Shown here: positions 1 to 64,000 of the stretch, one piece after another | Position numbering within the stretch: position 1 is the first letter of the stretch | How the letters are laid out: every line of letters starts with the position of its first letter | NCBI GenBank assembly: GCA_044432645.1 | Contig: JAWXUM010000008.1 | Coordinates: 1,056 to 65,055, forward strand | Direction of reading: 5' to 3' | Source of the DNA: Clostridia bacterium | GTDB taxonomy: Bacteria; Bacillota; Clostridia; Oscillospirales; Acutalibacteraceae | Length of the DNA stretch: 64,000 nt | Translations under genes and position numbers: made by a program | Notes under the pieces: model-generated | What the model was told of the DNA's origin: nothing | The model's input: the letters and a program-made list of their open reading frames with translations, nothing else | The model's database searches: none

Positions 1-130
1 GTTAAATAAAAAGGTGGAAGCTTTTTATTATCGAGGAGCGTTGTCAGTGAAGAACCGACAAGTTTCTGCCTAAATAGACTTTATTTTTTATACAATTCAA
101 ACAAATTGTATAAGCTTTATGAACTTTGAG

Positions 131-161
131 ATAAAAATAAAGCTTACATTAAGCAAGCTTT
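131..161 (-). terminator. Rho-independent terminator downstream of the recombinase gene
   Basis: On the minus strand, AAAGCUUGC / GUAAGCUUU stem (one G-U pair), 5-nt loop, then AUUUUUAU. Same structure at 23383-23413. Confidence 0.55.
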
Positions 162-244
162 ACTTTTAAAAAGTTTGGTTGCGGAGATAGGGATTGATGT
201 TGTATGCTCTTAGGGTTGGAACTTGAACCCCTACCACTTTTTAA

Positions 245-1909
245 TTAGACAGCTATTTTTAATTGTTTGTGTTTTTCTTTAGCAATTTGGATTATATTTT
301 TTTGTGGCTGACCGACAAGTCCTATATCTCTGTAGTAAATCCACACGTCTTGAACTGCGTTTCTTTTGGATTTTTCTGGTCTTTCTTCGACTATGATTTT
401 GTCTATGAAAGTTCTTAGAATTTCGCTTGTCAGTTCATTGATATTGGTGTATTTTTTAGCTTTTGAGATAAACTTTTCGGTGTCTTGCATTGTGTTTTCA
501 AGTTTTACGATTTGCTCTTTTAAGTCTGGAAGTGAAGTTTTTATCTCTTTTTGTTCTTGGTTATAGCAAGTCGATAACATTTGGAATTGCTCGTCTGAAA
601 TCTTGCCAAGCACATTATCTTCGTAGGTCTTTTTGAACAATACTAGCAGTTCGTTATCACGCTTTTCTAATTTAGAAACTTGTTTGTGTAGCTTGCTAAG
701 TTCCTTTTTAGTTTCAGCATTGCTTTTATCGATTATGAACTTAACAAACTTTTCTTCGTCTTGCCTTGCAAAATGTGTGACTCTTTTGATTTCATCAAGT
801 AACATTGTTTTCAAATGCTTTTCACTAATTCTGTGAGGTGTGCATTCTTTACTACCATATTTTCTGTTTGTAGCACATACGAAATAGCAGTTGCCAGTTT
901 TGTTTTCCCTTGTAAACGAGAGTGGTTTTTTGCAGTCGTTACAGAATACCATACCAGAAAACATATTAGGAATCAACTCGCCTTTTGCGGGTCTTTTTCT
1001 GTTTTTTCTAACATTTTGGCAGATTTCCCAAGTATCTTTGCTGACTAATGGTTCGTGTGTATTCTCGAATTTAACCCATTCATCTTCTGGTTTTACAATA
1101 TGCTTTTTGTTTTTGTAGGACAAAGTTGTGTATTTTAAGTTGATTGTATTACCAATGTACACTTCATTATCTAAAACTTGAGCAACTGTTTTTGATGACC
1201 AATGATAGGGATGTTCGATGTCGATATTGGTAAGTTTGACATTTGTTATACTATAATAGTAGTTGCTTGGGGTTAGAATTTGCATTTCTTCAAGCTTGTT
1301 TGCTATTATCTTCGGACCACAACCATCCATACATAATTTGAAAATTAGCTTAACATTGTCGGCAGTGTCTGGGTTTGGAACTATCTTTTTAATGTCGGGA
1401 TTATTCATGTAACCATAAGGAGCTCTGCCAGAAACTCTTTCGCCACGTTCGGCTTTTGATTTTATCACAGCTTTGATTTTCTTGCTACAATCTTTGGCAT
1501 ACCATTCGTTGATGATGTTTTTGAATGGTGTGAATTCGTTGTCGCCTTTGGCACTGTCAACTCCGTCATTGATTGCGATAAATCTTACTCCGTAAGTTGG
1601 AAAGTCGATTTCCATAAGCTTTCCAACTTGTAAATACTCACGACCTAGCCTTGACATATCTTTTACGATTAGCGTTGAAACTTGGTTGATTTCAATCAAA
1701 TTCATAATTTCAATCCATGCTGGTCTTATAAAAGTCGTGCCTGAATACCCATCATCACTTTTGATTACGATGTTTTCAAAACCATGCTCTTCTGCATATT
1801 TTTGAAGTAACATTTTCTGATTTTGTATGCTGTTTGACTCACCGAAACTTTCATCTTCTTGACTTAATCTTGCGTATAAAATTGTATATTTTTGTGTTGT
1901 ACCTTTCAT
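245..1909 (-). CDS. Large serine recombinase (TnpX/TndX-like)
   Basis: 554 aa. N-terminal resolvase motif YARLSQEDE with catalytic Ser, recombinase domain, Cys-rich zinc ribbon (CNDC...CATNRKYGSKEC), C-terminal coiled coil. SD AAGAGG upstream. Confidence 0.93.
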   Translation of the reverse strand: MKGTTQKYTILYARLSQEDESFGESNSIQNQKMLLQKYAEEHGFENIVIKSDDGYSGTTFIRPAWIEIMNLIEINQVSTLIVKDMSRLGREYLQVGKLMEIDFPTYGVRFIAINDGVDSAKGDNEFTPFKNIINEWYAKDCSKKIKAVIKSKAERGERVSGRAPYGYMNNPDIKKIVPNPDTADNVKLIFKLCMDGCGPKIIANKLEEMQILTPSNYYYSITNVKLTNIDIEHPYHWSSKTVAQVLDNEVYIGNTINLKYTTLSYKNKKHIVKPEDEWVKFENTHEPLVSKDTWEICQNVRKNRKRPAKGELIPNMFSGMVFCNDCKKPLSFTRENKTGNCYFVCATNRKYGSKECTPHRISEKHLKTMLLDEIKRVTHFARQDEEKFVKFIIDKSNAETKKELSKLHKQVSKLEKRDNELLVLFKKTYEDNVLGKISDEQFQMLSTCYNQEQKEIKTSLPDLKEQIVKLENTMQDTEKFISKAKKYTNINELTSEILRTFIDKIIVEERPEKSKRNAVQDVWIYYRDIGLVGQPQKNIIQIAKEKHKQLKIAV

Positions 1910-1996
1910 TTTTACCTCTTTCTGTATTGCGTGGGAGGTTTTAGGTACTGAATACTGTAATTCAATTATACTCTAAAACCTCCAACAAGTCTATTA

Positions 1997-2248
1997 TTAT
2001 TTGCTGTAATCGTTATCAATTATTTGTAGCATTTTATCATCAATAGCGACTAAATTGTCAGTAGGGAATACCGAGTGAATTCGATATCCTTTTCCATCAA
2101 TATCCATATATCTGTGTGAATAACATTTGCCTTGATATTTTTGAAGTTTGCTATCGGTGAATTTATCATCAACAATTTCCGTTGTTTCATAAGCTCCAAA
2201 AACTTTGTTTTCCATATAATATTTAGCTTCGTTTTGTATCTCTCTCAT
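1997..2248 (-). CDS. Hypothetical 83-aa protein, translationally coupled to the relaxase (TAATG overlap)
   Basis: ORF conserved in both element copies (25248-25499). GGGAGGA SD lies inside the relaxase 3' end. Confidence 0.6.
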   Translation of the reverse strand: MREIQNEAKYYMENKVFGAYETTEIVDDKFTDSKLQKYQGKCYSHRYMDIDGKGYRIHSVFPTDNLVAIDDKMLQIIDNDYSK

Positions 2249-3579
2249 TAATATCCTCCCATTTTTATATCATTTTTCGGTGTGTAATCTATTTCATTTT
2301 CTTGTTCTAATTTTAAATTATCAATGTAATTTTCTACATCTTCATCATTTATGTCGCTTTCGTTTTGTGATTTTAGCCACTCAATTAATAGGTAAACACC
2401 AGCTATTGTTAAGGCTGTTATTTCTACCATAGTTAATATTTCAGCCATTTTATCATCTTCATTTTCTGCTTGTTCTAATCTTTTAATTGACCACATCAGG
2501 TTGTTGGTTAAAGTCCTAGTTGATGCTTTATTAGTAGAAAAGTTATCAGACCTGTCAACATCATGAAGTTCAGCAGAATTATTCCTATTGCTGTTTTCAA
2601 GTTGGAACAGTTCTTCTCGTTCAGCTTCCCATCCAGTTCTTGTTTCTGTTGTAGGATTTGCAGCATCTGCTTGAGTTCCTTGAGCTCCTGATAGTATTGA
2701 TGTCGGTTCTCTAGTTGTTTCACATTGTAATTTATCGACTGTATTTTCTCTTGTGAATTGTTCAGTATATCCACTATCAACTGCTGATTGTCGAATATAT
2801 TGTCTATATTCTGCTCCGTCCAACTGCAACTGCTCGGCTTGTGCAATTCTTTCAATTTGTTCAATTCTTTGTCGTCTAAGTTCAAATTCTTTCTCCATTC
2901 TAATTTTCAAATATCGTTCTTGGTGTAGTTTATTATCTCGGCATTTCATTGAGTTTGGGCAAGTGTAAGTTATGCTTTTTCTGTTTTCTTCCCATTTTAC
3001 TTGATATCCCTCTGATTGCATTAGCTTTTTAAATTGCTCTTTAGATTTAGAAAATCTCATGCAATCATCTATGGTATTTATCAGCTTAAACTTCCAACTT
3101 TCGCCTTTTAAAGCTGAGTGATATTCTTTGCTACTCATTTGATTTTCTCTTTTGTTTTTTGAGTAAGTCGTAAGAGGTGTATCGCCAAATTTCAAACAAA
3201 TCTCATCATTTATCTTTCTGTTATTGACTAAATCATCATGGTTTTGATGTAACTTTTTACCTGTTTCAAAATTTACAGAGTTGATAATTATATGGTTGTG
3301 TAGATTTTCGGTGTTCTGATGGGTTGAAATAATTGCTTCAAAATTTGGAAATTCTTTTGCTACAAATTCTAAACCAATTTGATTTATTTCTTGTGGTGTT
3401 AGGTTTGTATTTGACGGAAATGACTGAACAAATTGATAAAACATTCGTCCGTTGTTTTTTCTAAATTGGTTTTTAGTGGTCATCATTTCGTCAAATGCTG
3501 ATGGCACTAAACAATTAAATCCAGTGTTTAAACCTTTGGTTTTCTCCATGTCAAGAGCATAGGTTATACTCTTAAGCAT
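2248..3579 (-). CDS. Relaxase/mobilization nuclease (MobA/VirD2-type)
   Basis: 443 aa. Histidine triad HQNTENLHNHIIINS. Directly follows mobC. Variable Gln/Glu-rich C-terminal half with a terminal hydrophobic helix. Confidence 0.88.
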   Translation of the reverse strand: MLKSITYALDMEKTKGLNTGFNCLVPSAFDEMMTTKNQFRKNNGRMFYQFVQSFPSNTNLTPQEINQIGLEFVAKEFPNFEAIISTHQNTENLHNHIIINSVNFETGKKLHQNHDDLVNNRKINDEICLKFGDTPLTTYSKNKRENQMSSKEYHSALKGESWKFKLINTIDDCMRFSKSKEQFKKLMQSEGYQVKWEENRKSITYTCPNSMKCRDNKLHQERYLKIRMEKEFELRRQRIEQIERIAQAEQLQLDGAEYRQYIRQSAVDSGYTEQFTRENTVDKLQCETTREPTSILSGAQGTQADAANPTTETRTGWEAEREELFQLENSNRNNSAELHDVDRSDNFSTNKASTRTLTNNLMWSIKRLEQAENEDDKMAEILTMVEITALTIAGVYLLIEWLKSQNESDINDEDVENYIDNLKLEQENEIDYTPKNDIKMGGY

Positions 3580-3623
3580 TGCCGTTTTAGTTTGCGTTTT
3601 GTTTTTGATAGCGTATAAAATTC

Positions 3624-3929
3624 CTATATAATCACCTCCGATATATTGTTGATTTTTGAATGAACTAAGCTTAATTCGAGGATCATGTTTTCTAAATTGA
3701 TTGAACTAATTTTACCCATATTGGCTAAAGTTGTAAGCTGATTTAGGTTTCGTCCAATAGCTTTTAGTTCGGTTGTTAGCTGTGACAATCCGTCTATCAC
3801 AACTATTGGTTTATCAAGTGCTTGTCTTGTGAGATATTCTGTTGTTGTCAAATGAGCTTTTTTAGCTTTCGACTTGATTTTATTAAGGTCGTTTTCGTTA
3901 ATTCTAAATGCAAAGTTTTTGTTTTTCAT
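3624..3929 (-). CDS. mobC: MobC-family relaxosome accessory protein
   Basis: 101 aa with the MobC signature GRNLNQLTTLAN. SD AAAGGA. Identical protein at 26875-27180. Confidence 0.85.
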   Translation of the reverse strand: MKNKNFAFRINENDLNKIKSKAKKAHLTTTEYLTRQALDKPIVVIDGLSQLTTELKAIGRNLNQLTTLANMGKISSINLENMILELSLVHSKINNISEVII

Positions 3930-3963
3930 AAGTTCCTTTCTGCGTAAATATATGGTTTGCGTT

Positions 3964-4044
3964 CTTAAGGGGTTCGGGTTCGCCCGACAAGCTGTGTTCG
4001 CCGTATAGGCGAATGCTATGCTTGCCTCTCTTGTAAGAGAGTTT
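3964..4044. promoter_or_regulatory. Putative oriT (two hairpins just upstream of mobC)
   Basis: TTCGCC-gtata-GGCGAA (3997-4013) and CTCTCTT-gt-AAGAGAG (4026-4041) flank ATGCTATGCTTGCC. Locally GC-rich. Conserved at 27215-27295. Confidence 0.5.
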
Positions 4045-4980
4045 TCGTAGATAAAAGTTAGTGGGTGCTGACACCAATGACGCCACTGACACGAGATTTA
4101 GGTAGGGAACAGTAGTAGAAGTTTAACGTCATTGCTGTGTTTTTCAATTGTGCATAGTCAAATCATCCTTTCTAAATTCAAAAAAGTGGGAGCAATATTC
4201 ATATTACGAAACAGGTGTTTTTTACCCTCTACTATATAAAGACACTTCTAAGCCAAAATGTTCCTAAGTAGATAAAAAATTTTAAAAATAAATTTATCCC
4301 TCTAATAGGTAGAACACGAGAAACTAATTTTGTAACCCCTTTTGCAAAAATATTTTAATTAATTTAAAATGTCCTATACTATATAGCTACAACCTACAAA
4401 GCAAAAAACCACCATTAATTTTTTATAAAAAATATCCCTACACCTATTTACACACTCAGAAGCAAAAACACAGGGTGTTTTTCAAAAAAAGTTTTTAAAA
4501 ATATTTTTGCAAAATAAAAAAGCCCTTTGAAATTAATCAAAGAGCCTTAGTGTAAATATAAAATTGTGTATATATACTTATTATGTATTCAGAAATGAAA
4601 AAGTAATTGTTTTGTAGGACAAATAAAAACCGATGGTTATGACAAATTAATTTTGAGTTTAATTAATCACAGATACGAAAAATATATAAATCTTACTCTG
4701 AAAATTTTTCTTTATATTATAATTATGTATCAAGATTTCAATAATGTATAAAAATCAATAACAAATAAAAACCAATTTGATAACAAATTAATTTGCAAAA
4801 AAAATAACTCTCTACTATATAGGACAGTTGTAGAGAGTTTGTAAACCAAAATTATTTAATTTTATTACAGACACGAAAAATATATAAATTTCACTCTATG
4901 AAATTAACGTCATTGGTGTCATGGTGTCATAGTTTGTTTTTATCAACAGAAAAAATATAATAATTTTAAGTGTGGTAAGT

Positions 4981-5375
4981 GTAACTTGGTAAGATATTTC
5001 TAGTGTTTATCACGTTCTTTGGATTTTTACAAGTGTAACCAAAGCGTAACTTAAGTGTAACTGGTAACACATGAGTAACATTTGGGTAACACTTGCGTGT
5101 GTGCGAAAAAGTCAGTGTTCATCAGATTTTTGGGACTTGGTAACACTTACCACACTTGTTTTAAAGTAAAGCTGTTATATATACAAAAAAATCTGTCACT
5201 ACTGACACTTTACAAAAAAGTCTAGGTTTTAAGCCATTCTTAGGAAATTTACTAGTGACACCTTTTCGTTACTTTACCGACACAAATGACAGAAATATAT
5301 CGGATAAATAACAGGTTTAAATTGCGATAAACTCAGTGTTTGCAAGGGTTTCTAGGAAAAGTGACAGAATGACAG
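4981..5375 (+). repeat. Strand-biased short-motif arrays (GTAAC x8, then TGACA[C/G] x5-6)
   Basis: GTAAC at 4981, 5035, 5046, 5057, 5064, 5075, 5086, 5140. TGACAC/TGACAG at 5203, 5256, 5287, 5362, 5370. No credible ORF. Same arrays at 28878-29270. Confidence 0.7.
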
Positions 5376-5731
5376 AAAATTTAAACAAGAGTAACGTCCT
5401 AATTAAAAATCCTTTCTCTAACGCCAAACAAATTCGCAAACTGTGGCTCATGAGCCTTGTCTGTGATTTTAAGTTAGTTGGGGTGGTATCCTTACCCTAA
5501 GAGCGAATAATAAATCGACAAACTCTGACTTAGGTCTTGTCAACTACTCTAAAAACACGTTGTTAGTCCTTGCGTAATAATAGGCAAAAAGCATTTTAAT
5601 TATGTGTTATATTAGCTTAAAATATCGTATATTATATAATTTTGTTTATTATAGCAATAGAACTAAAAAAATATATATGTTATAATTACACTGTGCAAAA
5701 AGAACATCAATTCAAGTTTAAGGAGATAGTT

Positions 5732-6808
5732 ATGAAGTATAGAATTGGAATAATTGGAAGTGGTTCAATAAGCAAATCTCACACATATGGTTTTGATAAA
5801 TTAAATGAATTATATCAAGATTTAGAGCTTGAAAAGGTCGTTATGTGTTCTAGAAACATTACTGTAGATAGAGCAACTGAACTTGGTTGGAAAGAAATTG
5901 AAACAGATTGGAAAAAAGTTGTTGTTAGAGATGATATTGATGTAATAGATATTGTTGCTTACGATAATTTGCATTTTGAGATTGCTAAATTTGCGTTAGA
6001 AAATGGTAAACGTGTGATTTGTGAAAAACCACTTTCCGATACATCAGAACAAGCTTTAGAATTATCTAAATTAGCAATAGAAAAAAACATACCTGCTACT
6101 GTATGTATTAATTATAGATACATACACTCAGTTCGTTGTATTAAACATCTTATTGATACTGGTGTTTTAGGTGAGATACGACATATATTTGGTTCATTTT
6201 TAATGAATTGGGCAGTAAATGTTAATGGTGGTATGTATTGGAGATTAAACGATTCATATAGTAAGGGTGGAGCTTTAGGTGATTTAGGAACTCATATTAT
6301 TGATATGTGTGAATATTTTGGACTTGATTTTTCATCTGTGTGTGGTATGAATGAAGTGTACGGAAAAGAAAGACTATTGGGTACTGAAATGGTAAGCACT
6401 ACTGCAAATGAATTATCAGTATTTAATGCACGTTTTTCAAATAATGCACTTGGTATTTTTGAGCTTTCAAGGGTGTCTGGTGGCGGAACTGGTATGATGA
6501 TAGAAATACACGGAACAAAAGGCAATGTAAAGTGGGAGAAAAACAACATAAATACATTAAAAATTCATATGGCTGACGACCCAGAAAATAAATGGAGCTA
6601 TAAAGAAATTTTAGCAAGTGATATACTCCCCATGGATTATGACTTTAAACATGAATTTATTCAAATGGATAGCTACACTCTATTATTTAAGGACTTTTTT
6701 ATCTGTAATTCAGATTACCCTACCTTTGAAGATGGATATAAAGTTTGCAAAATAGTTGACGCTGTTATTGAATCTGATAAAAAAAGGAAGTACATAAATC
6801 TAAATTAA
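5732..6808 (+). CDS. Gfo/Idh/MocA-family NAD(P)-dependent oxidoreductase
   Basis: Rossmann motif IGIIGSGSIS and EKP motif (VICEKPLS). Start moved to ATG 5732, which has an AAGGAG SD. Confidence 0.85.
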   Translation: MKYRIGIIGSGSISKSHTYGFDKLNELYQDLELEKVVMCSRNITVDRATELGWKEIETDWKKVVVRDDIDVIDIVAYDNLHFEIAKFALENGKRVICEKPLSDTSEQALELSKLAIEKNIPATVCINYRYIHSVRCIKHLIDTGVLGEIRHIFGSFLMNWAVNVNGGMYWRLNDSYSKGGALGDLGTHIIDMCEYFGLDFSSVCGMNEVYGKERLLGTEMVSTTANELSVFNARFSNNALGIFELSRVSGGGTGMMIEIHGTKGNVKWEKNNINTLKIHMADDPENKWSYKEILASDILPMDYDFKHEFIQMDSYTLLFKDFFICNSDYPTFEDGYKVCKIVDAVIESDKKRKYINLN

Positions 6809-6833
6809 GTTTAATAAGTGAAAGGATGGTTCA

Positions 6834-7640
6834 ATGCTTAGAAAATTATTAGCACTGTGTGTAGTAGCTAAACTACAAATCCAAATGGCGTTTGTATATA
6901 GACTTAACTATTTGTTTGGCATAATATCGCTGTTTTTGCCAGTTGCTGCTTCGTATTTTATATGGACTGGTGTTTATTCTAGTGGAACCGTTGATACTGG
7001 TTATGACTTACAATCCATTTTGCTTTATTCTGTAATTGGAGTAGGTTTACGATTATCAACCAGTACAAATGTAATAACTTTATTTGAAGGACTTGTCAAT
7101 TCTGGTAATATTGCTTTAGAGCTTCTTAAACCTATAAGTTTACAGGCTAAAATACTTTTTACAACAATTGGCGATGTCATACAGGGATTATTAACAAAGT
7201 TTTTTGTAGTGTTTTTATTGGCTGTTTTTATATTTAGGTTAGATATATTGTTTATTCAACCAATAAATATTTTATATTTTGTAGCACTTATGTTACTGGG
7301 ATTTTTTATAGTATTTCTTATAGATTATTTAATTGGATTAATCAGTTTTTGGCTTACACAGTTGTGGGGAATTAATTTTGCCAAAAGGCAGATGATGTCT
7401 GTTCTTTCTGGAAGTCTTATCCCTCTTACAATGTATCCTACTGCATTAGTTACAGTCTTAAATTATACTCCATTCCCTTACATATATGGATATCCACTTG
7501 ATGCATTAATAATGGGAATAACGTCAGAAAGATTTTTAGAAATTGTGATAATCGATTTGATTTGGATAATCGGATTATTTGTTTTAAGTAGAATAGTTTG
7601 GTTCTTTGGTTCTAAAAAAGTATTTGTGCAAGGAGGTTAA
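6834..7640 (+). CDS. ABC-2-type transporter permease (COG4587/COG3694-like)
   Basis: 268 aa, about 6 hydrophobic helices, first of two permease genes ahead of an ATPase gene. Confidence 0.72.
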   Translation: MLRKLLALCVVAKLQIQMAFVYRLNYLFGIISLFLPVAASYFIWTGVYSSGTVDTGYDLQSILLYSVIGVGLRLSTSTNVITLFEGLVNSGNIALELLKPISLQAKILFTTIGDVIQGLLTKFFVVFLLAVFIFRLDILFIQPINILYFVALMLLGFFIVFLIDYLIGLISFWLTQLWGINFAKRQMMSVLSGSLIPLTMYPTALVTVLNYTPFPYIYGYPLDALIMGITSERFLEIVIIDLIWIIGLFVLSRIVWFFGSKKVFVQGG

Positions 7641-7642
7641 GT

Positions 7643-8440
7643 ATGAAAAAATATTTAGTTATATATTTTAAAAGACAAGGTTATAACATAGCAACCGAAC
7701 TGCAATATCGTGCTAACTTCATATCAACACTAATTACTGTATTTGCACAGCCAATAACAATGATTTTATCGTTCTATATAATCACAAGTCAGTTTGAAAC
7801 CTTTGCTGGCTGGACTTTTTTTCAAATGTCTTTTATTTATGGAATTTGGAGATTAGGACATTCAATATCAATATCATTTTTCCAACAAGGCTGGGATATA
7901 GGAAATTTTGTAAGAAATGGTGAATTTGATAAATATTTAGTTAAACCTTTAGACCCACTATTTCAATTGTTTTGTATTAGGTATCAGAAAATAGGATTTC
8001 CACATTTTATTTCTGGAATTGTAATTGTTGCATTTTGTTCGGTAAAGCTTAACTTAACTTTTTCTGTTTTAGATGTTGTTTTTTTAATAATAACTGTTTT
8101 GTCCGCTGCTATTATCGAAATGTCTGCAACTTTATTGTTTTCGTCTTTTTCCTTTTGGATAACAGATGCCAGTAATATCTTAAGAGTAGCATTAAACACA
8201 AATTATGAATTAATGCAATATCCTATAAATATTTATAATGATGTTTTAAAAGGTGTTTTAACATTCATTCTTCCTTATGGATTTATGAGTTTTTACCCTA
8301 GTTATCATTTTATTACTAATGGAGATGAACTTTCTAATATTTTCATATATGGTTCTCCAGTAGTAGCATTGATAATAGCAATAGTTGCAAGAAGCGTGTT
8401 TATGTTGGGAATTAAACATTATAATAGTACAGGTACATAA
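7643..8440 (+). CDS. ABC-2-type transporter permease (second subunit)
   Basis: 265 aa polytopic membrane protein. SD AGGAGG. 2-nt gap from the previous gene. Confidence 0.72.
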   Translation: MKKYLVIYFKRQGYNIATELQYRANFISTLITVFAQPITMILSFYIITSQFETFAGWTFFQMSFIYGIWRLGHSISISFFQQGWDIGNFVRNGEFDKYLVKPLDPLFQLFCIRYQKIGFPHFISGIVIVAFCSVKLNLTFSVLDVVFLIITVLSAAIIEMSATLLFSSFSFWITDASNILRVALNTNYELMQYPINIYNDVLKGVLTFILPYGFMSFYPSYHFITNGDELSNIFIYGSPVVALIIAIVARSVFMLGIKHYNSTGT

Positions 8441-8454
8441 AAGGAGTGTGAGAT

Positions 8455-9435
8455 ATGTCAGTTATAAAAGTTGAAAATTTAAATAAAACTTATAAAACAC
8501 GAATGGTTTCAAAGGGTTTAAGTGGTGGTTTTAAAGGTTTGTTTGAAAATAAGTATGCGTATAAAAAAGCTGTGGACGATATTAGTTTTTCTATTGAAAA
8601 AGGTGAAAAAGTTGGGTATATCGGACCTAACGGTGCTGGTAAATCCACTACAATTAAAATGCTAACTGGTATTTTAACACCTACATCGGGTGATATTATG
8701 GTTTCTGGACTTGTTCCATATAAAAAAAGAAAAGAAAATGCAAAACATATAGGTGTAGTTTTTGGTCAAAGAAGCCAGCTTATGTGGGATTTGCCACTAG
8801 AAGAATCTTTCGATATGCAAAGATATATCTTTGATGTTAGCAAAAATGATTATATAGATAGACTATCTTTTTTCAGAAAAACATTTGAGCTTGATGAATT
8901 CTTACGCAAACCAGTTCGTCAATTGTCTTTAGGTCAGCGTATGAGGGCAGAAGTTTGTCTATCTCTTATACATAATCCTGATATAGTATTCTTAGATGAG
9001 CCTACTATCGGACTTGATGTTGTATCTAAAGAAACTATCCGTGATTTAGTTAATAATATGAATAAGAATAATGGAACTACATTTATACTCACCACCCACG
9101 ACATGCAAGATATAGAGAAAACTTGTGACAGGGTTATGATTATTGACAAAGGCAAGTTAATGTATGATGATAATATCGAAACATTAAAAGAAAAATTTGG
9201 TAACAATAAATCTATAACAATTGTTTTGGAAGATATGGCAGAAAAAGATAAATCTATATATGAGCAAGAAGGTTTAAAAATAGAATATATCGATAAAAAC
9301 AAGATTACATACAGGTTATTAGGCTCAATTCCAGTAGAGCAAATTATAGCTACGCTATTCTCAAAACTAAAAATTAAAGACATTTCTATATCAAACGATA
9401 GTGTAGAAGATATAGTGAAAACTTTGTATGTTTAG
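8455..9435 (+). CDS. ABC transporter ATP-binding protein (COG4586-like)
   Basis: Walker A GPNGAGKST, signature LSLGQRMR, Walker B IVFLDEPT. Confidence 0.9.
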   Translation: MSVIKVENLNKTYKTRMVSKGLSGGFKGLFENKYAYKKAVDDISFSIEKGEKVGYIGPNGAGKSTTIKMLTGILTPTSGDIMVSGLVPYKKRKENAKHIGVVFGQRSQLMWDLPLEESFDMQRYIFDVSKNDYIDRLSFFRKTFELDEFLRKPVRQLSLGQRMRAEVCLSLIHNPDIVFLDEPTIGLDVVSKETIRDLVNNMNKNNGTTFILTTHDMQDIEKTCDRVMIIDKGKLMYDDNIETLKEKFGNNKSITIVLEDMAEKDKSIYEQEGLKIEYIDKNKITYRLLGSIPVEQIIATLFSKLKIKDISISNDSVEDIVKTLYV

Positions 9436-9450
9436 TAAATCAAAATACAT

Positions 9451-9490
9451 AAAGCACCTACTAATAAATTTTATTGGTAGGTGCTTTTTT
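9451..9490 (+). terminator. Rho-independent terminator of the oxidoreductase-ABC operon
   Basis: AAAGCACCTAC / GTAGGTGCTTT stem followed by a T-run. Confidence 0.8.
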
Positions 9491-9593
9491 GAAAATCAAA
9501 ACAAAATAAAATATACTTTTTAATATATAGCAAATCGTATAAAACAAAAGAACAACCATCTCTGATTGTCCTTAAAAGTTGTGTGATTTAATT

Positions 9594-9862
9594 TTTACAG
9601 TATCCAGACCCTCGGTTCACATTCCCACCTTAAGAGCATATACCTGAACCTATGACCTTCGGGTTATGAGCTTTGCTATAAGCGAAAAATTCAGTGTTTA
9701 TGGGAGTTTATAGCACTTTTTAGTCCATAAAATTGCCAAAAACCCGAGTGTCATTTCCACCCAGTCCACTGTTTCCGTCCCAGTTTTTCCTATTATGGGT
9801 CAAAACATGGGTCAAACCTTAAAAGTAATAAAGTCTAGTTTAATTTTTAATAAAAATAAGTT
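9594..9862 (+). repeat. About 270-bp dispersed repeat (U270), copy a
   Basis: Near identical to 34368-34637. Contains segments homologous to parts of the serine-recombinase elements and tandem ATGGGTCAA iterons (9794-9815). Confidence 0.8.
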
Positions 9863-9896
9863 CTCAAAATTTGCTATGCTGTAAACAAAGAAAGAG
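9863..9896 (+). repeat. Cassette-boundary site, copy 1
   Basis: CTCAAAATTTGCTATGCTGTAAACAAAGAAAGAG. Confidence 0.85.
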
Positions 9897-9923
9897 AATT
9901 TATCTTCTTGATAGCATTTTTAA

Positions 9924-10394
9924 TTATTTTAAACCAAATTCAATCTTTAAAGAGTTATATCTATCTTTTTCATGTGGTGATACTTCAAAAAATGGATTAT
10001 ATATGCAGTGTTGCATAACGTCGGCATCAATTAAAACTTCATCAAAAGAGCTATGTTTTATACCTTTACTGCTGTGATTATATATTGCTGAGCATATTTG
10101 CTCTATTTCTTTTTCGGTGAATAAAGATAATTTTTGCAAGATTTCTTTCGCAATAACTGAGCCTTTGTGTGCGTGGTTTGTGCTGTCTAAAGTAGAATAA
10201 ATGTAAATGTCATGGAGCATTCCAGCAATAGTGGCGAGTTCCACATCTTCATTTCGTTTCATTGCAATTAACGTGCAAACTTGGGATACACCATATAAAT
10301 GAATGTAAGCAGCTCTTTTTTCTTCATTGTTTGGAATATTAAATATCACTTGGTCAACGTATTTTCTTACTTCTTCAATTCTATTCATAAGCAC
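9924..10394 (-). CDS. HD-domain phosphohydrolase
   Basis: 156 aa with H...HD motif (GMLHDIYIY). The track start is GTG. ATG at 10388 behind GAGGTG is the more likely start. Confidence 0.8.
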   Translation of the reverse strand: MLMNRIEEVRKYVDQVIFNIPNNEEKRAAYIHLYGVSQVCTLIAMKRNEDVELATIAGMLHDIYIYSTLDSTNHAHKGSVIAKEILQKLSLFTEKEIEQICSAIYNHSSKGIKHSSFDEVLIDADVMQHCIYNPFFEVSPHEKDRYNSLKIEFGLK

Positions 10395-10429
10395 CTCACT
10401 AAATTATATGTTAATTTTATTGCATGGCT

Positions 10430-10463
10430 CTCAAAATTTGCTATGCTGTAAACAAAGAAAGAC
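10430..10463 (+). repeat. Cassette-boundary site, copy 2
   Basis: CTCAAAATTTGCTATGCTGTAAACAAAGAAAGAC. Last base overlaps the stop codon of 10463-11035. Confidence 0.85.
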
Positions 10464-11035
10464 TATTTTCTAAGCTTATCATATTGCACAACAGTTTCAC
10501 CAGTTTTAAGATTAATTTTTTCTTTATATAATAAGGTATATCTTATCTGACCTTTGGTATAATCTCTGTTGGTTTTTGGAAAGAATGAGCGACAGAAATA
10601 TGTATTATCCTCATTTTTAGAAATAAATATGTAAATATCGTTAGATTCCAACGGAGTTGATAGTAAAAAATCGGCTTGAATAAACGAAAAGGCATTAATT
10701 TTTTCATTGTATCTAAAAACTAAATTGTTATTATCTAGGATTTTTTCAATGTTGGCAAGTGGGATAAATCTATCTTCAATTTGAGAAATAAACTCACTTG
10801 TAGATATTTTTGCATAAGTTAATTTGTTATTAATAATGTCTGTGAAAACCTTAAAACGATTTTGATTAGCAACTTCTAAATCTCTAAGTTTAACAAGACC
10901 CATTAAATGATGAAACTGTGAAGAAAGAAACCTAATTCTAAGTTCAATTTTTTCACCTTTTCGCCCTAAAACAATTTTGTATTCAGTATGGGTAAGATTT
11001 TCAAATGCTTTTGCACACGCCAATAGTTTGTCCAT
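10463..11035 (-). CDS. Putative PBECR4-like (barnase/EndoU/RelE-fold) nuclease, paralog A
   Basis: 190 aa with an FHHLMGL motif. Paralog at 34671-35243. The family assignment is from memory and is tentative. Confidence 0.55.
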   Translation of the reverse strand: MDKLLACAKAFENLTHTEYKIVLGRKGEKIELRIRFLSSQFHHLMGLVKLRDLEVANQNRFKVFTDIINNKLTYAKISTSEFISQIEDRFIPLANIEKILDNNNLVFRYNEKINAFSFIQADFLLSTPLESNDIYIFISKNEDNTYFCRSFFPKTNRDYTKGQIRYTLLYKEKINLKTGETVVQYDKLRK

Positions 11036-11228
11036 AAAATTCCTCTCTGTATAAAGAAAGTCGCCTTGCTTTCACAAGACGACTAACAATAGCGTTTTCT
11101 TTCGGTATTACTACCTACATCGGTTCGAGGTTGCCACTCAACCCATCCGTAGAGCTCCATACAACAAGGCGACCGATACCCCCTTGCATATCAACACTCA
11201 AACAGACACACAGTCGTTGCCTGTTGTT
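11036..11228 (-). ncRNA. Structured 5' leader RNA with intrinsic terminator (copy A)
   Basis: Promoter TTGACA-N17-TAATAT. Conserved 5' block, covarying helix (11172-11177 with 11119-11124). Terminator hairpin 11059-11084 plus U-run directly before the SD. Confidence 0.6.
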
Positions 11229-11234
11229 ATTATT

Positions 11235-11263
11235 ATATTACACTATTATAGCAAATATGTCAA
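11235..11263 (-). promoter_or_regulatory. Sigma-70-type promoter of leader A
   Basis: -35 TTGACA (11258-11263), 17-nt spacer, -10 TAATAT (11235-11240). Identical arrangement at 35439-35467. Confidence 0.6.
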
Positions 11264-11272
11264 CGAGTTTAG

Positions 11273-11302
11273 AAAAATTTGCTATGCTGTAAACAAAGAG
11301 AG
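11273..11302 (+). repeat. Cassette-boundary site, copy 3
   Basis: AAAAATTTGCTATGCTGTAAACAAAGAGAG, 5 nt from the stop codon of 11308-11607. Confidence 0.8.
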
Positions 11303-11307
11303 CTATT

Positions 11308-11607
11308 TTATGATATTGCGATGCGTTCGTATTTAAAACTGTTTTTATATAAAGTTTCAGTTGCGATATCAATATCTCCGTCAAGCCAAGTAAGGATTCC
11401 ATCGATAATTTTGCAAGTTTTGAAAACTTCATCTTTTTTCAAAACTTCAAAAACTGGAATATCAGTTAATGTTGTGGCATCAAAAAGACGATCTTCGCTT
11501 GTGTTAAACGTAACAATCATCATCATATCATCTAAAGCTTTAACGTTTACTACTTCTAAATAATCAACGTTTTCACTTGCGTAAGCAATTCCATTTATAA
11601 TTCGCAT
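11308..11607 (-). CDS. DUF2442-family protein
   Basis: 99 aa. Pattern ...IVTFNTSEDRLFD...GILTWLDGDIDIATETLY is typical of DUF2442. Confidence 0.75.
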   Translation of the reverse strand: MRIINGIAYASENVDYLEVVNVKALDDMMMIVTFNTSEDRLFDATTLTDIPVFEVLKKDEVFKTCKIIDGILTWLDGDIDIATETLYKNSFKYERIAIS

Positions 11608-11618
11608 AATATTCCTCC

Positions 11619-11882
11619 TTAAAGTGGTTTGATTTTATCAAAGGCAACGCCTTGTACAGCTTTATTCCACGCTCCATAAACTTCTTCTTCGTATAAAGCA
11701 AGCCAACCGACAACCATTTTTAGTTGCCTAATTGGTAAAGCTCCAGCGAGCAACTCGCCGTCAAGAGCAATAGAAGCTTTATATTCTCCATAAGTTACGT
11801 GAACGTGTGGTTTATTGTGCTGAACAGTGTCTAAAAATAACATTTTAATTATAATTCCTTGAAATCGACATATTTCTGGCAT
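11619..11882 (-). CDS. DUF4160-family protein
   Basis: Start moved to MPEICRF (SD AAAGGAG). HNKPHVHVTYGEYKA motif is typical of DUF4160. Confidence 0.75.
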   Translation of the reverse strand: MPEICRFQGIIIKMLFLDTVQHNKPHVHVTYGEYKASIALDGELLAGALPIRQLKMVVGWLALYEEEVYGAWNKAVQGVAFDKIKPL

Positions 11883-11970
11883 AATAAATCTCCTTTTGTA
11901 TAGTATATCCACTGCTGTTTACAAATAAGTTATTAATGTAATTTTATCATAAAATTGCGATTTTTTCAAC

Positions 11971-12231
11971 TTATACATTCAATTTTTTCCTAAGTGCTTC
12001 TAGGCAATCGTCTGCATCTAGCACTTTGCCTTCCCTAATTTCATCTTCTGCTAACGCAAGTTTGGTGTAAAGTTCAAGCTTTGCAATTTTTTCTTCATAA
12101 GCTTCTAAATCCATTATTACCATTGAACCATAACCATTTTTGGTGATATAAATAGGCTCTTTTGTCTCGCTACACATTGCAGAAATAAGAGAAGTGTTTT
12201 TTAAATCTTTAATTGGAATAATTTGTGGCAT
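11971..12231 (-). CDS. Phd/YefM-like type II antitoxin
   Basis: Start moved to MPQIIPIKDLKNT (SD AAGGAG). EPIYITKNGYGSMVIMDLEAYE motif. Confidence 0.6.
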   Translation of the reverse strand: MPQIIPIKDLKNTSLISAMCSETKEPIYITKNGYGSMVIMDLEAYEEKIAKLELYTKLALAEDEIREGKVLDADDCLEALRKKLNV

Positions 12232-12368
12232 ATCTATCAACTCCTTTATGGGATAATTATACCATTATTATATGTGAATTTCAAGATAAAATTAGCGTTT
12301 TAAGATTTTCCTTGAATACTTATCATATAATTGCTATAATTATTTTATTAAATAAACTCGAGGTGGCT

Positions 12369-13082
12369 ATGAATTTAAGTGTTGGAATTTGCGACGATGA
12401 GATACGTCAAACTGAATATATTAAAAAGCTTGTTAGCGTTTGGGCTAAGGAGCAAAATTTCTCTGCCCAAATTAAAGTGTTTAGCAGTGCCGAGAACTTT
12501 CTTTTTGAATATGAGGACTGTAAAAATTTTGACATTTTGCTACTAGACATAGAAATGGGCAAAATCAACGGCGTTGAGCTTGCCAAAGAAATACGCAAAA
12601 AAGACGAGGCTGTGCAAATTATATTTATCACAGGTTTTTCTGATTTCATGGCAGAGGGTTTTGAAGTTTCGGCACTTCATTACTTGATGAAACCAGTTAA
12701 AATGGAAAAGCTTTTTGAAGTTCTAAACAAAGCAGTGGCTAAAATTAGCTATAAGGAAAAGCCTGTTATAATAGAAAACACAAAAATTCTGCCAAGCGAA
12801 ATTTACTATGCCGAAAGCATAGGTCACAAGAGTAAAATCGTCACTAAAACAGAAACAATTGAAGCAAAAATTCCACTAAATAAGCTAGAAGAAATGCTTG
12901 GAACTGGCTTTGTAAAAGTTCATCGTTCCTATTTAGCCAGTATAAACTTTATTAAAACCATAGGAAAAACTGAAATTATTTTAGATAGTGGCGAAGAAAT
13001 TCCAATGTCACGCAGATTATATCAAGACGTAAACAAGGCTTTTATCAAACATTTTAGAGGTGAGCAAGATGGGACTATTTAA
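12369..13082 (+). CDS. LytTR/AlgR-family response regulator
   Basis: Receiver domain (ICDDE...LLLDIEM) plus LytTR domain (VHRSYLASINFI). Start moved to ATG 12369 behind GAGGTGG. Confidence 0.9.
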   Translation: MNLSVGICDDEIRQTEYIKKLVSVWAKEQNFSAQIKVFSSAENFLFEYEDCKNFDILLLDIEMGKINGVELAKEIRKKDEAVQIIFITGFSDFMAEGFEVSALHYLMKPVKMEKLFEVLNKAVAKISYKEKPVIIENTKILPSEIYYAESIGHKSKIVTKTETIEAKIPLNKLEEMLGTGFVKVHRSYLASINFIKTIGKTEIILDSGEEIPMSRRLYQDVNKAFIKHFRGEQDGTI

Positions 13083-13788
13083 CCTACTTTTCGGCAAAAT
13101 GATAGACAAAAGAATATCAGCATACCAAAGCGACCTCATACAAAAGCACTGTGACGAAGTTGAAAATATGTACAAGCAAATGCGTGGTTGGAGGCATGAT
13201 TACCACAACCATATTCAAAAAATGAAAGCTCACTTAACACTTAATCAAGTGAATAAGCTTGACGAATATCTAAATGAATTAGACAAAGATTTAACACAAG
13301 TTGACACAGTTATCAAAACTGGAAATGTGATGATAGACGCTATTTTAAATAGTAAATTGTCGCTGATAAAATCTAAAAACATAATTGTTAACACAAAGGC
13401 GATAGTCCCTGAAAACTTACAAATTTCAGAACTTGACCTTTGCATTATAATCGGAAACTTGCTTGATAATGCAGTTGAAGCCTGTGAAAATCAAGAAAAC
13501 GCATTTATCCGTGTGTTTATTGGCATACTCAAAAATCAATTATACATTTCTGTAACAAATTCCGTTTCACATAATATAAACAAAAAAGATAAAATCTACC
13601 TATCCACTAAAAAGGAAAACAACCACGGTTTTGGACTTATGAGGATAGACAAAATAACAGCAAAATATAATGGCTTTGTAAACAGACAAAACGAAGACGG
13701 AGTTTTTTCGACAGAAATTCTTTTGCCTATGGCAAAAAGTTCGGAGTTCAGAATTCAGAATTCAGAGGAGAACGAAAATGGAAAGTAG
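13069..13788 (+). CDS. GHKL-type sensor histidine kinase without a membrane sensor domain
   Basis: H-box WRHDYHNH, N-box IIGNLLDNAVEA, G-box HGFGL. No hydrophobic helices. Overlaps the regulator gene end. Confidence 0.8.
   Translation: MGLFNLLFGKMIDKRISAYQSDLIQKHCDEVENMYKQMRGWRHDYHNHIQKMKAHLTLNQVNKLDEYLNELDKDLTQVDTVIKTGNVMIDAILNSKLSLIKSKNIIVNTKAIVPENLQISELDLCIIIGNLLDNAVEACENQENAFIRVFIGILKNQLYISVTNSVSHNINKKDKIYLSTKKENNHGFGLMRIDKITAKYNGFVNRQNEDGVFSTEILLPMAKSSEFRIQNSEENENGK
13744..13768 (+). repeat. Left heptamer inverted repeat flanking the four-helix-bundle gene
   Basis: GAGTTCAGAATTCAGAATTCAGAGG. Inverted partner at 14129-14157. Confidence 0.7.
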
Positions 13789-14128
13789 CATTATATCAGA
13801 AAAAAGTAAAACTTTTGCAATACGCATTATTAACTTGAACAAATATTTAAGAACAGAACATAAAGAATTTGTTTTGTCTAATCAAATATTAAAAAGTGGA
13901 ACTAGTATTGGAGCAAATGTAAGAGAGGCGAGACGAGGTCAAAGTTCTGCTGATTTTATTTCTAAGTTAAGTATATCTTTAAAAGAAGCTGATGAAACCC
14001 AATATTGGTTAGAATTATTGTATGAAACAAACTATATATCAGACAAAGAATTTATTTCGTTGAATAAAGATTGCGAAGAGCTAATTAAAATTTTAGTTTC
14101 AATTATTAAAACAACTGCAAATCAATAA
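13778..14128 (+). CDS. Four-helix-bundle protein (23S rRNA intervening-sequence protein / Avd-like family)
   Basis: 116 aa. GTSIGANVREA...ISLKEADETQYWLELL signature. Confidence 0.85.
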   Translation: MESSIISEKSKTFAIRIINLNKYLRTEHKEFVLSNQILKSGTSIGANVREARRGQSSADFISKLSISLKEADETQYWLELLYETNYISDKEFISLNKDCEELIKILVSIIKTTANQ

Positions 14129-14157
14129 TTCTGAACTATGAACTCATAACTCTGAAC
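14129..14157 (+). repeat. Right heptamer inverted repeat flanking the four-helix-bundle gene
   Basis: TTCTGAACTATGAACTCATAACTCTGAAC, the reverse complement of TTCAGAR-type heptamers. Confidence 0.7.
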
Positions 14158-14170
14158 TATCTAACCATTC

Positions 14171-14204
14171 GTGCGTGAAATCATACCATTCACGCACATT
14201 TTTT
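14171..14204 (+). terminator. Rho-independent terminator
   Basis: GTGCGTGAA / TTCACGCAC stem followed by ATTTTTT. Confidence 0.75.
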
Positions 14205-14251
14205 AATTATAATAGGCTGATATGTTATTATAACAACAAGGAGGTGTTACA

Positions 14252-16075
14252 ATGAAAAATCAAAACAAAAAGTATACAACAATTAGTAATATGTTGTTCT
14301 GCTTAAAAAGCACTAAAGAATATTTACCCAAACTTTTGGTATGGACTTTTTTGTCAATTATTGTTCAGTTAGCTTTGCCCATTATAGAAATATATTTACC
14401 AAAAATTATTATTGATGAATTAACGAATAATGACTCATTACAGCCTTTATTGTTAGTGGTACTAATTTCTACATCATTATTTGCTGTTTTTACAGCTTTT
14501 TCAAAACTTTGTGATAAATATGTATATAACAATAAAGTGCAAATGGGTTCATATTACATACATAAAGTATCTCAAAAAAATTTAAGCACAGATTACACCA
14601 ATTATCAAAATGAAGACTTTTTATCTTTGCAACAAGAATCGTATGATATGTGTGGCAGAAATGAGTCAGTACTTATAAATATCTACTATATATGGATAAC
14701 ATTGCTCTCCAGCACTTTAGGTTTTATTGTTTATACTTCTATTTTAGCGAATTTGAATTTCCTTATTGTAATTTTTTTAATTATAAGTTCATTAGCAATT
14801 TATTTTTTAAATAAGCCAATAACAAACTGGACTGAAAAAAACAATGCTCAAAGAGCAAAATATTCTCATAAATTAGGATATATTGATAGTGTTTCTTCAG
14901 ATATTAAGTCAGCAAAAGATATTCGACTTTACGGCATGGCAGAACATTTAAAGGAAATATACAATCAAAATGTTTTGAAAATAGAAATTTGGTATAAAAA
15001 GTATTCTAAATTAATTTTAAAAGTTGTTTTTGCTAATTCATCAATTTCACTTTTAAGAGAAGGTATAGCTTATGCTTACTTAATTTATATAACCTTAAAC
15101 AGTGAAATATCAGTAGGACAATTTGTATTATACTTTTCAGCTATAACTGGTTTTTCAACTTGGCTACAAAACATAATAACACAGTTCACACAGATGAATA
15201 GGACTTCAATGCATATTAGTAAGTTTAGAAATTATCTTGAATTTGATGAAAATTTTAAACGTGAAAATGGCATAAATATAAACGATAAGTTATCTAGTCC
15301 TTGCACGATAGAAATTAAGAATGTAAAATATAAATATCCTAATTCTGATAACCTTATACTTGATGATATGAGCTTGAATATAAAAAAAGGCGAACATTTA
15401 GGTATAATAGGACTTAATGGTGCAGGAAAGACTACTTTAGTCAATTTAATATGTGGTCTTACTGACCCAACACAAGGAGAAATTTTATACGATAAAATAA
15501 ATATCAAAGACTATAATCGCAGCGATTATTATAAATTGTTTTCTGCTGTATTTCAAAATTATAGTTTATTAGCTTTATCTATCGAAGAAGTAATAGCAGA
15601 AACTACTACAGAAAATATTGATAAAAACAAGCTTGCCGAATGTTTAAAAATAGCAGGAATTTATGAAAGAATTTTAAGTTTACCAAATGGTGTTAAAACA
15701 AAAATTGACAAATCGGTAAATGATAATGCTACAGATTTTTCTGGTGGTGAAATTCAAAAGTTATTGCTTGCTAGAGCGATTTATAAAAATTCACCTATTT
15801 TGATATTAGATGAACCAACCGCGGCGCTTGATCCTATTGCTGAAAATAAATTATATAATAGTTATCATGAAATAACAAAAGGAAAAACTTCTATATTTAT
15901 ATCCCATAGACTAGCAAGCACAAGATTTTGTGACCGAATTATACTTATAAACAACGGAAAAATAGAAGAAATGGGTACACATACCGAATTATTAGCTAAT
16001 AAAGCTATGTATTACGATTTGTTTGAAACACAGGCTACATATTATCGTGAAAGCGTGGTGGACAATAATGAATGA
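14252..16075 (+). CDS. ABC exporter, fused permease/ATPase (subunit 1)
   Basis: 607 aa. N-terminal 6-TM domain. GLNGAGKTT, FSGGEIQK, ILILDEPT. Confidence 0.9.
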   Translation: MKNQNKKYTTISNMLFCLKSTKEYLPKLLVWTFLSIIVQLALPIIEIYLPKIIIDELTNNDSLQPLLLVVLISTSLFAVFTAFSKLCDKYVYNNKVQMGSYYIHKVSQKNLSTDYTNYQNEDFLSLQQESYDMCGRNESVLINIYYIWITLLSSTLGFIVYTSILANLNFLIVIFLIISSLAIYFLNKPITNWTEKNNAQRAKYSHKLGYIDSVSSDIKSAKDIRLYGMAEHLKEIYNQNVLKIEIWYKKYSKLILKVVFANSSISLLREGIAYAYLIYITLNSEISVGQFVLYFSAITGFSTWLQNIITQFTQMNRTSMHISKFRNYLEFDENFKRENGININDKLSSPCTIEIKNVKYKYPNSDNLILDDMSLNIKKGEHLGIIGLNGAGKTTLVNLICGLTDPTQGEILYDKINIKDYNRSDYYKLFSAVFQNYSLLALSIEEVIAETTTENIDKNKLAECLKIAGIYERILSLPNGVKTKIDKSVNDNATDFSGGEIQKLLLARAIYKNSPILILDEPTAALDPIAENKLYNSYHEITKGKTSIFISHRLASTRFCDRIILINNGKIEEMGTHTELLANKAMYYDLFETQATYYRESVVDNNE

Positions 16076-17921
16076 AAAAATTAGTTTTAAAGAAAGAATA
16101 TCAATTACTTTAAGAGCAAAAGACACAATAAAAGAATATTGTCCTAACCTTATGCAAACGATATTTATACAAGCTATTGTAACTGCACTTCAACCTTTTG
16201 CAACTATTTGGTTTTCTGCACAAATAATCAACGAACTAACTAAAGGTGATAATTTAAAACTAGTTGTCTTTTATGCTGTTGTAGTTGTGCTTTTAAACTA
16301 TATAATATCTATAATAAAAGGTAGAGTTGATATTTTGCAAAGTGAACGTGAGTCACAAATGTGGTCATATTTTGATAAAATATTTACAGATAAGTTGCTT
16401 TCATTAGACTTTGCAGACCTTGAGAATTCAGAAATACAAAAGCAAAAAGCCAGAGCTAGAGAGAATTTATTTACATTTGGAAATGGTTTAGCACAATTTA
16501 TTTGGACTATAAATTCTACCATTCAAGCAATTGTAAGCATAACTGTATCAATTTTTATGACTGTTAATTTATTTGCTTCAAAATCAGATAATATGTTTTT
16601 AAATTCTCCTATTTGGATTTTAGTTTTAATTATGCTAATTTTATTTAGTGGATTAATTAATGCTAAATTGTTTCAAAAGAATGATACCTTGTTTAATAAA
16701 TGGTGCGACACTACAGTGGTTTTTAATAGGCTATTTAAATTTTTTGGTTTTACAATTTGTAAAGAAAACGACAGAGCCAAAGATGTACGTATTTATAGAC
16801 AAGATATTCTTGCCGACAAGGAACTATATCGTTTAGAAAAAACAGCAAATAAAGACAAAACTTATCAATTTCAAACATCAATGAATGAATTTTTAGCATC
16901 ATTGTCTATTGGTGTAAGTAATATTTGTTGTTATATGTTTGTAGTGCTAAAATCATTTTATGGTGCTTTTGAAGTGGGAAGTGTAATCGGATATGTTGCC
17001 GTCCTTGCTAGATTTACAAATGGATTACAACAACTTATTTTTGGTCTTACAGATAATGCTATTTATACAGTTCATTTAAAAAAGTTATTTGATTTCCTCG
17101 ACATTCCAAACAAAAAATATCAAGGAACTTTGCCAGTGGAAAAAAGATATATGTGTAATGACGGTGACAATGATTATGAGATTGAGTTTAAAAATGTTAG
17201 TTTTAAATACCCAAACACCACAGTTTACGTACTTAAAAACCTTAATTTCAAGCTTAAAATTGGTAAAAAACTTGCTGTGGTTGGAATGAACGGCTCTGGC
17301 AAAACTACTATGATTAAACTTTTAACAAGGCTATACGACCCAACAGAGGGTGAAATTTTGCTTAACGGAATAGACATTAAAAAGTATGACTACAAAGAGT
17401 ACATGAGCATTTTTGGTGTGGTTTTTCAAGATTTTAAGTTGTTTGCATTTACTTTAGGGCAAAATGTTGCTTGCTCTACCGAATATGACAGCAAAAAAGT
17501 TAAAGACTGTCTAATAAAATCAGGACTTAGCCAGCGACTTGCAAAAATGCCAAAAGGGATAGACACTTGCATTTATAAGAATTTTGAAGAAGATGGAGTG
17601 GAAATCTCAGGTGGCGAGGCACAAAAAATCGCCCTTGCAAGAGCCTTGTATAAAGACGCACCATTTATTATCTTAGACGAACCAACAGCAGCCCTCGACC
17701 CACTTGCAGAGTTTGAAATTTATTCAAAGTTTAACGAAATAGTAGGCGAAAAAACAACAGTCTATATTAGCCACCGATTATCAAGCTGTAAATTCTGTGA
17801 CAATATCGCCGTATTTGATAAAGGTGAATTAATCGACCAAGGCACTCACGAAGAACTTTTATCCAATGAAAACGGAAAATACACCGAACTATGGCACGCC
17901 CAAGCGCAGTATTATAATTAA
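16068..17921 (+). CDS. ABC exporter, fused permease/ATPase (subunit 2)
   Basis: Start moved to ATG 16068 (8-nt overlap with the previous gene). GMNGSGKTT, ISGGEAQK, FIILDEPT. Confidence 0.9.
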   Translation: MNEKISFKERISITLRAKDTIKEYCPNLMQTIFIQAIVTALQPFATIWFSAQIINELTKGDNLKLVVFYAVVVVLLNYIISIIKGRVDILQSERESQMWSYFDKIFTDKLLSLDFADLENSEIQKQKARARENLFTFGNGLAQFIWTINSTIQAIVSITVSIFMTVNLFASKSDNMFLNSPIWILVLIMLILFSGLINAKLFQKNDTLFNKWCDTTVVFNRLFKFFGFTICKENDRAKDVRIYRQDILADKELYRLEKTANKDKTYQFQTSMNEFLASLSIGVSNICCYMFVVLKSFYGAFEVGSVIGYVAVLARFTNGLQQLIFGLTDNAIYTVHLKKLFDFLDIPNKKYQGTLPVEKRYMCNDGDNDYEIEFKNVSFKYPNTTVYVLKNLNFKLKIGKKLAVVGMNGSGKTTMIKLLTRLYDPTEGEILLNGIDIKKYDYKEYMSIFGVVFQDFKLFAFTLGQNVACSTEYDSKKVKDCLIKSGLSQRLAKMPKGIDTCIYKNFEEDGVEISGGEAQKIALARALYKDAPFIILDEPTAALDPLAEFEIYSKFNEIVGEKTTVYISHRLSSCKFCDNIAVFDKGELIDQGTHEELLSNENGKYTELWHAQAQYYN

Positions 17922-17974
17922 AAATTAACGAAATATTTTTTGCTTTGTAACTAGCTATTCCATACTTAATGTGA

Positions 17975-18007
17975 TATACTCCTTGTTAACAAAAACAAAG
18001 GAGTATA
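17975..18007 (+). promoter_or_regulatory. SD-sequestering hairpin upstream of the 79-aa ORF
   Basis: Perfect 10-bp stem TATACTCCTT / AAGGAGTATA. The right arm contains the AAGGAG SD 5 nt before ATG 18012. Repeated at 63830-63862. Confidence 0.5.
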
Positions 18008-18011
18008 GAAA

Positions 18012-18251
18012 ATGGCGAAGTTTACACTGCAAGAATTTTACTTAGGCGATGAGTATAACGTTATGGGTGAGGCTGTAAAGGATTTACTTACAAATGGCTC
18101 ACCTGATTATGAAGAACGAACTGGAATTGAGCTACTCATAGCAAAGCATTCTATCAAAGCAGCAATTAAAATGATTGAAAAAGGCGATTTTATTTTAGAC
18201 CTAGAGTCTGAAATGAAATCGCTTTCGCTATATCTGGGGGTGATTGAATGA
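18012..18251 (+). CDS. Hypothetical 79-aa protein
   Basis: Good SD. ATGA overlap with the next ORF. A 33-aa in-frame deletion variant lies at 63867-63968. Confidence 0.55.
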   Translation: MAKFTLQEFYLGDEYNVMGEAVKDLLTNGSPDYEERTGIELLIAKHSIKAAIKMIEKGDFILDLESEMKSLSLYLGVIE

Positions 18252-18696
18252 AAATACTAGAAGAACTATATCACGGCAACATAAATCCTAATGTGAAATT
18301 TTACAAGCAAAATACTAACTACGCAAAAGCAATGGACATTATTGCAACAAATGAAGACAGATAGTCGAATAAGCCCCAAATCATCATATCTTGGTGGCTA
18401 AAATTTCGCCTATCTTCGTTGTCGTCAATCGTATACGCCAGTATTACTCATTCCTCCGCCTAAATAGACAAAATTTTATCTCACCAATATTCAGACGCTT
18501 TGGAGCTTAATCGACTATACTCCCAGCAATACTTAAAGGAACAGAGAAAAAAGTTTTTATGGAATACCTAGATGCACAAGCGATAGTTATGAGGGAAAGC
18601 AGCGTGGAAGAGTTTATCATAGGATTTAAACTAGGAGCTAAAATCACACTAGCAATGGTTTCAGAAGATGACAGAATTTTTAAAGATATAGTGTAA
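18248..18696 (+). pseudogene. Small LEELYHGNI-motif gene (DUF6809-like, tentative) interrupted by a MITE-like insertion
   Basis: 38 codons run into TAG at 18362, the first bases of the insert. The C-terminal part (ILPAILKGTEKK...FIIGFKLGAKI...) continues after 18517 in another frame. Confidence 0.55.
18362..18517. mobile_element. MITE-like 156-bp insertion
   Basis: Terminal inverted repeats TAGTCGAATAAGCCCCAAA / TTTGGAGCTTAATCGACTA (17 of 19 match), internal inverted repeats, no ORF. Confidence 0.6.
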
Positions 18697-18747
18697 AAAT
18701 AGTGAGCAAATTAAGGGTATGCGTTTAATCGACACCCTTTAGCTATA

Positions 18748-18780
18748 TCAAATTTTGGGGCGCTGTAATCAAAGAAAGAG
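18748..18780 (+). repeat. Cassette-boundary site, copy 4 (variant type)
   Basis: TCAAATTTTGGGGCGCTGTAATCAAAGAAAGAG. Followed by about 110 bp homologous to the sequence downstream of the integrase gene. Confidence 0.75.
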
Positions 18781-18830
18781 ATTTAGCAATATAGCTATTG
18801 AAACAACTAAAATATTAGAGGCTTTGCCAA

Positions 18831-18858
18831 TTGAATTTTTAGTTTGGTATGATATAAT
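18831..18858 (+). promoter_or_regulatory. Promoter of the HAD unit
   Basis: TTGAAT-N16-TGaTATAAT (extended -10). Homologous promoter at 22338-22365. Confidence 0.6.
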
Positions 18859-18897
18859 TGTGTATACAGATTATAATATAATAGGGGGACATTCAAT

Positions 18898-19503
18898 ATG
18901 ATAAAAGCTATTTTATTTGATTTTGACGGAGTACTAACTGTTGACAAGACAGGCTCTACCTCGATAACTAACTATATATCGAAAAAATGTAATATCCCTT
19001 TAAGTGATGTAAAAAAGAGCTATTACAAACACAATCATGCCTTATTAAAAGGAGAAATTGTTCATGAAGATATGTGGGATGAATTTTGTGGTGATTTAAA
19101 GAAAGAAATTTCATATGATATTCTCATAGAATCTTTTATCGAAACAAGACTTGATGAAGAAATGATTAATATTGTAAAAAATTTAAAACATCAATATTTA
19201 ATTGGCTTGATAACAGATAACAAGTTAGATAGGATAGATACTATTTTCAAAAAAGCAAATTTGTATCAATATTTTGATTGCATTGCAGTTTCTGCGGAAT
19301 TGAAAATAAATAAAGAATCAAGTGAAATGTTTGAATATGTTAGCAAACAGTTACAGGTGAAACCTAATGAATGTTTATTTATTGATAACTCAGAAAAGAA
19401 TTTAGTAATGCCAAATTCAATTGGTATGAAAACTATTCTTTTTGACGACGAGAAAAGAGACATAAAAAACTTTAATATTATATTGAATAACTTACTATTG
19501 TGA
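18898..19503 (+). CDS. HAD-superfamily hydrolase
   Basis: Motif I LFDFDGVLT. 201 aa. Confidence 0.85.
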   Translation: MIKAILFDFDGVLTVDKTGSTSITNYISKKCNIPLSDVKKSYYKHNHALLKGEIVHEDMWDEFCGDLKKEISYDILIESFIETRLDEEMINIVKNLKHQYLIGLITDNKLDRIDTIFKKANLYQYFDCIAVSAELKINKESSEMFEYVSKQLQVKPNECLFIDNSEKNLVMPNSIGMKTILFDDEKRDIKNFNIILNNLLL

Positions 19504-19555
19504 GCTATTTATTCAATAAAAAATCAATTTTAACCCACAAAATCCCAAAGGATTT

Positions 19556-19616
19556 AAAGCGTTTGAACATAAAAGTTAGCTAGGTAAGGGTAAGACACCA
19601 CCTAGTAAAGTTAAGG
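19556..19616 (+). repeat. About 60-bp dispersed repeat (R60), copy i
   Basis: AAAGCGTTTGAACATAAAAGTTAG...TAAGGGTAAGACACCACCTAGTAAAGTTAAGG. Related copies at 19958-20017 and 63733-63794. Confidence 0.6.
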
Positions 19617-19886
19617 CGAAAAATCGAAAGAATTCAAAGGCTTTTGAGCGTTAATTCAAACAAGTTTGCAAAGGATAAATAACCACAAGCGTAACAGCGA
19701 TTTTAAGTAGAGTTGCCCCAATCTAAGTCAAGGCAAAACGATTTATTATTTGCCCATAGAGTAGTTACACCACTAAAAGTTTTTAGGACAGACAACCACA
19801 ACTTTGGATAAGGAAATTTAATATTGAAAATAGGACTTTTACAAATAGTAGGAGTTCTATTTTTTATTGTTCTGTAAAATCAATTA

Positions 19887-19918
19887 TCAAATTTTGAGCC
19901 ATTGTAAACAAAGAAAAG
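19887..19918 (+). repeat. Cassette-boundary site, copy 5 (variant)
   Basis: TCAAATTTTGAGCCATTGTAAACAAAGAAAAG. Confidence 0.7.
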
Positions 19919-19957
19919 CGTTGCTACTTTTTATAGCAGATGATAAGCACATCAACC

Positions 19958-20017
19958 ACGTTTGAACATAGAAGTTGATATCCTAAGGGTAATACACCAC
20001 CTGGAAAAGTTAAGTCC
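19958..20017 (+). repeat. R60 repeat, copy ii
   Basis: ACGTTTGAACATAGAAGTTGATATCCTAAGGGTAATACACCACCTGGAAAAGTTAAGTCC. Confidence 0.6.
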
Positions 20018-20240
20018 AAAACATCAAGTGCATCACCATTGTTTTAAAAATGCTTAAAAATCCGTTTACTGTCCAGACATTGGGACAGTAAGGTCTGTAT
20101 AATATATTATATAATCCACTAAATTGTCAAAGTGAAATGCCTATCTTAAGAAAATTTTTATTTTTCTTAGGAACATTTTGCGTTGCAAGTGTCTTTATAT
20201 AGTGGAGAGTATTTTAATTAAAAAAAGAAAGGATGATTAA

Positions 20241-20480
20241 ATGAAAGAATCAATGTACAAAAGTTATGATGAACTGCCGTTGTTTTTAAATGCAAAAACT
20301 ATTTCACAGGTGTTAGGGATTGCACCATCTAGTGCTTATGAGTTAATGCATGAAGAAAGTTTTCCTGTTTTAAAAATTGGAAACCGAATGGTTGCTCCAA
20401 AAGAGAAGTTCATTATGTGGGTAGAAAAAAATAGCAAGCAGATAATTGAATTTTTAGTTTTTACAAGGTATGAGGTTTAA
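20241..20480 (+). CDS. Excisionase/MerR-type helix-turn-helix DNA-binding protein
   Basis: LNAKTISQVLGIAPSSAYELM...PVLKIGNRMVAPKEKFIMWVEKN. SD GAAAGGA. Confidence 0.7.
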   Translation: MKESMYKSYDELPLFLNAKTISQVLGIAPSSAYELMHEESFPVLKIGNRMVAPKEKFIMWVEKNSKQIIEFLVFTRYEV

Positions 20481-20512
20481 AGGCTGGTGAAATCGCTATC
20501 TATGCTTATTTA

Positions 20513-20827
20513 ATGTCGATTGAAAATCGAAAAACTTTTCAGTGCTACCCAAGTTATAAAACTATTGGTAGTGCAGTCGGAATGAGTGTAAATACTGTTC
20601 AAAAATATGTAAAAAGTTTAGAAGATAAAAATTTTATCTCAACAGAGTCAACTTCTATTTTTAGAAAAACTGGTGAAAAGGTAAACGGAAATTTGCTCTA
20701 TACAATTAAGCCAATAGCCGAAACTATCCAAACTTTCCACGAAAAGCAAATGGCAGAGTTTGACAGGCAAAACGCTATTTACCGATTTGAGAAGAAAAAC
20801 GACAGAGAATATATTATAGCAGGATAA
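20513..20827 (+). CDS. Winged-helix/HTH protein, probably N-terminally truncated
   Basis: CYPSYKTIGSAVGMSVNTVQKYVKSLEDKNFI. The family-typical ...IAIYAYL... segment lies in frame upstream of the first ATG, just after a stop codon. Confidence 0.5.
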   Translation: MSIENRKTFQCYPSYKTIGSAVGMSVNTVQKYVKSLEDKNFISTESTSIFRKTGEKVNGNLLYTIKPIAETIQTFHEKQMAEFDRQNAIYRFEKKNDREYIIAG

Positions 20828-20912
20828 AGTGACGTGGTCGTCGCAGTCACTTCGGACGGCAGTGCCGACCGTTTTTACTAGTAAACAAGCCATTCTTTAC
20901 GATTTAACTCAA

Positions 20913-21010
20913 GGTGGTCGGATTTTACAAACTGTGTCGGCTAGGTGGACGGATTTACAAGAAATCAAGGAAATAAGCCATTTTAAAGGTGGTCGACTAG
21001 GTGGACAAAC
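20913..21010 (+). repeat. Four direct GGTGG(T/A)C repeats upstream of the integrase gene (arm-type or iteron-like sites)
   Basis: GGTGGTCGGATTTTACAA 20913, GGTGGACGGATTTACAA 20944, GGTGGTCGAC 20988, GGTGGACAAAC 21000. Confidence 0.55.
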
Positions 21011-21105
21011 TAAATTTATCAAAATGTACACAGTTTATCATAAGTTTATATAAGATTAAACATTGAAATTATAGTATTGTTAAACTTAAAAAAAGGAGGG
21101 ATTTT

Positions 21106-22275
21106 ATGGCTAAACGTAGGGCTAATGGTGAGGGGAATATTCGCAAGAGGAGTGACGGACGTTGGGAAGGTCGGTATACTGCTGGGACTAATGCTGAAAC
21201 AGGCAAACAGATTTTTAAGAATGTTCTTGCCAAGACACAGGCTGAATGTAAGGAAAAATTAAAGCTTGCTATCGAGAATGTCAAGGGGATTGATGTTACT
21301 AAAACTGACAAATATAATGTTGGTGAATGGCTTGAAATATGGTTCGAGAATTATGCAAAAATCAAGGTTAGGGCAAGTTCTCACCAAACTTATATCGGTT
21401 ATATTAACAACCATATCAAGCCTAGAATTGGGGAAATTAAACTTAATAAGTTGACTAATTTGGACTTGCAAAAGATGTACAAGGACTTGCTTGAAAATGG
21501 CAGAGTGGTTAGGACAGAGAGCAAAAACCAATCAAGTGGACTTAGTGCCAAGACAGTTAGGAACATTCATCAAGTGGTTTCGTCAGCTTTAGAAACAGCT
21601 GTTTCACAAAAGTTAATCAGCTCAAACCCAGCTGAACATTGCCAACTTCCTAAAGCTGAAAAGAAAGAAATGCAGACACTCACAGCAAGTCAGCTAGAGA
21701 AATTTTTTATAGAGGCGAAAAACAGTGGAGTTTTTGAGCTGTATTATGTAGAAATTGCCACAGGTTTAAGACGTGGAGAAATTTTGGGTTTGAAGTGGAA
21801 AGATATAGATTTTGACAGCCAAACAATCACAGTTCACAGACAAATTATGAGAGTAAATGGCGAAATTATCGAAAGTCCACTTAAAACAAAAAATTCCTAT
21901 CGGAAAGTTCCAATAGGAGTTGATGTGGTTGAAATACTTAAATATTTAAAAGCAAATTCAACAAGTGAATATGTGTTCTGTAATAAAGAGGGCAATGCAA
22001 TCTCACCAGATAGTGTTCTAAATATGCTACACCGAGTTCTAAAAAGAGCGAACTTGCCAAAAGTAAGATTTCACGATTTAAGGCACACATTCGCAACACT
22101 TGCCTTGCAAAATGGAGTAGACATTAAAACAGTTTCATCAATCTTAGGTCACTTCTCAGCAGGCTTCACACTTGATACTTACACCCACGTAACCACAACA
22201 GCACAACTAAACGCAGCCAACACAATGAGTGGAATTTTACAAAATGCTACCATGTCAAAAATTGATACGCTGTAA
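21106..22275 (+). CDS. Tyrosine site-specific integrase
   Basis: 389 aa. N-terminal SAM-like domain. Catalytic residues in RRGEILGLKW, HDLRHTFAT, LGH and LDTYTHV. SD AAGGAGGG. Confidence 0.92.
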   Translation: MAKRRANGEGNIRKRSDGRWEGRYTAGTNAETGKQIFKNVLAKTQAECKEKLKLAIENVKGIDVTKTDKYNVGEWLEIWFENYAKIKVRASSHQTYIGYINNHIKPRIGEIKLNKLTNLDLQKMYKDLLENGRVVRTESKNQSSGLSAKTVRNIHQVVSSALETAVSQKLISSNPAEHCQLPKAEKKEMQTLTASQLEKFFIEAKNSGVFELYYVEIATGLRRGEILGLKWKDIDFDSQTITVHRQIMRVNGEIIESPLKTKNSYRKVPIGVDVVEILKYLKANSTSEYVFCNKEGNAISPDSVLNMLHRVLKRANLPKVRFHDLRHTFATLALQNGVDIKTVSSILGHFSAGFTLDTYTHVTTTAQLNAANTMSGILQNATMSKIDTL

Positions 22276-22287
22276 TCAAAGAAAGGG
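22255..22287 (+). repeat. Cassette-boundary site, copy 6 (overlaps the last 6 codons and stop codon of the integrase gene)
   Basis: TCAAAAATTGATACGCTGTAATCAAAGAAAGGG. The TAA at 22273-22275 is the integrase stop codon. Confidence 0.8.
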
Positions 22288-22337
22288 ATTTGGCAATATA
22301 GCCCACGACATCTATAAAATGTTAGGGGTTTTGTCAA

Positions 22338-22365
22338 TTGAATTATTGGTTTGATGTGGTATAAT
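22338..22365 (+). promoter_or_regulatory. Outward promoter downstream of the integrase gene, driving the S51 peptidase gene
   Basis: TTGAAT-N16-TGgTATAAT. Confidence 0.6.
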
Positions 22366-22408
22366 GTTATATAAAGATTATTTAAATTAGTTTTAGGAGG
22401 ATGGTACA

Positions 22409-23050
22409 ATGTCCGCAAGAATATTAACAAGCAATTTTGATAAAAATTTTCCAATTGATTTCGTAAATCGAATAAATGAAATAGTTATTAAACGAAATAA
22501 TTTTGCTTTTGTAGCATCTGATTTTTATAATCATCACGAAAAGACAGATAAATATTTCAATTTCTATTTAAATATGTTCATTTCAAATAAAATTAATTTT
22601 AATAATGCATATGTTGTCGATGGAAGAATGACAAAACAAGAAGCACAACAAGCCATTAGTAAAGCTGATGTAGTTTGGCTTGCTGGAGGAAATACACCTC
22701 TACAATATAAATGTTTGGAAGAATATGATTTGATTTACCCAATTCAAAGCAATAATGGTGTAATTATTGGAATGAGTGCAGGTGCTATAAATATGGGGAA
22801 AGTTGCAATTTGTTCTGTTACAGCCGAAGGTGGGGAAAAGCAAATTTATAAAGGGCTTGGAGTGGTAAGTATATCTGTTGAACCACATTACAATAAAAGA
22901 GGTATTTCAGATGAATTATCGAAAATTTCTCATGAATATTGTATATATGGTTTATGTGATGAAGGAGCTATTATATTTGTTGATGACAATATTGAAATTA
23001 TAGGTAATGTGTTTTTGATAAATAAAGGAGAAGCTAAACAAATATCCTAA
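22409..23050 (+). CDS. Peptidase S51 (dipeptidase E / cyanophycinase-like)
   Basis: VWLAGGNT...IIGMSAGAINMG nucleophile-elbow motif. 213 aa. Confidence 0.72.
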   Translation: MSARILTSNFDKNFPIDFVNRINEIVIKRNNFAFVASDFYNHHEKTDKYFNFYLNMFISNKINFNNAYVVDGRMTKQEAQQAISKADVVWLAGGNTPLQYKCLEEYDLIYPIQSNNGVIIGMSAGAINMGKVAICSVTAEGGEKQIYKGLGVVSISVEPHYNKRGISDELSKISHEYCIYGLCDEGAIIFVDDNIEIIGNVFLINKGEAKQIS

Positions 23051-23093
23051 AGACCTATTATGCACATTCTACGAATAATTTTAATAAACAAAT

Positions 23094-23130
23094 GGAGAAG
23101 TGACAAAAAAAGTCATTGCTCCGATTTTTT
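23094..23130 (+). terminator. Probable terminator after the S51 gene
   Basis: Imperfect stem GGAGAAGTGAC / GTCATTGCTCC followed by GATTTTTT. Confidence 0.4.
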
Positions 23131-23496
23131 AATTATATATGGGTCAAATGAAAATGTCTGCTTTTTTGGGTACGGTTTATTTCCCGTATGGGTCAAGTTA
23201 TGGGTCAGGGGTTGATTTATTTGAAAAAGGGTAAAAAAATAAAGGCTATTTAGTTAAATAAAAAGGTGGAAGCTTTTTATTATCGAGGAGCGTTGTCAGT
23301 GAAGAACCGACAAGTTTCTGCCTAAATAGACTTTATTTTTTATACAATTTAAACAAATTGTATAAGCTTTATGAACTTTGAGATAAAAATAAAGCTTACA
23401 TTATGCAAGCTTTACTTTTAAAAAGTTTGGTTGCGGAGATAGGGATTGATGTTGTATGCTCTTAGGGTTGGAACTTGACCCCCTACCACTTTTTAA

Positions 23497-25161
23497 TTAG
23501 ACAGCTATTTTTAATTGTTTGTGTTTTTCTTTAGCGATTTGGATTATATTCTTTTGTGGTTGACCGACAAGTCCTATATCTCTATAGTAAATCCACACGT
23601 CTTGAACTGTGTTTCTTTTGGATTTTTCTGGTCTTTCTTCGACTATGATTTTATCTACGAAAGTTCTTAGTATTTCGCTTGTCAGCTCATTGATATTGGT
23701 GTATTTTTTAGCTTTTTCAATGAACTTTTCGGTGTCTTGCATTGCGCCTTCAAGTTTTTCAATTTGCTCTTTTAAGTCTGGAAGTGAAGTTTTAATCTCT
23801 TTTTGTTCTTGGTTATAGCAAGTCGATAGCATTTGGAATTGTTCGTCTGAAATCTTGCCTAGCACATTATCTTCATATGTCTTTTTGAACAATACTAGCA
23901 GTTCGTTATCTCGCTTTTCTAATTTAGAAACTTGTTTGTGTAGCTTGCTAAGTTCCTTTTTAGTTTCAGCATTGCTTTTATCGATTATGAACTTAACAAA
24001 CTTTTCTTCGTCTTGCCTTGCAAAATGTGTGACTCTTTTGATTTCATCAAGCAACATTGTTTTCAAATGTTGCTCGCTAATTCTGTGAGGTGTGCATTCT
24101 TTACTGCCATATTTTCTGTTTGTAGGACACACGAAATAGCATTTGCCAGTCTTGTTTTCCCGTGTAAATGATAGTGGTTTTTCGCAGTTGTTACAGAACA
24201 CCATACCAGAAAACATATTTGGAATTGACTCGCCTTTTGCGGGTCTTTTTCTGTTTTTTCTAACATTTTGGCAGATTTCCCAAGTATCTTTGCTGACTAA
24301 TGGCTCGTGTGTGTTCTCAAATTTAACCCATTCATCTTCTGGTTTTACAATATGCTTTTTGTTTTTGTAGGACAAAGTTGAATACTTCAAACTTACCGTA
24401 TTTCCAATGTACACTTCGTTATCCAAAATTTGAGCAACTGTTTTTGATGACCAATGATAGGGGTGTTCGATGTCGATATTGGTGAGTTTTACATCGGTTA
24501 TACTATAATAGTAGTTGCTTGGAGTGAGAATTTGCATTTCTTCAAGCTTATTTGCTATTATCTTAGGACCACAACCATCCATACATAATTTGAAAATTAG
24601 CTTAACATTGTCGTCAGTGTCTGGGTTTGGAACTATCATTTTGATGTCATGATTATTCATATAACCATAAGGAGCTCTGCCAGAAACCCTTTCGCCACGT
24701 TCAGCTTTTGCCTTTATTACAGCTTTGATTTTCTTGCTACAATCTTTTGCATACCATTCGTTGATGATGTTTTTGAATGGTGTGAACTCATTGTCACCTT
24801 TGGTACTGTCAACTCCGTCATTAATTGCGATAAATCTTACTCCATAACTTGGGAAGTCAATTTCAGTTAGCTTGCCAACTTGTAAATACTCACGACCTAG
24901 CCTTGACATATCTTTTACGATCAGCGTTGAAACTTGGTTGGTTTCAATCAAGTTCATAATTTCCATCCATGCTGGTCTTATAAAGTTTGTTCCTGAATAT
25001 CCATCATCACTTTTGATTACGATATTTTCAAAACCATGCTCTTCTGCATATTTTTGAAGTAACATTTTCTGATTTTGTATGCTGTTTGACTCACCGAAAC
25101 TTTCATCTTCTTGACTTAATCTTGCGTATAAAATTGTATATTTTTGTGTTGTACCTTTCAT
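23497..25161 (-). CDS. Large serine recombinase (copy 2)
   Basis: 554 aa, same architecture as 245-1909 with scattered substitutions. Confidence 0.93.
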   Translation of the reverse strand: MKGTTQKYTILYARLSQEDESFGESNSIQNQKMLLQKYAEEHGFENIVIKSDDGYSGTNFIRPAWMEIMNLIETNQVSTLIVKDMSRLGREYLQVGKLTEIDFPSYGVRFIAINDGVDSTKGDNEFTPFKNIINEWYAKDCSKKIKAVIKAKAERGERVSGRAPYGYMNNHDIKMIVPNPDTDDNVKLIFKLCMDGCGPKIIANKLEEMQILTPSNYYYSITDVKLTNIDIEHPYHWSSKTVAQILDNEVYIGNTVSLKYSTLSYKNKKHIVKPEDEWVKFENTHEPLVSKDTWEICQNVRKNRKRPAKGESIPNMFSGMVFCNNCEKPLSFTRENKTGKCYFVCPTNRKYGSKECTPHRISEQHLKTMLLDEIKRVTHFARQDEEKFVKFIIDKSNAETKKELSKLHKQVSKLEKRDNELLVLFKKTYEDNVLGKISDEQFQMLSTCYNQEQKEIKTSLPDLKEQIEKLEGAMQDTEKFIEKAKKYTNINELTSEILRTFVDKIIVEERPEKSKRNTVQDVWIYYRDIGLVGQPQKNIIQIAKEKHKQLKIAV

Positions 25162-25247
25162 TTTTACCTCTTTCTTTTGGTGTGGGAGGTTTCAGGTACT
25201 GAATACTGTAATTCAATTATACTCTAAAACCTCGCACAAGTCTATTA

Positions 25248-25499
25248 CTATTTACTAAAGTCACTGTCAATTATTTGAATAATTTTCTCATCAATAGCGA
25301 TTAAATTTTCAGTAGGGAAAACCGAGTGAATTCGGTATCCTTTCCCATCAATATCCATATATCTGTGCGAATAACATTTGTCTTTATATTTTTGAAGTTT
25401 GCTGTCGGTGAATTTATCATCAACAATTTCCGTTGTTTCATAAGCTCCAAAAACCTTGTTTTCTAAATAATATTTTGCTTCGTTTTGTATCTCTCTCAT
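25248..25499 (-). CDS. Hypothetical 83-aa protein (copy 2)
   Basis: Homolog of 1997-2248 with the same TAATG coupling. Confidence 0.6.
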   Translation of the reverse strand: MREIQNEAKYYLENKVFGAYETTEIVDDKFTDSKLQKYKDKCYSHRYMDIDGKGYRIHSVFPTENLIAIDEKIIQIIDSDFSK

Positions 25500-26830
25500 T
25501 AAAATCCTCCCATTTTCATATCGTTTATTGGTGTGTAATCTATTTCGTTTTCTTGTTCTTGTTTTATAGTTTCAATGTAATTTTCTACATCTTCATCGTT
25601 TATGTCGTTTTCATTTTTCAATTTTAACCACTCAATTAATAGGTAAACACCTGCTATTGTCAAGGCTGTTATTTCGACCATTCCTAAAATTTCAGCCATT
25701 TCATCATCTTCATTTTCAGCTTGTTCAAGTCTTGTAATTGACCACATCAAGTTTTTGGTTAAAGTCCTAGTTGGTGTTTGATTAGTAAAAAAGTTATTAG
25801 ACCTGTCAACATTATGAAGTTTAGCAGAATTATTCCTATCGCTATTTTCAAGTTGGAACAGTTCTTCTCGTTCAGCTTCCCATCCTGTTGTTGATTCTTC
25901 TGTAATATTTCTATCATCTGTTTGAGTTCCTTGAGCTCCTGATAGTATTGATGTCGGTTCTCTAGTTGTTCCACCTTGTAATTTATCGAGTGTATTTTCT
26001 CTTGTGATTTGTTCAGCATATCCACTATCAACTGCTGATTGTCGAATATATAATCTATATTCTGCTCCGTCCATTTGCAACTGCTCGGCTTGTTTAAATC
26101 TTTCAATTTGTTCAATTCTTTGTTGTCTAAGTTCAAATTCTCTCTCCATTCTAATTTTCAAATATCGTTCTTGGTGTAGTTTATTATCTCGGCATTTCAT
26201 TCCGTTTGGACAAGTATAGGTTATGCTTTTTCTGTTTTCTTCCCATTTGACTTGATAGCCATTGGACTGCATTAATTTTTTGAAATGCTCTTTAGATTTT
26301 GAAAACCTCATGCAATCATCTATTGTGTTTATCAGTTTAAATTTCCAACTTTCGCCTTTTAAAGCTGAACGATATTCTTTGCTAGACATTTGATTTTCTC
26401 TTTTATTTTTTGAGTAAATCGTGAGAGGTATATCGCCAAATTTCAAACAAATCTCATCGTTTATTTTTCTGTTATTAACTAAATCGTCATGATTTTGATG
26501 TAGTTTTTTACCTGTTTCAAAGTTTACTGAGTTGATAATTATATGGTTGTGTAGATTTTCAGTGTTTTGATGGGTTGAAATAATTGCTTCAAAATTAGGG
26601 AATTGTTTTGCTACAAACTCTAATCCGATTTGATTTATTTGTTGTGGTGTAAGGTTTGTATCTGACGGAAACGACTGAACAAATTGATAAAACATTCGTC
26701 CGTTGTTTTTTCTAAACTGGTTTTTGGTTGTTATCATTTCATCAAATGCTGATGGCACTAAACAGTTAAATCCAGTGTTTAGACCTTTGGTTTTCTCCAT
26801 GTCAAGAGCATAGGTTATACTCTTAAGCAT
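25499..26830 (-). CDS. Relaxase/mobilization nuclease (copy 2)
   Basis: HQNTENLHNHIIINS motif. Homolog of 2248-3579. Confidence 0.88.
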   Translation of the reverse strand: MLKSITYALDMEKTKGLNTGFNCLVPSAFDEMITTKNQFRKNNGRMFYQFVQSFPSDTNLTPQQINQIGLEFVAKQFPNFEAIISTHQNTENLHNHIIINSVNFETGKKLHQNHDDLVNNRKINDEICLKFGDIPLTIYSKNKRENQMSSKEYRSALKGESWKFKLINTIDDCMRFSKSKEHFKKLMQSNGYQVKWEENRKSITYTCPNGMKCRDNKLHQERYLKIRMEREFELRQQRIEQIERFKQAEQLQMDGAEYRLYIRQSAVDSGYAEQITRENTLDKLQGGTTREPTSILSGAQGTQTDDRNITEESTTGWEAEREELFQLENSDRNNSAKLHNVDRSNNFFTNQTPTRTLTKNLMWSITRLEQAENEDDEMAEILGMVEITALTIAGVYLLIEWLKLKNENDINDEDVENYIETIKQEQENEIDYTPINDMKMGGF

Positions 26831-26874
26831 TGCCGTTTTAGTTTGCGTTTTATTTTTGATAGCGTATAAAATTC

Positions 26875-27180
26875 CTATATAATCACCTCCGATATATTGT
26901 TGATTTTTGAATGAACTAAGCTTAATTCGAGGATCATGTTTTCTAAATTGATTGAACTAATTTTACCCATATTGGCTAAAGTTGTAAGCTGATTTAGGTT
27001 TCGTCCAATAGCTTTTAGTTCGGTTGTTAGCTGTGACAATCCGTCTATCACAACTATTGGTTTATCAAGTGCTTGTCTTGTGAGATATTCTGTTGTTGTC
27101 AAATGAGCTTTTTTAGCTTTCGACTTGATTTTATTAAGGTCGTTTTCGTTAATTCTAAATGCAAAGTTTTTGTTTTTCAT
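26875..27180 (-). CDS. mobC: MobC-family protein (copy 2)
   Basis: Identical in sequence to the 3624-3929 product. Confidence 0.85.
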   Translation of the reverse strand: MKNKNFAFRINENDLNKIKSKAKKAHLTTTEYLTRQALDKPIVVIDGLSQLTTELKAIGRNLNQLTTLANMGKISSINLENMILELSLVHSKINNISEVII

Positions 27181-27214
27181 AAGTTCCTTTCTGTGTAAAT
27201 ATATGGTTTGCGTT

Positions 27215-27295
27215 CTTAAGGGGTTCGGGTTCTCCCGACAAGCTGTGTTCGCCGTATAGGCGAATGCTATGCTTGCCTCTCTTGTAAGAGAGTTT
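27215..27295. promoter_or_regulatory. Putative oriT (copy 2)
   Basis: Same two hairpins as 3964-4044. Confidence 0.5.
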
Positions 27296-27481
27296 TCGCT
27301 AGTTTTGTTCGGTACATCTAAAGCAGTTCCTAACCGAGAGTTTCACTCCGTTGTATTCTCGCTCGCTCTTGCTGGAGGTCATGGCAACATATCACCTTTA
27401 GCCGACTCATTCAATTTTCAATCTGATATAGATAATGTAAAACATATACTATATTTTCTATTATTATTTTAACAAATTTAC

Positions 27482-27510
27482 TTGACTTCGTAAATAGAAA
27501 ATGAGATAAT
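27482..27510 (+). promoter_or_regulatory. Promoter of the copy-2-specific cargo gene
   Basis: TTGACT-N17-TGaGATAAT. Confidence 0.6.
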
Positions 27511-27563
27511 AAACACGCATACTCTATTAGCCAAAATACATTATCTATTGGGAGGTAAATATA

Positions 27564-28535
27564 GTGGCACAGTTTTTTAAAGATTTATTTCATTCAAATA
27601 ACGGATTTTTTGAGTTTGATGTTCTTTTTGGAAATTCTGATATTAAAATAAAAGAAAACAGTTATAGTTACGGACAACTTGTGGTAGAACTTTTGAATTT
27701 TGATTTTACAGAATTCAAACAAATTATGAGTGAAAATTCTACTTTTGAGCAAAAAAAGAAGGTAGCTTTAACGCTACCTGTGTACAGAGATTTTTATTAT
27801 GAAGATGTTTCTTCTTTTGTTGAAAAGTTTAAGGATGAAGAATTTATAGAAATGTTTTCAGGCAATAAAATTATCGAAGATGATTTTGATAAAATATTAG
27901 AAAGTATTACTTTTATTGAAAAATATCGCTGGTTTTTAGATGAGGTGAATTACAGAAAAGAAAAGAATTTTATTCATCAAATTAATATGAATGGTTTTGC
28001 TGCTTTTGTATCGGATAAAACTTTACGATCTACAAACGAGTGGGAAGCCACTATGTCAAAAATTCAATATACATTAGTGGAAGATGAAAATGGAAACTCA
28101 CAAATTTTTGAACAGATTACGTTTAATAATTTGATTGACTTTTTCTACACGGATTTTTACAAAGGGATTATGAGAGAGTCTGTTCCTAAAAAATGCAGAC
28201 TATGTGGCAAGTATTTCTTGCAAGAAAAAGGCTTTACATATGAATACTGTAATAATATTTATGAGGATAACAAGACTTGCCGAGATGTTGGTTCGACTAA
28301 AAGTTTTAAAGAAAAAACAGCTAATAACGAAATTTGGAAAATTCATCAAAGGGCATACAAAAAATATTATGCAAGAATAGCTAAAAAGAATATGACACAA
28401 AAAGATTTTCTTGATTGGGCATCTAAAGCAGAGGAAATTCGAGATAATAATTTACCAATTTACGAAAAAGCAATGGTTCATGGTGAAGATTTTGATTTAG
28501 CAGAATATACTAAACAAATTAATTATATTAAATAA
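27564..28535 (+). CDS. Hypothetical 323-aa protein with a Cys-cluster (zinc-ribbon-like) region
   Basis: GTG start 8 nt after GGGAGG. CRLCGKYF...YCNN...CRD cluster and a basic helical C-terminus. Present only in copy 2. Confidence 0.6.
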   Translation: MAQFFKDLFHSNNGFFEFDVLFGNSDIKIKENSYSYGQLVVELLNFDFTEFKQIMSENSTFEQKKKVALTLPVYRDFYYEDVSSFVEKFKDEEFIEMFSGNKIIEDDFDKILESITFIEKYRWFLDEVNYRKEKNFIHQINMNGFAAFVSDKTLRSTNEWEATMSKIQYTLVEDENGNSQIFEQITFNNLIDFFYTDFYKGIMRESVPKKCRLCGKYFLQEKGFTYEYCNNIYEDNKTCRDVGSTKSFKEKTANNEIWKIHQRAYKKYYARIAKKNMTQKDFLDWASKAEEIRDNNLPIYEKAMVHGEDFDLAEYTKQINYIK

Positions 28536-28877
28536 AAAGTCAATCACTGACACCAATGACGCCACTGACACGAGATTTTGGGAGTGACAGTCGCTGAAGT
28601 TTAACGTCATTGCTGTGTTTTTTAATTATGCATATCCAAATCATCCTTTCTAAATTTTAAAAAAGTGGGAGCAATATTCATATTACGAAACAAGTAGTTT
28701 TTTACCCTCTACTATATAGGACAGTTGTAGAGAGTTTGTAAACCAAAATTATTAAATTTTATTGCAGACACGAAAAATATGATGTTCGCTCTAAAAAATT
28801 AACGTCATTGGTGTCATGGTGTCATAGCTTGTTTTTATCAACAGAAAAATATTATACTAATTTTAAGTGTGGTAAGT

Positions 28878-29270
28878 GTAACTGTATGTGATAACTCCAG
28901 TGTTTATCACGTTTTTTGGAATTTGCATGTGTAACTAAAGCGTAACCGAAGTGTAACTGGTAACACATGAGTAACAGTTTGGTAACACTTGTGTATGTGA
29001 TAAAAAGTCAGCTTTCATCAGCTTTTTTAGACTTGGTAACACTTACCACACTTGTTTTAAAGAAAAGCTGTTATATATACAAAAATCTGTCACTACTGAC
29101 ACTTTACAAAAAAGGTCTAGGTTTTAAGCCATTCTTAGGAGATTTATTAGTGACACTTTTTTGTTACTTTACCGACACAAATGACAGAAATATATCGGAT
29201 AAATAACAGTTTTAATTTGCGAAAAACTCAGTGTTTGCAAGGGTTTCTAGGAAAAGTGACAGAATGACAG
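28878..29270 (+). repeat. GTAAC / TGACA[C/G] motif arrays (copy 2)
   Basis: Homologous to 4981-5375. The 79-aa track ORF 28967-29206 is generated by these repeats. Confidence 0.7.
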
Positions 29271-29471
29271 AAAATTTAAACAAGGGTAACATTCTGTATA
29301 AAAATTTTCTCCTGACCTTTTTCTAACGCTCAAATAAAGTCACAAACTATGGCTCACGAGCCTTGTCTGTGGTTTTAAGTTAATAGTAGCACCTAATACC
29401 TCCAACTCGAAAAAGAAAGATCCAACACAAAAATACACAATTTTACAAATAATTTATATAAGATTTGACTG

Positions 29472-29511
29472 CAAAAAACACCGATACATACAACATTCTA
29501 TATGTATCGGT
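29472..29511 (-). terminator. Terminator of the SHOCT operon
   Basis: ACCGATACATA / TATGTATCGGT stem. U-run on the minus strand (plus-strand A-run 29473-29478). Confidence 0.7.
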
Positions 29512-29525
29512 ATTAAAAATGATTA

Positions 29526-30149
29526 TCAACTTTCTTGCATATCTTCTATTGAAAATAATTTACTTTGTTTGTAAACAATACCTGTTTTGTCTTTAATATT
29601 ACTTAAATACAGGCTTTCTAAAATAAATAATGCACCTAAAGCGTATGTAAGATTTTTTTGATTAGCGCGAATATAGTTTGGTTTTCCATCTTTGTAATGA
29701 GAAGTCCGTTCGTGTTTTACCTTATTATATGCTGTCCACCAAAATGGTGTTTCTTTTCCTTGAATCAAACGATATCTTAACGCATTATTTTTATCATAAT
29801 ACTTTTCATACTTCCAATTTGACCAAGGACAAAATTGATAATCTGCATTAAAAACAACTGAAATTGTTTCAATATTCGGGAATTCTAAATGCAGATGATA
29901 TCCCCATTTTTGTATAGTCTTATTTTTAATCTTTTTAAATTCTATATCGAATTCCTCATCTAATATTTTAGCAACGACATCTATTTCACTGCAGATTGCT
30001 TGAAGTAATTTCAGATATTCAACAGAATATGTTTCAAAGTTAGAACAATCAAACTCTACAAACCGTTTAGTGCCTATAAACTGTTCCTCCAGCTCTAAAA
30101 AGTAATTCCAATAACTTTTTATAAAAATATTTGTATTAGTTTTCGACAT
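29526..30149 (-). CDS. Hypothetical 207-aa soluble protein (WWTAYNKVKHER motif, possibly HEPN/Abi-like)
   Basis: Last gene of the operon. The motif resembles the RNxxxH-type HEPN motif but has Y in place of R, so the assignment is weak. Confidence 0.4.
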   Translation of the reverse strand: MSKTNTNIFIKSYWNYFLELEEQFIGTKRFVEFDCSNFETYSVEYLKLLQAICSEIDVVAKILDEEFDIEFKKIKNKTIQKWGYHLHLEFPNIETISVVFNADYQFCPWSNWKYEKYYDKNNALRYRLIQGKETPFWWTAYNKVKHERTSHYKDGKPNYIRANQKNLTYALGALFILESLYLSNIKDKTGIVYKQSKLFSIEDMQES

Positions 30150-30161
30150 AAATAGTGCCCT

Positions 30162-30836
30162 TTACAAACCTAAAATTTGCTTTTTCTTTGTATTAAATTC
30201 TTCTTGTGTTAAAACACCGGAATCTAGCAGTTCCTTGAGTCTTTTTAATTGTTCAGCATCCCCAACTGCTGCTAACGAGGCAGTAGCAGTTTTAGGTTGT
30301 ACTACATTTTGCTGAGGATTGGCAAGCAAATAGGAAATGGCTTTTTTTACTTCATCACAATTTTCAATACAATGGAAGTTGCTAACATTACCAATAGAAG
30401 AAATCGATATTCCGTTAAACAAACTTGAGTTTAATGCTGTCACTTGGTTTAGAGGAATATTCACGTCTTTTCCACCAGGTAATTTTCCGAAAATGTTCGT
30501 ATTTGTTACTGAAATTTCACTTCCTTCAGTTGTTTTCTTCATAATAATACTAACAACAAACGCAATTATGGAAGCAATAAAAATGTATCCATACATTAGT
30601 CTAAAAGAGAAGAACTCTCCAGTGAAATAAGCCCAGAAATCATAACGATACCCAATAAAATATGGCCACCATCCACCGTTGCCAAATGCTAGATAAAAGT
30701 ATTTTTCAAGACTCTGATATGCATAATATGAATATAACAATGCGCCAAAAAAAGCGACAATTGATATGATAAACATAATAGATGCAACTTTGTTTTTTTT
30801 AGGTGTTCCTTTAATTACAATATTTCCATTTTCCAT
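30162..30836 (-). CDS. Membrane protein with C-terminal SHOCT domain
   Basis: 224 aa. N-terminal TM helices. C-terminal LKRLKELLDSGVLTQEEFNTKKKQILGL. Confidence 0.75.
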   Translation of the reverse strand: MENGNIVIKGTPKKNKVASIMFIISIVAFFGALLYSYYAYQSLEKYFYLAFGNGGWWPYFIGYRYDFWAYFTGEFFSFRLMYGYIFIASIIAFVVSIIMKKTTEGSEISVTNTNIFGKLPGGKDVNIPLNQVTALNSSLFNGISISSIGNVSNFHCIENCDEVKKAISYLLANPQQNVVQPKTATASLAAVGDAEQLKRLKELLDSGVLTQEEFNTKKKQILGL

Positions 30837-30851
30837 ATTATTTTACCCTCC

Positions 30852-31550
30852 TTATAAATCAAGAATTTGTTTTTTCTTTGCATCAAATTCTTCTTGAGTA
30901 ATCGTACCACTATCAAGAAGCTCTTTGTACATTTTCAATTTGTCAGCACCACCAATAGTGTTATTAGATGCCGATGATACTGGAACTACGTTTGGATTGA
31001 ATACAGCATATTCGTTTGTGGGCTCTTCTACAGAAGGAAACCCATTTCCTCTCAGCCATAGTCCAACAAAAATGAGTGCGACTACTTCAACAACACCAAT
31101 CAACATTGATTTCCATACATAAGATATATAATCAAAGTATTCATAACTAATCCAACCAATGATATTACCAACCATCATTACCAAACTAGGGATAAACCAC
31201 ATTTTTTTGACTATATCATTTCCATTCAAAGCAAAAATGATGATAAGAACAAGAGCGCCTATGGCAATAAAAATAAATAGATCCCAAAGGCTAAAATTAC
31301 TGATTAAATAGTAGATATTAAGCAGCGTATATGCACTAGTAACAAAAATAATCGCCTTAGCGTTTTTTATATAAAGTGTTGTTGCAAAACCAATCAAAAT
31401 ACTCCAAGATAAAATATTCAATACTGTAATTGATGCATACTCATAGTTGCTTACATAGAGGATATTATTGATTATGTTGTAAACAGCTGTGATTGTGTAG
31501 CATATAGCTGCTATCAAAGCATATTTTTTTTCGTTATCTGTGTTAGTCAT
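30852..31550 (-). CDS. Polytopic membrane protein with C-terminal SHOCT domain
   Basis: 232 aa, about 6 TM helices. C-terminal LKMYKELLDSGTITQEEFDAKKKQILDL. Confidence 0.75.
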   Translation of the reverse strand: MTNTDNEKKYALIAAICYTITAVYNIINNILYVSNYEYASITVLNILSWSILIGFATTLYIKNAKAIIFVTSAYTLLNIYYLISNFSLWDLFIFIAIGALVLIIIFALNGNDIVKKMWFIPSLVMMVGNIIGWISYEYFDYISYVWKSMLIGVVEVVALIFVGLWLRGNGFPSVEEPTNEYAVFNPNVVPVSSASNNTIGGADKLKMYKELLDSGTITQEEFDAKKKQILDL

Positions 31551-31563
31551 TTATGTACCTCAT

Positions 31564-31911
31564 TTACATCAGCTTAAAAAGCTGGTCTTTTTTTGCCTGA
31601 AATTCTTCTTCGGTGATTACACCAATGTCCTTCAATTCTTTGTATTTTTTCAATTCGTCTGCAGCACTTTGTCTTGTGTTAGAAGGAGGCCAATAAGGTA
31701 TGTAAGAAGCTGCATTAATTGGAGTCTGCTGTGCATTTTTATCTGGAATAAAGCTAACATGGATAATGGCAACTATAAATAACATCCAACCATAAAACCA
31801 CCACAAACCAAAACTGTAACCTTTACTTTTTGCGATATTAGCAGGGATAAAGGCAAGACCTGCAGCAATTGCTAAGCTGACAAAAGATGTCATTAACAAA
31901 TAATCTTCCAT
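31564..31911 (-). CDS. Small 2-TM protein with C-terminal SHOCT domain
   Basis: 115 aa. C-terminal LKKYKELKDIGVITEEEFQAKKDQLFKL. Confidence 0.75.
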   Translation of the reverse strand: MEDYLLMTSFVSLAIAAGLAFIPANIAKSKGYSFGLWWFYGWMLFIVAIIHVSFIPDKNAQQTPINAASYIPYWPPSNTRQSAADELKKYKELKDIGVITEEEFQAKKDQLFKLM

Positions 31912-31938
31912 AATTTTTTCTCCTTAATTTCATGAATT

Positions 31939-32421
31939 TTAGAACGAGCTGAAAAGAATTCCATAAAAAATGCCGAGAATAACTGAGATTCCTACTGCAA
32001 CCCAAATGACGACTTTCACACCGTTATTATAATTCTCAACGGCTTGTTTCTTCCGCGTTTCCTCCGCGAAGAAATCACGCTGTATAGAATAATCTCTATC
32101 ACGGATTGTTTGCTGTTCTTTTTCTTCTGTATATTCAAAAATAACCATAGTCCCAGATTGGTTAATCATCATCGGTGCAGAGTATTTTACCATTAATTCT
32201 TCATTTTCAGTGACATGAATAGTAGACTCAGCAAATCCGATAAAAGTATCAAAAGTATGAGATTTGTACATTTTAACAATATGTTCACCTGCTGGAATAT
32301 TAACGACGTTATTAGTCAATGTAAGCTTCCCTATGTTTTTTCCGTCAATATCGAAATATACATCGCCACCGAATATTTCAATCTCCTTTTGAGTTCTTTT
32401 AAGAAATACAAGTTTTGCCAT
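31939..32421 (-). CDS. Hypothetical 160-aa protein, beta-rich domain with a C-terminal TM anchor
   Basis: ORF with tight operon spacing. Degenerate paralog at 32522-32860. Confidence 0.6.
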   Translation of the reverse strand: MAKLVFLKRTQKEIEIFGGDVYFDIDGKNIGKLTLTNNVVNIPAGEHIVKMYKSHTFDTFIGFAESTIHVTENEELMVKYSAPMMINQSGTMVIFEYTEEKEQQTIRDRDYSIQRDFFAEETRKKQAVENYNNGVKVVIWVAVGISVILGIFYGILFSSF

Positions 32422-32521
32422 AATATTCTCCTTAACGCATTACCACTAGATTGAAGCTTCCAAAATGGCAAAAGAAATAGCTTCTATGATATCTCATACA
32501 ATCCAGATGATTATGCCTGTA

Positions 32522-32860
32522 TTATTTTTTCATTTTGTTCCTTCTTTCGATTACCGTATGTGCATAATCGTGAGTGGAAATAATCATATTACCAGGTTGA
32601 TTGACCGCCATCGTAGCAATTTATCGAAACATAAGGTTTTCGTTTTTGTCAATATCAATTGTCGATTCATAAAAACCGATAAAAGTATTACAGTTATGAT
32701 GCTTTTATATCTTAACAGTATGCTTACCCAGTACCACTTCAAATTCTTGATTAACAAGAGAAAGCTTACCGATATTTTCGTTATCAGTATCGAAGAAGAT
32801 ATCTTTGTCAAATGCTTCCATTTTTTGCTCGTTCCGACATGAAAACACTAACTTTGCCAT
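32522..32860 (-). pseudogene. Paralog of 31939-32421 with two in-frame TAA stop codons
   Basis: Reads MAKLVFSCRNEQ...HTVKI*KHHNCNTFIGFYESTIDIDKNENLMFR*IATMAVNQPG. Stops at 32705-32707 and 32621-32623 both align with Tyr in the intact paralog. Confidence 0.7.
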
Positions 32861-32878
32861 TTGCGTAAACATGGTCGC

Positions 32879-33283
32879 TCAAAGATTTTCAGCTAACGAT
32901 TTGAGTTCTTCAATTGGCATTTCCTTTCCTTGATATACCTTTGTTGTCTGAGCACTTCCAACTTCTTCAACCTTCATATAGACGGCACCTACATTTTTGC
33001 CACTAGCTTTTTTACCGATTGCATTAAACAGACCTGCCGTAGTTAGTACACTTGCTTTGTTGGAAGAAAATCCAGAAAGATCAGCTGTAGTGGCTGAGAG
33101 GATAGCTCCACACTTGTCACATAGGAAAAGTGTACGATTGCCCATCATTTCCATCTTATCTTTTAGTTTCCAATAAGGCTCATGTGTGCCACACATAGGA
33201 CATTTAGGAAATTTTGTGTCAATGAATTTCTGCGGGATACTACCAGAAAATCCATCGCATCGTCTAAAATCAAACATTCCCAT
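32879..33283 (-). CDS. Zinc-ribbon protein (CPMC...CDKC), first gene of the operon
   Basis: 134 aa. SD AAGAGG. Start lies 50 nt from the left inverted repeat of the invertible promoter. Confidence 0.65.
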   Translation of the reverse strand: MGMFDFRRCDGFSGSIPQKFIDTKFPKCPMCGTHEPYWKLKDKMEMMGNRTLFLCDKCGAILSATTADLSGFSSNKASVLTTAGLFNAIGKKASGKNVGAVYMKVEEVGSAQTTKVYQGKEMPIEELKSLAENL

Positions 33284-33333
33284 AATAATACCTCTTTCTT
33301 ACTTGATTTTTTGTATTATTAAATCAGCTATTT

Positions 33334-33518
33334 TCAAAATGTGTACTTTTTGATTATTGTTGGGAAGTAGTATTGGAATTTGATTTGTTTTTTTATGAAG
33401 ATAAAATCGAATAATTATACATAAAAAATTAACAGAATATTAAAAAAGTATTGACTTCAATTATTTATAGTGCTAAAATATTAATAATAAAACAGCTGTC
33501 AAAAAGTACACATTTTGA
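33334..33518. promoter_or_regulatory. Invertible promoter element (inverton) with Hin/Gin-type crossover sites
   Basis: Perfect 20-bp inverted repeats TCAAAATGTGTACTTTTTGA (33334-33353) and its complement (33499-33518) enclose 145 bp carrying a strong promoter. The half-sites resemble hix (ATCAAAAA). Confidence 0.75.
33451..33479 (+). promoter_or_regulatory. Promoter inside the invertible segment (currently facing right)
   Basis: TTGACT-N17-TGcTAAAAT (extended -10). Confidence 0.65.
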
Positions 33519-33524
33519 TAGCTG

Positions 33525-34148
<624 letters not shown>

Positions 34149-34367
34149 TCAATATATATTTATTATAAATTAAAAGAACAAGTACGAATAACGAACTTGT
34201 TCTTTTAATTTTATTATATTCAATTTTACTGCACAATTGTAATTATTTTCAATTATCATTATATGTAAATCCTTTCGCTGTTATTAACAAACAAGAGTAT
34301 ATCATATTAATGTTATAATAGCTAGATTAATAATAAGACAATATTTATGAGTTTATTAGCTATAATA

Positions 34368-34637
34368 TTTTACAGTATCCAGTACCCTCGGTTCACATTC
34401 CCACCTTAAAAGCATATACCTGAACCTATGACCTTCGGGTTATGAGCTTTGCTATAAGCGCAAAATTCAGTGTTTATGGGAGTTTATAGCACTTTTTAGT
34501 CCATAAAATTGCCAAAAACCCGAGTGTCATTTCCACCCAGTCCACTGTTTCCGTCCCAGTTTTTCCTATTATGGGTCAAAACATGGGTCAAGCTTTAAAA
34601 GTAATAAAGTCTAGTTTGATTTTTAATAAAATAAGCT
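34368..34637 (+). repeat. U270 repeat, copy b
   Basis: Near identical to 9594-9862. Confidence 0.8.
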
Positions 34638-34671
34638 CTCAAAATTTGCTATGCTGTAAACAAAGAAAGAC
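34638..34671 (+). repeat. Cassette-boundary site, copy 7
   Basis: CTCAAAATTTGCTATGCTGTAAACAAAGAAAGAC, identical to copy 2. Confidence 0.85.
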
Positions 34672-35243
34672 TATTTTCTAAGCTTATCATATTGCACAAC
34701 AGTTTCACCCGATTTAAGATTAATTTTTTCTTTATATAATAAGGTGTATTTTGTCTGACCTTTGGTATAATCTCTGTTGGTTTTTGGAAAGAACGAGCGA
34801 CAGAAATATGTATTATCCTCTTTTTGTGAGATGAATATATAAATATCATCCTCGTTTAGCGGAGTAGATAAAAGAAAATCTGCTTGTATTAAAGAAAACA
34901 TATTAACTTTTTCGTTGTATCTAAAAATAATGTTGTTATCGTCAAAGAGTTTTTCAATATTTGATAATGGGAAAAATCTATCCTCAATTTGAGAGATATA
35001 TCGACTTGTACAAATTTTATCATAAGTAGTTTTGTTCGAAATTATAGAATTAAATACTTCTTCACGATTTTGTCTTGCAACTCTTAAATCTTTTAGTTTA
35101 CCCAAACCTATTAGATGGTGAAAATCCCATTTTGTAAACACAATATTTAAGTCAATTAAATTTTCTTTTCTGCCTAAAATTATATGATATTTAATATTTA
35201 ACAATTTTTCAAACGATTTTGCACACGCAAATAATTCATCCAT
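34671..35243 (-). CDS. Putative PBECR4-like nuclease, paralog B
   Basis: Start moved to MDELFACAKSF (SD GAGGGA). C-terminal 70 aa almost identical to paralog A, N-terminal half diverged. Confidence 0.55.
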   Translation of the reverse strand: MDELFACAKSFEKLLNIKYHIILGRKENLIDLNIVFTKWDFHHLIGLGKLKDLRVARQNREEVFNSIISNKTTYDKICTSRYISQIEDRFFPLSNIEKLFDDNNIIFRYNEKVNMFSLIQADFLLSTPLNEDDIYIFISQKEDNTYFCRSFFPKTNRDYTKGQTKYTLLYKEKINLKSGETVVQYDKLRK

Positions 35244-35432
35244 AAACTTCCCTCTCATATTAAAACAGTCGCCTTGCTTTCGCAAGACGACTAAGGTGCA
35301 TTTTCTTTCGGTAAAACCTACTCCGACTTGAGGTTATTGCACAACCCCTACTGAAAGCTAGGCATAACAAGGCTTGTCGGTACGCTATTATGCTTCATCG
35401 CTTAGACAGACACACAGTCGTTGCCTGTTGTT
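35244..35432 (-). ncRNA. Structured 5' leader RNA with intrinsic terminator (copy B)
   Basis: Same promoter, 5' block and terminator (35267-35292) as copy A. The central helix is 35376-35380 with 35323-35327. Confidence 0.6.
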
Positions 35433-35438
35433 ATTATT

Positions 35439-35467
35439 ATATTACACTATTGTAGCAAATATGTCAA
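35439..35467 (-). promoter_or_regulatory. Promoter of leader B
   Basis: TTGACA-N17-TAATAT. Confidence 0.6.
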
Positions 35468-35659
35468 CGAGTTTAGAAAAATTTTGAGTTAAAAAATACT
35501 GGTTATTCTTTGTTAGATTTGCGAATAGAAATAATATTAATTTAGTGGTATAATTAATATATTATAATTTAAATTTATCCTTTGTGAAAAACTATTTTTC
35601 TAGTGTGACTGTGGATTCGAATTTTTTAATTATAAATTTTTATTATAAGGGAGATTAAT

Positions 35660-36490
35660 ATGAAAGATATTAATATATATGCGTTCGCTGATGAAGCAGC
35701 AAAAAGCTTTGACGAACAAATTATTGCACTAAAACGAAACAACTTAAAAGGACTTGAAGCAAGAAAAATTGATGGCGAGAAAATAACAACTATCACACTT
35801 GAAAAAGCAAAAATTATGAAGCAAAAGCTTGATGATGCTGGACTTGTTACTTTTAGTATTGCTTCACCTATTGCTAAAATAGATATTAGAAATGATTTTA
35901 AAGAGCATTTAGAAACATTCAAGCATACTTTAGAAGTGGGCAGTATTTTAGACTGTCATCAAATGCGAATATTCTCTTTTAGAATTAAAAATGATAACGA
36001 TTATGTCGATTATAGAAACGAAATTATTGAAAGACTTTCTATTTTATGCGAAACGGCTAAACCATATGGCATGGAATTATGCCACGAAAACGAAAAAGGT
36101 ATTTATGGTGATATCGCAGTGAGATACTTAGATATTTTAAAGGAAGTTCCTTATTTGAAAGGAATTTTCGACCCAGCTAATTTTGTTCAATGTGGACAGG
36201 ACACTTTGGAAGCTTGGGATATGCTTTCGAGTTACATAAAATATATGCATATTAAAGATGCCTTTGAAAATGGAGTTATTGTTCCTGCTGGAAAAGGTAT
36301 TGGTAACGTTAAAGCAATCTGTGAAAAATACATCGCACTCGGTGGCAAAGATTTTTCAATTGAACCACATCTTGCAATTTTTGACGGACTAAAAGACCTT
36401 GAAGGCGACGAGTTCACAAGTAAAGTTAAATATGCAAATGCTACAGAAGCATTTGATGTTGCTTGTAGTTCTTTTAAAGCTTTATTTTAA
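35660..36490 (+). CDS. Sugar phosphate isomerase/epimerase (xylose-isomerase-like TIM barrel)
   Basis: 276 aa. CHENEKGIYG motif. SD AGGGAG. Confidence 0.65.
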   Translation: MKDINIYAFADEAAKSFDEQIIALKRNNLKGLEARKIDGEKITTITLEKAKIMKQKLDDAGLVTFSIASPIAKIDIRNDFKEHLETFKHTLEVGSILDCHQMRIFSFRIKNDNDYVDYRNEIIERLSILCETAKPYGMELCHENEKGIYGDIAVRYLDILKEVPYLKGIFDPANFVQCGQDTLEAWDMLSSYIKYMHIKDAFENGVIVPAGKGIGNVKAICEKYIALGGKDFSIEPHLAIFDGLKDLEGDEFTSKVKYANATEAFDVACSSFKALF

Positions 36491-36502
36491 ATTAAACTGT
36501 AT

Positions 36503-36541
36503 AAAAAACCTCGTAGAAAATTTTATTTCTACGAGGTTTTT
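36503..36541. terminator. Bidirectional terminator between convergent genes
   Basis: AAAACCTCGTAGAAA / TTTCTACGAGGTTTT stem flanked by A- and T-runs. Confidence 0.8.
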
Positions 36542-36550
36542 AATTTATTA

Positions 36551-38116
36551 TTAACCTTCAAGTATACACGCAAGTTCTTCTTCATAAAGTTCGTGGGTTT
36601 TCCAGATATCCACATCAACATCATTGCTCAAGACTGTTCCAGTTGTGTTTCTGCCGTTTTCTACTGCAATTTGGAGTTTTGAAATTAAAGATTTTACTAT
36701 ATCTATATTTTCAAGAGCAATATTATTTTTCTCGCTTGGGTCAATTTCCATATCATAAAGTTGAATTGGAGGAAGATTTAGTTCTTTTGCCATTTCTGGA
36801 GTGGAAATATCGTATTGATATGATTTGCTAGAAAAATAAGTGCCAGCACCACTGTATGGCGACAAAATAAGTTTCCATTTTGAAGTGCGAACAGCAAATT
36901 TGCCTGTTGATGATTGATGAATACAAAAATCACGCTCGGCAGTTTTATTTTCGAAAACTGAAGAAATATCAAAACTATCCTCTGCTGAATTACTTGAATA
37001 AGTTGAATTTGTTAAACTTGCAACCGTTGCAAAAACGTCAGTTAAGCAAACAAGGTTGTCGAATTCTTTTTCACATTCAAGATGGTTTTTCCACTGCATA
37101 ATGAATGGAATTCTGTGTCCACCGTCCCAAGCATCTGCCTTGTAACCACGATAAATTCCTGATGGGTGATGACCTTGTTCTAAAAGATTATCCACGCCAA
37201 TATACGAAGCACAGCCGTTGTCACTTGCGAAAATTATGATTGTATCTTCTTCAATTCCACAATCTTTAACTTTTTGAATAATTCTGCCAAGCGAGTTGTC
37301 AGTTTCTAAAACCATGTCGGCATATGGTGAATTTAGTCCACTTATGCCACTAAATTCCTTGCTTGGTACAAGTGGTGTGTGTGGAGTTGTGGCAGCGAAG
37401 TATAAAAAAAATGGTTTTTCGTCTTGAGAATTTTCTTCAATATATTTTTCGGCACGGTTTGTTAAGTTTCCAATAATTTCGTCAAATTTAAAGTTTGGTG
37501 CAACAGGTCCACACATTGAAGCAATATTATCACCAATAAATTCATCTGACAACCATTGGTCGGGAATTTCTGTTGGATAGTTATTTTCGATATATGTATA
37601 AGGTGGCCAGTTTGGTAAATCGACACCATATGAATAATCGAAACCATGGTGAGTTGGACTATCAAGAGTTGGTTTAGAAAAAGCTTCTTTCCAAACTTCT
37701 TGCAATTCTTCGATAGTTTTTGATGTTTTCTTTTTTGTTCTATAGAAAAAGTCGCCATTTTTTGCGTCAAAATCCCAGCCAAAACCCAAGTGCCATTTGC
37801 CAATATGGGCGGTGTTATAGCCATTTTCTTGCATCATTGTTCCAATTGTTGCTTGCTCTTTTTTAATCCAAGAGTTGCCGTAAACACTGCAAATTCCACC
37901 TTGATGTTCGCTTCGCCAGTTGTGTCTGCCAGTAAGCAGTGAGTATCTTGAAGGAGTGCATATTGCAGAGCTTGCGTGAACATCGGTGAATTTAACTCCG
38001 TTTTTCGCCATTTCATCCATGCATTTAGTGTTAATTTTGCTGTCTGAGTTAAAACAAGATACATCGCCATATCCTAAATCATCGGCAAAATAGATTATAA
38101 CATTTGGTTTTTTCAT
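36551..38116 (-). CDS. Sulfatase (Cys-type, S1 family), no signal peptide
   Basis: IIYFADDLGYGD and SSAICTPSRYSLLTGR (CxPxR). Start moved to MKKPN behind GGGGGA. Confidence 0.9.
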   Translation of the reverse strand: MKKPNVIIYFADDLGYGDVSCFNSDSKINTKCMDEMAKNGVKFTDVHASSAICTPSRYSLLTGRHNWRSEHQGGICSVYGNSWIKKEQATIGTMMQENGYNTAHIGKWHLGFGWDFDAKNGDFFYRTKKKTSKTIEELQEVWKEAFSKPTLDSPTHHGFDYSYGVDLPNWPPYTYIENNYPTEIPDQWLSDEFIGDNIASMCGPVAPNFKFDEIIGNLTNRAEKYIEENSQDEKPFFLYFAATTPHTPLVPSKEFSGISGLNSPYADMVLETDNSLGRIIQKVKDCGIEEDTIIIFASDNGCASYIGVDNLLEQGHHPSGIYRGYKADAWDGGHRIPFIMQWKNHLECEKEFDNLVCLTDVFATVASLTNSTYSSNSAEDSFDISSVFENKTAERDFCIHQSSTGKFAVRTSKWKLILSPYSGAGTYFSSKSYQYDISTPEMAKELNLPPIQLYDMEIDPSEKNNIALENIDIVKSLISKLQIAVENGRNTTGTVLSNDVDVDIWKTHELYEEELACILEG

Positions 38117-38132
38117 TTTAAATTCCCCCAAA

Positions 38133-39365
38133 TTAATAGTTATGAATAATGTCCATTACAGTTTTTTCCCATTCAAATAAATTGCTAGGTCTACCACCAA
38201 CTGTGCTTATGTCTTTTAATGTAAGTTCAAAATTGCAAGAGTTTTTATAGCAAGCGTCCATAATTGTGCAAATTTCTTTTTTCAAAACTTCTTTGTCAAG
38301 AGTTCCAACAGCAACTGAAGATGGATTTGGTTTTGAAGCAATTACATACTTTTTGCCAATTGTTTCGGCTGCAACATTAACATCAGCCCAAGGTGTTATA
38401 GATATTTTGCGAAGATTAGGAATTTTTTCTACTATGTCGATTTTTTTATCAAGTCCTTCACAACAGCCATAATAAACAAGTCCGCATTTACCAACGGTTT
38501 TTTTCATGTACTCAATGTCAAATTCCTCTTGCATATCTTTTGAAACACTTGCAAAAATTTGTGCAGCACCTCTTCCCCAAAGGTTTTTATAATCGCAGTT
38601 GTCAACTTCTGGGTGAAGTGTGCTGTTCAGTGCTGATGTAGAGTGAACTGCATCAGGTGAGGTATCAAAAAGACCAAGTTTAAGGTATTGGTCGTGTCTG
38701 TTCATGTAAATATCAGTTAATTTTGCCACTAATTCGTGCGAAAATTCTGGTTCGTCCATTAAATCAATAAGCAGTGGGGTAACACCACGAAAGTTTGCAA
38801 TTCTGTCCCAAGTTGTCATTCCAACTTTGCTCACACCGATTTTTCTAACAGGAATAATATCGCCAACTGCATTTGCTATTTTGAAAAATTTTGCGTTAGT
38901 GCCTTCTTCATCATAAGTTATTGTGTCATAATGAAGCTTTTCAAGTCCTGATGTATCTGCAAATTGGTCAACATATTCATGCGATGATATGTTGGATTTT
39001 GTATTGTCTTTTAGTGTGTGGTCAATAGTTCCAACACCAATGCCAGTTGAATGAACTATTTTTCTAATTGGCAAATATGGTTGAACTATCATATCGGCAC
39101 GGAAGTTTTCAAATTGATAGATAGATTTACGCATAACCATTTCAATTCTTTTAAAATCCGGGTCTGAACAAAGTGGAGTTAAAACATTGTCTACATTCAG
39201 TTCGTTCCAAGGGATTTCGTCAATTAAAACAATAGGTCTAACCATTTTTAAATCGTTTACTGCACGGTGAAGTGTACGGCGTTCATCGTTGTGTGATTCT
39301 TGTGAGTTTGCTAAATATTTTCTTGCTAATCCTCGTAATACTGCAACTTCTTCATTATAATTCAT
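38133..39365 (-). CDS. URO-D-like (uroporphyrinogen decarboxylase/MtaA-fold) family protein, tentative
   Basis: About 410 aa. LIDLMDEPEFSHELVAKLTD motif is shared with the 54084-55220 product. Start moved to ATG 39365. Confidence 0.4.
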   Translation of the reverse strand: MNYNEEVAVLRGLARKYLANSQESHNDERRTLHRAVNDLKMVRPIVLIDEIPWNELNVDNVLTPLCSDPDFKRIEMVMRKSIYQFENFRADMIVQPYLPIRKIVHSTGIGVGTIDHTLKDNTKSNISSHEYVDQFADTSGLEKLHYDTITYDEEGTNAKFFKIANAVGDIIPVRKIGVSKVGMTTWDRIANFRGVTPLLIDLMDEPEFSHELVAKLTDIYMNRHDQYLKLGLFDTSPDAVHSTSALNSTLHPEVDNCDYKNLWGRGAAQIFASVSKDMQEEFDIEYMKKTVGKCGLVYYGCCEGLDKKIDIVEKIPNLRKISITPWADVNVAAETIGKKYVIASKPNPSSVAVGTLDKEVLKKEICTIMDACYKNSCNFELTLKDISTVGGRPSNLFEWEKTVMDIIHNY

Positions 39366-39380
39366 AATCAAAAACTCCTT

Positions 39381-41408
39381 TTAAAGTGTGATACAATCTA
39401 ATAGTTCTTCGTGCCCTTTTTTAATGAAAATAGGGATAATTTCAATTGGTGCGTCACAAACAATGTCAATTCCACCTTCAAATTCTTCTTTTGTGAAAGC
39501 GTTTATCCAAGTTGTGCCAGCTGGTAAATAAACATTGCGTTTTCTTTGTTTGTATTCTGTGATAGGAGCAACAAGAATTGCTTCACCGAATAAGTATTCG
39601 TCTTTAATATCCCAAGCTTTTTCGTCGTTTTGGAAATCGTAGAATAAACCACGGATAACTGGTTCGCCAGTTGCAGTTGAATTATCCAATGTTTTTCTAA
39701 TATAAGGCTTAAGATTTTTTCTGATATTTAAATAACTTTTCATTATTTCGCAATTTGCTTCGCCATAAGACCAAATTTCGTTGTCAGCACCACTTTTGCA
39801 TTTACCACCACGAGTTGTTGAAAGTGGCTCTTTGTTTGGGGCACGGTTTCCGTGAAGTCTTGCAACAGGACAGAAGATGCCATATTGAAACCAACGGATT
39901 ATTAATTCTTGGAATTTTTCATCGTGAATATTTCCGTTATAGAAACCGCCAATATCAGTGTTCCACCAAGGAATACCAGCCATGCCCATGTGTATACCAC
40001 AAACAATTTGATTTTTAAATGCAGGGAATGTTGAAGGCACGTCGCCAGACCAAACAAGTGCGCCATATTTTTGGCTACCAGCCCAAGCACAGCGAACTAA
40101 ACTTATAATATTGTCTTTTTCGCCAACGCTTACAAGACCATCGTGGAAAGTTTTAGTGTAGTGAAGTGGGAATACATTTCCAACTTCGGCCGCAGAACCA
40201 AGGTAATGTCTGTAATTATTAAAATCATATTTTGAATAAGCTGGCTCGGCAACATCAAGCCAAAAAGATTTTATGCCGTATTTATAGTAGTTTTCTTTCA
40301 CAGTGTTCCAAACATATTTTTGGGCATCAGGGTTTGTAAAATCCAAAATATTTGTTGTGTCTACTGTGAATTTGCTTATGTTAATGCCTGTTTCAGTGCG
40401 AATAAGGTAACCTAATTCTTCAATTTTTTTGTATGTTGGTGATTCAAGTGCAACTGATGGCCAAATTGAAACACAAACTTCTGTTCCCATTGCTTTAAGT
40501 TCATCAACCATAGCTTTAGGGTCTGGCCAATAATCTTTGTCAAAACCCCAAGTGCCTTGGTGTGTCCAGTGAAAATAATCGATAACAATAACGTCCAAAG
40601 GCATATTCATGTCGTTATATTTTCTTGCGATTTCTAAAACTTCATCTTGAGTTTGATATCTTAATTTACTTTGCCAAAAACCAAGTGCATAGTCAGGCAT
40701 AACAGGTGGTTTACCAGTTACATCTGTGTAGTTGCGAACAACTTCTGCTGGAGTGTCGCCAGTTGTTATCCAGTAATCAATTTCTTTAGTACATTCAGAA
40801 GTCCATTCTGTCATGTTACTTCCAAAAGTTGCACGGCCAATAGATGGGTTATTCCACAAAAAGCCGTAACCTAAATTTGAATACATGAATGGAATAGAAA
40901 CTTGAGAGTTTTTCTGTGCTAATTCTAGGAAAGAACCTTTTAAATCTAAAAGTCCATTTTGATATTGACCCATACCGTATATTTTTTCGTTCTCGTTTGC
41001 GTGGAATTTAAGCGAAGTTTCGAAATAATCACCAGCAACCGATTTCATTTCTTTCGATAAAATTCTAAGGCTTGTCATTGTGTCGTATTCGTATTCTTTA
41101 AGAAGAACTTCGCCTTTTTGGTTTTGGAAAAGCAATTTTCCTTTTGGGTTCATTGTAACTTTAATGTTGCCATTAGTCATTATAACTTTTGTTTTTGGTG
41201 CAACGATAATTTCATCACATTCGGTTTCTTCGGCTACATATTCTAAAACAGGCTCTGCTGTAAAAGTGTCCTCTAACGCCCAGTTTTGGTCTTGAAATTT
41301 GTTCAGTTTAGTAACACGAACACGAATAGCGTTTTTAGAAAAAGCTTCGATTTGAGTTATTTGACCTGCAGCTTGTCTGATAATCTTATTTTCTTTAATT
41401 ACAATCAT
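39381..41408 (-). CDS. GH31 alpha-glycosidase (alpha-glucosidase/xylosidase type)
   Basis: 675 aa. FWLDVAEP nucleophile region, VWSGD and WNTDIGGF motifs. Confidence 0.85.
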   Translation of the reverse strand: MIVIKENKIIRQAAGQITQIEAFSKNAIRVRVTKLNKFQDQNWALEDTFTAEPVLEYVAEETECDEIIVAPKTKVIMTNGNIKVTMNPKGKLLFQNQKGEVLLKEYEYDTMTSLRILSKEMKSVAGDYFETSLKFHANENEKIYGMGQYQNGLLDLKGSFLELAQKNSQVSIPFMYSNLGYGFLWNNPSIGRATFGSNMTEWTSECTKEIDYWITTGDTPAEVVRNYTDVTGKPPVMPDYALGFWQSKLRYQTQDEVLEIARKYNDMNMPLDVIVIDYFHWTHQGTWGFDKDYWPDPKAMVDELKAMGTEVCVSIWPSVALESPTYKKIEELGYLIRTETGINISKFTVDTTNILDFTNPDAQKYVWNTVKENYYKYGIKSFWLDVAEPAYSKYDFNNYRHYLGSAAEVGNVFPLHYTKTFHDGLVSVGEKDNIISLVRCAWAGSQKYGALVWSGDVPSTFPAFKNQIVCGIHMGMAGIPWWNTDIGGFYNGNIHDEKFQELIIRWFQYGIFCPVARLHGNRAPNKEPLSTTRGGKCKSGADNEIWSYGEANCEIMKSYLNIRKNLKPYIRKTLDNSTATGEPVIRGLFYDFQNDEKAWDIKDEYLFGEAILVAPITEYKQRKRNVYLPAGTTWINAFTKEEFEGGIDIVCDAPIEIIPIFIKKGHEELLDCITL

Positions 41409-41528
41409 AAATCCTCCAAAAAATTTATTTTACTCTTGTATTATATAACAAATGCGTTATAATAGATTGTATGATAAAGGTTTAAAAACTGGTATGTTCC
41501 TATACCTTTTAGTAAGGAGTTGTTTATT

Positions 41529-42377
41529 ATGTTTAAAAATGTTTCAAGAAAAAGAATGAAATTTGCGTATACTCCCAGTAAATTGACCGAGGAGTTGATT
41601 ACAGTATCATCACAAATGGGTGTTAACAATTCAAACAAAATGTATTTAAATAGAAAGACGTTTAACGACTATCAAGTTATGTATGTTGCTAAAGGCGAAA
41701 TACATTTAAATCAGTATGGAAATAAATATGTTTACAAACAGGGCGAAACGGTTTTGATGAGCCTTTATGATGAACATGAGTACTATGCCAATCCAGAAAA
41801 AGCTACACAGGTTTTGTGGTTTCATTTCAGGGGTGCAACAACAGAATCCATTGTGAAAACCTTGAACATTAATAAATTATTTCCAATTAAATATGTAAAC
41901 CCTAATATAGAAGGAAAAATATTAGATTTATTTACGGTTATTAATAGAGAAAATATAGATTTTGAATATGAATTAGCACCGATGCTTTATGAAATGGTTG
42001 CCCAAATTTCCAGAGAAACTTTAGTCGAACTCGAAAATACGATAAATTCTTCACAAAAATGGTTTCACAGTGCAGTTATACTTTACATAGAAAATCATAT
42101 TACTGAAAAACTTACGATTGAAGATATCAGTAGGGGGATAGGGCTTAAAAAAAGCTATTTTGTTAAAAAATTCTCTAATTTTTTCGACATACCTCCATAT
42201 CAATTAATAATAAAGATGAAACTGGAGTATTCAACGGATTTATTAATATCGGATGATATTAGTGTTTGTGAAATTGCAAACAAGTTGTGTTTTACAGACC
42301 AAAGCCATTATGGCAAACATTTTAAAAAAAATTACGGTACATCGCCAGCAAACTATAGGAAAATGTTCACAAAATAA
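41529..42377 (+). CDS. AraC-family transcriptional regulator
   Basis: Cupin-like N-terminal domain and C-terminal double HTH (FTDQSHYGKHFKKNYGTSPANYRK). Divergent from the GH31 operon. Confidence 0.85.
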   Translation: MFKNVSRKRMKFAYTPSKLTEELITVSSQMGVNNSNKMYLNRKTFNDYQVMYVAKGEIHLNQYGNKYVYKQGETVLMSLYDEHEYYANPEKATQVLWFHFRGATTESIVKTLNINKLFPIKYVNPNIEGKILDLFTVINRENIDFEYELAPMLYEMVAQISRETLVELENTINSSQKWFHSAVILYIENHITEKLTIEDISRGIGLKKSYFVKKFSNFFDIPPYQLIIKMKLEYSTDLLISDDISVCEIANKLCFTDQSHYGKHFKKNYGTSPANYRKMFTK

Positions 42378-42784
42378 CTAAAAAAATTTTATCGCTACAC
42401 ATAAATACTAAAAAAATAATCGATATATGAAAATTTTAGTTTCTTATGTATAGCGTTTTTTTGTCTTTTTTTATAGAAATATAATTATAAAAATCTTGCC
42501 AAAAGGTTATAAATTTAACCAAATGTTAAAATACTATATTAAAAAGTGGAAAAACAATAGCTTATTTTCACAATATTTTCACAGTGATTTAACATTAATT
42601 TCATCTTTTATTTGGAATAAATGTGCAAAGATATGCCTTTTGTTAGTTTATTATGTACATAATGTGTAGAAAAAGCATTTAAAGTTGGTTTTGCGTTATT
42701 GAAATGTGAAATTTTATTTGATATTATAGTGACACAGAGATGAACAGAATGTTAATCGTTATATTTTATAAAGGGGAGTTAACA

Positions 42785-43726
42785 ATGGCAAAAAGTAAGA
42801 CAGTAAAAGAATCAAAATTATTTACTAAGGATTTTAAAAATAGGTTTGTGAAGTATAGACAGTTATATTTACTTATAATTCCAGCATTGGTTTCGGTTTT
42901 TATTTTCCATTACATACCTATATATGGTGTGCAAATAGCATTTAAGGATTTCAGTTCAAGCCGTGGAATTTGGGGCAGTGAATGGGTAGGTTTCGAACAT
43001 TTTATTCGTTTTTTCGAGTATAAAGGTTTTTGGGACATTATTTGGAATACACTATCAATTAGTTTGTATGGGCTTGCACTTTTCCCACTTGGTGTAATTT
43101 TCGCCTTAATGCTTAATGAAGTAAGATACTTAAAATTAAAAAAAGCAGTTCAAATGATTACATATGCACCACACTTCGTTTCAACAGTTATTGTATGTTC
43201 ATTGGTTAAAATCTTATTAGCAAGAAGCAACGGTGTTTATAACAATATGCTTGAAATGATAGGACTAGATAGAATAGATTTCTTAGCAAGCTCTAAATTA
43301 TTCTCTTCAATATTTGTGTGGAGCAGTGAGTGGACTAACTTAGGTTGGAGTACAATTATATTTATATCAGCACTAGCAGCAGTTTCACCAGACCTTCAAG
43401 AATCTGCCCAAATAGATGGAGCAAGCAGATGGGATATTATTTGGCATATTAACGTGCCAACAATTTTACCTACAATTATGATTATGTTAATTTTAAAATC
43501 TGGTAATTTAATGAGCGTTGGTTTCGAGAAAATCTTCCTACTACAAAATCCTCTTAACTTAGAAGCTTCTACGGTTTTATCCACTTATGTTTACGACATT
43601 GGTATCGTTGGTGGTCAGTTCAGTTATTCAACGGCAATTGGTTTATTTAATAATGTTGTCGAACTGATTTTAGTTTTAATTGTTAATCAAATAAGTAAAA
43701 AATTAACAAATACAAGTATGTGGTAA
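42785..43726 (+). CDS. Sugar ABC transporter permease (LplB/YteP-like)
   Basis: EAA-type loop ESAQIDGASRWDIIWHINVP. Start moved to MAKSKTV. Confidence 0.85.
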   Translation: MAKSKTVKESKLFTKDFKNRFVKYRQLYLLIIPALVSVFIFHYIPIYGVQIAFKDFSSSRGIWGSEWVGFEHFIRFFEYKGFWDIIWNTLSISLYGLALFPLGVIFALMLNEVRYLKLKKAVQMITYAPHFVSTVIVCSLVKILLARSNGVYNNMLEMIGLDRIDFLASSKLFSSIFVWSSEWTNLGWSTIIFISALAAVSPDLQESAQIDGASRWDIIWHINVPTILPTIMIMLILKSGNLMSVGFEKIFLLQNPLNLEASTVLSTYVYDIGIVGGQFSYSTAIGLFNNVVELILVLIVNQISKKLTNTSMW

Positions 43727-43741
43727 GGGAGGAGAAAAATA

Positions 43742-44662
43742 ATGACAGCAAAAAATGCAATTAAAAAAAGCAACGGAGATAAAATTTTCGATATAGTAAA
43801 TATAACTTTACTTATTATTATAACAATAGTAGTGGCGTATCCTTTATATTTTACAATTATAGCATCTCTTTCAAACCCAGCAGAAGTATCGGCGGGAACT
43901 GTAATGTTTACTCCAGTAGATTTTTGTCTGGATGCATACAAATACGTTTTTCAAGATGATCGAATTTGGTCTGGTTATGCGAATAGCATATTCTATACTT
44001 CACTATCAACGCTATACTGTTTGTGCTTAACAATTCCAGCAGCATATGTTTTATCAAAGAAAGATATTCCATTTCGTTGGCCTATGATGGTATTCTTCCT
44101 AATTACAATGTACTTCAGTGGTGGTATGATTCCAAGTTATATCAACATTTCAAATTTAGGTCTTATAGATACACCATGGGTAATGATTCTTGGAATTGGT
44201 GTAACTTGCAGAAACTTAATTATTTCACGTCAATATTTTTCAAGCAGTGTTCCAAATGAAGTTTACGAGGCAGCAGCAATTGATGGCGCTTCACAAATTA
44301 AATCATTCATTAAAATAGCATTACCACTAGCAAAACCAATTATCGCTGTTATGGCTTTATATTATGCAGTAAACGACTGGAATACATATATGCGTGGTAT
44401 GCTTTATTTAAAAGATAGCGATTTATACCCACTACAAGTTGTAATCAGAAATATCTTAATCGAAAATCAAGTTTCAGATGTAGATTTATCCAGTGGGTCA
44501 TTTACACAAGCAGATGTAGATCTTTTGATTTACAAAGACCAACTTGTTGAGGCTATGAGGTATTCAACAATCTTTATTTCTAGTGCACCACTACTAATTG
44601 CATATCCTTTTGTACAAAAATTCTTTGTAAAAGGTGTAATGGTTGGTTCAGTAAAAGGTTAA
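43742..44662 (+). CDS. Sugar ABC transporter permease (LplC/YtcP-like)
   Basis: EAAAIDGASQIKSFIKIALP loop, 6 TM helices. Confidence 0.85.
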   Translation: MTAKNAIKKSNGDKIFDIVNITLLIIITIVVAYPLYFTIIASLSNPAEVSAGTVMFTPVDFCLDAYKYVFQDDRIWSGYANSIFYTSLSTLYCLCLTIPAAYVLSKKDIPFRWPMMVFFLITMYFSGGMIPSYINISNLGLIDTPWVMILGIGVTCRNLIISRQYFSSSVPNEVYEAAAIDGASQIKSFIKIALPLAKPIIAVMALYYAVNDWNTYMRGMLYLKDSDLYPLQVVIRNILIENQVSDVDLSSGSFTQADVDLLIYKDQLVEAMRYSTIFISSAPLLIAYPFVQKFFVKGVMVGSVKG

Positions 44663-44702
44663 AGGTTGAAAAATAATATTAACAAACAGAAAGGGAGAAA
44701 TT

Positions 44703-46448
44703 ATGAAAACAAGAATTTTGGCAGCGGTACTTGCAGGAGCTATGTTATTTGGATTAGTAGCTTGTAGTAGTAGTGCAACAGAAGAATCAACGGCAAGTTC
44801 AACAAGCAGTTCAGCAGACAGCTCAGAAGAAGAAGTGGAGGAATCAATTTACCCTGATTACTTGAATATGGAATCAGACACTCCTATGGTAGTAGACGGA
44901 GAACAAATTACACTTAAAATCATGCTTAATGTTGGTACTTATACAACTAAATCAGATATTTGGTTTTGGGAGTATTTAGAGCAAGAGCATAATATCATTA
45001 TTGAATTAGAAGAAGTTTTAGATGTAAACGCAGCAGAACAAAAAAACTTAGCATTCAGTGCTGGTACAGATGTTGATATCTTTATGAAAATGTCATTCTC
45101 AACAACTGAACTTGTAAACTACGGTGTTGGTGAAGGTCAAATATTGGATATGAATGAATATATTAGTGAAGAGCTTACTCCTAATTTATTAGCACTTATG
45201 GATACAACTGATGGTTTAGAAGCAGCACTTACAGCAACAGATGGTGGTATTTATTCAACAGGTGCTGTATCTGGTAAAACATATAGCGATGGTGCTCAAA
45301 CTGGTTCAATTTCTGACTTCAGATATAACGATGCTTGGTTACAAGAGTTAGGCATGGACATTCCAGAAACAGTAGACGAATTTTTAGATGTATTACGTGG
45401 CTATGCAACACTTGGCGATGACATCATTCCTTTTGGTGGAAGCTGGGAATGGGATAACGGTATGCAAGTATTCGCTACAGCAGTTGGCGTAGTAACAAGA
45501 CAAGGTGTAAATTCCTTTATAAACCCAACTTATTATAACGATGAAGCTTCATTCATTTATGGTAACCAAGATGTATACCAACAAATTCTTGAATGGTATA
45601 ACACTATGTATGAAGAAGGCTTAATATCACAAGATTTCTTTACACTAGACACATCTGCAACACAAGCTCTTGGCAAAACTGGCGTATTCGGTGTTCTATC
45701 AAACACAACATCTGAATATCTTGGCGAAAACTTTACAGATTACTTAACACTTGAGCCACTTGTAAGCGATTTAAATGACACACAAATTTGGGGCGACTCA
45801 ACAGGATATATTACAATAGGTTCATTTGTAATAAATGCCGAAACTGAATACCCTGAACTTTGTGTTCGTTTTATGGATTTCTTCTATGATGCAGAAAATG
45901 CAGTTCTTGCTCAATTCGGACCAAACGCAATATCACAATCAGATATCCTTTACGACATGACACAAGGTTGGACAATAGACGAAGACCATGTTTATGGTTA
46001 TTTAGATGTTGCTGATGGAACTTTTACTGGCACTAATAATGATTATAAATTAGGTTATATTTCAGCTGCAGCACAATTTGTTGGATATTTCCCAAGTAGT
46101 TTAGAAATTCAATCAAATGTTCAAGGCACATTTGAATACGAAGAAATAGCGCTTGATTTAACAACAACAAATGGTGTCAGAAGACAAGGTAACTGGGATA
46201 ATCTTGTACCATATGTAGTCGATCCTTACCCAACAATTACATATTTCTCTGAAGAGGAAAGTGAAATTATTGCCGATAATGGTACTGTTATAAATACTTT
46301 CGCAACAGTTGAATTTGCAAAATTTGTAACTGGTGAACGTGAAATTACAGACGAAGAAATGGCTTTATATTTCGAAGAACTTGACGCTTTAGGATACCAA
46401 GAATACTTAGCAGTATATGTAGCTTATGATGAAGAATATTTTCAATAA
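44703..46448 (+). CDS. Extracellular solute-binding lipoprotein (LplA-like, large type)
   Basis: Signal peptide with lipobox LVAC, Ser/Glu-rich linker, 581 aa. Confidence 0.85.
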   Translation: MKTRILAAVLAGAMLFGLVACSSSATEESTASSTSSSADSSEEEVEESIYPDYLNMESDTPMVVDGEQITLKIMLNVGTYTTKSDIWFWEYLEQEHNIIIELEEVLDVNAAEQKNLAFSAGTDVDIFMKMSFSTTELVNYGVGEGQILDMNEYISEELTPNLLALMDTTDGLEAALTATDGGIYSTGAVSGKTYSDGAQTGSISDFRYNDAWLQELGMDIPETVDEFLDVLRGYATLGDDIIPFGGSWEWDNGMQVFATAVGVVTRQGVNSFINPTYYNDEASFIYGNQDVYQQILEWYNTMYEEGLISQDFFTLDTSATQALGKTGVFGVLSNTTSEYLGENFTDYLTLEPLVSDLNDTQIWGDSTGYITIGSFVINAETEYPELCVRFMDFFYDAENAVLAQFGPNAISQSDILYDMTQGWTIDEDHVYGYLDVADGTFTGTNNDYKLGYISAAAQFVGYFPSSLEIQSNVQGTFEYEEIALDLTTTNGVRRQGNWDNLVPYVVDPYPTITYFSEEESEIIADNGTVINTFATVEFAKFVTGEREITDEEMALYFEELDALGYQEYLAVYVAYDEEYFQ

Positions 46449-46466
46449 AAAATAGTTAATTAACAC

Positions 46467-46496
46467 TCAGCCGTCGCCATTATGGTTGACGGCTGA
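46467..46496 (+). terminator. Hairpin after the binding-protein gene (weak T-run)
   Basis: TCAGCCGTC / GACGGCTGA stem. Confidence 0.4.
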
Positions 46497-46634
46497 ACGT
46501 TATAAATTTAATAATGTAGCAAAAAATATTTTAAAATGAATAAAATGAGAATGTTTTGTTAAAAAAACTTGACACATATGCCTAAAAAGAATTAAAATGA
46601 ATTAATAACAGTTACAAGAAAAGGGGCATATATA

Positions 46635-48686
46635 ATGAAAAGAAAAGTAAAAAAAGGTTTGTTAAGAAACTATATCATTACTTATGTATCAATTACAATT
46701 TTAACTTTTGTTTCGGCAAGTATATTACTATTGTTTTTTGCAAGTAATAATTTAACAAAAGTGATGAATGGTGTTACAGAAAACAGTTTGGATACTTTTG
46801 TAGATGATTTAGTTGAAAAAATTGAAATATTTGGAAATATTTCTGCTGAAATTTCTTTTGAAAAAGATTTTGGTGTAGATGTTATTTTAGAAAATAATTC
46901 AGTTAAACTGCTAGAAGTTCTGGAAATTTTTTCAAGCTATTCACGAAATTTACCTTTTGATAGTGAGTTTTTTTTGAAATATTCCGAGAGCGATAAAATA
47001 TTATTATCAAGTGGTTATCTCAGCTATTTTTCAGTATATAAACAAAGCGAATGGTCGCAAGAGGATAAAATTCTTATTGAAAACACAGTTGAAAATTCAA
47101 CCGATTCAAATGTAATAAAATTATCTAACAATGACTATTTGTTTGTTTTCAATTGCCAAATTTCAAAATATTCAATAAACCCTACAGATGCAAACCTTTG
47201 TTTTATTATTCCAGAATCAAAATTACAACAATACGCACAGGATAATTACGGCATTGAAAGCCAAGAACTTAGCATTATTTTTGGGGAAAATGTGTTTTAT
47301 TCAGGTGATATTGTTTTGCCAAGCGAAACACTTTATGCAGTTGACGATAACGACAGCGTTCTATTATATTTGCCAATCAGTTCAACTGAAAATTATTTTC
47401 AAGAATTTTTAGGAGAAGTAATACTATACTTTATGGTGCCATTGCTTGTGTTAATGTTGTTAATTAGCTATTTGCTTGCATATAAAAATTATAAGCCAAT
47501 TAAAAAAATTGTTTCTCAATATAGTTCAAGTTTGTTGGAAAACAACGGCGAAATTGCCTTAATCGATAATATATTAACACAAAACAGCAGGTTAATTAAA
47601 GAACAAGAGATTTTGATTGTAAGAAAATTATTGTCATTGATAATAAGTGGTGACAGTTCAGCTGATGTATGTAATTTATTAAAAGAATATAACTTGGAAA
47701 TAGATGAGATGCATTATTATTTTATATCAGCAGTTACTATCGATGAAATTCCGATAAATAATAATTTTGATAATATCATTGAAGAAATAGATTATATATC
47801 TTCAGGAAATTCAAGTTTGTATTTTATCAGAAAAAGCAAAAACGGAAAGCTGATTTTCTTTGTGACGTTTGATGACATAGACCAAAAAGTCTTTTTGTTA
47901 AAAAAAGTAAACGATATATTTTCTTCAAATGGATTATCATGTACGCTTAATAACGGCAACACTTATTCAGAACTTTCATTCATGCAAACTTCTTTTTATG
48001 AAGCTACATATGGTGGGGCAGAAGTTGAAAATAGTTCCTTGAGTAATGAACAAATTGACATTGTTTCGATAGCAAAAAATTACATTAAAAATGGTGATTA
48101 TGAAAATGCAATTTCAATATTTCTTAAAGGCGAGAAAATTGAACAATTCGAAACTCTTCCAAGTTTAGTTCAACGTTATATCGTTGCAGATATTTCGGTT
48201 AATTTAACAAGGCTTTACAATGCATTTGGAATAAGCCTTAAAAACAGAACAGTTGCAGTTTTGTTGTGTGCAACCGATTATAAAACTATTGTAGAACAAG
48301 TAACACTAATAGTTGACAATTGCAAAATAATTGAACCAACTTCGGAAAATAAAGAAATTAGCGAAAAAATGAAAAGCATATTAAAGTATATTGATGAAAA
48401 TGTGTTGAATAACGATATGTCACTTTCATCTATGTCTGAATATTTTAATTCGCACCCAAATACAATATCATTATTATTTAAAAAAGAACTTAAAATGTCC
48501 TATAAAGATTATGTAATGCATTTAAGAATAGAAAGAGCAAAAACATTGCTTGTCGAAAACGAATACAGTGTATCACAAATATGCGAAATGGTTGGATATG
48601 CTAACCCTTCTCACTTTGTAAAAGTGTTCAAAGAAAACACAGGGGTAACGCCAAATATTTATCGAAAAAGCATTGTTAACGACTAA
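46635..48686 (+). CDS. Membrane-anchored AraC-type regulator with a large extracytoplasmic/sensor region
   Basis: 683 aa. Two TM helices bracket about 230 aa. C-terminal AraC HTH (GYANPSHFVKVFKENTGVTPNIYRK). Confidence 0.75.
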   Translation: MKRKVKKGLLRNYIITYVSITILTFVSASILLLFFASNNLTKVMNGVTENSLDTFVDDLVEKIEIFGNISAEISFEKDFGVDVILENNSVKLLEVLEIFSSYSRNLPFDSEFFLKYSESDKILLSSGYLSYFSVYKQSEWSQEDKILIENTVENSTDSNVIKLSNNDYLFVFNCQISKYSINPTDANLCFIIPESKLQQYAQDNYGIESQELSIIFGENVFYSGDIVLPSETLYAVDDNDSVLLYLPISSTENYFQEFLGEVILYFMVPLLVLMLLISYLLAYKNYKPIKKIVSQYSSSLLENNGEIALIDNILTQNSRLIKEQEILIVRKLLSLIISGDSSADVCNLLKEYNLEIDEMHYYFISAVTIDEIPINNNFDNIIEEIDYISSGNSSLYFIRKSKNGKLIFFVTFDDIDQKVFLLKKVNDIFSSNGLSCTLNNGNTYSELSFMQTSFYEATYGGAEVENSSLSNEQIDIVSIAKNYIKNGDYENAISIFLKGEKIEQFETLPSLVQRYIVADISVNLTRLYNAFGISLKNRTVAVLLCATDYKTIVEQVTLIVDNCKIIEPTSENKEISEKMKSILKYIDENVLNNDMSLSSMSEYFNSHPNTISLLFKKELKMSYKDYVMHLRIERAKTLLVENEYSVSQICEMVGYANPSHFVKVFKENTGVTPNIYRKSIVND

Positions 48687-48698
48687 AAGGGGGATATT

Positions 48699-50162
48699 AT
48701 GAAAAATATCATAATGTTTATGGTAGACCAACTTTCTGCAAAATGGTTAGAAATTGCCATTAAAGATGAAGTTTGCCCATTGCCAAATATAAAAAATTTA
48801 ATGGAAAACGGAACTTATTTTTCTAAAGCAATAAGCAACAACCCAGTTTGTTGCCCAGCAAGAGCTACAATTGCGACTGGTTTGACAGATAGAAAACACG
48901 CTGTAATAGAAAATTTTATTGAGTTAGATACATCGTTAGATACATTTATGAAACAGCTTCAAAAAAATAATTATACAACAGGTGCATTTGGTAAATTACA
49001 TTTTATCTCGCATTCAGTAACATTACACCCTCAAAACGAGGTTTACGGATTTGACGTAACTCATATTACAGAAGATGACCGTGGTGGTGAATGGCTCGAT
49101 TGGATAATTGAAGAACACCCTGAGTATTTAGATGATGTTTTAGCGACTATTTGGAACAGCAGTAACGAAGAATTTAAGTGTTACGGTAAAGATAAATTAA
49201 ACTTGACAGATAGAATTGCAAAAATTCGCAAGAGTTACGACTGGAAAACTGAAAACTGCCCATTAAACACTCAAGCTTCATACACTCATAAATTTCCTAA
49301 AGAATTAAGCCAAACAGAATGGATAACTTCAAAGGCTTTAGACTTTTTGAGCGACGAGTCTATTAAAAGCCCAATTTTCACCCAAATAAGCTATGTTCAA
49401 CCACATGGACCAAGAAATTTACCAGAGGAGTATTTGCAATATGTTGATGAAAGCAAGTTGCCAATACCCGCAGAAACTGAATGGTTAACAGACGAAAACA
49501 CACCAAATTATTATAAAGAAATTAAAGAAAATACTAAAAATAACAAGATGTACGACCGTAAATGTTATTTTGCAGATTTGGTGCATTTAGATGAGCAATT
49601 AGGAAAAGTTGTTCAAAAGTTAAAAGATACAAATAGATTTAAGGAAAGTGTCATTGTCTTTTTGGCAGACCATGGCGATTTATTAGGCGACCATGGAGCT
49701 TATGGCAAAGGTAATAAACATTATGACGCTTGTATAAGAATACCATTAATTATATCAGGTGCTGGATTGGGCAAAAGAAAAATTCACGACGGTTTTGTTC
49801 AGCACGAGGATATTTGCCCAACAATGCTAGAGCTTGGTGAATGTGAAAGTGATAGAGAATTTTATGGTAAATCTTTAGTTGGAATTTGTAAAGGCACAGA
49901 CACAACAAGCAGAAATTATGCGTACACAGAAAGTTACAGTGGTGCAAGAGCATCAGGTTATGCAAACTGGTGTAAAACTATTCTTGACCATCAATTTAGG
50001 TATACTTATTATGCTGATTTTTCAGGCGAACAATTGTTTGATTTAAAAAATGATGTGAACGAGCAAACTAATTTAGCTAAAGATGAAAAATATGCTGAAA
50101 TTAAACAAAATTTAAAAAATGTTTTATTGGAATATATTGTAAAACAAGATAATTCAAAATAA
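48699..50162 (+). CDS. Sulfatase (Cys-type), no signal peptide
   Basis: NNPVCCPARATIATG (CxPxR). 487 aa. Confidence 0.9.
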   Translation: MKNIIMFMVDQLSAKWLEIAIKDEVCPLPNIKNLMENGTYFSKAISNNPVCCPARATIATGLTDRKHAVIENFIELDTSLDTFMKQLQKNNYTTGAFGKLHFISHSVTLHPQNEVYGFDVTHITEDDRGGEWLDWIIEEHPEYLDDVLATIWNSSNEEFKCYGKDKLNLTDRIAKIRKSYDWKTENCPLNTQASYTHKFPKELSQTEWITSKALDFLSDESIKSPIFTQISYVQPHGPRNLPEEYLQYVDESKLPIPAETEWLTDENTPNYYKEIKENTKNNKMYDRKCYFADLVHLDEQLGKVVQKLKDTNRFKESVIVFLADHGDLLGDHGAYGKGNKHYDACIRIPLIISGAGLGKRKIHDGFVQHEDICPTMLELGECESDREFYGKSLVGICKGTDTTSRNYAYTESYSGARASGYANWCKTILDHQFRYTYYADFSGEQLFDLKNDVNEQTNLAKDEKYAEIKQNLKNVLLEYIVKQDNSK

Positions 50163-50182
50163 TAAAATTAAAAGGTGAAATT

Positions 50183-51055
50183 ATGAAATTAGAATACTCA
50201 AACCTCATAGGTTTAGAAATAGATATGAACATGACAAGACGTGATCCAAGTCCAGTTGTGAAAATTGATGGAACATATTATGTGTACTATTCAAAATGTG
50301 AAGCAATAAATGGTTATGCAGCAACAATTTGGGCAGCATCTTCTAAAGACGGAGAAACTTGGCAAGAAGAAAACATGGTTATTGGAAAAGGTGAAGCTGG
50401 TGATTTCGATGCCGGCGGCGTATTTACACCAACAACATTAATTACAGACGGATATATTTACTTAACTTACACCTCGGTTAGAGATGATTTTGTCAACACA
50501 AGCACTGAAGCTGAGGGATTGACAAGGGTTGGCTTAGTGAAATCAAAAAATCCACTTGGCCCATTCGAAAGAATTCACAAAGAACCAATTTTAGTGACTG
50601 GCGAAGCACCAGCTTTTGACAGCCACAGGGTGGACGATACTTGCATTATCAAACACGACAATAAATATTTCATGTACTATAAAGGTAGACAAATCGGTTT
50701 AGGGCAAAAAGAAACAAAAATGGGTTTAGCTATTGCAGAAAAACCAGAAGGCCCCTATGTCAAATACGAGAACAACCCTGTTCAAATGGGTGGTCATGAA
50801 GTTTGTGTTTACCCTTCAAGAGGTGGATTTATCTCTCTTGTTACAGGTTGGAGCGATATTGCGAATACATACAGATACAGCAAAGACGGCATTCATTTCG
50901 AAAAATTAGGAGATATTCAAATTGACCAATCCATGGGACCATATAGGGAAGATGGATATGAAAACAATAAAGATTTCGATTTAAAATGGGGTGTTTTTCA
51001 CGATTATGTTGAAAAAAGACCATATTTGAGAAGATTTGACGTAGTGGAAATGTAG
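50183..51055 (+). CDS. Five-bladed beta-propeller glycoside hydrolase (GH43/GH117-like)
   Basis: RDPSPVVKIDGTYYVYYS, FMYYKG and GGHE motifs. The family call is tentative. Confidence 0.5.
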   Translation: MKLEYSNLIGLEIDMNMTRRDPSPVVKIDGTYYVYYSKCEAINGYAATIWAASSKDGETWQEENMVIGKGEAGDFDAGGVFTPTTLITDGYIYLTYTSVRDDFVNTSTEAEGLTRVGLVKSKNPLGPFERIHKEPILVTGEAPAFDSHRVDDTCIIKHDNKYFMYYKGRQIGLGQKETKMGLAIAEKPEGPYVKYENNPVQMGGHEVCVYPSRGGFISLVTGWSDIANTYRYSKDGIHFEKLGDIQIDQSMGPYREDGYENNKDFDLKWGVFHDYVEKRPYLRRFDVVEM

Positions 51056-51064
51056 TATATATTG

Positions 51065-51095
51065 AAAATCCACTGATTTTATTGGTGGATTTTTT
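51065..51095 (+). terminator. Intra-locus terminator or attenuator
   Basis: AAAATCCAC / GTGGATTTT stem plus T-run. Confidence 0.6.
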
Positions 51096-51111
51096 CAATT
51101 ATGGGGGATAA

Positions 51112-52644
51112 ATGGGAAAAAAGAAAAATTTGTTGGTGATTTGTAGTGATGAACATAATGGTAAAATATTAGGCTGTTTAAATCATCCCTTTGTTAAAAC
51201 ACCAAATTTGGATAAACTAGCAAGTCAAGGAACTTGTTTCACAAATGCGTATTGCAATTCGCCCGTTTGCACACCGAGCCGAATGAGCTTTATAACAGGA
51301 AAATACACACATCAAATATCAAGTTGGCACATGGGAATGGCACTTGACGAGAAAGAGATGACATGGGCAAAAAAACTTTCTGATAACGGAATAAAATCCA
51401 CAATGCTAGGCAAAATGGATTTTTGTGGACCTTATCAAAGTGGTGGGTTTTCAGACTATAAAATAATTCAAAGAAGACAACAATGGAAAGAAGTTCCATG
51501 CAAAATACCTTTTAATGCAAGGCTAAAAGGCTACACAAGAAAAGACAAAAGAGCACATATATTAAACGCTGGAATACGAGAAGATGTTGTTACAGATGGC
51601 AAAAATGGTTCAAAAGATACCCTCGGTTATTATGACCACGACAGAATTGTGACACAATGGGCAATAGATTATTTAAAAGAAAAAATAAGCAGTAACCAAC
51701 CTTGGGCGTTATATGTTGGATTGCTCTATCCACACTGGCCATTTTGCGTGCCAAAAAAATATTTTGATATGTATTACAAAAATGTAGACTTACCGATTGA
51801 TATGAACTTAGATAATCCAAATTTACACCCATTGTTAAAAGAATTGCAAGTTTCAATGCAGTTAGATGGCATTACGAACGAGCAAGTTCGCACAGCAGTG
51901 GCTACATACTACGGCATGATTACTTGTATGGACGACATGGTTGGCGAAATTTTAAATCAACTTGAAATTCAAGGTTTAACAGAAAATACAAATATAATTT
52001 ACACAAGCGACCACGGTGAATTAATCGGTGAACACGGTTTATTCTATAAGCAATGCCCTTACGATGGTTCTTCGAAAATTCCACTGATTATTAAAGGCGA
52101 GGAATTTTTGGCAAATAAAAAAAACGACACAATTGTAAGTCTTGTGGATATGTACCCAACCATAATGGAAATGTTTGGTTTGGAGTGTGAAAGCGACAGA
52201 GTAGGGCAAAGTTGGTTGCCTTTATTAAATGGCGAAAAAAGAGAAAATCAATATGCTTTTTCAGAATACCACGGAAATTTTTTCACACAGGATTGGTATA
52301 TGTTAAGAGATGAAAAATATAAATACATACATTATCAAAACAGAAGAGCATCACTTTTTGACATGAAAAACGACCCTGACGAAATGAACGATTTAGTCGT
52401 TAATTCAACAGTAGAAAGCGATATAATTATAGAAAAAATGGAAAAAGCTTTGCAAAAAATAGCAAACACTGAAGAAGTTTCACTAAAAGCAAAAACAGAT
52501 TTAGGTTTAATAGGTGAAAACGGTGAAGATTACACAGAAACACTTTCTTATGAAGAATTTTCAACTTGGGAAATTTCTAAGAAAGAATATACAATTAAAA
52601 ACCAATTAAGGGCAGTTAACGGAATTTTCGAAAATGAACATTAA
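51112..52644 (+). CDS. Sulfatase (Cys-type), no signal peptide
   Basis: CNSPVCTPSRMSFITGK. 510 aa. Confidence 0.9.
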   Translation: MGKKKNLLVICSDEHNGKILGCLNHPFVKTPNLDKLASQGTCFTNAYCNSPVCTPSRMSFITGKYTHQISSWHMGMALDEKEMTWAKKLSDNGIKSTMLGKMDFCGPYQSGGFSDYKIIQRRQQWKEVPCKIPFNARLKGYTRKDKRAHILNAGIREDVVTDGKNGSKDTLGYYDHDRIVTQWAIDYLKEKISSNQPWALYVGLLYPHWPFCVPKKYFDMYYKNVDLPIDMNLDNPNLHPLLKELQVSMQLDGITNEQVRTAVATYYGMITCMDDMVGEILNQLEIQGLTENTNIIYTSDHGELIGEHGLFYKQCPYDGSSKIPLIIKGEEFLANKKNDTIVSLVDMYPTIMEMFGLECESDRVGQSWLPLLNGEKRENQYAFSEYHGNFFTQDWYMLRDEKYKYIHYQNRRASLFDMKNDPDEMNDLVVNSTVESDIIIEKMEKALQKIANTEEVSLKAKTDLGLIGENGEDYTETLSYEEFSTWEISKKEYTIKNQLRAVNGIFENEH

Positions 52645-52655
52645 AGGAGAAAAAT

Positions 52656-54068
52656 ATGAATAAGAAACCGAATATAATTTTGATAAATGTAGATGATATG
52701 GGTTATTCTGACGTAGGTTGTTATGGTTCAAAACTAAACAAAACACCTTGTATAGATAAAATGGCGAAAGACGGAATGATGTTTACGGACTTTTACGCTG
52801 GTGCTTCTGTGTGCAGTCCTTCACGAGCAGGTATGCTTACAGGTTGTTATCCAAAAAGAATTGGTTGCCAACAATTTAAATTTTACAACAGAAAAGTTGA
52901 TGAAGAAAACCCGATAGACACTTGTGTGGTGCTTCTTCCTGGGCAACCAGAAGGGCTAAACCCAAGCGAAACCACACTTGCTGACATCGCCAAAAAAGGT
53001 GGTTATTCCACAAAATTAGTCGGTAAATGGCATTTGGGCGACCAAGAAGAATTTTCACCACTTAACTATGGCTTTGACGAATTTTTAGGTTTGCCATACA
53101 GCAACGACTTAGGAATTATGACACCAGACAAACCAAAACATATTGAAAATAAAATTGATTATTACCCATTACCACTGATGAACGGCAAGGAAGTAATTGC
53201 TGAACAACCAGATATCGCATCAATAACAGAGCTATACACAAACACAGCAACACAATATATTCGTGATAATAAGGATAACCCTTTCTTTTTATACTTTTCA
53301 CATACATATGTTCATGTTCCACTTTTTGTAAACCAACATTTTATGAAATATTCAGAAAACGGAGCATTAGGTGCAGCAATGGCGGCGATAGACTGGAGCT
53401 TAGCAGAAATTTTGTATGAACTTAAACGTTGCAATATTGAAGAAAACACAATTGTAATGTTTGTGTCCGACAATGGTGGTGGCAAAAAAGGCAACAACTG
53501 TAATTACCCACTAAAAGGTTTTAAAGGTAACATTTACGAGGGTGGTCACAGGGTTAATTGCATTATGAAATGGCCTGAAAAAATTAAGGCTAATACAGTG
53601 TGCAAAGAAGTGACTTCAATGTACGACTTCTTCCCAACTTTTGAAGAATTAGTCGGTGTTAAAATGGAGGATAACCTTAAACGTGACGGTTATTCAATGT
53701 TGCCATTTTTTGAAAATCCTGAAACTGCAAAAACAAAATACGAAGCTTTCTATTATTATCGTGAAAATAGACTTGAGGCTGTTCGTGTTGGAGATTATAA
53801 ATATTTAATACGATTAAACGAACTTTACAACCTTGCAAACGATATTGGCGAGGAAAATAATATAATCGAAAATCACCCAGAAGTTGTAACTTTACTAAAA
53901 GAATACGCACAAAAAGCACGAGAGGATATGGGCGATGAACTGACAAACATAGTTGGCAAAAATTGCCGTGAAATTGGTTTTGTTAAAGATTATAAACCAC
54001 TTACAACATTCGATGCAAACAAGCCATACTTAATCCCAATGTACGATTTAGACGGAGCAATAAACTGA
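52656..54068 (+). CDS. Sulfatase (Cys-type), no signal peptide
   Basis: NVDDMGYSD and GASVCSPSRAGMLTG. Confidence 0.9.
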   Translation: MNKKPNIILINVDDMGYSDVGCYGSKLNKTPCIDKMAKDGMMFTDFYAGASVCSPSRAGMLTGCYPKRIGCQQFKFYNRKVDEENPIDTCVVLLPGQPEGLNPSETTLADIAKKGGYSTKLVGKWHLGDQEEFSPLNYGFDEFLGLPYSNDLGIMTPDKPKHIENKIDYYPLPLMNGKEVIAEQPDIASITELYTNTATQYIRDNKDNPFFLYFSHTYVHVPLFVNQHFMKYSENGALGAAMAAIDWSLAEILYELKRCNIEENTIVMFVSDNGGGKKGNNCNYPLKGFKGNIYEGGHRVNCIMKWPEKIKANTVCKEVTSMYDFFPTFEELVGVKMEDNLKRDGYSMLPFFENPETAKTKYEAFYYYRENRLEAVRVGDYKYLIRLNELYNLANDIGEENNIIENHPEVVTLLKEYAQKAREDMGDELTNIVGKNCREIGFVKDYKPLTTFDANKPYLIPMYDLDGAIN

Positions 54069-54083
54069 TAAAGAGGTAATTAA

Positions 54084-55220
54084 ATGAATGTAAATACACA
54101 TTTAGAAAAAAATATAGAAAAACACGAAGCTTTCCACGCAAGCAAAAAACCAGGAATGTTATTTTTTTCTGATTTAGGATTTAGAAATTTTAAAGATATA
54201 GGTTCTTTAGGTTTCGATTTTCCAAAAAACTCCCGTACATACGGTTTATCAATGGAAAAAATTGCAAATAATGCCTATGAATTAGGTAAATTAGATATGC
54301 AAGTAAGCCGAAATGTAATGAAATTCCATTCAATTATAGAGGACGATTTCCACCCAATGTTAGTTTTAAACTGGGGTACAGGTGTTACAGCTGGCTACAT
54401 AAGTGGTTCAATGGACGTTAAATTCCACCAAAACACAAGCTTTGCAAAGGGGCAATTTATTGAGGATTTAGACGATGTAGAAAACCTAATATTCCCTGAA
54501 AAAAATATGTGGATGGAATACGTTGGCAACTATTGGCGTGGGGTTGAAAGTGAATGGGAAGGCGAAAAAATATCAGTTTCTAACCATTTCAGGTCACCTC
54601 TTGATGTTGCAAATGAACTTCGTGGTAACGACTTTTTTTACGATTTATACGACGACCCTGATATGCTAAAACTTTTAATTTCTAAAATCACAGACAAAAC
54701 AATAATGCTGGATAAATATTGGAGAAACGAAAGTAAATTTTTAAGGGAAGCTCCGGGTGGCACATGGGGTGCAGTTTCGAAAAACAATGTAACCTTTGTA
54801 AATGGCGACCCAATCGATTTAATTATGCCGGATTTTATAGAGGAATTTAACAATCAATATATCGAAAGATTAGTTAATGAGCTTGATAAGGTTTTCTTTC
54901 ATCATCATTCAATTGGCTATGAAAAAGCTCCTGAAGTTGCAAAAATTAAAGGTCTTTGGGTTCAACAAATCAGCCAAGACCCTAATGGTGCAGTGTTAAG
55001 GGATTTACCACAGGAACAAATTGATATTCTAGCAAAAACATCAATGGATTGTTGTCCACTTATGATGCAACAATTCAATATGAAAAAAGAGGGAGAACCT
55101 TTGGAAAAAACTCTTGATAAATATAAAAACGGACGCTTTATGATGACATTAAAAGGCGAAACTATTGAAGAAACAAAAAGACTTTTAGACAGAGCTAGAA
55201 ATTATTGTGATAAATTTTAA
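54084..55220 (+). CDS. URO-D-like family protein (paralog of the 38133-39365 product), tentative
   Basis: FYDLYDDPDMLKLLISKITD aligns with LIDLMDEPEFSHELVAKLTD. Confidence 0.35.
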   Translation: MNVNTHLEKNIEKHEAFHASKKPGMLFFSDLGFRNFKDIGSLGFDFPKNSRTYGLSMEKIANNAYELGKLDMQVSRNVMKFHSIIEDDFHPMLVLNWGTGVTAGYISGSMDVKFHQNTSFAKGQFIEDLDDVENLIFPEKNMWMEYVGNYWRGVESEWEGEKISVSNHFRSPLDVANELRGNDFFYDLYDDPDMLKLLISKITDKTIMLDKYWRNESKFLREAPGGTWGAVSKNNVTFVNGDPIDLIMPDFIEEFNNQYIERLVNELDKVFFHHHSIGYEKAPEVAKIKGLWVQQISQDPNGAVLRDLPQEQIDILAKTSMDCCPLMMQQFNMKKEGEPLEKTLDKYKNGRFMMTLKGETIEETKRLLDRARNYCDKF

Positions 55221-55234
55221 TTAAGGAGTACAAA

Positions 55235-56710
55235 ATGACAGAAACACCAAATATATTATTGATAATGGCAGACCAATTCACGCCGTACATGATGAATACA
55301 TACGGCTGCAAAGTAGCAAAAACTCCTAATTTAGATAAACTAGGGTGTGAAAGTGCAGTTTTTGAAAACGCTTATTCAAACTGTCCTGTTTGTGCCCCAG
55401 CAAGGGCTTCAATGATGGCTGGTTTGTATTGTTCCAAAACCGAAGTGTACGACAACGGAACAATAATGCCGTCCGACATTCCAACATTTGCAGACTATTT
55501 AAACCATATGGGTTATGATACTGTTTTAAGTGGGAAAATGCACTTCATAGGGCCTGACCAGCTTCACGGTTTTTCAAAAAGATTAACAAGTGACGTTTAC
55601 CCAGCTTCCAACGCTTGGCTTTACGACGCAAGAATGAACAAACGTGAAAAAGTTATGGGCGATGTTGGAATAAAAATAAACTCATATATTAAAGCAGAGG
55701 GACTTCAAAAAAAATACGGCATAATGCCAAACCCTAAGTTTTTTAACTATGATGACGAAACTGCAATGCAAGCAAAATCATACATTCGTGATGCTAATAA
55801 AAAGAAAAAACCTTTCTGCTTGTGTGCATCTTTCCACCACCCACATATGCCACTAAAAGTCACTAAAAGACTGTGGGATTTATATGAAAATGTTGAAATT
55901 CCAATGCCAACTTACCCTGAAAATATGGAAGAAAAATATTCAGACATGGACAAATGGGTAAACCACTTCACTGGTGCAGACGAATACAAAATCACAAATA
56001 TGGATGAGCTAAAAGAGGCTAGAAGATGTTACCTAGCTCTCACAAGTTACATAGATGAAAAAGTTGGCGAACTTTTGGAAGAACTTGAAGAAAACGGACT
56101 AGCAGAGAACACAATAGTAATGTTCACAAGCGACCACGGCGATATGCTTGGTGAAAAAGGAATGGTTGAAAAACGTGTTTTCTACGAATGGTCAGCGAAA
56201 GTTCCAATGCTAATCAAATTCCCAAATAAAGAATTTGCAGGGCAAAGAATAACTGCTCCAGTTTCTTTAATCGATATTTTGCCTACAATTTTAGACATTG
56301 TAAATTTCCCAAAAGAAAGCACTTTGCCATACGACGGTAAAAGTATGCTTGCAGTTGCAAAAGGCGAAATCAACGAACCGGTTTACTCTGAATTTCATGT
56401 TGAAGGTGTAAAGTCAACTTGCTTTATGCTTCGTAACGATAGATATAAATACATCTACATTACAGGATTTAAACATCAATTATTCAACTTGGAAAATGAC
56501 AAAGACGAGTGGAATAATTTGATTGATGATGAAAATTATAGCAAAATTAAAAACGCTATGAAACAACAAATTTTAGATAAATTTAACCCTGAAAAAATCG
56601 AAAATGACATACAACATAAGTTAACAACAAACGCATTTATCAGAAAATCCACAATGCAAAGCAAGGTAAACTGGGCGTATGTTCCAAAATACGAAAATAT
56701 TTCAAACTAA
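55235..56710 (+). CDS. Sulfatase (Cys-type, choline-sulfatase-like), no signal peptide
   Basis: SNCPVCAPARASMMAG. 491 aa. Confidence 0.9.
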   Translation: MTETPNILLIMADQFTPYMMNTYGCKVAKTPNLDKLGCESAVFENAYSNCPVCAPARASMMAGLYCSKTEVYDNGTIMPSDIPTFADYLNHMGYDTVLSGKMHFIGPDQLHGFSKRLTSDVYPASNAWLYDARMNKREKVMGDVGIKINSYIKAEGLQKKYGIMPNPKFFNYDDETAMQAKSYIRDANKKKKPFCLCASFHHPHMPLKVTKRLWDLYENVEIPMPTYPENMEEKYSDMDKWVNHFTGADEYKITNMDELKEARRCYLALTSYIDEKVGELLEELEENGLAENTIVMFTSDHGDMLGEKGMVEKRVFYEWSAKVPMLIKFPNKEFAGQRITAPVSLIDILPTILDIVNFPKESTLPYDGKSMLAVAKGEINEPVYSEFHVEGVKSTCFMLRNDRYKYIYITGFKHQLFNLENDKDEWNNLIDDENYSKIKNAMKQQILDKFNPEKIENDIQHKLTTNAFIRKSTMQSKVNWAYVPKYENISN

Positions 56711-56724
56711 AACAGGAGAATAAA

Positions 56725-58125
56725 ATGAAAAAGCCTAATATAATATCAATTTTAATAGACGATTTAGGTGCAAGGGATTTAGGTTGTTATGGTAGCACTT
56801 TTTACGAAACACCTAACATTGATAAGCTTGCAAGTGAGGGACTAGTTTTTACAGATGCTTATGCATCTTGCCCCGTTTGCTCGCCTTCAAGAGCAAGTAT
56901 GATGACAGGCAAATACCCAGCAAGAGTTGGAGTAACCGAGTGGATTGGTGGCGATACAAAAGGTAAACTTTTGGGAGCTCCGTATCTTCATTATCTACCA
57001 CTTGAAGAAGTTTGTATAGCAAAAGCTATGAAAAAAGGTGGTTATCGAACATGGCACGTTGGTAAATGGCATTTGGGAACTGAAGAATATTACCCAGAAA
57101 AACATGGTTTTGACGTAAATATCGGTGGTTGTCACCGTGGAGCACCAAACAACGGCTACTTTGCACCTCACGGCTTACATAACTTAGAGGGTGGAAATTC
57201 TGACGAGTATTTAACAGACAGAATTACAGACGAGGCAATTAAATTAATCGAGCAAGAAAGTGACGAACCGTTTTTCCTAAACCTTTGTCACTATGCTGTT
57301 CATGTTCCACTTGTTGCAAAACAAAATGACATTGACTACTTTACAGAAAAAGCAAAAAAACTCAAATTAGATAGATTTAATGCAATAACTTTAGGCGAAA
57401 AATACCCTATTGAAGATAAAAAATCAAGCTGTGTTGAAAGACGTCATATTCAGTCACACCCAGTTTATGCAGCAATGATTTACAATTTAGACCAAAACAT
57501 AGGCAAACTTATGGACGCACTTAAAGCGACAGGAAAAGACAAAGATACAATAGTTTTCTTCACTTCTGATAACGGAGGACTTTCCACAGAATTTTTATGC
57601 CCAACTTGTAACGCACCTTTTAGCGAGGGAAAAGGTTGGATGTACGAGGGTGGAGTTCGTGAACCACTTATAATTTGGGGAAAAGGGATTGAAAAAAGAA
57701 GATTTTGCACAGTTCCGGTAACAACTCCAGATTTTTACCCAACATTTTTAGAGTTAGCAGGCTTGCCTTTAATGCCAGAGCAACACGTTGACGGTGTGAG
57801 CTTAGTTCCACTTATAAACGGCGAAAACAAGCTAGAGCGTGAAGCAATTTACTGGCACTACCCACATTACGGAAACCAAGGTGGAACACCAGGTTGTTCA
57901 GTTAGAATGGGCGATTACAAGTTAATTGAGTTTTTTGAGGACAGCAGACTAGAACTATATAACCTTAAAACTGACGTTAGTGAGCTTAATAATTTAGCAG
58001 ATGAAATGCCTGAACTTCGCGAAAAAATTCTTGGAAAACTTAACGCATGGCTTGATGATGTTTGTGCGAAAATCCCACAGCCAAACCCAAACTGGAAAGC
58101 TAAACCTGAAATGAAAAGGAGCTAA
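56725..58125 (+). CDS. Sulfatase (Cys-type), no signal peptide
   Basis: ASCPVCSPSRASMMTGKYP. 466 aa. Confidence 0.9.
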   Translation: MKKPNIISILIDDLGARDLGCYGSTFYETPNIDKLASEGLVFTDAYASCPVCSPSRASMMTGKYPARVGVTEWIGGDTKGKLLGAPYLHYLPLEEVCIAKAMKKGGYRTWHVGKWHLGTEEYYPEKHGFDVNIGGCHRGAPNNGYFAPHGLHNLEGGNSDEYLTDRITDEAIKLIEQESDEPFFLNLCHYAVHVPLVAKQNDIDYFTEKAKKLKLDRFNAITLGEKYPIEDKKSSCVERRHIQSHPVYAAMIYNLDQNIGKLMDALKATGKDKDTIVFFTSDNGGLSTEFLCPTCNAPFSEGKGWMYEGGVREPLIIWGKGIEKRRFCTVPVTTPDFYPTFLELAGLPLMPEQHVDGVSLVPLINGENKLEREAIYWHYPHYGNQGGTPGCSVRMGDYKLIEFFEDSRLELYNLKTDVSELNNLADEMPELREKILGKLNAWLDDVCAKIPQPNPNWKAKPEMKRS

Positions 58126-58128
58126 ACT

Positions 58129-60453
58129 ATGTCAACAAAAATACTATTTAATGATAATTTTTATGTGTGCGAGGGCAATTTGGTTGGCAAAGATAGCCTT
58201 GCTTACAAATCGGTAAAAATTCCACACGATTTTGCAATAACTCAAGCAATTGGCGAGAATTTTCCTGACGGTAGACGTCAAGGTTTTGTCGATTGCTACC
58301 ATAAAATCACATATAAAAAGATTTTTAATTACATAAAAAAAGACGGTGAAAAAGCCTACATAAGTTTTGACGGAGTTTTTAGAAATAGCGAAGTTTACGT
58401 TAATGGAAATCTAGCCGGTATTCGTCCTTATGGATATGTTCAGTTTAGTTACGACATTACAAAATATTTGGTTGACGGCGATAATTTGCTTGAAGTTTTT
58501 GTCGATAATTCAGTTCCACCAGCAGACCGTTGGTACTCAGGAATGGGAATTTACCGAGATGTTCAGTTTATCACAACAAGTGAAATTCACGTTGCAGAAT
58601 ACGGCACATACATCACAACTCCAAACATAACTGCCGAAAAAGCAGACGTTCATATTCAGTTTGAACTTGAAAAAGACTATGAATGTGAAGCTACTTTAGA
58701 TGTTGACATAACATTTAATGGTGAAGTTGTTGCAAACGGAAAATTCACTTCAAGCGATAAATTTATAGAAACAGATTTTGTTGTTGTAAACCCAAAACTT
58801 TGGGACTTAACACACGCAAATATGTATAAAGCAGTTGCTAAAGTGTATGTAGACGAGAAATTAATGGACACTCACGAGAGCAGTTTTGGTATTCGTGAAA
58901 TAATTTTTGACGGTCAAAAAGGTATGTTCCTAAATGGCGAAAGCGTTAAACTGAAAGGTGTAAATTTGCATCACGATACAGGTTGCATAGGTTCAGCCTT
59001 CCTTAAAGATGCATGGATTAGAAAAATTCAAAGTCTTAAAGATATAGGTGTAAACGCAATTCGTTGTAGCCACAATCCACAAGCAAAAACATTCTATGAA
59101 CTTTGTGACGAAATGGGAATTTTTGTGTATGATGAAGCCTTTGACAAATGGTATTGGAAACTTGGCTACACTAAAGAATACTTTGACGATTGGTGGAAAG
59201 AGGACATCATGTCTATGATTAGACGTGACAGAAACCACCCTTGCGTATTCCTTTGGAGCGTTGGAAACGAAGTTGAGCTTCAAGGCACTGACGAAATGAT
59301 TGCACTTGTTGAAAGACACGTTGCCTTTGCAAAAGAATTTGAGCCAACTCGTCCAATTTCATTTGCAATGATGCCACACTGTAATCCAGCAGAGGACGGA
59401 AACGACTTCGGCGTTCGTGCTTACACAAAAGGTGTGCCACATATCGTTGGTTTAACTGAACAAATGAATAAAACAACAGACATTATGTCTTGCAATTATC
59501 AAGAACAATGGTACGAAGAATACAGAAAAGTAATGCCGGAAAAACTTATCATAGGTACAGAAACATACCAATATTACACAGCGACAAAAGGTAAAAAATA
59601 TTTTAACGATTTAGTTGAAATTCACCCATATTCATATGTAAAAGAAAACGACTTCGTAATAGGAATGTTCTACTGGCCAGGTGTTGATTACTTAGGCGAA
59701 TGTCACGAATATCCAGCTCGTGTCAGAGGTGGAAACCTAATTGACATAGCAGGTTTTGAAAGACCATTTGCAGGACATAGTAAAGCACTTTTCACCGATA
59801 AAAATGATTATTTAGATTATGCAGTGTTTGATGAAAAACAAGATTTTGAATATCTTTCATCAGCATGGAGTTATCCACTTTGCACACATCATATGATGAT
59901 AGACAGACACATGGGTCAAATTGTAAGGCTTGCAACATACACAACTTGCGAGTCCGTAGAAATCACAATTGGTGCAAGGTGTTACGGCGAAAGATTTTTG
60001 AAAGATTACAGAGATAATATGATAACATGGTCAGTCGGTTGGGACACTGAACCAGTTGTAATCGTTGGTAAAAATAACGGTGTGGAAGTTGCAAGAAAAG
60101 TAATTATGCCTTTTGGTGAAGTTGCAGATTTTGATATTAAAGTAGATAAAACAACTCTAACACAAGACACACACAACCTAAGTTTTGTGGAAATTCGTTC
60201 TATAGACAAAGACGGAATGTGGAATGAAAACGCAAAAACAGAAATCACAATCGCACACAATGACACACTAGAGCTTATGGGAATTGACAACGGAAACGCA
60301 ACAAGCCACCACGACTATAAAGGCAAAAAAATCAACCTATACCACGGAAAAGCAGTAGTAATTATGCGAGCAAACGCGGTTGGAACAGGCAAACTAAGAA
60401 TTAGAAACGAAGAATTAAACATAGAAAAAATAGTGGAAATCGAGTGTGTTTGA
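58129..60453 (+). CDS. GH2 glycoside hydrolase (beta-galactosidase/beta-glucuronidase type)
   Basis: NAIRCSHNP and RNHPCVFLWSVGNEV motifs. 774 aa. Confidence 0.85.
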   Translation: MSTKILFNDNFYVCEGNLVGKDSLAYKSVKIPHDFAITQAIGENFPDGRRQGFVDCYHKITYKKIFNYIKKDGEKAYISFDGVFRNSEVYVNGNLAGIRPYGYVQFSYDITKYLVDGDNLLEVFVDNSVPPADRWYSGMGIYRDVQFITTSEIHVAEYGTYITTPNITAEKADVHIQFELEKDYECEATLDVDITFNGEVVANGKFTSSDKFIETDFVVVNPKLWDLTHANMYKAVAKVYVDEKLMDTHESSFGIREIIFDGQKGMFLNGESVKLKGVNLHHDTGCIGSAFLKDAWIRKIQSLKDIGVNAIRCSHNPQAKTFYELCDEMGIFVYDEAFDKWYWKLGYTKEYFDDWWKEDIMSMIRRDRNHPCVFLWSVGNEVELQGTDEMIALVERHVAFAKEFEPTRPISFAMMPHCNPAEDGNDFGVRAYTKGVPHIVGLTEQMNKTTDIMSCNYQEQWYEEYRKVMPEKLIIGTETYQYYTATKGKKYFNDLVEIHPYSYVKENDFVIGMFYWPGVDYLGECHEYPARVRGGNLIDIAGFERPFAGHSKALFTDKNDYLDYAVFDEKQDFEYLSSAWSYPLCTHHMMIDRHMGQIVRLATYTTCESVEITIGARCYGERFLKDYRDNMITWSVGWDTEPVVIVGKNNGVEVARKVIMPFGEVADFDIKVDKTTLTQDTHNLSFVEIRSIDKDGMWNENAKTEITIAHNDTLELMGIDNGNATSHHDYKGKKINLYHGKAVVIMRANAVGTGKLRIRNEELNIEKIVEIECV

Positions 60454-60454
60454 C

Positions 60455-61939
60455 ATGGCTAAAAACAACGTTATAATTATTAATGCAGACGATTTAGGAT
60501 TTGGTATGCTTTCCTGTTATGGCCAAAAAGAATTTCAAACACCTAATATAGACAAAATTGCAGAGAGTGGAATGAAGTTTGAAAATTTTTATGGTGCAGC
60601 TTTTTGTGCCCCTTCTAGAGCGTGTATGATAACAGGACTTCACGACTGTCATGCTGGTGGTTGGACATATAACAAAGGGGGAATTTACAAAAAATTGCAC
60701 GAGGAAAAATTGAGTCTTGACGAAGTAAGCGAAACTTTGAATAATTCAGGTTATAACTACTTAAAAGGCGAAGTGTATCTTCCTCACGTTTTTAAAAATG
60801 CTGGTTATGCAACTGGTGAAATTGGCAAACTTGAATGGGGATTTGCTGTAACTCCACAGGAAATGGAAAAGCACGGCTGGGACTATCACTACGGTTATTA
60901 CGACCACCAAATGTGCCATGGATTTTATCCTCCATATCTTTTTGAAAACGGAAATAGTGTGAAAATTGAGGGAAATACACATTCTGATTGTGCAAAAGTT
61001 ATGGGAAAACCACCAAAACTTTGCGACATGAATAAAGAGGGCATGGAAGTTTATAGCCAGGATTTATTCGACGAAAAAATTGTTAATTTTATTAAGAAAA
61101 ATAAAGATAATCCATTTTTTCTATACCACCCATCACAACTCCCACACGGGCCAGTTAGTATTAAAAAAATTCACAAAAGCGTAGAAAATAACAATAATTT
61201 AACAGAAACTGAAAAGCTGTATGCCTCTATGATTATCAGGCTTGACGATACTGTTGGTTTGATTGAAAAAACTTTAAAAAAATACAATTTAACCGATAAA
61301 ACAATGGTGATTTTCACAGGCGATAACGGACACACTTTTTATTATTGTGAGGACGGAAGAAGTTCTGGCAGAGTTAGCGTAATTGACGGCACAGAATTAG
61401 ACGAGTACGATAATGTTGCAAACACTGAAAAATGTGGAGATATTTTTAACGGTAACGGTGGTTTAAGTGGCTATAAAAGGGCAAGTTTGCAAGGTGGCTT
61501 GCGTGTGCCAATGTTAGCTTCAATGCCAAGCAAAATAAAGGCAAATTCCACAACTGGCGAGCTTGTAACGCAGTTGGATTTTATGGCGACTTTTTCCGAA
61601 ATGCTAAACCAAAAACCTTTTGAAAACAAAGACAGTCAATCATTTTTACCTACACTTTTCAAAGGCGAAAAAAGCAACCGAAAACCAGCAGTTTTTGCTT
61701 CAAGAATTGGCCCTACAATAATAACAAACGACGGCTGGAAAGTGCGATACATAGAGCCACTTAATGAACTTATGTTATATTATTTGCCAACTGACCCAAG
61801 GGAAGAAAATAACTTAGCACAAAAGAATCCTGAAAAATTAAAAGAGTTGTCCGAAAAATTGTTGCATGAATGTGACGGGAATTTTTACAACGGCACACCA
61901 GACGCACATTTAAGCAAATACATCAGCCAATTTATTTAA
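60455..61939 (+). CDS. Sulfatase (Cys-type), no signal peptide
   Basis: Start moved to MAKNNVIIINADDLG. AAFCAPSRACMITG. Confidence 0.85.
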   Translation: MAKNNVIIINADDLGFGMLSCYGQKEFQTPNIDKIAESGMKFENFYGAAFCAPSRACMITGLHDCHAGGWTYNKGGIYKKLHEEKLSLDEVSETLNNSGYNYLKGEVYLPHVFKNAGYATGEIGKLEWGFAVTPQEMEKHGWDYHYGYYDHQMCHGFYPPYLFENGNSVKIEGNTHSDCAKVMGKPPKLCDMNKEGMEVYSQDLFDEKIVNFIKKNKDNPFFLYHPSQLPHGPVSIKKIHKSVENNNNLTETEKLYASMIIRLDDTVGLIEKTLKKYNLTDKTMVIFTGDNGHTFYYCEDGRSSGRVSVIDGTELDEYDNVANTEKCGDIFNGNGGLSGYKRASLQGGLRVPMLASMPSKIKANSTTGELVTQLDFMATFSEMLNQKPFENKDSQSFLPTLFKGEKSNRKPAVFASRIGPTIITNDGWKVRYIEPLNELMLYYLPTDPREENNLAQKNPEKLKELSEKLLHECDGNFYNGTPDAHLSKYISQFI

Positions 61940-61949
61940 AGGTGATATT

Positions 61950-63593
61950 ATGAATATAAATAAAAAAATAATCGAAAAATGCAACATTAACGATGCTGTT
62001 TATTGCATTAATAATGTGCTGTTGAGTGATTGTGACAACATTGAAATTAACTTCGAAAAAGATGTTTATGACATTCATTCAATGTATGCATATCAAGAAT
62101 TTTGCTATATTTCCAATAATGATTTTGGTGTAAAAAACCTTATTTTTCCTATCATAGGCAAAAAAAATATCACCATAAATGGCAACAGCTCAAGACTTAA
62201 TGGAATTGGTGGAATTTTGCCTTTTTACATTAAAAACAGCGAAAATATAATAATAAAAAATTTTACAATAGATTATGCAAGACCATTTTTTAGCCAAGGC
62301 GAAGTTATGGAAAGTGCTGAAAATTATGTTGTAATTAACATGGATAAAAATTTATATCCATACGAAATTGTAAACGGATTAGTGCATTTTATCGGCGAGG
62401 AATACGAGAGTTATTTTGTGCATGGACTTTTGGAATACGAAAGAGAAGAAAGACGACCAATCCCAACTTCTGTAGATAATTTTTTGAAAACAAGTATGAA
62501 GGCAGAGGAAACTCAAGAGGGATATTTAAAGTTGTTTTTTAAGTGGGTTTTACAGCCAACTGTCGGAAATATAATCACAATTAAGCACGAAAAAAGGTTT
62601 TACCCAGCAATCGCAATAGATAAAAGTGAGAATATAAAGCTTGAAAATATAACAATTCATCACGCTGGAACAATGGGTGTAGTAGCTCAATTTTCTAAAA
62701 ATATTTACATTGATAAAATGGATATTTCCCCAGAAAAATCTACAGAAAGGTTAATGTCAATCAACGCAGATGCAACTCATTTTGTAAACTGTACTGGTGA
62801 AATTATCATAGAAAATTCTAAATTTGAAAGTATGTTAGACGATATTATTAACGTACACGGAAATTATTTTAAAGTGTCAAAAGTAATTGATAATACGCAT
62901 ATAATTGTTGAAATTCCTCATTTTCAACAAGTCGGAGCTTACGGAATTCACGACGGTGCAAAGCTTTTAATTTGCAATAAAGAAACAATGCTTGGTGTTG
63001 GTTATTCTTATTTAAAAAACACCAAAGTTATAAATAACAAATTTTTTGAGCTAGAGCTTACACAAGAGTTCAACTTTGACGAAAACATAGAATACTGTAT
63101 TGATGACACAGACACTTACCCAGAAGTGATTTTCAGAAATAATATTTGTGGTAAAAATAGAGCCAGAGGACTTCTTTTAACAGGTAAAAACCCGATTTTA
63201 ATTGAAAATAATATAATCGATACCGAGGGTTCAGCGATTAAAGTAAATGGAGATATGCACAACTGGTACGAATCAACAAACATTACGTCAATTATAATTC
63301 GTGGTAATAAAATCAGAAGAAGAAATAAAGGGAATTGGGGAATAGCCTTAATTGACATTGACCCAGTAATGAGAACCCAAGTAAATGGTGAATTCTTCCA
63401 CGGTGATATGCTTATCGAAAATAATGAGATTATTTTGGACGGAACTGACCTTTTTTATGGTTACAGTTTCAACAGTCTAACAGTAAAAAACAACAAGATC
63501 ATCTCCCTAGACAAACCAATTAATTCCGACAAAGATTTAACAATAAAAGCCTCAAACTGTGGAAAAGTCTGTGTAGAAAACAACATCTATTAG
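61950..63593 (+). CDS. Right-handed parallel beta-helix protein (candidate glycosidase or lyase)
   Basis: Repeated NIxIxN coils (IIIKNFTIDY, LENITIHHAG, IENNIID, IENNEII). 547 aa, no signal peptide. Confidence 0.55.
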   Translation: MNINKKIIEKCNINDAVYCINNVLLSDCDNIEINFEKDVYDIHSMYAYQEFCYISNNDFGVKNLIFPIIGKKNITINGNSSRLNGIGGILPFYIKNSENIIIKNFTIDYARPFFSQGEVMESAENYVVINMDKNLYPYEIVNGLVHFIGEEYESYFVHGLLEYEREERRPIPTSVDNFLKTSMKAEETQEGYLKLFFKWVLQPTVGNIITIKHEKRFYPAIAIDKSENIKLENITIHHAGTMGVVAQFSKNIYIDKMDISPEKSTERLMSINADATHFVNCTGEIIIENSKFESMLDDIINVHGNYFKVSKVIDNTHIIVEIPHFQQVGAYGIHDGAKLLICNKETMLGVGYSYLKNTKVINNKFFELELTQEFNFDENIEYCIDDTDTYPEVIFRNNICGKNRARGLLLTGKNPILIENNIIDTEGSAIKVNGDMHNWYESTNITSIIIRGNKIRRRNKGNWGIALIDIDPVMRTQVNGEFFHGDMLIENNEIILDGTDLFYGYSFNSLTVKNNKIISLDKPINSDKDLTIKASNCGKVCVENNIY

Positions 63594-63732
63594 TCGATTT
63601 TCTAAAATATAAATAACAAATTATCGAATAGTTTTAGGAAAACTAATAAAATACCCCCTCAAGTACATGTTCGGTAGCCGAGCTATTCATTTGGAATAAA
63701 ATTAATTTTATTCCTCAATTTTGAAAGGAATC

Positions 63733-63794
63733 AAAGCGTTTTTAACTATAGAAGTTAGTATGGTAAGGTTAGTAAACCGCTTAGTAAAGTTAAT
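63733..63794 (+). repeat. R60 repeat, copy iii
   Basis: AAAGCGTTTTTAACTATAGAAGTTAGTATGGTAAGGTTAGTAAACCGCTTAGTAAAGTTAAT. Confidence 0.55.
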
Positions 63795-63866
63795 TTCAAA
63801 ATTAACTAGCTATTCCCTACTTTATGTGATATACTCCTTGTTAACAAAAACAAAGGAGTATAGAAA

Positions 63867-63968
63867 ATGGCGAAGTTTACACTGCAAGAATTTTATTTAG
63901 GCGATTTTATTTTAGACTTAGAGTCTGAGATGAAATCGCTTTCGTTATGTCTGGGGGTGATTGAATGA
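63867..63968 (+). CDS. 33-aa in-frame deletion variant of the 79-aa ORF
   Basis: MAKFTLQEFYLGD|FILDLESEMKSLSLCLGVIE. Lacks 138 bp that lie between two GGCGAT repeats in the 18012-18251 copy. Confidence 0.45.
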   Translation: MAKFTLQEFYLGDFILDLESEMKSLSLCLGVIE

Positions 63969-64000
63969 AAATACTAGAAGAATTATATCACGGCAACATT
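63965..64000 (+). CDS. Second copy of the LEELYHGNI-motif gene (5' end only, cut by the window end)
   Basis: ATGAAAATACTAGAAGAATTATATCACGGCAACATT matches 18248 onward. Confidence 0.45.
   Translation, partial: MKILEELYHGNI

What the first reader, a model, noticed from the sequence alone, without database searches (positions are those of the whole stretch)
4981..5375. Dense strand-specific arrays of GTAAC and TGACA(C/G) in a 1.5 kb non-coding arm conserved in both element copies
Eight GTAAC pentamers lie within 165 bp, all on one strand. By my rough base-composition estimate about one per kb would be expected. They are followed by five to six TGACAC/TGACAG motifs ending in a tandem GTGACAGAATGACAG. 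Three more TGAC(A/G)C lie at 4069-4092, and an inverted GGTGTCATGGTGTCAT lies at about 4915-4930. The arrays are conserved at 28878-29270 although the copies have diverged. No ORF explains them. Candidate roles are iterons of a replication or partition function for the excised circle, recombination-directionality or regulator binding arrays, or a long ncRNA. U270 has the same layout with different iterons (ATGGGTCAA), which suggests element-specific recognition.
Basis: seen in the sequence. Interest (0 to 1): 0.65.

Follow-up and report, generated by a model that had tools for sequence, protein, structure and literature searches.

The report
Orphan replication-origin repeats in a mobilizable element
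The GTAAC and TGACA repeats are real, selectively conserved protein-binding-type repeats (iterons) in the non-coding arm of a small integrative mobilizable element that has no replication helicase gene of its own, so they most likely recruit a replication protein made by another resident element.

Summary
Eight GTAAC lie in 164 bp, 12-13 TGAC-core sites lie across the arm, and all are kept in the second copy. None of the 79 copy A/copy B differences falls in a motif.

The host is a 5.5-6.1 kb integrative mobilizable element: MobC, a MOBP7-type relaxase, a small ORF and a large serine recombinase. Its oriT lies next to mobC and is conserved across the family. The arrays lie outside it.

The TGACA sites are a split, expanded version of a dyad of three direct plus three inverted TGAC repeats. 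In 13 related loci this dyad sits at the 3' end of a RepA/DnaB-like (AAA_25) helicase gene. It tracks that gene, not MobC. The window has no such gene.

The GTAAC sites are not a plain one-strand array. They form a mirror-symmetric, 11-bp-phased dyad, GTGTAAC x4 facing GTAACAC x4. The same phased heptamer array recurs in 23 viral contigs, mostly just 3' of primase-helicase genes.

Best reading, confidence about 0.45: these are orphan iteron or origin-like sites served in trans. Rivals are a decaying relic, operator or partition sites, a single-strand hairpin origin, and a pac site. I rate it a new variant of a known kind and moderately interesting.

The parts
245..1909 (-). Large serine recombinase (554 aa; Resolvase, Recombinase, Zn_ribbon_recom and DUF4368 domains), copy A. 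The copy B gene is at 23497-25161.
1997..2248 (-). Conserved small ORF (83 aa, no Pfam or NCBIfam family). It lies between the relaxase and recombinase genes in most relatives that carry both.
2248..3579 (-). Relaxase (443 aa, PF03432, MOBP7-type). The copy B gene is at 25499-26830.
3624..3929 (-). MobC/NikA-like ribbon-helix-helix relaxosome accessory protein (101 aa). The copy B gene is at 26875-27180.
3965..4045 (.). oriT-like core. On the mob strand it reads hairpin, then the nearly invariant GGCAAGCATAGC, then a second hairpin, then a G+C-rich block. It is conserved in about 20 relatives, with compensatory changes in both hairpins. The arrays lie outside it. Copy B: about 27215-27297.
4069..4092 (+). 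Proximal TGAC triple (TGACACcaaTGACGCcacTGACAC, 9-bp period), 25 bp from the oriT hairpin. It reads GTCA on the mob strand. Copy B: 28548-28571, directly after the DUF6076 stop codon.
4239..4806 (.). Copy A-only 570 bp, A+T-rich, bounded by CTCTACTATATA promoter-like repeats. It contains a terminator-like hairpin at 4519-4548. It widens the gap between the two halves of the TGAC dyad from 241 nt (copy B) to 815 nt (copy A).
4907..4930 (-). Distal TGAC triple. On the - strand it reads ATGACACCATGACACCAATGACGT (8-9 bp period), the inverted partner of 4069-4092. Copy B: 28802-28825, where a 14-nt arm is 100% complementary to 28548-28561.
4968..5157 (.). GTAAC dyad. The outer arms 4968-4985 and 5140-5157 are 18 nt and 94% complementary. 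The inner array has G(T/C)GTAAC x3 at 11-bp phase, a 2-bp centre, then GTAACA(C/T) x3 at 11-bp phase (5033-5092). Copy B: 28865-29053.
5193..5375 (+). Extra TGACA(C/G) sites: an inverted pair at 5193/5203, then 5256, 5287, and the tandem pair 5362/5370, plus CGACAC at 5278. Copy B: 29087-29270.
5470..5476 (.). Sharp end of A/B similarity (...TTTTAAGTTA), the probable right end of the element. Copy B: 29382.
27564..28535 (+). DUF6076 gene (323 aa), present only in copy B, inserted between oriT and the proximal TGAC triple. The structure model is confident but has no fold match in the PDB. Close homologues elsewhere are followed by an ordinary terminator hairpin and no arrays.

Best explanation
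The arrays are iterons, short repeated protein-binding sites of a replication-origin-like region. They lie between oriT and the right end of a small integrative mobilizable element (IME) that encodes MobC, a MOBP7-type relaxase, an 83-aa protein and a large serine recombinase.

There are two sets.
1. The TGAC(A/G)(C/G) sites descend from a dyad of three direct plus three inverted TGAC repeats with an 8-9 bp period. In related elements this dyad sits at the 3' end of a RepA/DnaB-like AAA_25 helicase gene, about 260 nt before oriT. In this lineage the helicase gene is gone, the dyad has been split by inserted DNA, and further TGACA sites have been added.
2. The GTAAC sites form a separate mirror-symmetric array phased at 11 bp, one helical turn: GTGTAAC x4 facing GTAACAC x4. 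In phage-like contigs this kind of array lies just 3' of primase-helicase genes that carry C-terminal HTH domains.

The element encodes no helicase or initiator, so the sites are orphans. The inferred mechanism is that a replicase made by another resident element binds them. This would let the excised circle replicate, or would titrate that replicase.

Shown: the anatomy, the enrichment, the preferential conservation of the motifs, the family-wide link between the TGAC dyad and the AAA_25 gene, and the recurrence of phased GTGTAAC arrays next to replicative helicase genes. Inferred: that proteins bind these sites, which proteins bind them, that replication results, and that the protein is supplied in trans.
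For: Enrichment and phasing exceed chance.

No A/B difference falls in the 93 motif columns, while the spacers between GTAAC cores do change. The hypergeometric P is 4.6e-6, and 0 of 684 circular shifts give zero overlap.

TGAC-N4-5-TGAC-N4-5-TGAC occurs 13 times in 1.53 Mb of fetched loci plus the window. Every occurrence is in these elements. Where an oriT core is nearby it lies 258-261 nt downstream, and an inverted triple follows about 49 nt later.

The window's two triples have the same polarity relative to mobC and share the CCCAAAA spacer block.

The dyad goes with the helicase gene and not with MobC.
- L020 has the MobC type of L005 and L007, which have neither dyad nor helicase. Yet L020 carries the dyad together with the A13-type AAA_25 gene.
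- L039 and L087 have helicase plus dyad but no mobC or relaxase.
- Other AAA_25 types carry other motifs, GGCGATAA/ATCGCC and GTGMCGAT.

In L012 and L013 the helicase ORF stops before the dyad, yet the dyad is kept. Changes in the direct half are not compensated in the inverted half and only the TGAC core is invariant. This points to protein-binding sites rather than a hairpin or a peptide.

GTGTAAC-N4-GYGTAAC-N4-GTGTAAC occurs in 23 viral contigs. In 9 distinct loci it lies 30-300 bp 3' of VapE/DUF5906, DUF3987 or DUF927/Toprim helicase genes with C-terminal HTH domains, and in one it lies just 5' of a dnaB gene. Two metagenome arrays lie 3' of Toprim or PrimPol helicase genes.

The oriT core is separate and conserved.

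Precedents exist for an IME whose replication is triggered by its helper plasmid and that hijacks the helper's parABS system: SGI1 (PMC7433901, PMC10954446; abstracts seen).
Against: No cognate helicase or initiator gene is in the window (tblastn), and the rest of the genome could not be read.

The two halves of the TGAC dyad are 241 nt (copy B) or 815 nt (copy A) apart, against about 25 nt in relatives. The roughly 45-nt block that follows the dyad in relatives (GCCACCGTTGCCCCCTGTTCGCCCC...) is absent. A profile of the relatives' region does not find the window. Homology therefore rests on architecture, not on a sequence score.

The GTAAC array has no counterpart in any related element. The viral arrays sit next to helicases whose C-terminal domains are unrelated to one another, so they are analogues, not homologues.

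The window's right-arm sites read GTAACAC, not the true inverse GTTACAC seen in viral arrays.

Two viral arrays lie next to terminase small-subunit genes.

The conservation test has only two copies, in one genome.
Confidence: 0.45

Rival explanations
1. Decaying relic. The TGAC sites are left over from a lost helicase or origin module, the GTAAC dyad is passenger DNA, and neither does anything now.
For: The helicase gene is missing. The dyad is split by insertions that differ between the copies. The conserved block that follows the dyad in relatives is missing. The arm is a mosaic that includes a promoter/RBS module also found in the neighbouring element.
Against: No A/B difference lies in 93 motif columns, although the surrounding sequence has diverged 11.5%. 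The number of TGAC-core sites has grown to 12-13 from 6 in relatives. GTAAC cores are kept while the spacers between them change.
Confidence: 0.15
2. Operator or partition-type sites. The repeats bind a regulator or centromere-binding protein (the element's own MobC, the 83-aa protein, the recombinase, or a host or helper protein). This would control the mob operon or segregate the excised circle.
For: The sites lie in both orientations over 1.3 kb, in tandem at 8-9 bp or 11 bp. This is typical of ribbon-helix-helix and ParR/omega-type binders (general knowledge). Promoter-like sites lie among them, for example GTTACA-17-TATTAT on the - strand at 4985-4957 and TTGAAA-16-TAAACT at 4147-4120. 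The proximal triple lies 25 bp from oriT. SGI1 is a precedent for an IME that hijacks its helper's parABS system (PMC10954446).
Against: The dyad does not follow the MobC type, and it is absent from relatives that have MobC, the small ORF and the recombinase but no helicase. No partition gene is in the element.
Confidence: 0.15
3. Single-strand hairpin. The 190-nt palindrome folds in the transferred single strand and serves as a single-strand origin or priming site, or as a single-strand promoter, in the region that would enter the recipient first.
For: The palindrome folds better than shuffled sequence: + strand -29 kcal/mol (z = -2.7), - strand -23.4 kcal/mol (z = -1.8). The 18-nt outer stem is identical in both copies. 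The arm lies on the side of oriT away from the mob genes, which by analogy with other relaxase systems is the leading side (inference).
Against: Copy B changes at 5051-5052 break two potential pairs without compensation, and other spacer changes give no net gain. So the cores are conserved, not the pairing. The TGACA half does not fold (z = +0.25). There is no similarity to any plasmid sequence in PLSDB.
Confidence: 0.1
4. Packaging signal. The phased GTAAC array is a pac or cos-type site that lets a resident phage's small terminase package the element.
For: Two distinct viral GTGTAAC arrays lie next to terminase genes: L279 is 78 bp upstream of a Terminase_2 gene, and L267 lies upstream of a packaging module.
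Against: Most such arrays lie next to helicase genes. The element is only 5.5-6 kb. No terminase gene is in the window.
Confidence: 0.05
5. Non-coding RNA. The arm is transcribed into a structured RNA in which the motifs are RNA features.
For: The region is non-coding and conserved in two copies. Promoter-like and terminator-like sites are present.
Against: Rfam gave no match even at E = 1. There is no covariation. The 11-bp and 8-9 bp phasing and the mirrored layout are features of double-stranded DNA.
Confidence: 0.03

Closest known systems
Origins of staphylococcal pathogenicity islands (SaPI/PICI): iterons just 3' of the rep primase-helicase gene (from my own knowledge: Ubeda et al. 2007, 2012)
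   Same: Short repeats in two facing sets lie next to the 3' end of a helicase gene whose C-terminal domain reads them. The relatives' TGAC dyad and the viral GTGTAAC arrays have this layout. The window's arrays have the repeat architecture.
   Different: The window's element has no rep gene. Its helicase-associated relatives use an SF4/RecA-like AAA_25 protein, not an SF3 primase-helicase. No binding or replication has been shown.
SGI1, an IME whose replication is triggered by its helper plasmid and which hijacks the helper's parABS system (PMC7433901, PMC10954446)
   Same: It is an integrative mobilizable element that depends on, and exploits, functions of a helper element after excision. 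This is the proposed logic for orphan iterons.
   Different: It belongs to a different phylum and different protein families. Trans service of the window's sites is inferred only.
MOBP7 IMEs of Faecalibacterium and other Clostridia (PMC12084326)
   Same: They have a PF03432 relaxase with an upstream mobC gene and a putative oriT upstream of mobC. L004 and L006 are Faecalibacterium contigs.
   Different: The sections of that paper I read do not describe the helicase-linked dyad or orphan arrays. The window's relaxase is at most 50% identical to every relative I could fetch, and 68% identical to its closest database hit, P0003.
IncQ (RSF1010) oriV with RepA helicase, and iteron titration loci such as P1 incA (from my own knowledge)
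   Same: A RepA/DnaB-like helicase family acts together with iterons. Extra iteron clusters without a gene can bind and titrate the initiator.
   Different: No RepC-like or primase gene has been identified. There is no sequence similarity. The dyad layout is different.
Arm-type sites of tyrosine recombinases
   Same: These are also arrays of short direct repeats near an element's end. The neighbouring element shows this pattern (ATGGGTCAA x3 at 23133-23215, integrase at 21106-22275). Two metagenome GTAAC arrays lie next to integrases with an arm-binding domain.
   Different: This element's recombinase is a serine recombinase with no arm-binding domain.

Membership tests
Integrative mobilizable element of the MOBP7 type | PF03432 relaxase with a MobC-family accessory gene immediately upstream | tested here: met
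Integrative mobilizable element of the MOBP7 type | Conserved oriT upstream of mobC | tested here: met
   The nearly invariant GGCAAGCATAGC lies between two hairpins. Seven of 15 predicted pairs show compensatory changes across 21 sequences. The nick site itself was not determined.
Integrative mobilizable element of the MOBP7 type | Own integrase and defined ends | tested here: inconclusive
   A large serine recombinase is present. The right end is inferred from the sharp A/B break at 5476/29382. The left end of copy A lies outside the window, and no empty site was available.
Helicase-linked TGAC dyad of this element family | Three direct plus three inverted TGAC-core repeats with an 8-9 bp period | tested here: met
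   4069-4092 and 4907-4930; copy B 28548-28571 and 28802-28825
Helicase-linked TGAC dyad of this element family | Located at the 3' end of an AAA_25/DnaB_C helicase gene | tested here: not met
   There is no such gene in the window. All 13 A13-type loci have it.
Helicase-linked TGAC dyad of this element family | Halves about 25 nt apart, followed by the conserved ~45-nt block | tested here: not met
   The spacer is 241 nt (copy B) or 815 nt (copy A). The block is absent and the profile search found nothing.
Helicase-linked TGAC dyad of this element family | Same polarity relative to oriT and mobC, and a shared spacer motif | tested here: met
   The TGAC triple is distal and the GTCA triple is proximal. 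CCCAAAA precedes the proximal triple.
Iteron-type replication origin | Several short repeats at helical phase, in facing sets | tested here: met
   Spacings of 54, 11, 11, 7, 11, 11, 54. Analogous arrays lie next to helicase genes.
Iteron-type replication origin | Cognate initiator encoded alongside | tested here: not met
Iteron-type replication origin | Initiator binding and origin activity | not testable with these tools
   Needs EMSA or DAP-seq and copy-number or plasmid-rescue assays.
Single-strand origin (sso) of rolling-circle and conjugative elements | Conserved, strand-specific folded structure, or similarity to a known sso type | tested here: inconclusive
   The palindrome folds (z = -2.7), but spacer pairing is not conserved and PLSDB gives no match.
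Arm-type sites of a tyrosine recombinase | Tyrosine integrase with an arm-binding domain in the same element | tested here: not met
   The recombinase is a serine recombinase.
Known RNA family (Rfam) | Match to a covariance model | tested here: not met

The most novel reading that the evidence does not exclude
The element is a replication parasite. It has shed its own helicase gene but keeps, and has multiplied, origin repeats for two unrelated kinds of replicase: an AAA_25 RepA-like helicase of sister elements, and a primase-helicase of a phage-like element. It can then be copied by whichever helper is active in the cell. By soaking up that helper's initiator, it may also interfere with the helper, an iteron-based incompatibility weapon.
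Probability: 0.2. Interest if true: 0.7.

Novelty: new variant of a known kind. Interest (0 to 1): 0.5.

Why it matters
Small mobilizable elements in gut and anaerobic Firmicutes are abundant. How they persist after excision is little studied.

If the arrays are origin sites served in trans, this element would depend on helpers for replication as well as for the mating pore. It could also compete with its own relatives for their replicase.

The comparison gives two testable by-products.
- A conserved TGAC dyad at the 3' end of the AAA_25 helicase gene is a candidate origin for a large family of serine-recombinase elements. The literature searches I ran turned up no description of it.
- A phased GTGTAAC array recurs next to three unrelated families of phage-type replicative helicase.

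Tried and rejected
Closer relatives of the arm.
- blastn of 4807-5476 against plasmids gave nothing.
- Exact-pattern scans of species genomes gave 3 chance hits.
- Scans of metagenomes and viral contigs gave only convergent arrays.
- The contigs of the closest proteins, P0003 (68% relaxase identity) and P0122 (64% recombinase identity), could not be retrieved. Exact look-ups failed and scans with those proteins returned only relatives of about 50% identity.

Sequence-level homology of the arm. A profile (nhmmer) of the relatives' helicase-to-oriT region found nothing in the window.

MobC as the binder. Rejected because the dyad does not follow the MobC type.

DUF6076 as the binder.
- Relatives with DUF6076 but no helicase have no dyad.
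- Close DUF6076 homologues are followed by a plain terminator hairpin.
- The confident structure model (pLDDT 83) has no significant fold match in the PDB.

A degraded helicase gene in the arm. tblastn found none.

A shared DNA-binding domain among helicases next to GTAAC arrays. None was found between families.

GTWAC enrichment in relatives. None was found.

A known RNA. None was found.

The nick-site sequence of pC221-type plasmids. The paper is not held, so the nick position and the transferred strand remain inference.

The TGACAC-N3 triple in viral contigs. It gave more than 120 hits, many of them repeated runs that look like coding tandem repeats. I did not inspect them, so the scan was uninformative.

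Full report
WHAT IS THERE. The window holds two diverged copies of one small element. Copy A spans 1-5476 and runs off the left edge of the window. Copy B spans 23253-29382. Coding parts are 93% identical and the arm is 88.5% identical.

On the - strand each copy encodes four proteins:
- a MobC/NikA-like ribbon-helix-helix protein (3624-3929);
- a PF03432 relaxase (2248-3579);
- an 83-aa protein with no known family (1997-2248);
- a 554-aa large serine recombinase with a DUF4368 tail (245-1909).

This is the layout of MOBP7-type integrative mobilizable elements described in Faecalibacterium (PMC12084326). Similarity between the copies stops sharply at 5476/29382, after ...TTTTAAGTTA. I take this as the probable right end.

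The arm is not collinear in the two copies. Copy B carries a DUF6076 gene (27564-28535) between oriT and the first TGAC triple. Copy A carries an extra A+T-rich 570 bp (4239-4806).

Eight same-strand GTAAC in 164 bp is beyond anything seen in 100 Markov simulations of the window, where the maximum was 6. Triples at 11+11 bp spacing are also far above chance. No ORF is shared by the two copies.

The strongest single result is the conservation test. The 685 aligned columns contain 79 differences. None falls in the 93 columns occupied by GTAAC or TGACA(C/G). About 10.7 would be expected, the hypergeometric P is 4.6e-6, and none of 684 circular shifts of the difference pattern gives zero overlap. 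The spacers between GTAAC cores do change (5040, 5051-52, 5081, 5084). So the cores are what is being kept.

THE oriT IS ELSEWHERE. About 20 relatives, with relaxases around 50% identical, share a core just upstream of mobC. It has a hairpin, the nearly invariant GGCAAGCATAGC, a second hairpin and a G+C-rich block. Seven of 15 predicted pairs show compensatory changes. In the window this core is 3965-4045. The arrays lie beyond it, so they are not the conserved oriT.

THE TGACA SITES BELONG TO A FAMILY-WIDE DYAD LINKED TO A HELICASE GENE. Most relatives share this backbone:
- DUF6076 on the opposite strand;
- an AAA_25/DnaB_C P-loop protein of 330-375 aa;
- oriT, mobC, the relaxase, a small ORF and the recombinase.

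In all 13 loci with the 'A13' type of this protein, its 3' end carries TGACggcaaTGACggcaTGACggc, then about 25 nt including CCCCCAAAA, then GCCGTCtttGCCGTCAgcacTGTCA. That is three direct plus three inverted TGAC repeats with an 8-9 bp period, about 260 nt before the oriT core.

The triple pattern occurs 13 times in 1.53 Mb of fetched DNA plus the window, and only in these elements. The window has the same thing with the same polarity. The TGAC triple is distal (4907-4930, read on the mob strand). The GTCA triple is proximal (4069-4092) and is preceded by CTCCCAAAAT. The difference is that the halves are 241 nt (copy B) or 815 nt (copy A) apart.

The dyad follows the helicase gene, not MobC.
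- L020 has the MobC type of L005 and L007, which lack both dyad and helicase. Yet L020 has the dyad together with an A13-type helicase.
- L039 and L087 have helicase and dyad but no mob genes.
- Other helicase types carry other motifs at the same place, GGCGATAA/ATCGCC and GTGMCGAT. I saw these by eye; the automated criteria were less regular for these classes.

In several relatives the dyad is read in frame as ...NDGNDGMT...LPSLPS. In L012 and L013 the ORF stops before it and the DNA is still kept. Changes in the direct half are not compensated in the inverted half, and only the TGAC core is invariant. This fits repeated protein-binding sites better than a hairpin or a peptide.

The window has no AAA_25 gene and no trace of one in the arm. 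It also has seven more TGACA-type sites at 5193-5375.

THE GTAAC ARRAY IS A MIRROR-SYMMETRIC, HELICALLY PHASED DYAD. GTAAC and its complement GTTAC differ only at the centre, so 'all on one strand' hides the real layout. Start positions are symmetric about 5062.5, with spacings of 54, 11, 11, 7, 11, 11 and 54. The four left sites read G(T/C)GTAAC and the four right sites read GTAACA(C/T). The outer 18-nt arms are 94% complementary and identical in both copies.

Related elements have nothing like it. However, the pattern GTGTAAC-N4-GYGTAAC-N4-GTGTAAC occurs in 23 viral contigs, about 17 of them distinct. By my own rough estimate, less than one would be expected by chance.
- In nine distinct loci the array lies 30-300 bp 3' of a VapE/DUF5906, DUF3987 or DUF927/Toprim helicase gene with a C-terminal HTH domain.
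- In one locus it lies just 5' of a dnaB gene.
- In two loci it lies next to terminase genes.
- Two metagenome arrays likewise lie 3' of Toprim or PrimPol helicase genes.

From my own knowledge, this is the known position of iteron origins in SaPI-type replicons. The helicases' C-terminal domains fall into at least three unrelated groups, so these arrays are analogues, not homologues. None of these helicase types is encoded in the window.

INTERPRETATION. The arm is best read as an origin-like region made of two sets of iterons, in an element that has lost or never had the matching replicase. The sites would be bound by a replicase from another resident element. That could be a sister element with an AAA_25 helicase, or a phage-like element with a primase-helicase. 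The excised circle could then be copied, or the helper's initiator titrated. SGI1 is a precedent for an IME whose replication is triggered by its helper and which hijacks the helper's partition system (PMC7433901, PMC10954446). My confidence is about 0.45. The anatomy, enrichment, conservation and family association are shown. Binding, replication and trans supply are inferred.

WHAT WEAKENS IT.
- The dyad is split and lacks the downstream block that relatives conserve.
- The GTAAC array has no homologue among relatives.
- Its right-arm sites are not true inverses of the left-arm sites.
- Two copies in one genome are a thin basis for a selection test.

Rivals are a decaying relic (0.15), operator or partition sites (0.15), a single-strand hairpin origin (0.10), a packaging site (0.05) and an RNA (0.03). 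The hairpin reading has some support: the palindrome folds (z = -2.7) and lies on the presumed leading side of oriT. Against it, spacer pairing is not maintained between the copies, the TGACA half does not fold, and there is no match to plasmid sequences.

DEAD ENDS.
- DUF6076 gives a confident model with no PDB fold match. Its close homologues have no arrays downstream.
- The closest relatives of the relaxase and recombinase could not be fetched.
- The nick site and the transferred strand could not be checked against the literature.

VERDICT. The feature is real and under constraint. It is not oriT, not coding, and not a known RNA. It is most likely a set of orphan iterons. I rate it a new variant of a known kind, with interest 0.5.

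Noticed in passing
window 11087-11199 and 35293-35403 (- strand); 10463-11035 and 34671-35285: Two drum RNA motifs (Rfam RF02958, 82-87 bits) lie on the same strand as a PBECR4 nuclease gene, 8-52 bp upstream of it. This constant pairing suggests a leader or an RNA partner of the nuclease.
   Followed up: partly
window 9862-9901, 10429-10468, 11274-11311, 34641-34677: A 38-bp repeat (CTCAAAATTTGCTATGCTGTAAACAAAGAAAGA) bounds small cassettes: an HD-domain gene, and PBECR4 plus drum RNA. In copy B's neighbourhood the similarity breaks exactly at ...AAAATTT, as a recombination site would.
   Followed up: partly
window 20151-23215: A neighbouring element carries an Xis-like ORF (about 20242-20450), an HTH_36 protein (20513-20827) and a tyrosine integrase (21106-22275). 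It has AGGTGGWC repeats at 20905-21010 and ATGGGTCAA x3 at 23133-23215. These look like arm-type or regulator sites.
   Followed up: partly
window 4223-4283 versus 20151-20211 (reverse): A promoter/RBS-like module in the copy A arm is 84% identical, in reverse orientation, to the region upstream of the neighbour's Xis-like ORF. In the arm it is followed by a 3-codon remnant ORF. The arm is therefore partly assembled from pieces of other resident elements.
   Followed up: partly
L011-L014, L020, L021, L031-L033, L036, L038, L039, L087 (3' end of the AAA_25 gene): A conserved dyad of three direct plus three inverted TGAC repeats, followed by a roughly 45-nt block, lies at or after the 3' end of the AAA_25/DnaB-like gene. 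It is a candidate origin for a large family of serine-recombinase elements. In some members it is read in frame as NDGNDGMT...LPSLPS.
   Followed up: yes
L263-L285 (IMG/VR contigs): GTGTAAC arrays phased at 11 bp recur next to three unrelated families of replicative helicase (VapE/DUF5906, DUF3987, DUF927/Toprim), in contigs with G+C from 27% to 67%. Why the same heptamer recurs is unexplained.
   Followed up: partly
window 27564-28535: DUF6076 is usually paired head-to-head with the AAA_25 gene in this element family, and in one probable conjugative element (L140). Its AlphaFold model has mean pLDDT 83 and no significant fold match in the PDB. It has an invariant four-cysteine cluster.
   Followed up: yes
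window 29526-34139: Next to copy B lie three SHOCT-domain proteins (30162-31911) and a small serine resolvase (33525-34139). Next to copy A lie a Gfo/Idh/MocA oxidoreductase and ABC-2 transporter genes (5642-9435). The two copies therefore sit in different surroundings, although similar PBECR4/drum cassettes lie 4-5 kb away from each.
   Followed up: no
window 1997-2248 and relatives: A small acidic ORF (83-103 aa, no family) lies between the relaxase and the recombinase in most relatives that carry both, and sits just upstream of the recombinase in some members that lack mob genes. It is a candidate partner of the recombinase.
   Followed up: no

What the first reader, a model, noticed from the sequence alone, without database searches (positions are those of the whole stretch)
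9594..11302. Natural occupied-versus-empty comparison shows the HD gene as a precise 567-bp insertion between two copies of the site
Array a reads U270 repeat, site, HD unit, site, then leader plus PBECR4-A. Array b (34368-35470) reads U270 repeat, site, then leader plus PBECR4-B. The sequence left of site 1 matches the sequence left of site 7. The sequence right of site 2 matches the sequence right of site 7 (CTATTTTCTAAGCTTATCATATTGCACAAC...). The only difference is the segment 9897-10463, which is the HD gene with its promoter plus one extra site copy. That is the footprint of site-specific insertion or deletion of a single cassette. At the far end of array b (about 35471-35486) the motif is only a half-site: ...GTTTAGAAAAATTT followed by unrelated sequence. 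This places a likely crossover near AAATTT/G.
Basis: seen in the sequence. Interest (0 to 1): 0.8.

Follow-up and report, generated by a model that had tools for sequence, protein, structure and literature searches.

The report
Gene cassette between conserved recombination sites
Two related mobile elements in a gut-type Clostridia genome differ by exactly one small gene plus one copy of a 31-base site, and that site marks module boundaries in mobile elements of many other Clostridia, which points to an integron-like way of swapping genes that I could not find described.

Summary
Region A (9594-11302) and region B (34368-35484) align end to end. The only large gap is 567 bp: the HD gene plus one site copy, bounded by a 34-nt perfect direct repeat (9862-9895 = 10429-10462).

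"The only difference" is overstated. The PBECR4 gene and its leader are only about 60-78% identical between A and B. The leader is a drum RNA (Rfam RF02958).

The "site" is one of seven co-oriented 31-bp elements in the window, roughly TCAAAWWTTG-nnnCGC-TGTAAACAAAGAAA. The same element occurs in many Clostridia MAGs:
- it is always in direct orientation within a locus;
- it usually lies 7-70 nt downstream of co-oriented tyrosine-integrase genes;
- it sits where mosaic homology breaks, in 7 independent comparisons.

Cargo between sites elsewhere is toxin-antitoxin-like or accessory genes. U270 is a decayed attachment arm: a tRNA 3'-half remnant plus GGGTCA repeats. The half-site at 35471-35484 is the island-chromosome junction.

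Cassette gain or loss by recombination at the site is the best explanation. The recombinase is not shown, and for this one event homologous recombination or slippage between the 34-nt repeats cannot be excluded. It is not an integron by definition, but it works like one. I found no description of the site.

The parts
9594..9861 (+). U270-A: a decayed attachment arm. It holds a tRNA(CAU) 3'-half-like remnant (about 9640-9680), the conserved motifs TTTATAGC and CCACTGTTTCCGT, and two direct TATGGGTCAA/CATGGGTCAA repeats (9794-9815).
   Evidence: 96.5% identical to 34368-34636. Homologous to the right part of a 340-470-nt unit that lies between two sites next to integrases in other Clostridia. 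25 of 29 nt identical to the tRNA 3' half beside the L142 integrase. Repeats found.
9864..9894 (+). Site 1 (31 bp), the left boundary of the HD cassette.
   Evidence: PWM score 42.3; exact 25-mer core.
9896..10462 (.). The 567-bp segment present in A and absent in B: the HD unit plus one site copy. Placement is arbitrary within the 34-nt repeat 9862-9895 = 10429-10462.
   Evidence: Single gap in alignment A1; sequence read.
9924..10388 (-). HD-domain gene, 154 aa.
   Evidence: Pfam PF01966 E=1.8e-9. Identical to P0001 from an NCBI 'Clostridia bacterium' MAG. More than 700 homologues at 60-74% identity. The nearest ones sit in ordinary chromosomal contexts without sites.
10431..10461 (+). Site 2 (31 bp), between the HD cassette and the drum/PBECR4 cassette.
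   Evidence: PWM score 42.3.
10463..11035 (-). PBECR4-A gene, 190 aa. Its stop codon lies 1 nt from site 2.
   Evidence: Pfam PF18813 E=2.4e-40.
11059..11263 (-). Promoter (11263-11235, TTGACA-17-TAATAT), drum RNA (11199-11087) and terminator (11084-11059), all upstream of PBECR4-A on the minus strand.
   Evidence: Rfam RF02958, 82.5 bits against a gathering score of 43; promoter and terminator scan.
11272..11302 (+). Site 3. Its left part (GAAAAATTT) travels with the PBECR4 cassette. Its right part (AAAGAGAGC) travels with the next module, which carries DUF2442, DUF4160 and Phd.
   Evidence: PWM score 31.5; comparison with 35471-35484; Pfam.
18748..18778 (+). Site 4, followed by a promoter and a HAD hydrolase gene (18898-19503, + strand).
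19887..19917 (+). Site 5, upstream of the excisionase-integrase module.
20241..22275 (+). Recombination module: AlpA-like excisionase (20241-20480), HTH_36 protein (20513-20827), orf74, and a tyrosine integrase (21106-22275).
   Evidence: Pfam. The closest solved structure is the Tn1549 integrase 6EN0, E=1.4e-18. The same gene order next to sites is seen in L017, L025, L050 and L116.
22255..22285 (+). Site 6. It overlaps the last 6 codons and the stop codon of the integrase, and is followed by a promoter and a peptidase S51 gene.
23138..23208 (+). Three TATGGGTCAA-type direct repeats, like the repeats that follow integrase genes in L141 and L142. Putative arm-type sites.
   Evidence: The function is inferred.
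34368..34636 (+). U270-B, the second copy of the decayed attachment arm.
34639..34669 (+). Site 7, the single ('empty') site in region B.
   Evidence: PWM score 42.3.
34671..35467 (-). PBECR4-B (34671-35243), drum RNA (35293-35403) and its promoter.
   Evidence: Pfam; Rfam 87 bits; P0123 is 190 aa; homology to L137 ends at 35467.
35471..35484 (+). Half-site: the left arm only. It is the right junction of the whole mobile island with a chromosomal sulfatase / glycoside-hydrolase locus.

Best explanation
The window carries a composite mobile island in a Clostridia MAG. Two related elements each end in the same right-hand module: a decayed attachment arm (U270), a 31-bp site, and a cassette holding a drum RNA and a PBECR4 nuclease-like gene. 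In the first element one more cassette, an HD-domain gene, lies between two copies of the site.

The 31-bp site is a double-stranded, asymmetric recombination site that separates modules in a family of clostridial integrative elements. A circular unit carrying one site recombines with a resident site, and this leaves the unit flanked by two direct copies. The reverse reaction removes the unit. The difference between A and B is one such event, and its direction is unknown.

The most likely enzyme is the co-oriented tyrosine recombinase family that sits next to these sites. In the window this is the integrase at 21106-22275, with an AlpA-like excisionase.

The crossover falls in the variable centre of the site, between AAATTT and CTGTAAAC.

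Shown: the exact boundaries, the site family, its co-orientation, its linkage to integrases, and the breaks in mosaic homology at the site.

Inferred: that recombination at the site is enzyme-catalysed, which enzyme does it, and that a circular intermediate exists.
For: (1) There is an exact 567-bp indel bounded by a 34-nt perfect repeat that contains the site.

(2) The window has seven sites, all on one strand, with none expected by chance.

(3) A scan of one genome per species returned 118 loci (capped), mostly Clostridia MAGs.
- 87 loci pass the PWM, and 26 have two or more sites.
- All 33 adjacent pairs are in direct orientation, spaced 313-5632 bp.

(4) Positions not fixed by the search pattern are also conserved: T(-3) 81%, C(-2) 84%, C(+10) 75%, G(+11) 83%, A(+25 to +27) 61-85%. 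The flanks beyond show no conservation.

(5) Integrase homologues are the commonest site-linked family.
- They occur in 20 of 87 loci, as 28 ORFs that are all co-oriented with the site.
- In 15 of 19 loci the site lies 70 nt or less after the integrase stop codon.
- The other end of the module reads site, then (DUF6076), AlpA, HTH_36.

(6) In 11 site pairs (7 independent) where only one flank is homologous, homology stops at -3/-4 or at +31 to +34. That is exactly the far edge of the site.

(7) Arrays elsewhere have adjacent sites with different centres, for example L006 and L025. Those sites are too dissimilar for homologous recombination to have built the arrays.

(8) Sites 4 and 6 share the right arm and about 100 nt of right flank but differ in the left arm and centre. 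Site 3 and the B half-site share the left arm only. Together these bracket the crossover in the centre of the site.

(9) Cargo between sites elsewhere is cassette-like: Fic/DOC, AbiEii, ParE, XRE regulators and GNAT.

(10) The HD gene and the drum/PBECR4 module both occur elsewhere without sites. They were therefore captured into the site-bounded format here.
Against: - No excised circle, empty-site read or close relative strain could be found. The exact-site metagenome scan gave only 2 unrelated loci.
- The source MAG's genes are not in the contig index.
- The closest integrase homologues (65% identity; L141, L142) are followed by GGGTCA repeats and a tRNA 3' half, not by a site. The integrase's primary attachment site is therefore probably tRNA-derived, and the 31-bp site would be a second substrate or belong to another enzyme.
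- The window's integrase module is flanked by sites with different centres (GAGCCA, GATACG) from those around the HD gene (GCTATG).
- The 34-nt identical repeats allow RecA-dependent recombination or slippage.
- The site consensus is partly imposed by the search pattern.
Confidence: 0.55

Rival explanations
1. The HD unit was lost in the B lineage by homologous recombination or replication slippage between the two 34-nt perfect direct repeats. The sites exist for another reason and acted here only as short homologies.
For: The repeats are perfect over 34 nt and only 567 bp apart. The mosaic identity profile shows homologous exchange between the two elements in this very region.
Against: This does not explain how a common chromosomal-type HD gene came to be flanked by two site copies. 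It also does not explain why breakpoints in 7 independent comparisons in other genomes fall at the edges of the same 31-bp element, nor why arrays exist whose neighbouring sites are too divergent for homologous recombination.
Confidence: 0.22
2. The presence or absence of the unit was transferred by homologous recombination in the long, nearly identical flanks: U270 on the left and the 3' 150 nt of PBECR4 on the right. This would be allelic replacement or gene conversion from a third element. The A/B difference would then say nothing about recombination at the site itself.
For: The flanks are 96-100% identical for about 250 nt on the left and about 150 nt on the right, while the interior of the PBECR4/drum cassette is about 60-78% identical. 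That is a typical conversion or replacement mosaic.
Against: A donor with the site-HD-site arrangement is still required, so the origin problem is only moved. No such donor was found.
Confidence: 0.13
3. The 31-bp element is not a recombination site. It would instead be a regulatory or structural DNA or RNA element (operator, insulator, terminator) that happens to lie between genes, or the relic 3' end of a gene.
For: Sites usually lie between gene ends or next to promoters. One site supplies the last six codons of the integrase. In frame, the site reads S-K-[FI]-x-x-L-stop.
Against: - Orientation is constant within arrays whatever the direction of the flanking genes.
- There is no hairpin or dyad symmetry.
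- Only 1 of 131 sites ends a long ORF.
- There is no consistent promoter.
- Homology breaks fall at the site edges.
Confidence: 0.07

Closest known systems
Integrons (IntI integrase, attI, attC-bounded gene cassettes)
   Same: There is an array of small, mostly single-gene units. Each is bounded by a co-oriented recombination site and lies next to a tyrosine recombinase gene. The cargo is rich in toxin-antitoxin and accessory genes. One unit is gained or lost precisely.
   Different: - The integrase is not an IntI (54.8 bits against a cut-off of 265).
- The site is a sequence-conserved, double-stranded 31-mer with no attC-like hairpin.
- Cassettes carry their own promoters and lie in either orientation.
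- The excisionase-integrase module is itself flanked by sites.
Site-specific tandem accretion and cis-mobilizable elements (CIMEs) of ICEs/IMEs, e.g. ICESt1/ICESt3 of Streptococcus thermophilus (review PMC5704250, read)
   Same: Integrase-less segments flanked by direct att repeats accumulate next to an element that encodes the integrase. A composite island forms at one chromosomal junction. tRNA 3'-half remnants are present.
   Different: Here the units are as small as 567-841 bp. The repeated site is not the tRNA-derived attachment sequence, and up to seven sites lie inside one island. CIMEs are decayed elements rather than single-gene cassettes.
pdif (Xer) modules of Acinetobacter plasmids (from my own knowledge, not checked with a tool)
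   Same: Discrete gene modules are bounded by short conserved recombinase sites with two unlike arms and a variable centre.
   Different: pdif sites flank modules in inverted orientation, resemble chromosomal dif, and are thought to use host XerC/XerD. Here all sites are direct, the only resemblance to dif is the heptamer TGTAAAC, and dedicated recombinase genes are adjacent.
Tycheposons of Prochlorococcus (from my own knowledge, not checked with a tool)
   Same: Tyrosine-recombinase elements and integrase-less satellites pile up in tandem at tRNA genes, leaving partial tRNAs between cargo blocks.
   Different: There the repeated boundary is the tRNA half itself. Here a separate 31-bp site does that job and the tRNA half survives only as a remnant in U270.
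drum RNA motif (Rfam RF02958; Weinberg et al. 2017, PMC5737381)
   Same: Both 'leaders' are full-length drum RNAs with a 3' terminator, as in the original description.
   Different: The paper left the partner protein and the function open. Here and in L125, L135, L136 and L137 the RNA always precedes a PBECR4 gene.

Membership tests
Integron | An IntI-type tyrosine recombinase (integron-integrase model, with the IntI-specific insertion) | tested here: not met
   TIGR02249 scores 54.8 bits against a cut-off of 265, matching residues 303-368 only. PRK15417 scores 36 against 435.
Integron | attC sites: imperfect inverted repeats that fold as a single strand, with poorly conserved sequence | tested here: not met
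   Six folds of site plus flanks as ssDNA give z-scores from -0.45 to +0.79. The site is conserved in sequence, not in structure.
Integron | Promoterless cassettes in one orientation, expressed from a common promoter | tested here: not met
   HD and PBECR4 are on the minus strand, HAD and S51 on the plus strand. Own promoters are present at 11263-11235 and after sites 4 and 6.
Integron | An array of units, each bounded by co-oriented recombination sites | tested here: met
   All 7 sites in the window are on the + strand. All 33 adjacent pairs in 26 other loci are direct.
Tandem accretion / CIME | An integrase-less segment flanked by direct repeats of an attachment site, next to an element encoding an integrase | tested here: met
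   The HD unit and the drum/PBECR4 unit lie between sites 1-3. The integrase module lies between sites 5 and 6 in the same island.
Tandem accretion / CIME | The repeated site is the attachment site of that integrase | tested here: inconclusive
   Sites lie 70 nt or less from the integrase stop codon in 15 of 19 loci. However, close homologues are followed by arm repeats and a tRNA half instead.
Xer/dif modules | dif-like 28-bp sites (11-6-11) flanking modules in inverted orientation | tested here: not met
   All sites are direct. The only resemblance to Firmicutes dif is TGTAAAC, and that comparison is from memory. The integrase scores below the XerC, XerD and XerS cut-offs.
Tn916/Tn1549-type integrases | Sequence relationship of the core-binding and catalytic domains; an N-terminal arm-binding domain | tested here: inconclusive
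   The best solved relative is the Tn1549 integrase 6EN0, E=1.4e-18 over residues 142-364. The N-terminal domain was not examined.
drum RNA (RF02958) | A covariance-model score above the Rfam gathering threshold | tested here: met
   82.5 and 87 bits against a threshold of 43, with full-length matches.
PBECR4 (PF18813) | A Pfam gathering-score match over the whole domain | tested here: met
   139.4 and 138.1 bits against a cut-off of 27.
HD domain (PF01966) | A Pfam gathering-score match | tested here: met
   38.4 bits against a cut-off of 22.
GInt islands (ginABCD) | An operon of three tyrosine recombinases plus a small fourth gene at one end of the island | tested here: not met
   The window has a single integrase. 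Other loci have pairs, not trios with a ginD. The paper was read.

The most novel reading that the evidence does not exclude
The 31-bp element defines a previously undescribed integron-like cassette platform in Clostridia. It would be embedded in tRNA-targeting integrative and mobilizable elements. Tn916/Xer-like tyrosine recombinases, single or as tandem pairs, would recombine a double-stranded, asymmetric 31-bp site with a variable centre. This would shuffle self-expressed cassettes of toxin-antitoxin, defence-like and accessory genes. The excisionase-integrase module and the attachment arm would themselves be such cassettes.
Probability: 0.35. Interest if true: 0.8.

Novelty: new variant of a known kind. 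Interest (0 to 1): 0.62.

Why it matters
Integrons are the model for gene-by-gene capture, and I know of none in Firmicutes (not checked here). A sequence-defined 31-bp site that bounds single-gene units in many gut Clostridia would be a second, mechanistically different route to the same outcome, in bacteria that dominate the animal gut.

The A/B pair is a natural occupied-versus-empty comparison. It gives exact substrate and product sequences for a recombination assay.

The work also gives the orphan drum RNA a consistent protein partner, PBECR4. The two copies in the window have diverged together, which makes the function of that RNA testable.

Tried and rejected
- **Staphylococcal SCC-like island.** I first read the 554-aa and 443-aa gene pair as ccrB/ccrA. 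Pfam shows a large serine recombinase with DUF4368, a MobA/VirD2 relaxase and MobC, so this was rejected.
- **Plasmid and phage BLAST of region A.** No match.
- **Exact-site scan of metagenomes.** Two unrelated loci only. A site scan of viral contigs gave 3 hits.
- **Exact look-up of the window's HD and PBECR4 proteins.** Not on record, so no sister strains could be compared.
- **HD cassette in other site contexts.** The nearest homologues (69-74% identity) are chromosomal and lack sites.
- **drum/PBECR4 cassette in other site contexts.** The module is present but without sites.
- **U270 or the 340-470-nt unit as a known RNA.** No Rfam hit, no tRNA or tmRNA by ARAGORN, and weak folding.
- **The site as the 3' end of a gene.** Only 1 of 131 sites ends a long ORF.
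- **The site as an attC-like hairpin.** Rejected.
- **Defence-system models.** No PADLOC hits for HD, PBECR4 and their neighbours.
- **Literature.** Nothing was found for the site sequence, PBECR4, DUF6076, or integron-like elements in Clostridia or Firmicutes.
- **Element boundaries.** I could not settle where the serine-recombinase element stops and the tyrosine-integrase element starts. Two partitions remain possible; they are set out under "Surroundings in the window" in the full report.
Full report
**1. The observation**

- Region A reads: a 268-nt block (U270, 9594-9861), a site, an HD gene, a second site, then a PBECR4 gene with an upstream leader, then a third site.
- Region B reads: the same block (34368-34636), one site, and the PBECR4 gene with its leader.

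Self-BLAST gives 96.5% identity for 9589-9901 against 34363-34676, and 78% for 10427-11280 against 34635-35484. One 567-bp gap separates the two matches.

In A the gap is bounded by a perfect 34-nt direct repeat, 9862-9895 = 10429-10462. The boundaries are therefore exact but can be placed anywhere in the repeat. The 25-nt core of the site occurs four times in the window, with none expected from shuffles.

"The only difference" is too strong. Identity is 96-100% in U270 and in the first 150 nt to the right of the site. It falls to about 60-78% through most of PBECR4 and the leader, with small indels, and rises to 98% in the last 80 nt.

**2. What the parts are**

- The inserted gene encodes a 154-aa HD-domain protein. 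It is identical to a protein of an NCBI "Clostridia bacterium" MAG on a 65,469-bp contig, which is evidently the source.
- It belongs to a large family of small clostridial HD proteins. Its nearest relatives (69-74% identity) lie in ordinary chromosomal neighbourhoods with no site nearby.
- The two "leaders" are full-length drum RNAs (RF02958; 82.5 and 87 bits against a threshold of 43), each with a promoter and a terminator.
- The 2017 paper that described the drum motif left its function open and noted an association with a nearby protein. Here, and in L125, L135, L136 and L137, the order is always promoter, drum, terminator, PBECR4. None of those other copies is flanked by the site.
- Both the HD gene and the drum/PBECR4 module are therefore common genes that have been packaged between sites in this lineage.

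**3. The site is a family**

Most are from Clostridia MAGs: Oscillospiraceae, Ruminococcus, Christensenellaceae and "Eubacteriales".

About 35 chance hits are expected for this pattern in a database of that size (my estimate). The Bacteroidota and other scattered hits look like such noise.

Among the hits with the extra features, positions that the pattern left free are also conserved: T at -3 (81%), C at -2 (84%), C at +10 (75%), G at +11 (83%) and A at +25 to +27 (61-85%). The flanks beyond show no conservation. The invariance of the positions fixed by the pattern is by construction.

A weight matrix built from these hits gives:
- seven sites in the window, all on the + strand (9864, 10431, 11272, 18748, 19887, 22255, 34639), with no intermediate scores;
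- further, more divergent copies in the fetched loci. Of 87 loci with a site, 26 have two or more, and all 33 adjacent pairs are direct repeats, 313-5632 bp apart.

Genes between sites lie in either orientation. They include Fic/DOC, AbiEii, ParE, XRE-type regulators and GNAT acetyltransferases.

**4. Link to recombinases**

Homologues of the window's tyrosine integrase (21106-22275) are the commonest protein family within 3 kb of sites. They occur in 20 of 87 loci, as 28 ORFs that are all co-oriented with the site.

In 15 of 19 loci the site lies 70 nt or less after the stop codon of the last integrase gene. At the other end of the module the order is site, (DUF6076 on the opposite strand), AlpA-like excisionase, HTH_36 protein.

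The window has the same module between sites 5 and 6, and site 6 supplies the last six codons of the integrase. That overlap is unique: only 1 of 131 sites ends a long ORF.

The integrase falls below every Xer and integron-integrase cut-off. Its closest solved relative is the Tn1549 integrase.

**5. The site sits exactly at mosaic breakpoints**

I compared all pairs of sites with 120-nt flanks.
- Eleven pairs have one flank at least 80% identical and the other flank unrelated. These represent seven independent cases, one of which is the window's own sites 2 and 7.
- Coming from the homologous side, the similarity runs through the site and stops at -3/-4 or at +31 to +34, which is the far edge of the 31-mer.

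Within the window, sites 4 and 6 share the right arm and about 100 nt of right flank but differ in the left arm and centre. Site 3 and the half-site of B share only the left arm. These facts place the exchange point in the variable centre, between AAATTT and CTGTAAAC.

**6. What U270 is**

U270 is homologous to the right part of a 340-470-nt unit. In other Clostridia that unit lies between two sites just downstream of integrase genes. The unit contains, in order:
- a hairpin;
- the 3' half of a tRNA on the opposite strand, broken in the anticodon loop;
- the conserved motifs TTTATAGC and CCACTGTTTCC;
- pairs of (A/G)TGGTCA direct repeats 12 nt apart.

Real tRNA-Pro genes occupy the same place in L040 and L060, and a tRNA-Trp gene lies similarly close to the terminal site in L103. 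Loci found through the integrase rather than through the site (65% identity; L141, L142) show the integrase followed directly by GGGTCA repeats, a terminator and a tRNA(CAU) 3' half. That half matches U270 at 25 of 29 positions.

I therefore read U270 as a decayed attachment arm of this integrase family, which targets tRNA genes and uses arm-type repeats. This is an inference from similarity. ARAGORN and Rfam find nothing in U270.

The consequence is that the 31-bp site is probably not the integrase's primary attachment site. The general architecture appears to be: attachment arm, site, [cargo, site] repeated, excisionase-integrase, (site), arm repeats, tRNA half.

Degenerate site-like sequences upstream of the excisionase or integrase in L143, L144 and L151 fit this architecture.

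**7. Surroundings in the window**

- Positions 1-5476 and 23253-29382 are 89-93% identical. Each encodes a large serine recombinase, a relaxase and MobC.
- To the right of 35485 lies a chromosomal-type sulfatase and glycoside-hydrolase locus. The half-site at 35471-35484 is therefore the right junction of the whole island with the chromosome.
- GGGTCA-type repeats occur again at 23138-23208.

Two partitions remain possible. In the first, two serine-recombinase elements each end in U270, site and cassettes. In the second, a tyrosine-integrase element spans 9594 to about 23500 and the serine-recombinase elements lie to the left of each U270. I could not decide between them because the window cuts the left end.

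**8. Mechanism and rivals**

The best explanation is that the site is a recombination site. The HD unit was gained in A, or lost in B, by one recombination between a site on a circular unit and a resident site, or by the reverse reaction. The linked tyrosine recombinases are the likely catalysts.

Three points count against certainty:
- no circle or sister strain could be found;
- the integrase seems to own a different attachment region;
- the 34-nt perfect repeats and the near-identical flanks would allow homologous recombination, slippage or gene conversion to produce the same product.

Those rivals do not explain how the two-site arrangement arose. They also do not explain arrays whose neighbouring sites are too divergent for homologous recombination, nor the breakpoint pattern in other genomes.

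A regulatory role is unlikely. Orientation is constant whatever the gene direction, there is no secondary structure, and there is no consistent promoter.

**9. Comparison with known systems**

Functionally this is closest to an integron and to the site-specific accretion of cis-mobilizable elements next to ICEs and IMEs. It fails the defining tests of an integron: no IntI, no attC structure, and cassettes that are self-expressed and bidirectional. It differs from accretion in unit size and in the nature of the repeated site.

It also recalls Xer-dependent dif modules and tycheposons, both from memory.

I found no paper that mentions the site, PBECR4 biology, or integron-like arrays in Clostridia. 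GInt islands are a different arrangement.

I rate it a new variant of a known kind, of moderate to high interest. The weak points are the unidentified enzyme and the capped, pattern-biased survey.

Noticed in passing
window 10463-11263 and 34671-35467; L125 3780-4582; L135 7780-8582; L136 1-815; L137 7774-8576: The drum RNA (RF02958) always precedes a PBECR4 gene, in the order promoter, drum, terminator, gene. Between the window's two copies, the RNA and the N-terminal three quarters of the protein are about 60-78% identical, while both flanks are 96-100% identical. This looks like a co-diverging RNA-protein pair, possibly a toxin with an RNA antitoxin.
   Followed up: partly
window 22255-22285: The tyrosine integrase's last six codons (SKIDTL) and its stop codon lie inside site 6. 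Among 131 sites examined, this is the only one that ends a long ORF.
   Followed up: yes
L015 24-495, L045 2626-3090, L088 4422-4886, L118, L016, L006: A recurrent 340-470-nt unit lies between two sites downstream of integrases. It holds a hairpin, a tRNA 3' half broken in the anticodon loop, the conserved motif CCACTGTTTCC, paired TGGTCA repeats and an outward promoter. There is no Rfam or ARAGORN hit. It could be an attachment region or a tRNA-like RNA gene.
   Followed up: partly
L017, L053, L088, L091, L106 (integrase genes): In these loci a short stretch resembling residues 2-60 of the integrase N-terminus lies just downstream of the integrase gene(s), which are usually a tandem pair. In L017 it is in frame with the second integrase, as a C-terminal extension.
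   Followed up: no
L143 4765-4888: Three degenerate site-like repeats lie 47 nt apart, just upstream of an integrase that is 65% identical to the window's.
   Followed up: no
window 1-5476 and 23253-29382: There are two copies (89-93% identical) of a module encoding a large serine recombinase (with DUF4368), a MobA/VirD2 relaxase and MobC. The second copy carries an extra DUF6076 gene (27564-28535).
   Followed up: partly
window 23138-23208 and 177-250 (= 23429-23502): TATGGGTCAA-type direct repeats lie here, and by eye a decayed tRNA 3'-end-like stretch abuts the 3' end of the serine recombinase gene. This resembles the integrase-proximal attachment region of L141 and L142.
   Followed up: partly
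window 19562-19614, 19961-20013, 63741-63793: Three copies of a 53-nt repeat, two of which flank site 5. There is no Rfam match and no convincing common fold.
   Followed up: yes
window 17948-18282 and 63803-63999: A repeat at 95-97% identity that covers a 79-aa ORF. The first copy has a 130-nt extra segment, so related mobile DNA resumes at the right end of the window after the sugar-utilisation locus.
   Followed up: no
window 11308-12240: Directly to the right of site 3 lie a DUF2442/DUF4160 gene pair and a Phd/YefM antitoxin-like gene, all on the minus strand. This is typical toxin-antitoxin cargo.
   Followed up: no
window 30162-31911: Three consecutive paralogous genes end in a SHOCT domain. 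A small serine resolvase gene (33525-34139) lies just to the left of U270-B.
   Followed up: no

What the first reader, a model, noticed from the sequence alone, without database searches (positions are those of the whole stretch)
11036..11228. Candidate novel structured leader RNA (riboswitch-like or RNA-antitoxin-like) upstream of both PBECR4-like nuclease genes
Both paralogs (second copy 35244-35432) are preceded by the same promoter and a leader of about 190 nt. The shared parts are a 5' block AACAGGCAACGACUGUGUGUCUGU, the elements GCCUUGUU, GGGUUG...AACCUC (a hairpin with different loops) and GUAGGU..ACCGAAAGAAAA, and a terminator hairpin AGUCGUCUUG-NGAAAG-CAAGGCGACU with a U-run immediately before the SD. 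The central portions differ in sequence but keep the same length. One helix shows three compensatory double changes: copy A pairs AUCGGU with ACCGAU, and copy B pairs CCGAC with GUCGG at the aligned columns. The 5' ACGACU can alternatively pair with the terminator 5' arm AGUCGU, giving a possible antiterminator. No protein antitoxin or immunity gene lies in either cassette, so the RNA could gate or neutralise the nuclease. I do not recognise it as any riboswitch or T-box class that I know.
Basis: partly seen in the sequence, partly recalled or inferred. Interest (0 to 1): 0.8.

Follow-up and report, generated by a model that had tools for sequence, protein, structure and literature searches.

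The report
Drum RNA upstream of PBECR4 nucleases
The structured leader before both nuclease genes is real, but it is the already catalogued "drum" RNA (Rfam RF02958), whose function is unknown; comparing hundreds of loci shows it is the constant partner of PBECR4 nuclease genes and most likely acts as an RNA antidote to the nuclease rather than as a riboswitch.

Summary
On the minus strand, both PBECR4 genes (10463-11035 and 34671-35243) are preceded by the same promoter, a 5' hairpin, a structured RNA of about 112 nt, and a terminator just before the ribosome-binding site.

The RNA is not a new class. Both copies match Rfam RF02958, the drum RNA (Weinberg 2017), over the full model at 82.5 and 87 bits; the family threshold is 43.

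New findings here:
- Drum sits directly upstream of PBECR4, on the same strand, in 77 of 78 usable genome loci. The same holds on Enterococcus and Streptococcus suis plasmids, where the protein is only 28-35% identical.
- No antiterminator pairing is supported.
- PBECR4 has no conserved protein neighbour.
- Well-conserved drum genes without PBECR4 are common, especially inside phage tRNA arrays. PBECR4 without drum is rare (1 of 78).

Best reading (inferred, about 45%): a type III-like toxin-antitoxin module in which drum RNA neutralises the PBECR4 RNase, with phage copies acting as decoys. The module fails the type III family criteria (no repeat array, no ToxN-like toxin). No experiment exists.

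The parts
11235..11263 (-). Copy A sigma-70 promoter (TTGACA, 17 nt, TAATAT). The predicted transcription start is near 11228.
   Evidence: The homologous TTGACATATTT...TATAATAATAGTA promoter is conserved across most of the PBECR4 loci.
11201..11225 (-). Copy A 5' hairpin 'P0' (AACAGGCA / UGUCUGUU, loop ACGACUGUG). It lies outside the Rfam drum model.
   Evidence: 97.9% paired, 6 of 8 pairs with double changes. The MFE fold reproduces it.
11087..11199 (-). Copy A drum RNA (RF02958), with helices P1, P2, P3 and P4 and a pseudoknot between 11172-11177 and 11119-11124.
   Evidence: 82.5 bits against a gathering score of 43, model positions 1-112. Covariation.
11052..11084 (-). Copy A intrinsic terminator: an 11-bp stem with a GAAA loop (11059-11084), then the U-run UUCUUUA (11052-11058).
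   Evidence: A hairpin starts right after drum in 79 of 79 loci, 78 of them followed by a U-rich tail (L018 has TCTTCC instead); in two loci, L018 and L054, the hairpin was confirmed by eye. Stems covary, 96.5% paired.
10463..11047 (-). Copy A ribosome-binding site (about 11040-11047) and PBECR4 gene (ATG at 11035, 190 aa).
   Evidence: PF18813, E=2.4e-40. AlphaFold2 model with mean pLDDT 91. Family-invariant residues, including H43 and T167, are retained.
35439..35467 (-). Copy B promoter (TTGACA, 17 nt, TAATAT).
35405..35429 (-). Copy B 5' hairpin P0.
35293..35403 (-). Copy B drum RNA (RF02958), with a pseudoknot between 35376-35380 and 35323-35327.
   Evidence: 87 bits, model positions 1-112.
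35260..35292 (-). Copy B intrinsic terminator (AGUCGUCUUGC-GAAA-GCAAGGCGACU) with its U-rich tail.
34671..35243 (-). Copy B PBECR4 gene (190 aa, 72% identical to copy A).
   Evidence: (E=4.6e-40).

Best explanation
What is shown. Each leader is a drum RNA (Rfam RF02958). It is transcribed from its own strong promoter as an RNA of about 175-190 nt: a 5' hairpin, the pseudoknotted drum core, and then an intrinsic terminator just before the ribosome-binding site of a PBECR4 gene. PBECR4 is a predicted metal-independent RNase of the BECR fold. The unit promoter - drum - terminator - PBECR4 is conserved from gut Clostridia to Enterococcus and Streptococcus plasmids. It has no conserved protein partner.

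What is inferred. The terminator makes drum RNA far more abundant than the read-through PBECR4 mRNA. Drum RNA then binds PBECR4 and holds it inactive, acting as an RNA antitoxin as in type III toxin-antitoxin or abortive-infection systems. If transcription of the module stops, for example on phage infection or loss of the mobile element, the RNA decays and the RNase is freed. Phages that carry stand-alone drum genes in their tRNA arrays would use them as decoy antitoxins. The two window copies, which have near-identical ends but diverged RNA and N-terminal protein regions, would be two cognate RNA-protein alleles carried by two related mobilizable elements.
For: Identity:
- Both copies match the drum model over its full length at 82.5 and 87 bits.

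Linkage of drum to PBECR4:
- Drum lies on the same strand, usually ending about 50-60 nt (up to about 300 nt in a few loci) before PBECR4, in 77 of 80 protein-anchored genome loci. Two of the three exceptions have no upstream DNA in the locus.
- It is also present upstream of PBECR4 homologues that are only 28-35% identical, on E. faecium, E. faecalis and S. suis plasmids.
- In an RNA-anchored metagenome sample, 91 of 109 informative drum loci have PBECR4 directly downstream.

Architecture like type III TA (promoter, RNA, Rho-independent terminator, RNase gene; review PMC5086642):
- A hairpin starts 0-3 nt after the drum match in 79 of 79 loci; 78 have a U-rich tail and L018 does not.
- Its stems covary.

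No protein antitoxin:
- The largest cluster of neighbouring proteins covers only 7 of 57 loci.

Action in trans:
- Drum genes without PBECR4 keep the invariant core and the covarying pseudoknot.
- 22 of 32 informative viral contigs carry such orphans, typically within tRNA gene arrays.
- L053 has one PBECR4 gene and two extra drum genes.
- L271 has an orphan drum cassette next to a canonical toxIN cassette.

Asymmetry as expected for a toxin and its antidote:
- PBECR4 without drum: 1 of 78 loci. Drum without PBECR4: 18 of 109 metagenome and 22 of 32 viral loci.
- Among these are loci with a truncated PBECR4 (L299) or an IS200/605 insertion after the terminator, while drum stays intact.

No regulated terminator:
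- No covarying antiterminator was found.

The protein:
- PBECR4 is a predicted RNase (Iyer 2017, PMC5512222).
- Both window copies keep the family-invariant residues.
Against: - There is no experiment on drum or PBECR4. Toxicity, RNA binding and neutralisation are all inferred.
- The module fails the type III family definition: no tandem repeat array and no ToxN, CptN or TenpN toxin.
- PBECR4 is absent from PADLOC, and its confident model has no significant structural match in the PDB.
- One apparently intact PBECR4 gene (L080) lacks drum.
- Drum is as intricate as a riboswitch or ribozyme, with many invariant unpaired bases. Weinberg et al. took this to suggest a more sophisticated biochemical role.
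- On Enterococcus and S. suis plasmids, PBECR4 lies beside ssb and giant SNF2/helicase proteins. This fits an establishment or anti-defence role for the nuclease as well as it fits addiction or abortive infection.
- Phage drum genes could serve another purpose.
Confidence: 0.45

Rival explanations
1. Drum is a cis-acting riboswitch or attenuator. It senses a ligand, or a signal related to phage infection, and controls read-through of the terminator into PBECR4. Phage orphan copies would then act as sponges for the ligand.
For: - The RNA lies in the 5' leader, with a terminator between it and the gene, in nearly every locus.
- Its complexity is riboswitch-like, with a pseudoknot and many invariant unpaired nucleotides.
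- In the window, 5' ACGACU can pair with the terminator arm AGUCGU (-10.9 and -10.0 kcal/mol).
Against: - No antiterminator covaries with the highly variable terminator arms. Matched and mismatched loci score the same, for the 5' hairpin and for the drum body.
- The terminator starts after the last drum helix and does not overlap it.
- Conserved orphan drum genes have no downstream gene. In phages they often have no terminator and sit between tRNA genes.
- Weinberg et al. also judged drum an improbable riboswitch.
- No ligand is suggested by the gene context.
Confidence: 0.15
2. Drum RNA is a positive partner of PBECR4: a cofactor, a guide, a scaffold or the natural substrate. It would form a ribonucleoprotein whose activity needs the RNA, for example an RNP carried by mobile elements that targets host or competitor RNAs, rather than being an inhibitor.
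For: - The RNA-protein linkage is obligate across 28-72% protein identity.
- The invariant single-stranded RNA segments could be protein contacts or catalytic elements.
- Iyer et al. propose that PBECR domains are offensive RNases of phages and conjugative elements.
- On plasmids the gene lies beside ssb and polyvalent SNF2/helicase genes.
Against: - An RNA made in large excess over the protein, because of the terminator, fits an inhibitor better than a stoichiometric cofactor.
- Orphan drum genes in phages and genomes that have no PBECR4 nearby are hard to explain if the RNA only works with the protein.
- The asymmetry in losses (the protein is lost, the RNA is kept) is the signature of an antidote.
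Confidence: 0.2
3. Drum has a function of its own, such as a ribozyme, a tRNA-like RNA or an RNA that binds a host factor. PBECR4 is only a frequent neighbour or a processing enzyme.
For: - Orphan copies keep the full core.
- Drum sits within phage tRNA arrays, where it would be processed like a tRNA.
- Weinberg et al. proposed a 'biochemically challenging task'.
Against: The near-perfect adjacency, with fixed order and strand over deep divergence, shows a direct functional coupling to PBECR4. There is no match to any other Rfam family.
Confidence: 0.15
4. The leader is a decayed coding sequence, a leader peptide or a chance similarity between two recent duplicates.
For: Copy A contains a 24-codon AUG frame within the leader (read directly from the sequence).
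Against: - That AUG is absent from copy B.
- Substitutions across 55 homologues are compensatory within helices, not codon-like.
- There are hundreds of independent homologues.
Confidence: 0.01

Closest known systems
drum RNA motif, Rfam RF02958 (Weinberg et al. 2017, NAR 45:10811, PMC5737381)
   Same: The window RNAs are members of this family. They match the full model at about twice the gathering score. They have the same P1-P4 helices and conserved single-stranded blocks, the same 3' Rho-independent terminator, and the reported 'compelling association' with a nearby protein.
   Different: Nothing essential differs. [quoted passage not shown] The paper's supplement could not be read.
Type III toxin-antitoxin / abortive-infection systems (ToxIN, CptIN, TenpIN, AbiQ)
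   Same: One promoter, then a non-coding RNA, then a Rho-independent terminator, then an endoribonuclease gene, with no protein antitoxin. They sit on mobile elements. The antitoxin RNA forms a pseudoknot (PMC5086642). One orphan drum cassette lies next to a real toxIN cassette (L271).
   Different: Type III antitoxins are tandem arrays of repeats of about 34-36 nt that the toxin cuts into units. Drum is a single, complex RNA of about 112 nt, with no repeats. The toxin here is PBECR4 (BECR fold), not a ToxN-family protein. Inhibition of the protein by the RNA is untested.
pseudo-ToxI of Pectobacterium phage PhiTE (a phage-encoded antitoxin mimic)
   Same: A phage carries a copy of a host RNA antitoxin without the toxin (PMC5086642). 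Orphan drum genes in viral contigs have the same form.
   Different: The phage drum genes are natural, widespread and placed in tRNA arrays, not laboratory escape mutants. Their decoy function is only hypothesised.
DUF3800-I to -XI, skipping-rope and FuFi-1 RNA motifs (Weinberg 2017)
   Same: They are orphan structured RNAs with 3' terminators, each tied to one nearby protein family. The authors discussed them together with drum.
   Different: Their sequences, structures and partner proteins are unrelated. At E<=0.1, Pfam gives no DUF3800 hit for the window proteins.
Transcription-terminating riboswitches and T-box leaders
   Same: A structured 5' leader is followed by an intrinsic terminator before the gene.
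   Different: There is no Rfam riboswitch or T-box hit. No antiterminator overlaps or covaries. Free-standing copies exist.

Membership tests
drum RNA (Rfam RF02958) | Score at or above the curated gathering threshold (43 bits) over the whole covariance model | tested here: met
   82.5 bits (11087-11199) and 87 bits (35293-35403), model positions 1-112 of 112.
drum RNA (Rfam RF02958) | Helices P1, P2, P3 and P4 present and supported by covariation | tested here: met
   Paired cells: P1 97.7%, P2 91%, P3 99.4%, P4 88.6%. Each helix has pairs with double changes, and 0 of 500 shuffles reach the observed values.
drum RNA (Rfam RF02958) | Rho-independent terminator at the 3' end (Weinberg 2017) | tested here: met
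   for the window. Present right after drum in 79 of 79 loci, 78 of them with a U-rich tail (L018 has TCTTCC).
drum RNA (Rfam RF02958) | Association with one specific protein encoded nearby | tested here: met
   PBECR4 lies directly downstream in both window copies, in 77 of 78 usable genome loci and in 91 of 109 metagenome loci. Whether this is the protein the authors meant cannot be checked, because the supplement is not held.
Type III toxin-antitoxin system | Operon with one promoter, an antitoxin RNA, a Rho-independent terminator and a toxin gene | tested here: met
   The definition comes from PMC5086642.
Type III toxin-antitoxin system | The antitoxin is a tandem array of short nucleotide repeats | tested here: not met
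   Tandem Repeats Finder reports no array in 10900-11400. The RNA is a single structured unit.
Type III toxin-antitoxin system | The toxin belongs to the ToxN, CptN or TenpN (AbiQ-like) endoribonuclease families | tested here: not met
   Pfam gives PF18813 (PBECR4) only, with no ToxN_toxin hit. There is no significant structural match in the PDB.
Type III toxin-antitoxin system | The RNA binds and neutralises the toxin, and the toxin processes the RNA | not testable with these tools
   This needs toxicity-rescue and binding assays.
Transcription-terminating riboswitch | An expression platform with mutually exclusive terminator and antiterminator pairings linked to the aptamer | tested here: not met
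   RNAduplex of the 5' hairpin or drum body against the terminator 5' arm gives matched -8.67 and -9.32 against mismatched -8.43 and -9.44 kcal/mol, with ranks near 0.5. The terminator does not overlap a drum helix. The test has limited power because many terminator arms are similar.
Transcription-terminating riboswitch | Consistently located in the 5' UTR of the regulated genes | tested here: inconclusive
   This holds for most bacterial copies. It does not hold for 22 of 32 viral and 18 of 109 metagenome copies, which have no PBECR4 and often no downstream gene.
PBECR4 (Pfam PF18813) for the downstream protein | Score above the Pfam gathering threshold over the full domain | tested here: met
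   139.4 and 138.4 bits against a cut-off of 27, profile positions 1-187 of 188.
PBECR4 (Pfam PF18813) for the downstream protein | [quoted passage not shown] | tested here: inconclusive
   H43 and T167 are invariant across members 28-72% identical to copy A, and H43 lies in a helix of the pLDDT-91 model. The best Foldseek hits are BECR-type CdiA-CT toxins, but only at E=0.06-0.26 and TM<=0.3. Nuclease activity is untested.

The most novel reading that the evidence does not exclude
Drum-PBECR4 is a new class of RNA-protein toxin-antitoxin or abortive-infection module. In it, a single intricately folded, pseudoknotted RNA of about 112 nt, not a repeat array, neutralises a BECR-fold RNase. Phages counter it by carrying decoy drum genes inside their tRNA arrays. 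This would assign a function to an orphan Rfam family and would describe a natural, widespread RNA-based anti-defence mimic.
Probability: 0.35. Interest if true: 0.75.

Novelty: already known. Interest (0 to 1): 0.4.

Why it matters
As a sequence feature, this is a routine hit to a published RNA family, so the claim of a new RNA class falls.

The value lies in the function of drum RNA, which has been unknown since 2017. The comparative data here tie drum to one protein family, the predicted RNase PBECR4, over deep divergence. They argue against a riboswitch. They also reveal stand-alone copies in phage tRNA arrays.

Together these give a concrete hypothesis that can be tested cheaply: drum is an RNA antitoxin, and the phage copies are decoys. 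Cultured hosts are available for the test (E. faecalis pKUB3006-2, E. faecium pAJ10XM1A, S. suis pID32563-SS1).

If the hypothesis is right, RNA-antitoxin systems would extend beyond the ToxN-type families, and a new kind of phage counter-defence would be known.

Tried and rejected
- **Novel RNA class.** Rejected, because both copies hit RF02958.
- **Antiterminator.** I tested pairing of the 5' hairpin or the drum body with the terminator 5' arm, comparing matched and mismatched loci. There was no signal.
- **Decayed ORF or leader peptide.** Rejected.
- **ToxI-like tandem repeats in the leader.** None found.
- **A conserved protein antitoxin or immunity gene next to PBECR4.** None found.
- **Solved-structure relatives of PBECR4.** The sequence profile search found nothing. 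Foldseek against the PDB found nothing significant.
- **PADLOC.** No hit. PHROGs gave only a weak hit to phrog_3446, of unknown function.
- **Identifying the window in annotated collections.** Megablast of 9500-12000 against plasmids and phages found no match.
- **Drum in cultured phage records.** BLAST with two drum variants found nothing, and PBECR4 by tblastn found nothing. The phage copies therefore come only from IMG/VR and metagenome contigs.
- **The first viral pattern scan** was too loose: only 19 of the 80 listed loci were real drum RNAs. I repeated it with a tighter pattern.
- **The supplement of Weinberg 2017**, which describes the drum-associated protein, is not held.
- **Literature searches** found no functional study of drum or PBECR4.
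- **The 24-nt cassette motif of the window** is absent from all 337 fetched loci.

Full report
**1. Observation.**

The finding lies on the minus strand. Gene A (10463-11035) and gene B (34671-35243) each encode a 190-aa protein. Both match Pfam PF18813 (PBECR4) at E of about 1e-40 over the full domain.

Upstream of each gene are the following parts:
- A TTGACA-17-TAATAT promoter (A: 11263..11235; B: 35467..35439).
- A leader of about 190 nt.
- An intrinsic terminator (A: 11084..11059 plus U-run; B: 35292..35267) that ends about 20 nt before the start codon, just ahead of the SD.

The promoter and 5' block are 97% identical between the copies. The body of the leader is only 60-72% identical, at nearly the same length. 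There is no tandem repeat in the leader. RNAfold reproduces the 5' hairpin, P1, P2 and the terminator in both copies, with z-scores of -2.7 and -2.0.

**2. Identity.**

A scan of the whole window against Rfam 15 at gathering thresholds gives exactly two hits, and both are RF02958, the drum RNA. They lie at 11087..11199(-) with 82.5 bits and at 35293..35403(-) with 87 bits. The family threshold is 43, and both hits cover model positions 1-112 of 112.

Drum is one of the 224 motifs described by Weinberg et al. 2017 (PMC5737381). The paper describes it as highly conserved and followed by a Rho-independent terminator. [quoted passage not shown] Its function is unknown.

I found no paper on the function of drum or PBECR4. 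PBECR4 itself is a predicted BECR-fold RNase defined by Iyer et al. 2017.

**3. Structure.**

I built two alignments: 37 drum sequences (A3) and 55 full leaders (A5). On A5:
- 92.6% of cells are paired.
- 38 of 47 pairs carry changes on both sides.
- 0 of 500 shuffles reach the observed values.
- Sliding the 3' partners by 1-3 columns drops pairing to 30-40% (for A3).

Every Rfam helix (P1-P4) is supported. Three further elements are also supported:

In copy A, AUCGGU pairs with ACCGAU. In copy B, CCGAC pairs with GUCGG. All 6 pairs show compensatory changes. More variants appear elsewhere: CCGCC/GGCGG, CCAUC/GGUGG and GUCAUU/AAUGAC in phage copies, and CUGG/CCAG and UUGG/CCAA in Enterococcus and S. 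suis.

It is 97.9% paired, with 6 of 8 pairs covarying, and it is not part of the Rfam model. P0-like hairpins also precede the phage copies I read by eye.

(c) The terminator stem is 96.5% paired, and 7 of its 8 core pairs covary.

A hairpin starts 0-3 nt after the drum match in 79 of 79 loci. A U-rich tail follows in 78 of them; L018 has TCTTCC instead. In two loci (L018, L054) the automatic pick was poor, and I found the hairpin by eye.

**4. Linkage to PBECR4.**

*Protein-anchored sample.* I fetched 80 genome loci that encode relatives of the window protein at 45-64% identity. They are mostly gut Clostridia, with some Treponema and some MAGs labelled Bacteroidales. Rfam finds drum in 39 of the 40 loci scanned. 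My own covariance model R1 finds it in 77 of 80. It is always on the gene's strand, usually ending about 50-60 nt before the start codon and up to about 300 nt before it in a few loci. Two of the three exceptions have no upstream DNA in the locus. L080 has an intact gene whose drum has been replaced by unrelated sequence.

*Distant relatives.* Twenty Enterococcus and S. suis plasmids encode PBECR4 at only 28-35% identity. All three that I examined have the same promoter - P0 - drum - terminator unit. Drum scores 46-52 bits there and lacks P4.

*RNA-anchored samples.* I scanned with a drum sequence pattern.
- Metagenomes: 120 loci, of which 91 have PBECR4 directly downstream, 18 have none although at least 900 nt of downstream DNA is present, and 11 are too short to judge.
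- Viral contigs: 38 loci, of which 9 are adjacent, 1 has PBECR4 elsewhere in the locus, 22 have none and 6 are too short.

R1 confirmed that all 34 newly tested 'none' loci are true drum RNAs.

*Neighbours.* No protein family is a conserved neighbour of PBECR4. The largest cluster covers 7 of 57 loci.

**5. Orphan drum genes.**

A 106-nt drum variant occurs in GC-rich phage contigs. It typically has a tRNA gene a few hundred nt upstream on the same strand. In L172 and L294 it is followed by tRNA-Trp, tRNA-Thr and tRNA-Thr. In L092, drum lies between tRNA-Asn and tRNA-Pro. These copies keep the invariant core (UGAAG, GGAG, GGGUUGUGC, CCUCAA, UAGG, GAAAGAAAAYGC) and the pseudoknot.

Bacterial orphans include the following:
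- True stand-alone cassettes with terminators (L319, L220, L261).
- A locus with a truncated PBECR4 (L299).
- Loci with IS200/605 inserted after the terminator (L330, L270, L308, L095).
- L053, which has one PBECR4 gene and two extra drum genes.
- L271, where an orphan drum cassette is followed by a canonical type III toxIN cassette: 3.2 repeats of 35 nt, a terminator, and a ToxN protein at Pfam E=3e-50.

**6. Mechanism.**

Shown:
- The RNA family and its structure.
- The promoter and terminator architecture.
- The obligate RNA-protein adjacency.
- The absence of a protein partner.
- The existence of conserved stand-alone RNAs.
- The asymmetry between PBECR4 without drum (1 of 78) and drum without PBECR4 (18 of 109 and 22 of 32).

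Inferred: drum is a trans-acting RNA, made in excess because of the terminator, that binds and inhibits the PBECR4 RNase. This is the logic of type III toxin-antitoxin systems (review PMC5086642). Phage drum genes would then be decoys, comparable to pseudo-ToxI of phage PhiTE.

The riboswitch reading is weakened on four counts:
- No antiterminator covaries with the terminator arms. Matched loci give -8.67 kcal/mol against -8.43 for mismatched loci, with a mean rank of 0.49.
- The terminator does not overlap a drum helix.
- Orphan copies lack any downstream gene.
- The original authors reached the same judgement.

A cofactor or guide role remains possible. So does a biological role in plasmid establishment or anti-defence rather than in addiction or abortive infection. 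On plasmids the gene sits beside ssb, giant SNF2/helicase genes and AbiH.

On the protein: the model is confident (pLDDT 91), but it has no significant structural relative in the PDB. The top, non-significant hits are BECR-type CdiA-CT toxins. H43 and T167, the candidate catalytic pair of Iyer et al., are invariant.

**7. Family membership.**

The RNA is a member of the drum family; all of its features are met. The module works like a type III TA but is not one, because it has no repeat array and no ToxN-family toxin. It is not a riboswitch or T-box by any test available here.

**8. Window context.**

The contig is from a Clostridia MAG. It carries two related mobilizable elements of about 11-12 kb, at about 1-11280 and 23253-35484. 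Each has a large serine recombinase, a MobA/VirD2 relaxase and a NikA/MobC protein, and each has the drum-PBECR4 module at its far end.

The two modules are mosaic. Their ends are 90-100% identical, while drum and the N-terminal two thirds of the protein are 57-82% identical. This is what two cognate RNA-protein alleles exchanged by recombination would look like, but that reading is speculative.

**9. Verdict.**

The claim of novelty is not supported, because the RNA is already catalogued. The riboswitch reading is not supported. The RNA-antitoxin idea is the best current hypothesis (about 0.45) and can be tested directly. Interest is moderate (0.4): the element itself is ordinary, but the function of drum RNA is an open question that these data sharpen.

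Noticed in passing
window 1-11280 and 23253-35484: Two related mobilizable integrative elements lie about 23-24 kb apart. Each has a large serine recombinase (245-1909, 23497-25161; Resolvase + Recombinase + Zn ribbon + DUF4368), a MobA/VirD2 relaxase (2248-3579, 25499-26830) and a NikA/MobC protein. Their cargo differs. The drum-PBECR4 module sits at the far end of each.
   Followed up: partly
window 9866-9889, 10433-10456, 11274-11297, 34641-34664 (minus strand); degenerate copies at 19862-19916 and 22230-22284: The exact 24-nt motif TTTGTTTACAGCATAGCAAATTTT follows the stop codon of four minus-strand genes: the HD-domain gene, PBECR4-A, the DUF2442 gene and PBECR4-B. Relative to element B, element A carries an extra 567-bp unit ('HD gene + motif') bounded by direct copies of the motif. 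The similarity between A and B ends inside the motif at 11280/35484. This looks like a cassette junction or recombination site. The motif is absent from the 337 other loci fetched.
   Followed up: partly
window 11308-11912 (minus strand): A pair of small genes, DUF4160 (11619-11912) and DUF2442 (11308-11607), lies immediately upstream of the copy-A module and ends with the same 24-nt motif. I recall such pairs being proposed as toxin-antitoxin-like, but I did not check this.
   Followed up: no
window 10424-10620 vs 34632-34828, and 11221-11260 vs 35425-35464: The identity between the two modules is mosaic. The promoter and 5' hairpin, and the last ~160 nt of the gene with the downstream motif, are 90-100% identical. 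Drum and the rest of the gene are 57-82% identical. This suggests recombination at conserved ends or diversification of the RNA and N-terminal protein part.
   Followed up: partly
L271 380-1665: An orphan drum cassette (promoter, drum at 484-604, two terminators) is followed by a canonical type III toxIN cassette: promoter, 3.2 repeats of 35 nt at 882-993, a terminator, and a ToxN gene at 1033-1665. Each cassette is preceded by a similar sequence, TTTTTCTCTGCTTTA(T)GGGCTA.
   Followed up: partly
L053 2843-4267: One PBECR4 gene is followed by two more complete drum RNAs (3775-3886 and 4155-4267). The repeated antisense ORF translations suggest that each is preceded by a repeated upstream sequence, possibly a promoter; no ORF lies between them.
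   Followed up: partly
L105, L125, L143, L146, L168, L175, L203, L206, L209, L212, L214 (viral contigs) and L253 (metagenome contig): Upstream of the phage drum genes, ARAGORN calls unusual tRNA-like genes: tRNA-Phe with anticodon AAA, or a 4-base 'ggaa' anticodon with an oversized loop. Sequence downstream of drum in some of these contigs also looks structured.
   Followed up: no
L336 (E. faecalis pKUB3006-2) and L337 (S. suis pID32563-SS1): On these plasmids, drum-PBECR4 lies beside ssb, a thermonuclease, very large SNF2-related or DEAD/DEAH helicase proteins and an AbiH gene. I recall such gene sets being typical of plasmid leading regions or defence islands, but I did not check this. A transcriptome study reports that a plasmid PBECR4 gene of E. 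faecium E8202 is upregulated on colonic epithelium (PMC11134301).
   Followed up: no
window 11216-11268 and 35380-35472 (minus strand): There is a sub-threshold Rfam match to DUF2693 RNA (RF02956): 16-18 bits against a gathering score of 81. It covers only the promoter-like 5' end of that model (UCUUUGACAUAcUUGAUA). This is probably shared promoter sequence, not a second RNA.
   Followed up: no
window 17948-18282 vs 63803-63999: A further pair of direct repeats, about 100 nt each at 95-97% identity, lies 45.8 kb apart and is unrelated to the two elements (families D11 and D12).
   Followed up: no
L330, L270, L308, L095: An IS200/IS605-type element (a TnpA-like ORF, plus a TnpB-like ORF in L270) is inserted at the same place just after the drum terminator in several contigs, separating drum from whatever followed it.
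   Followed up: no
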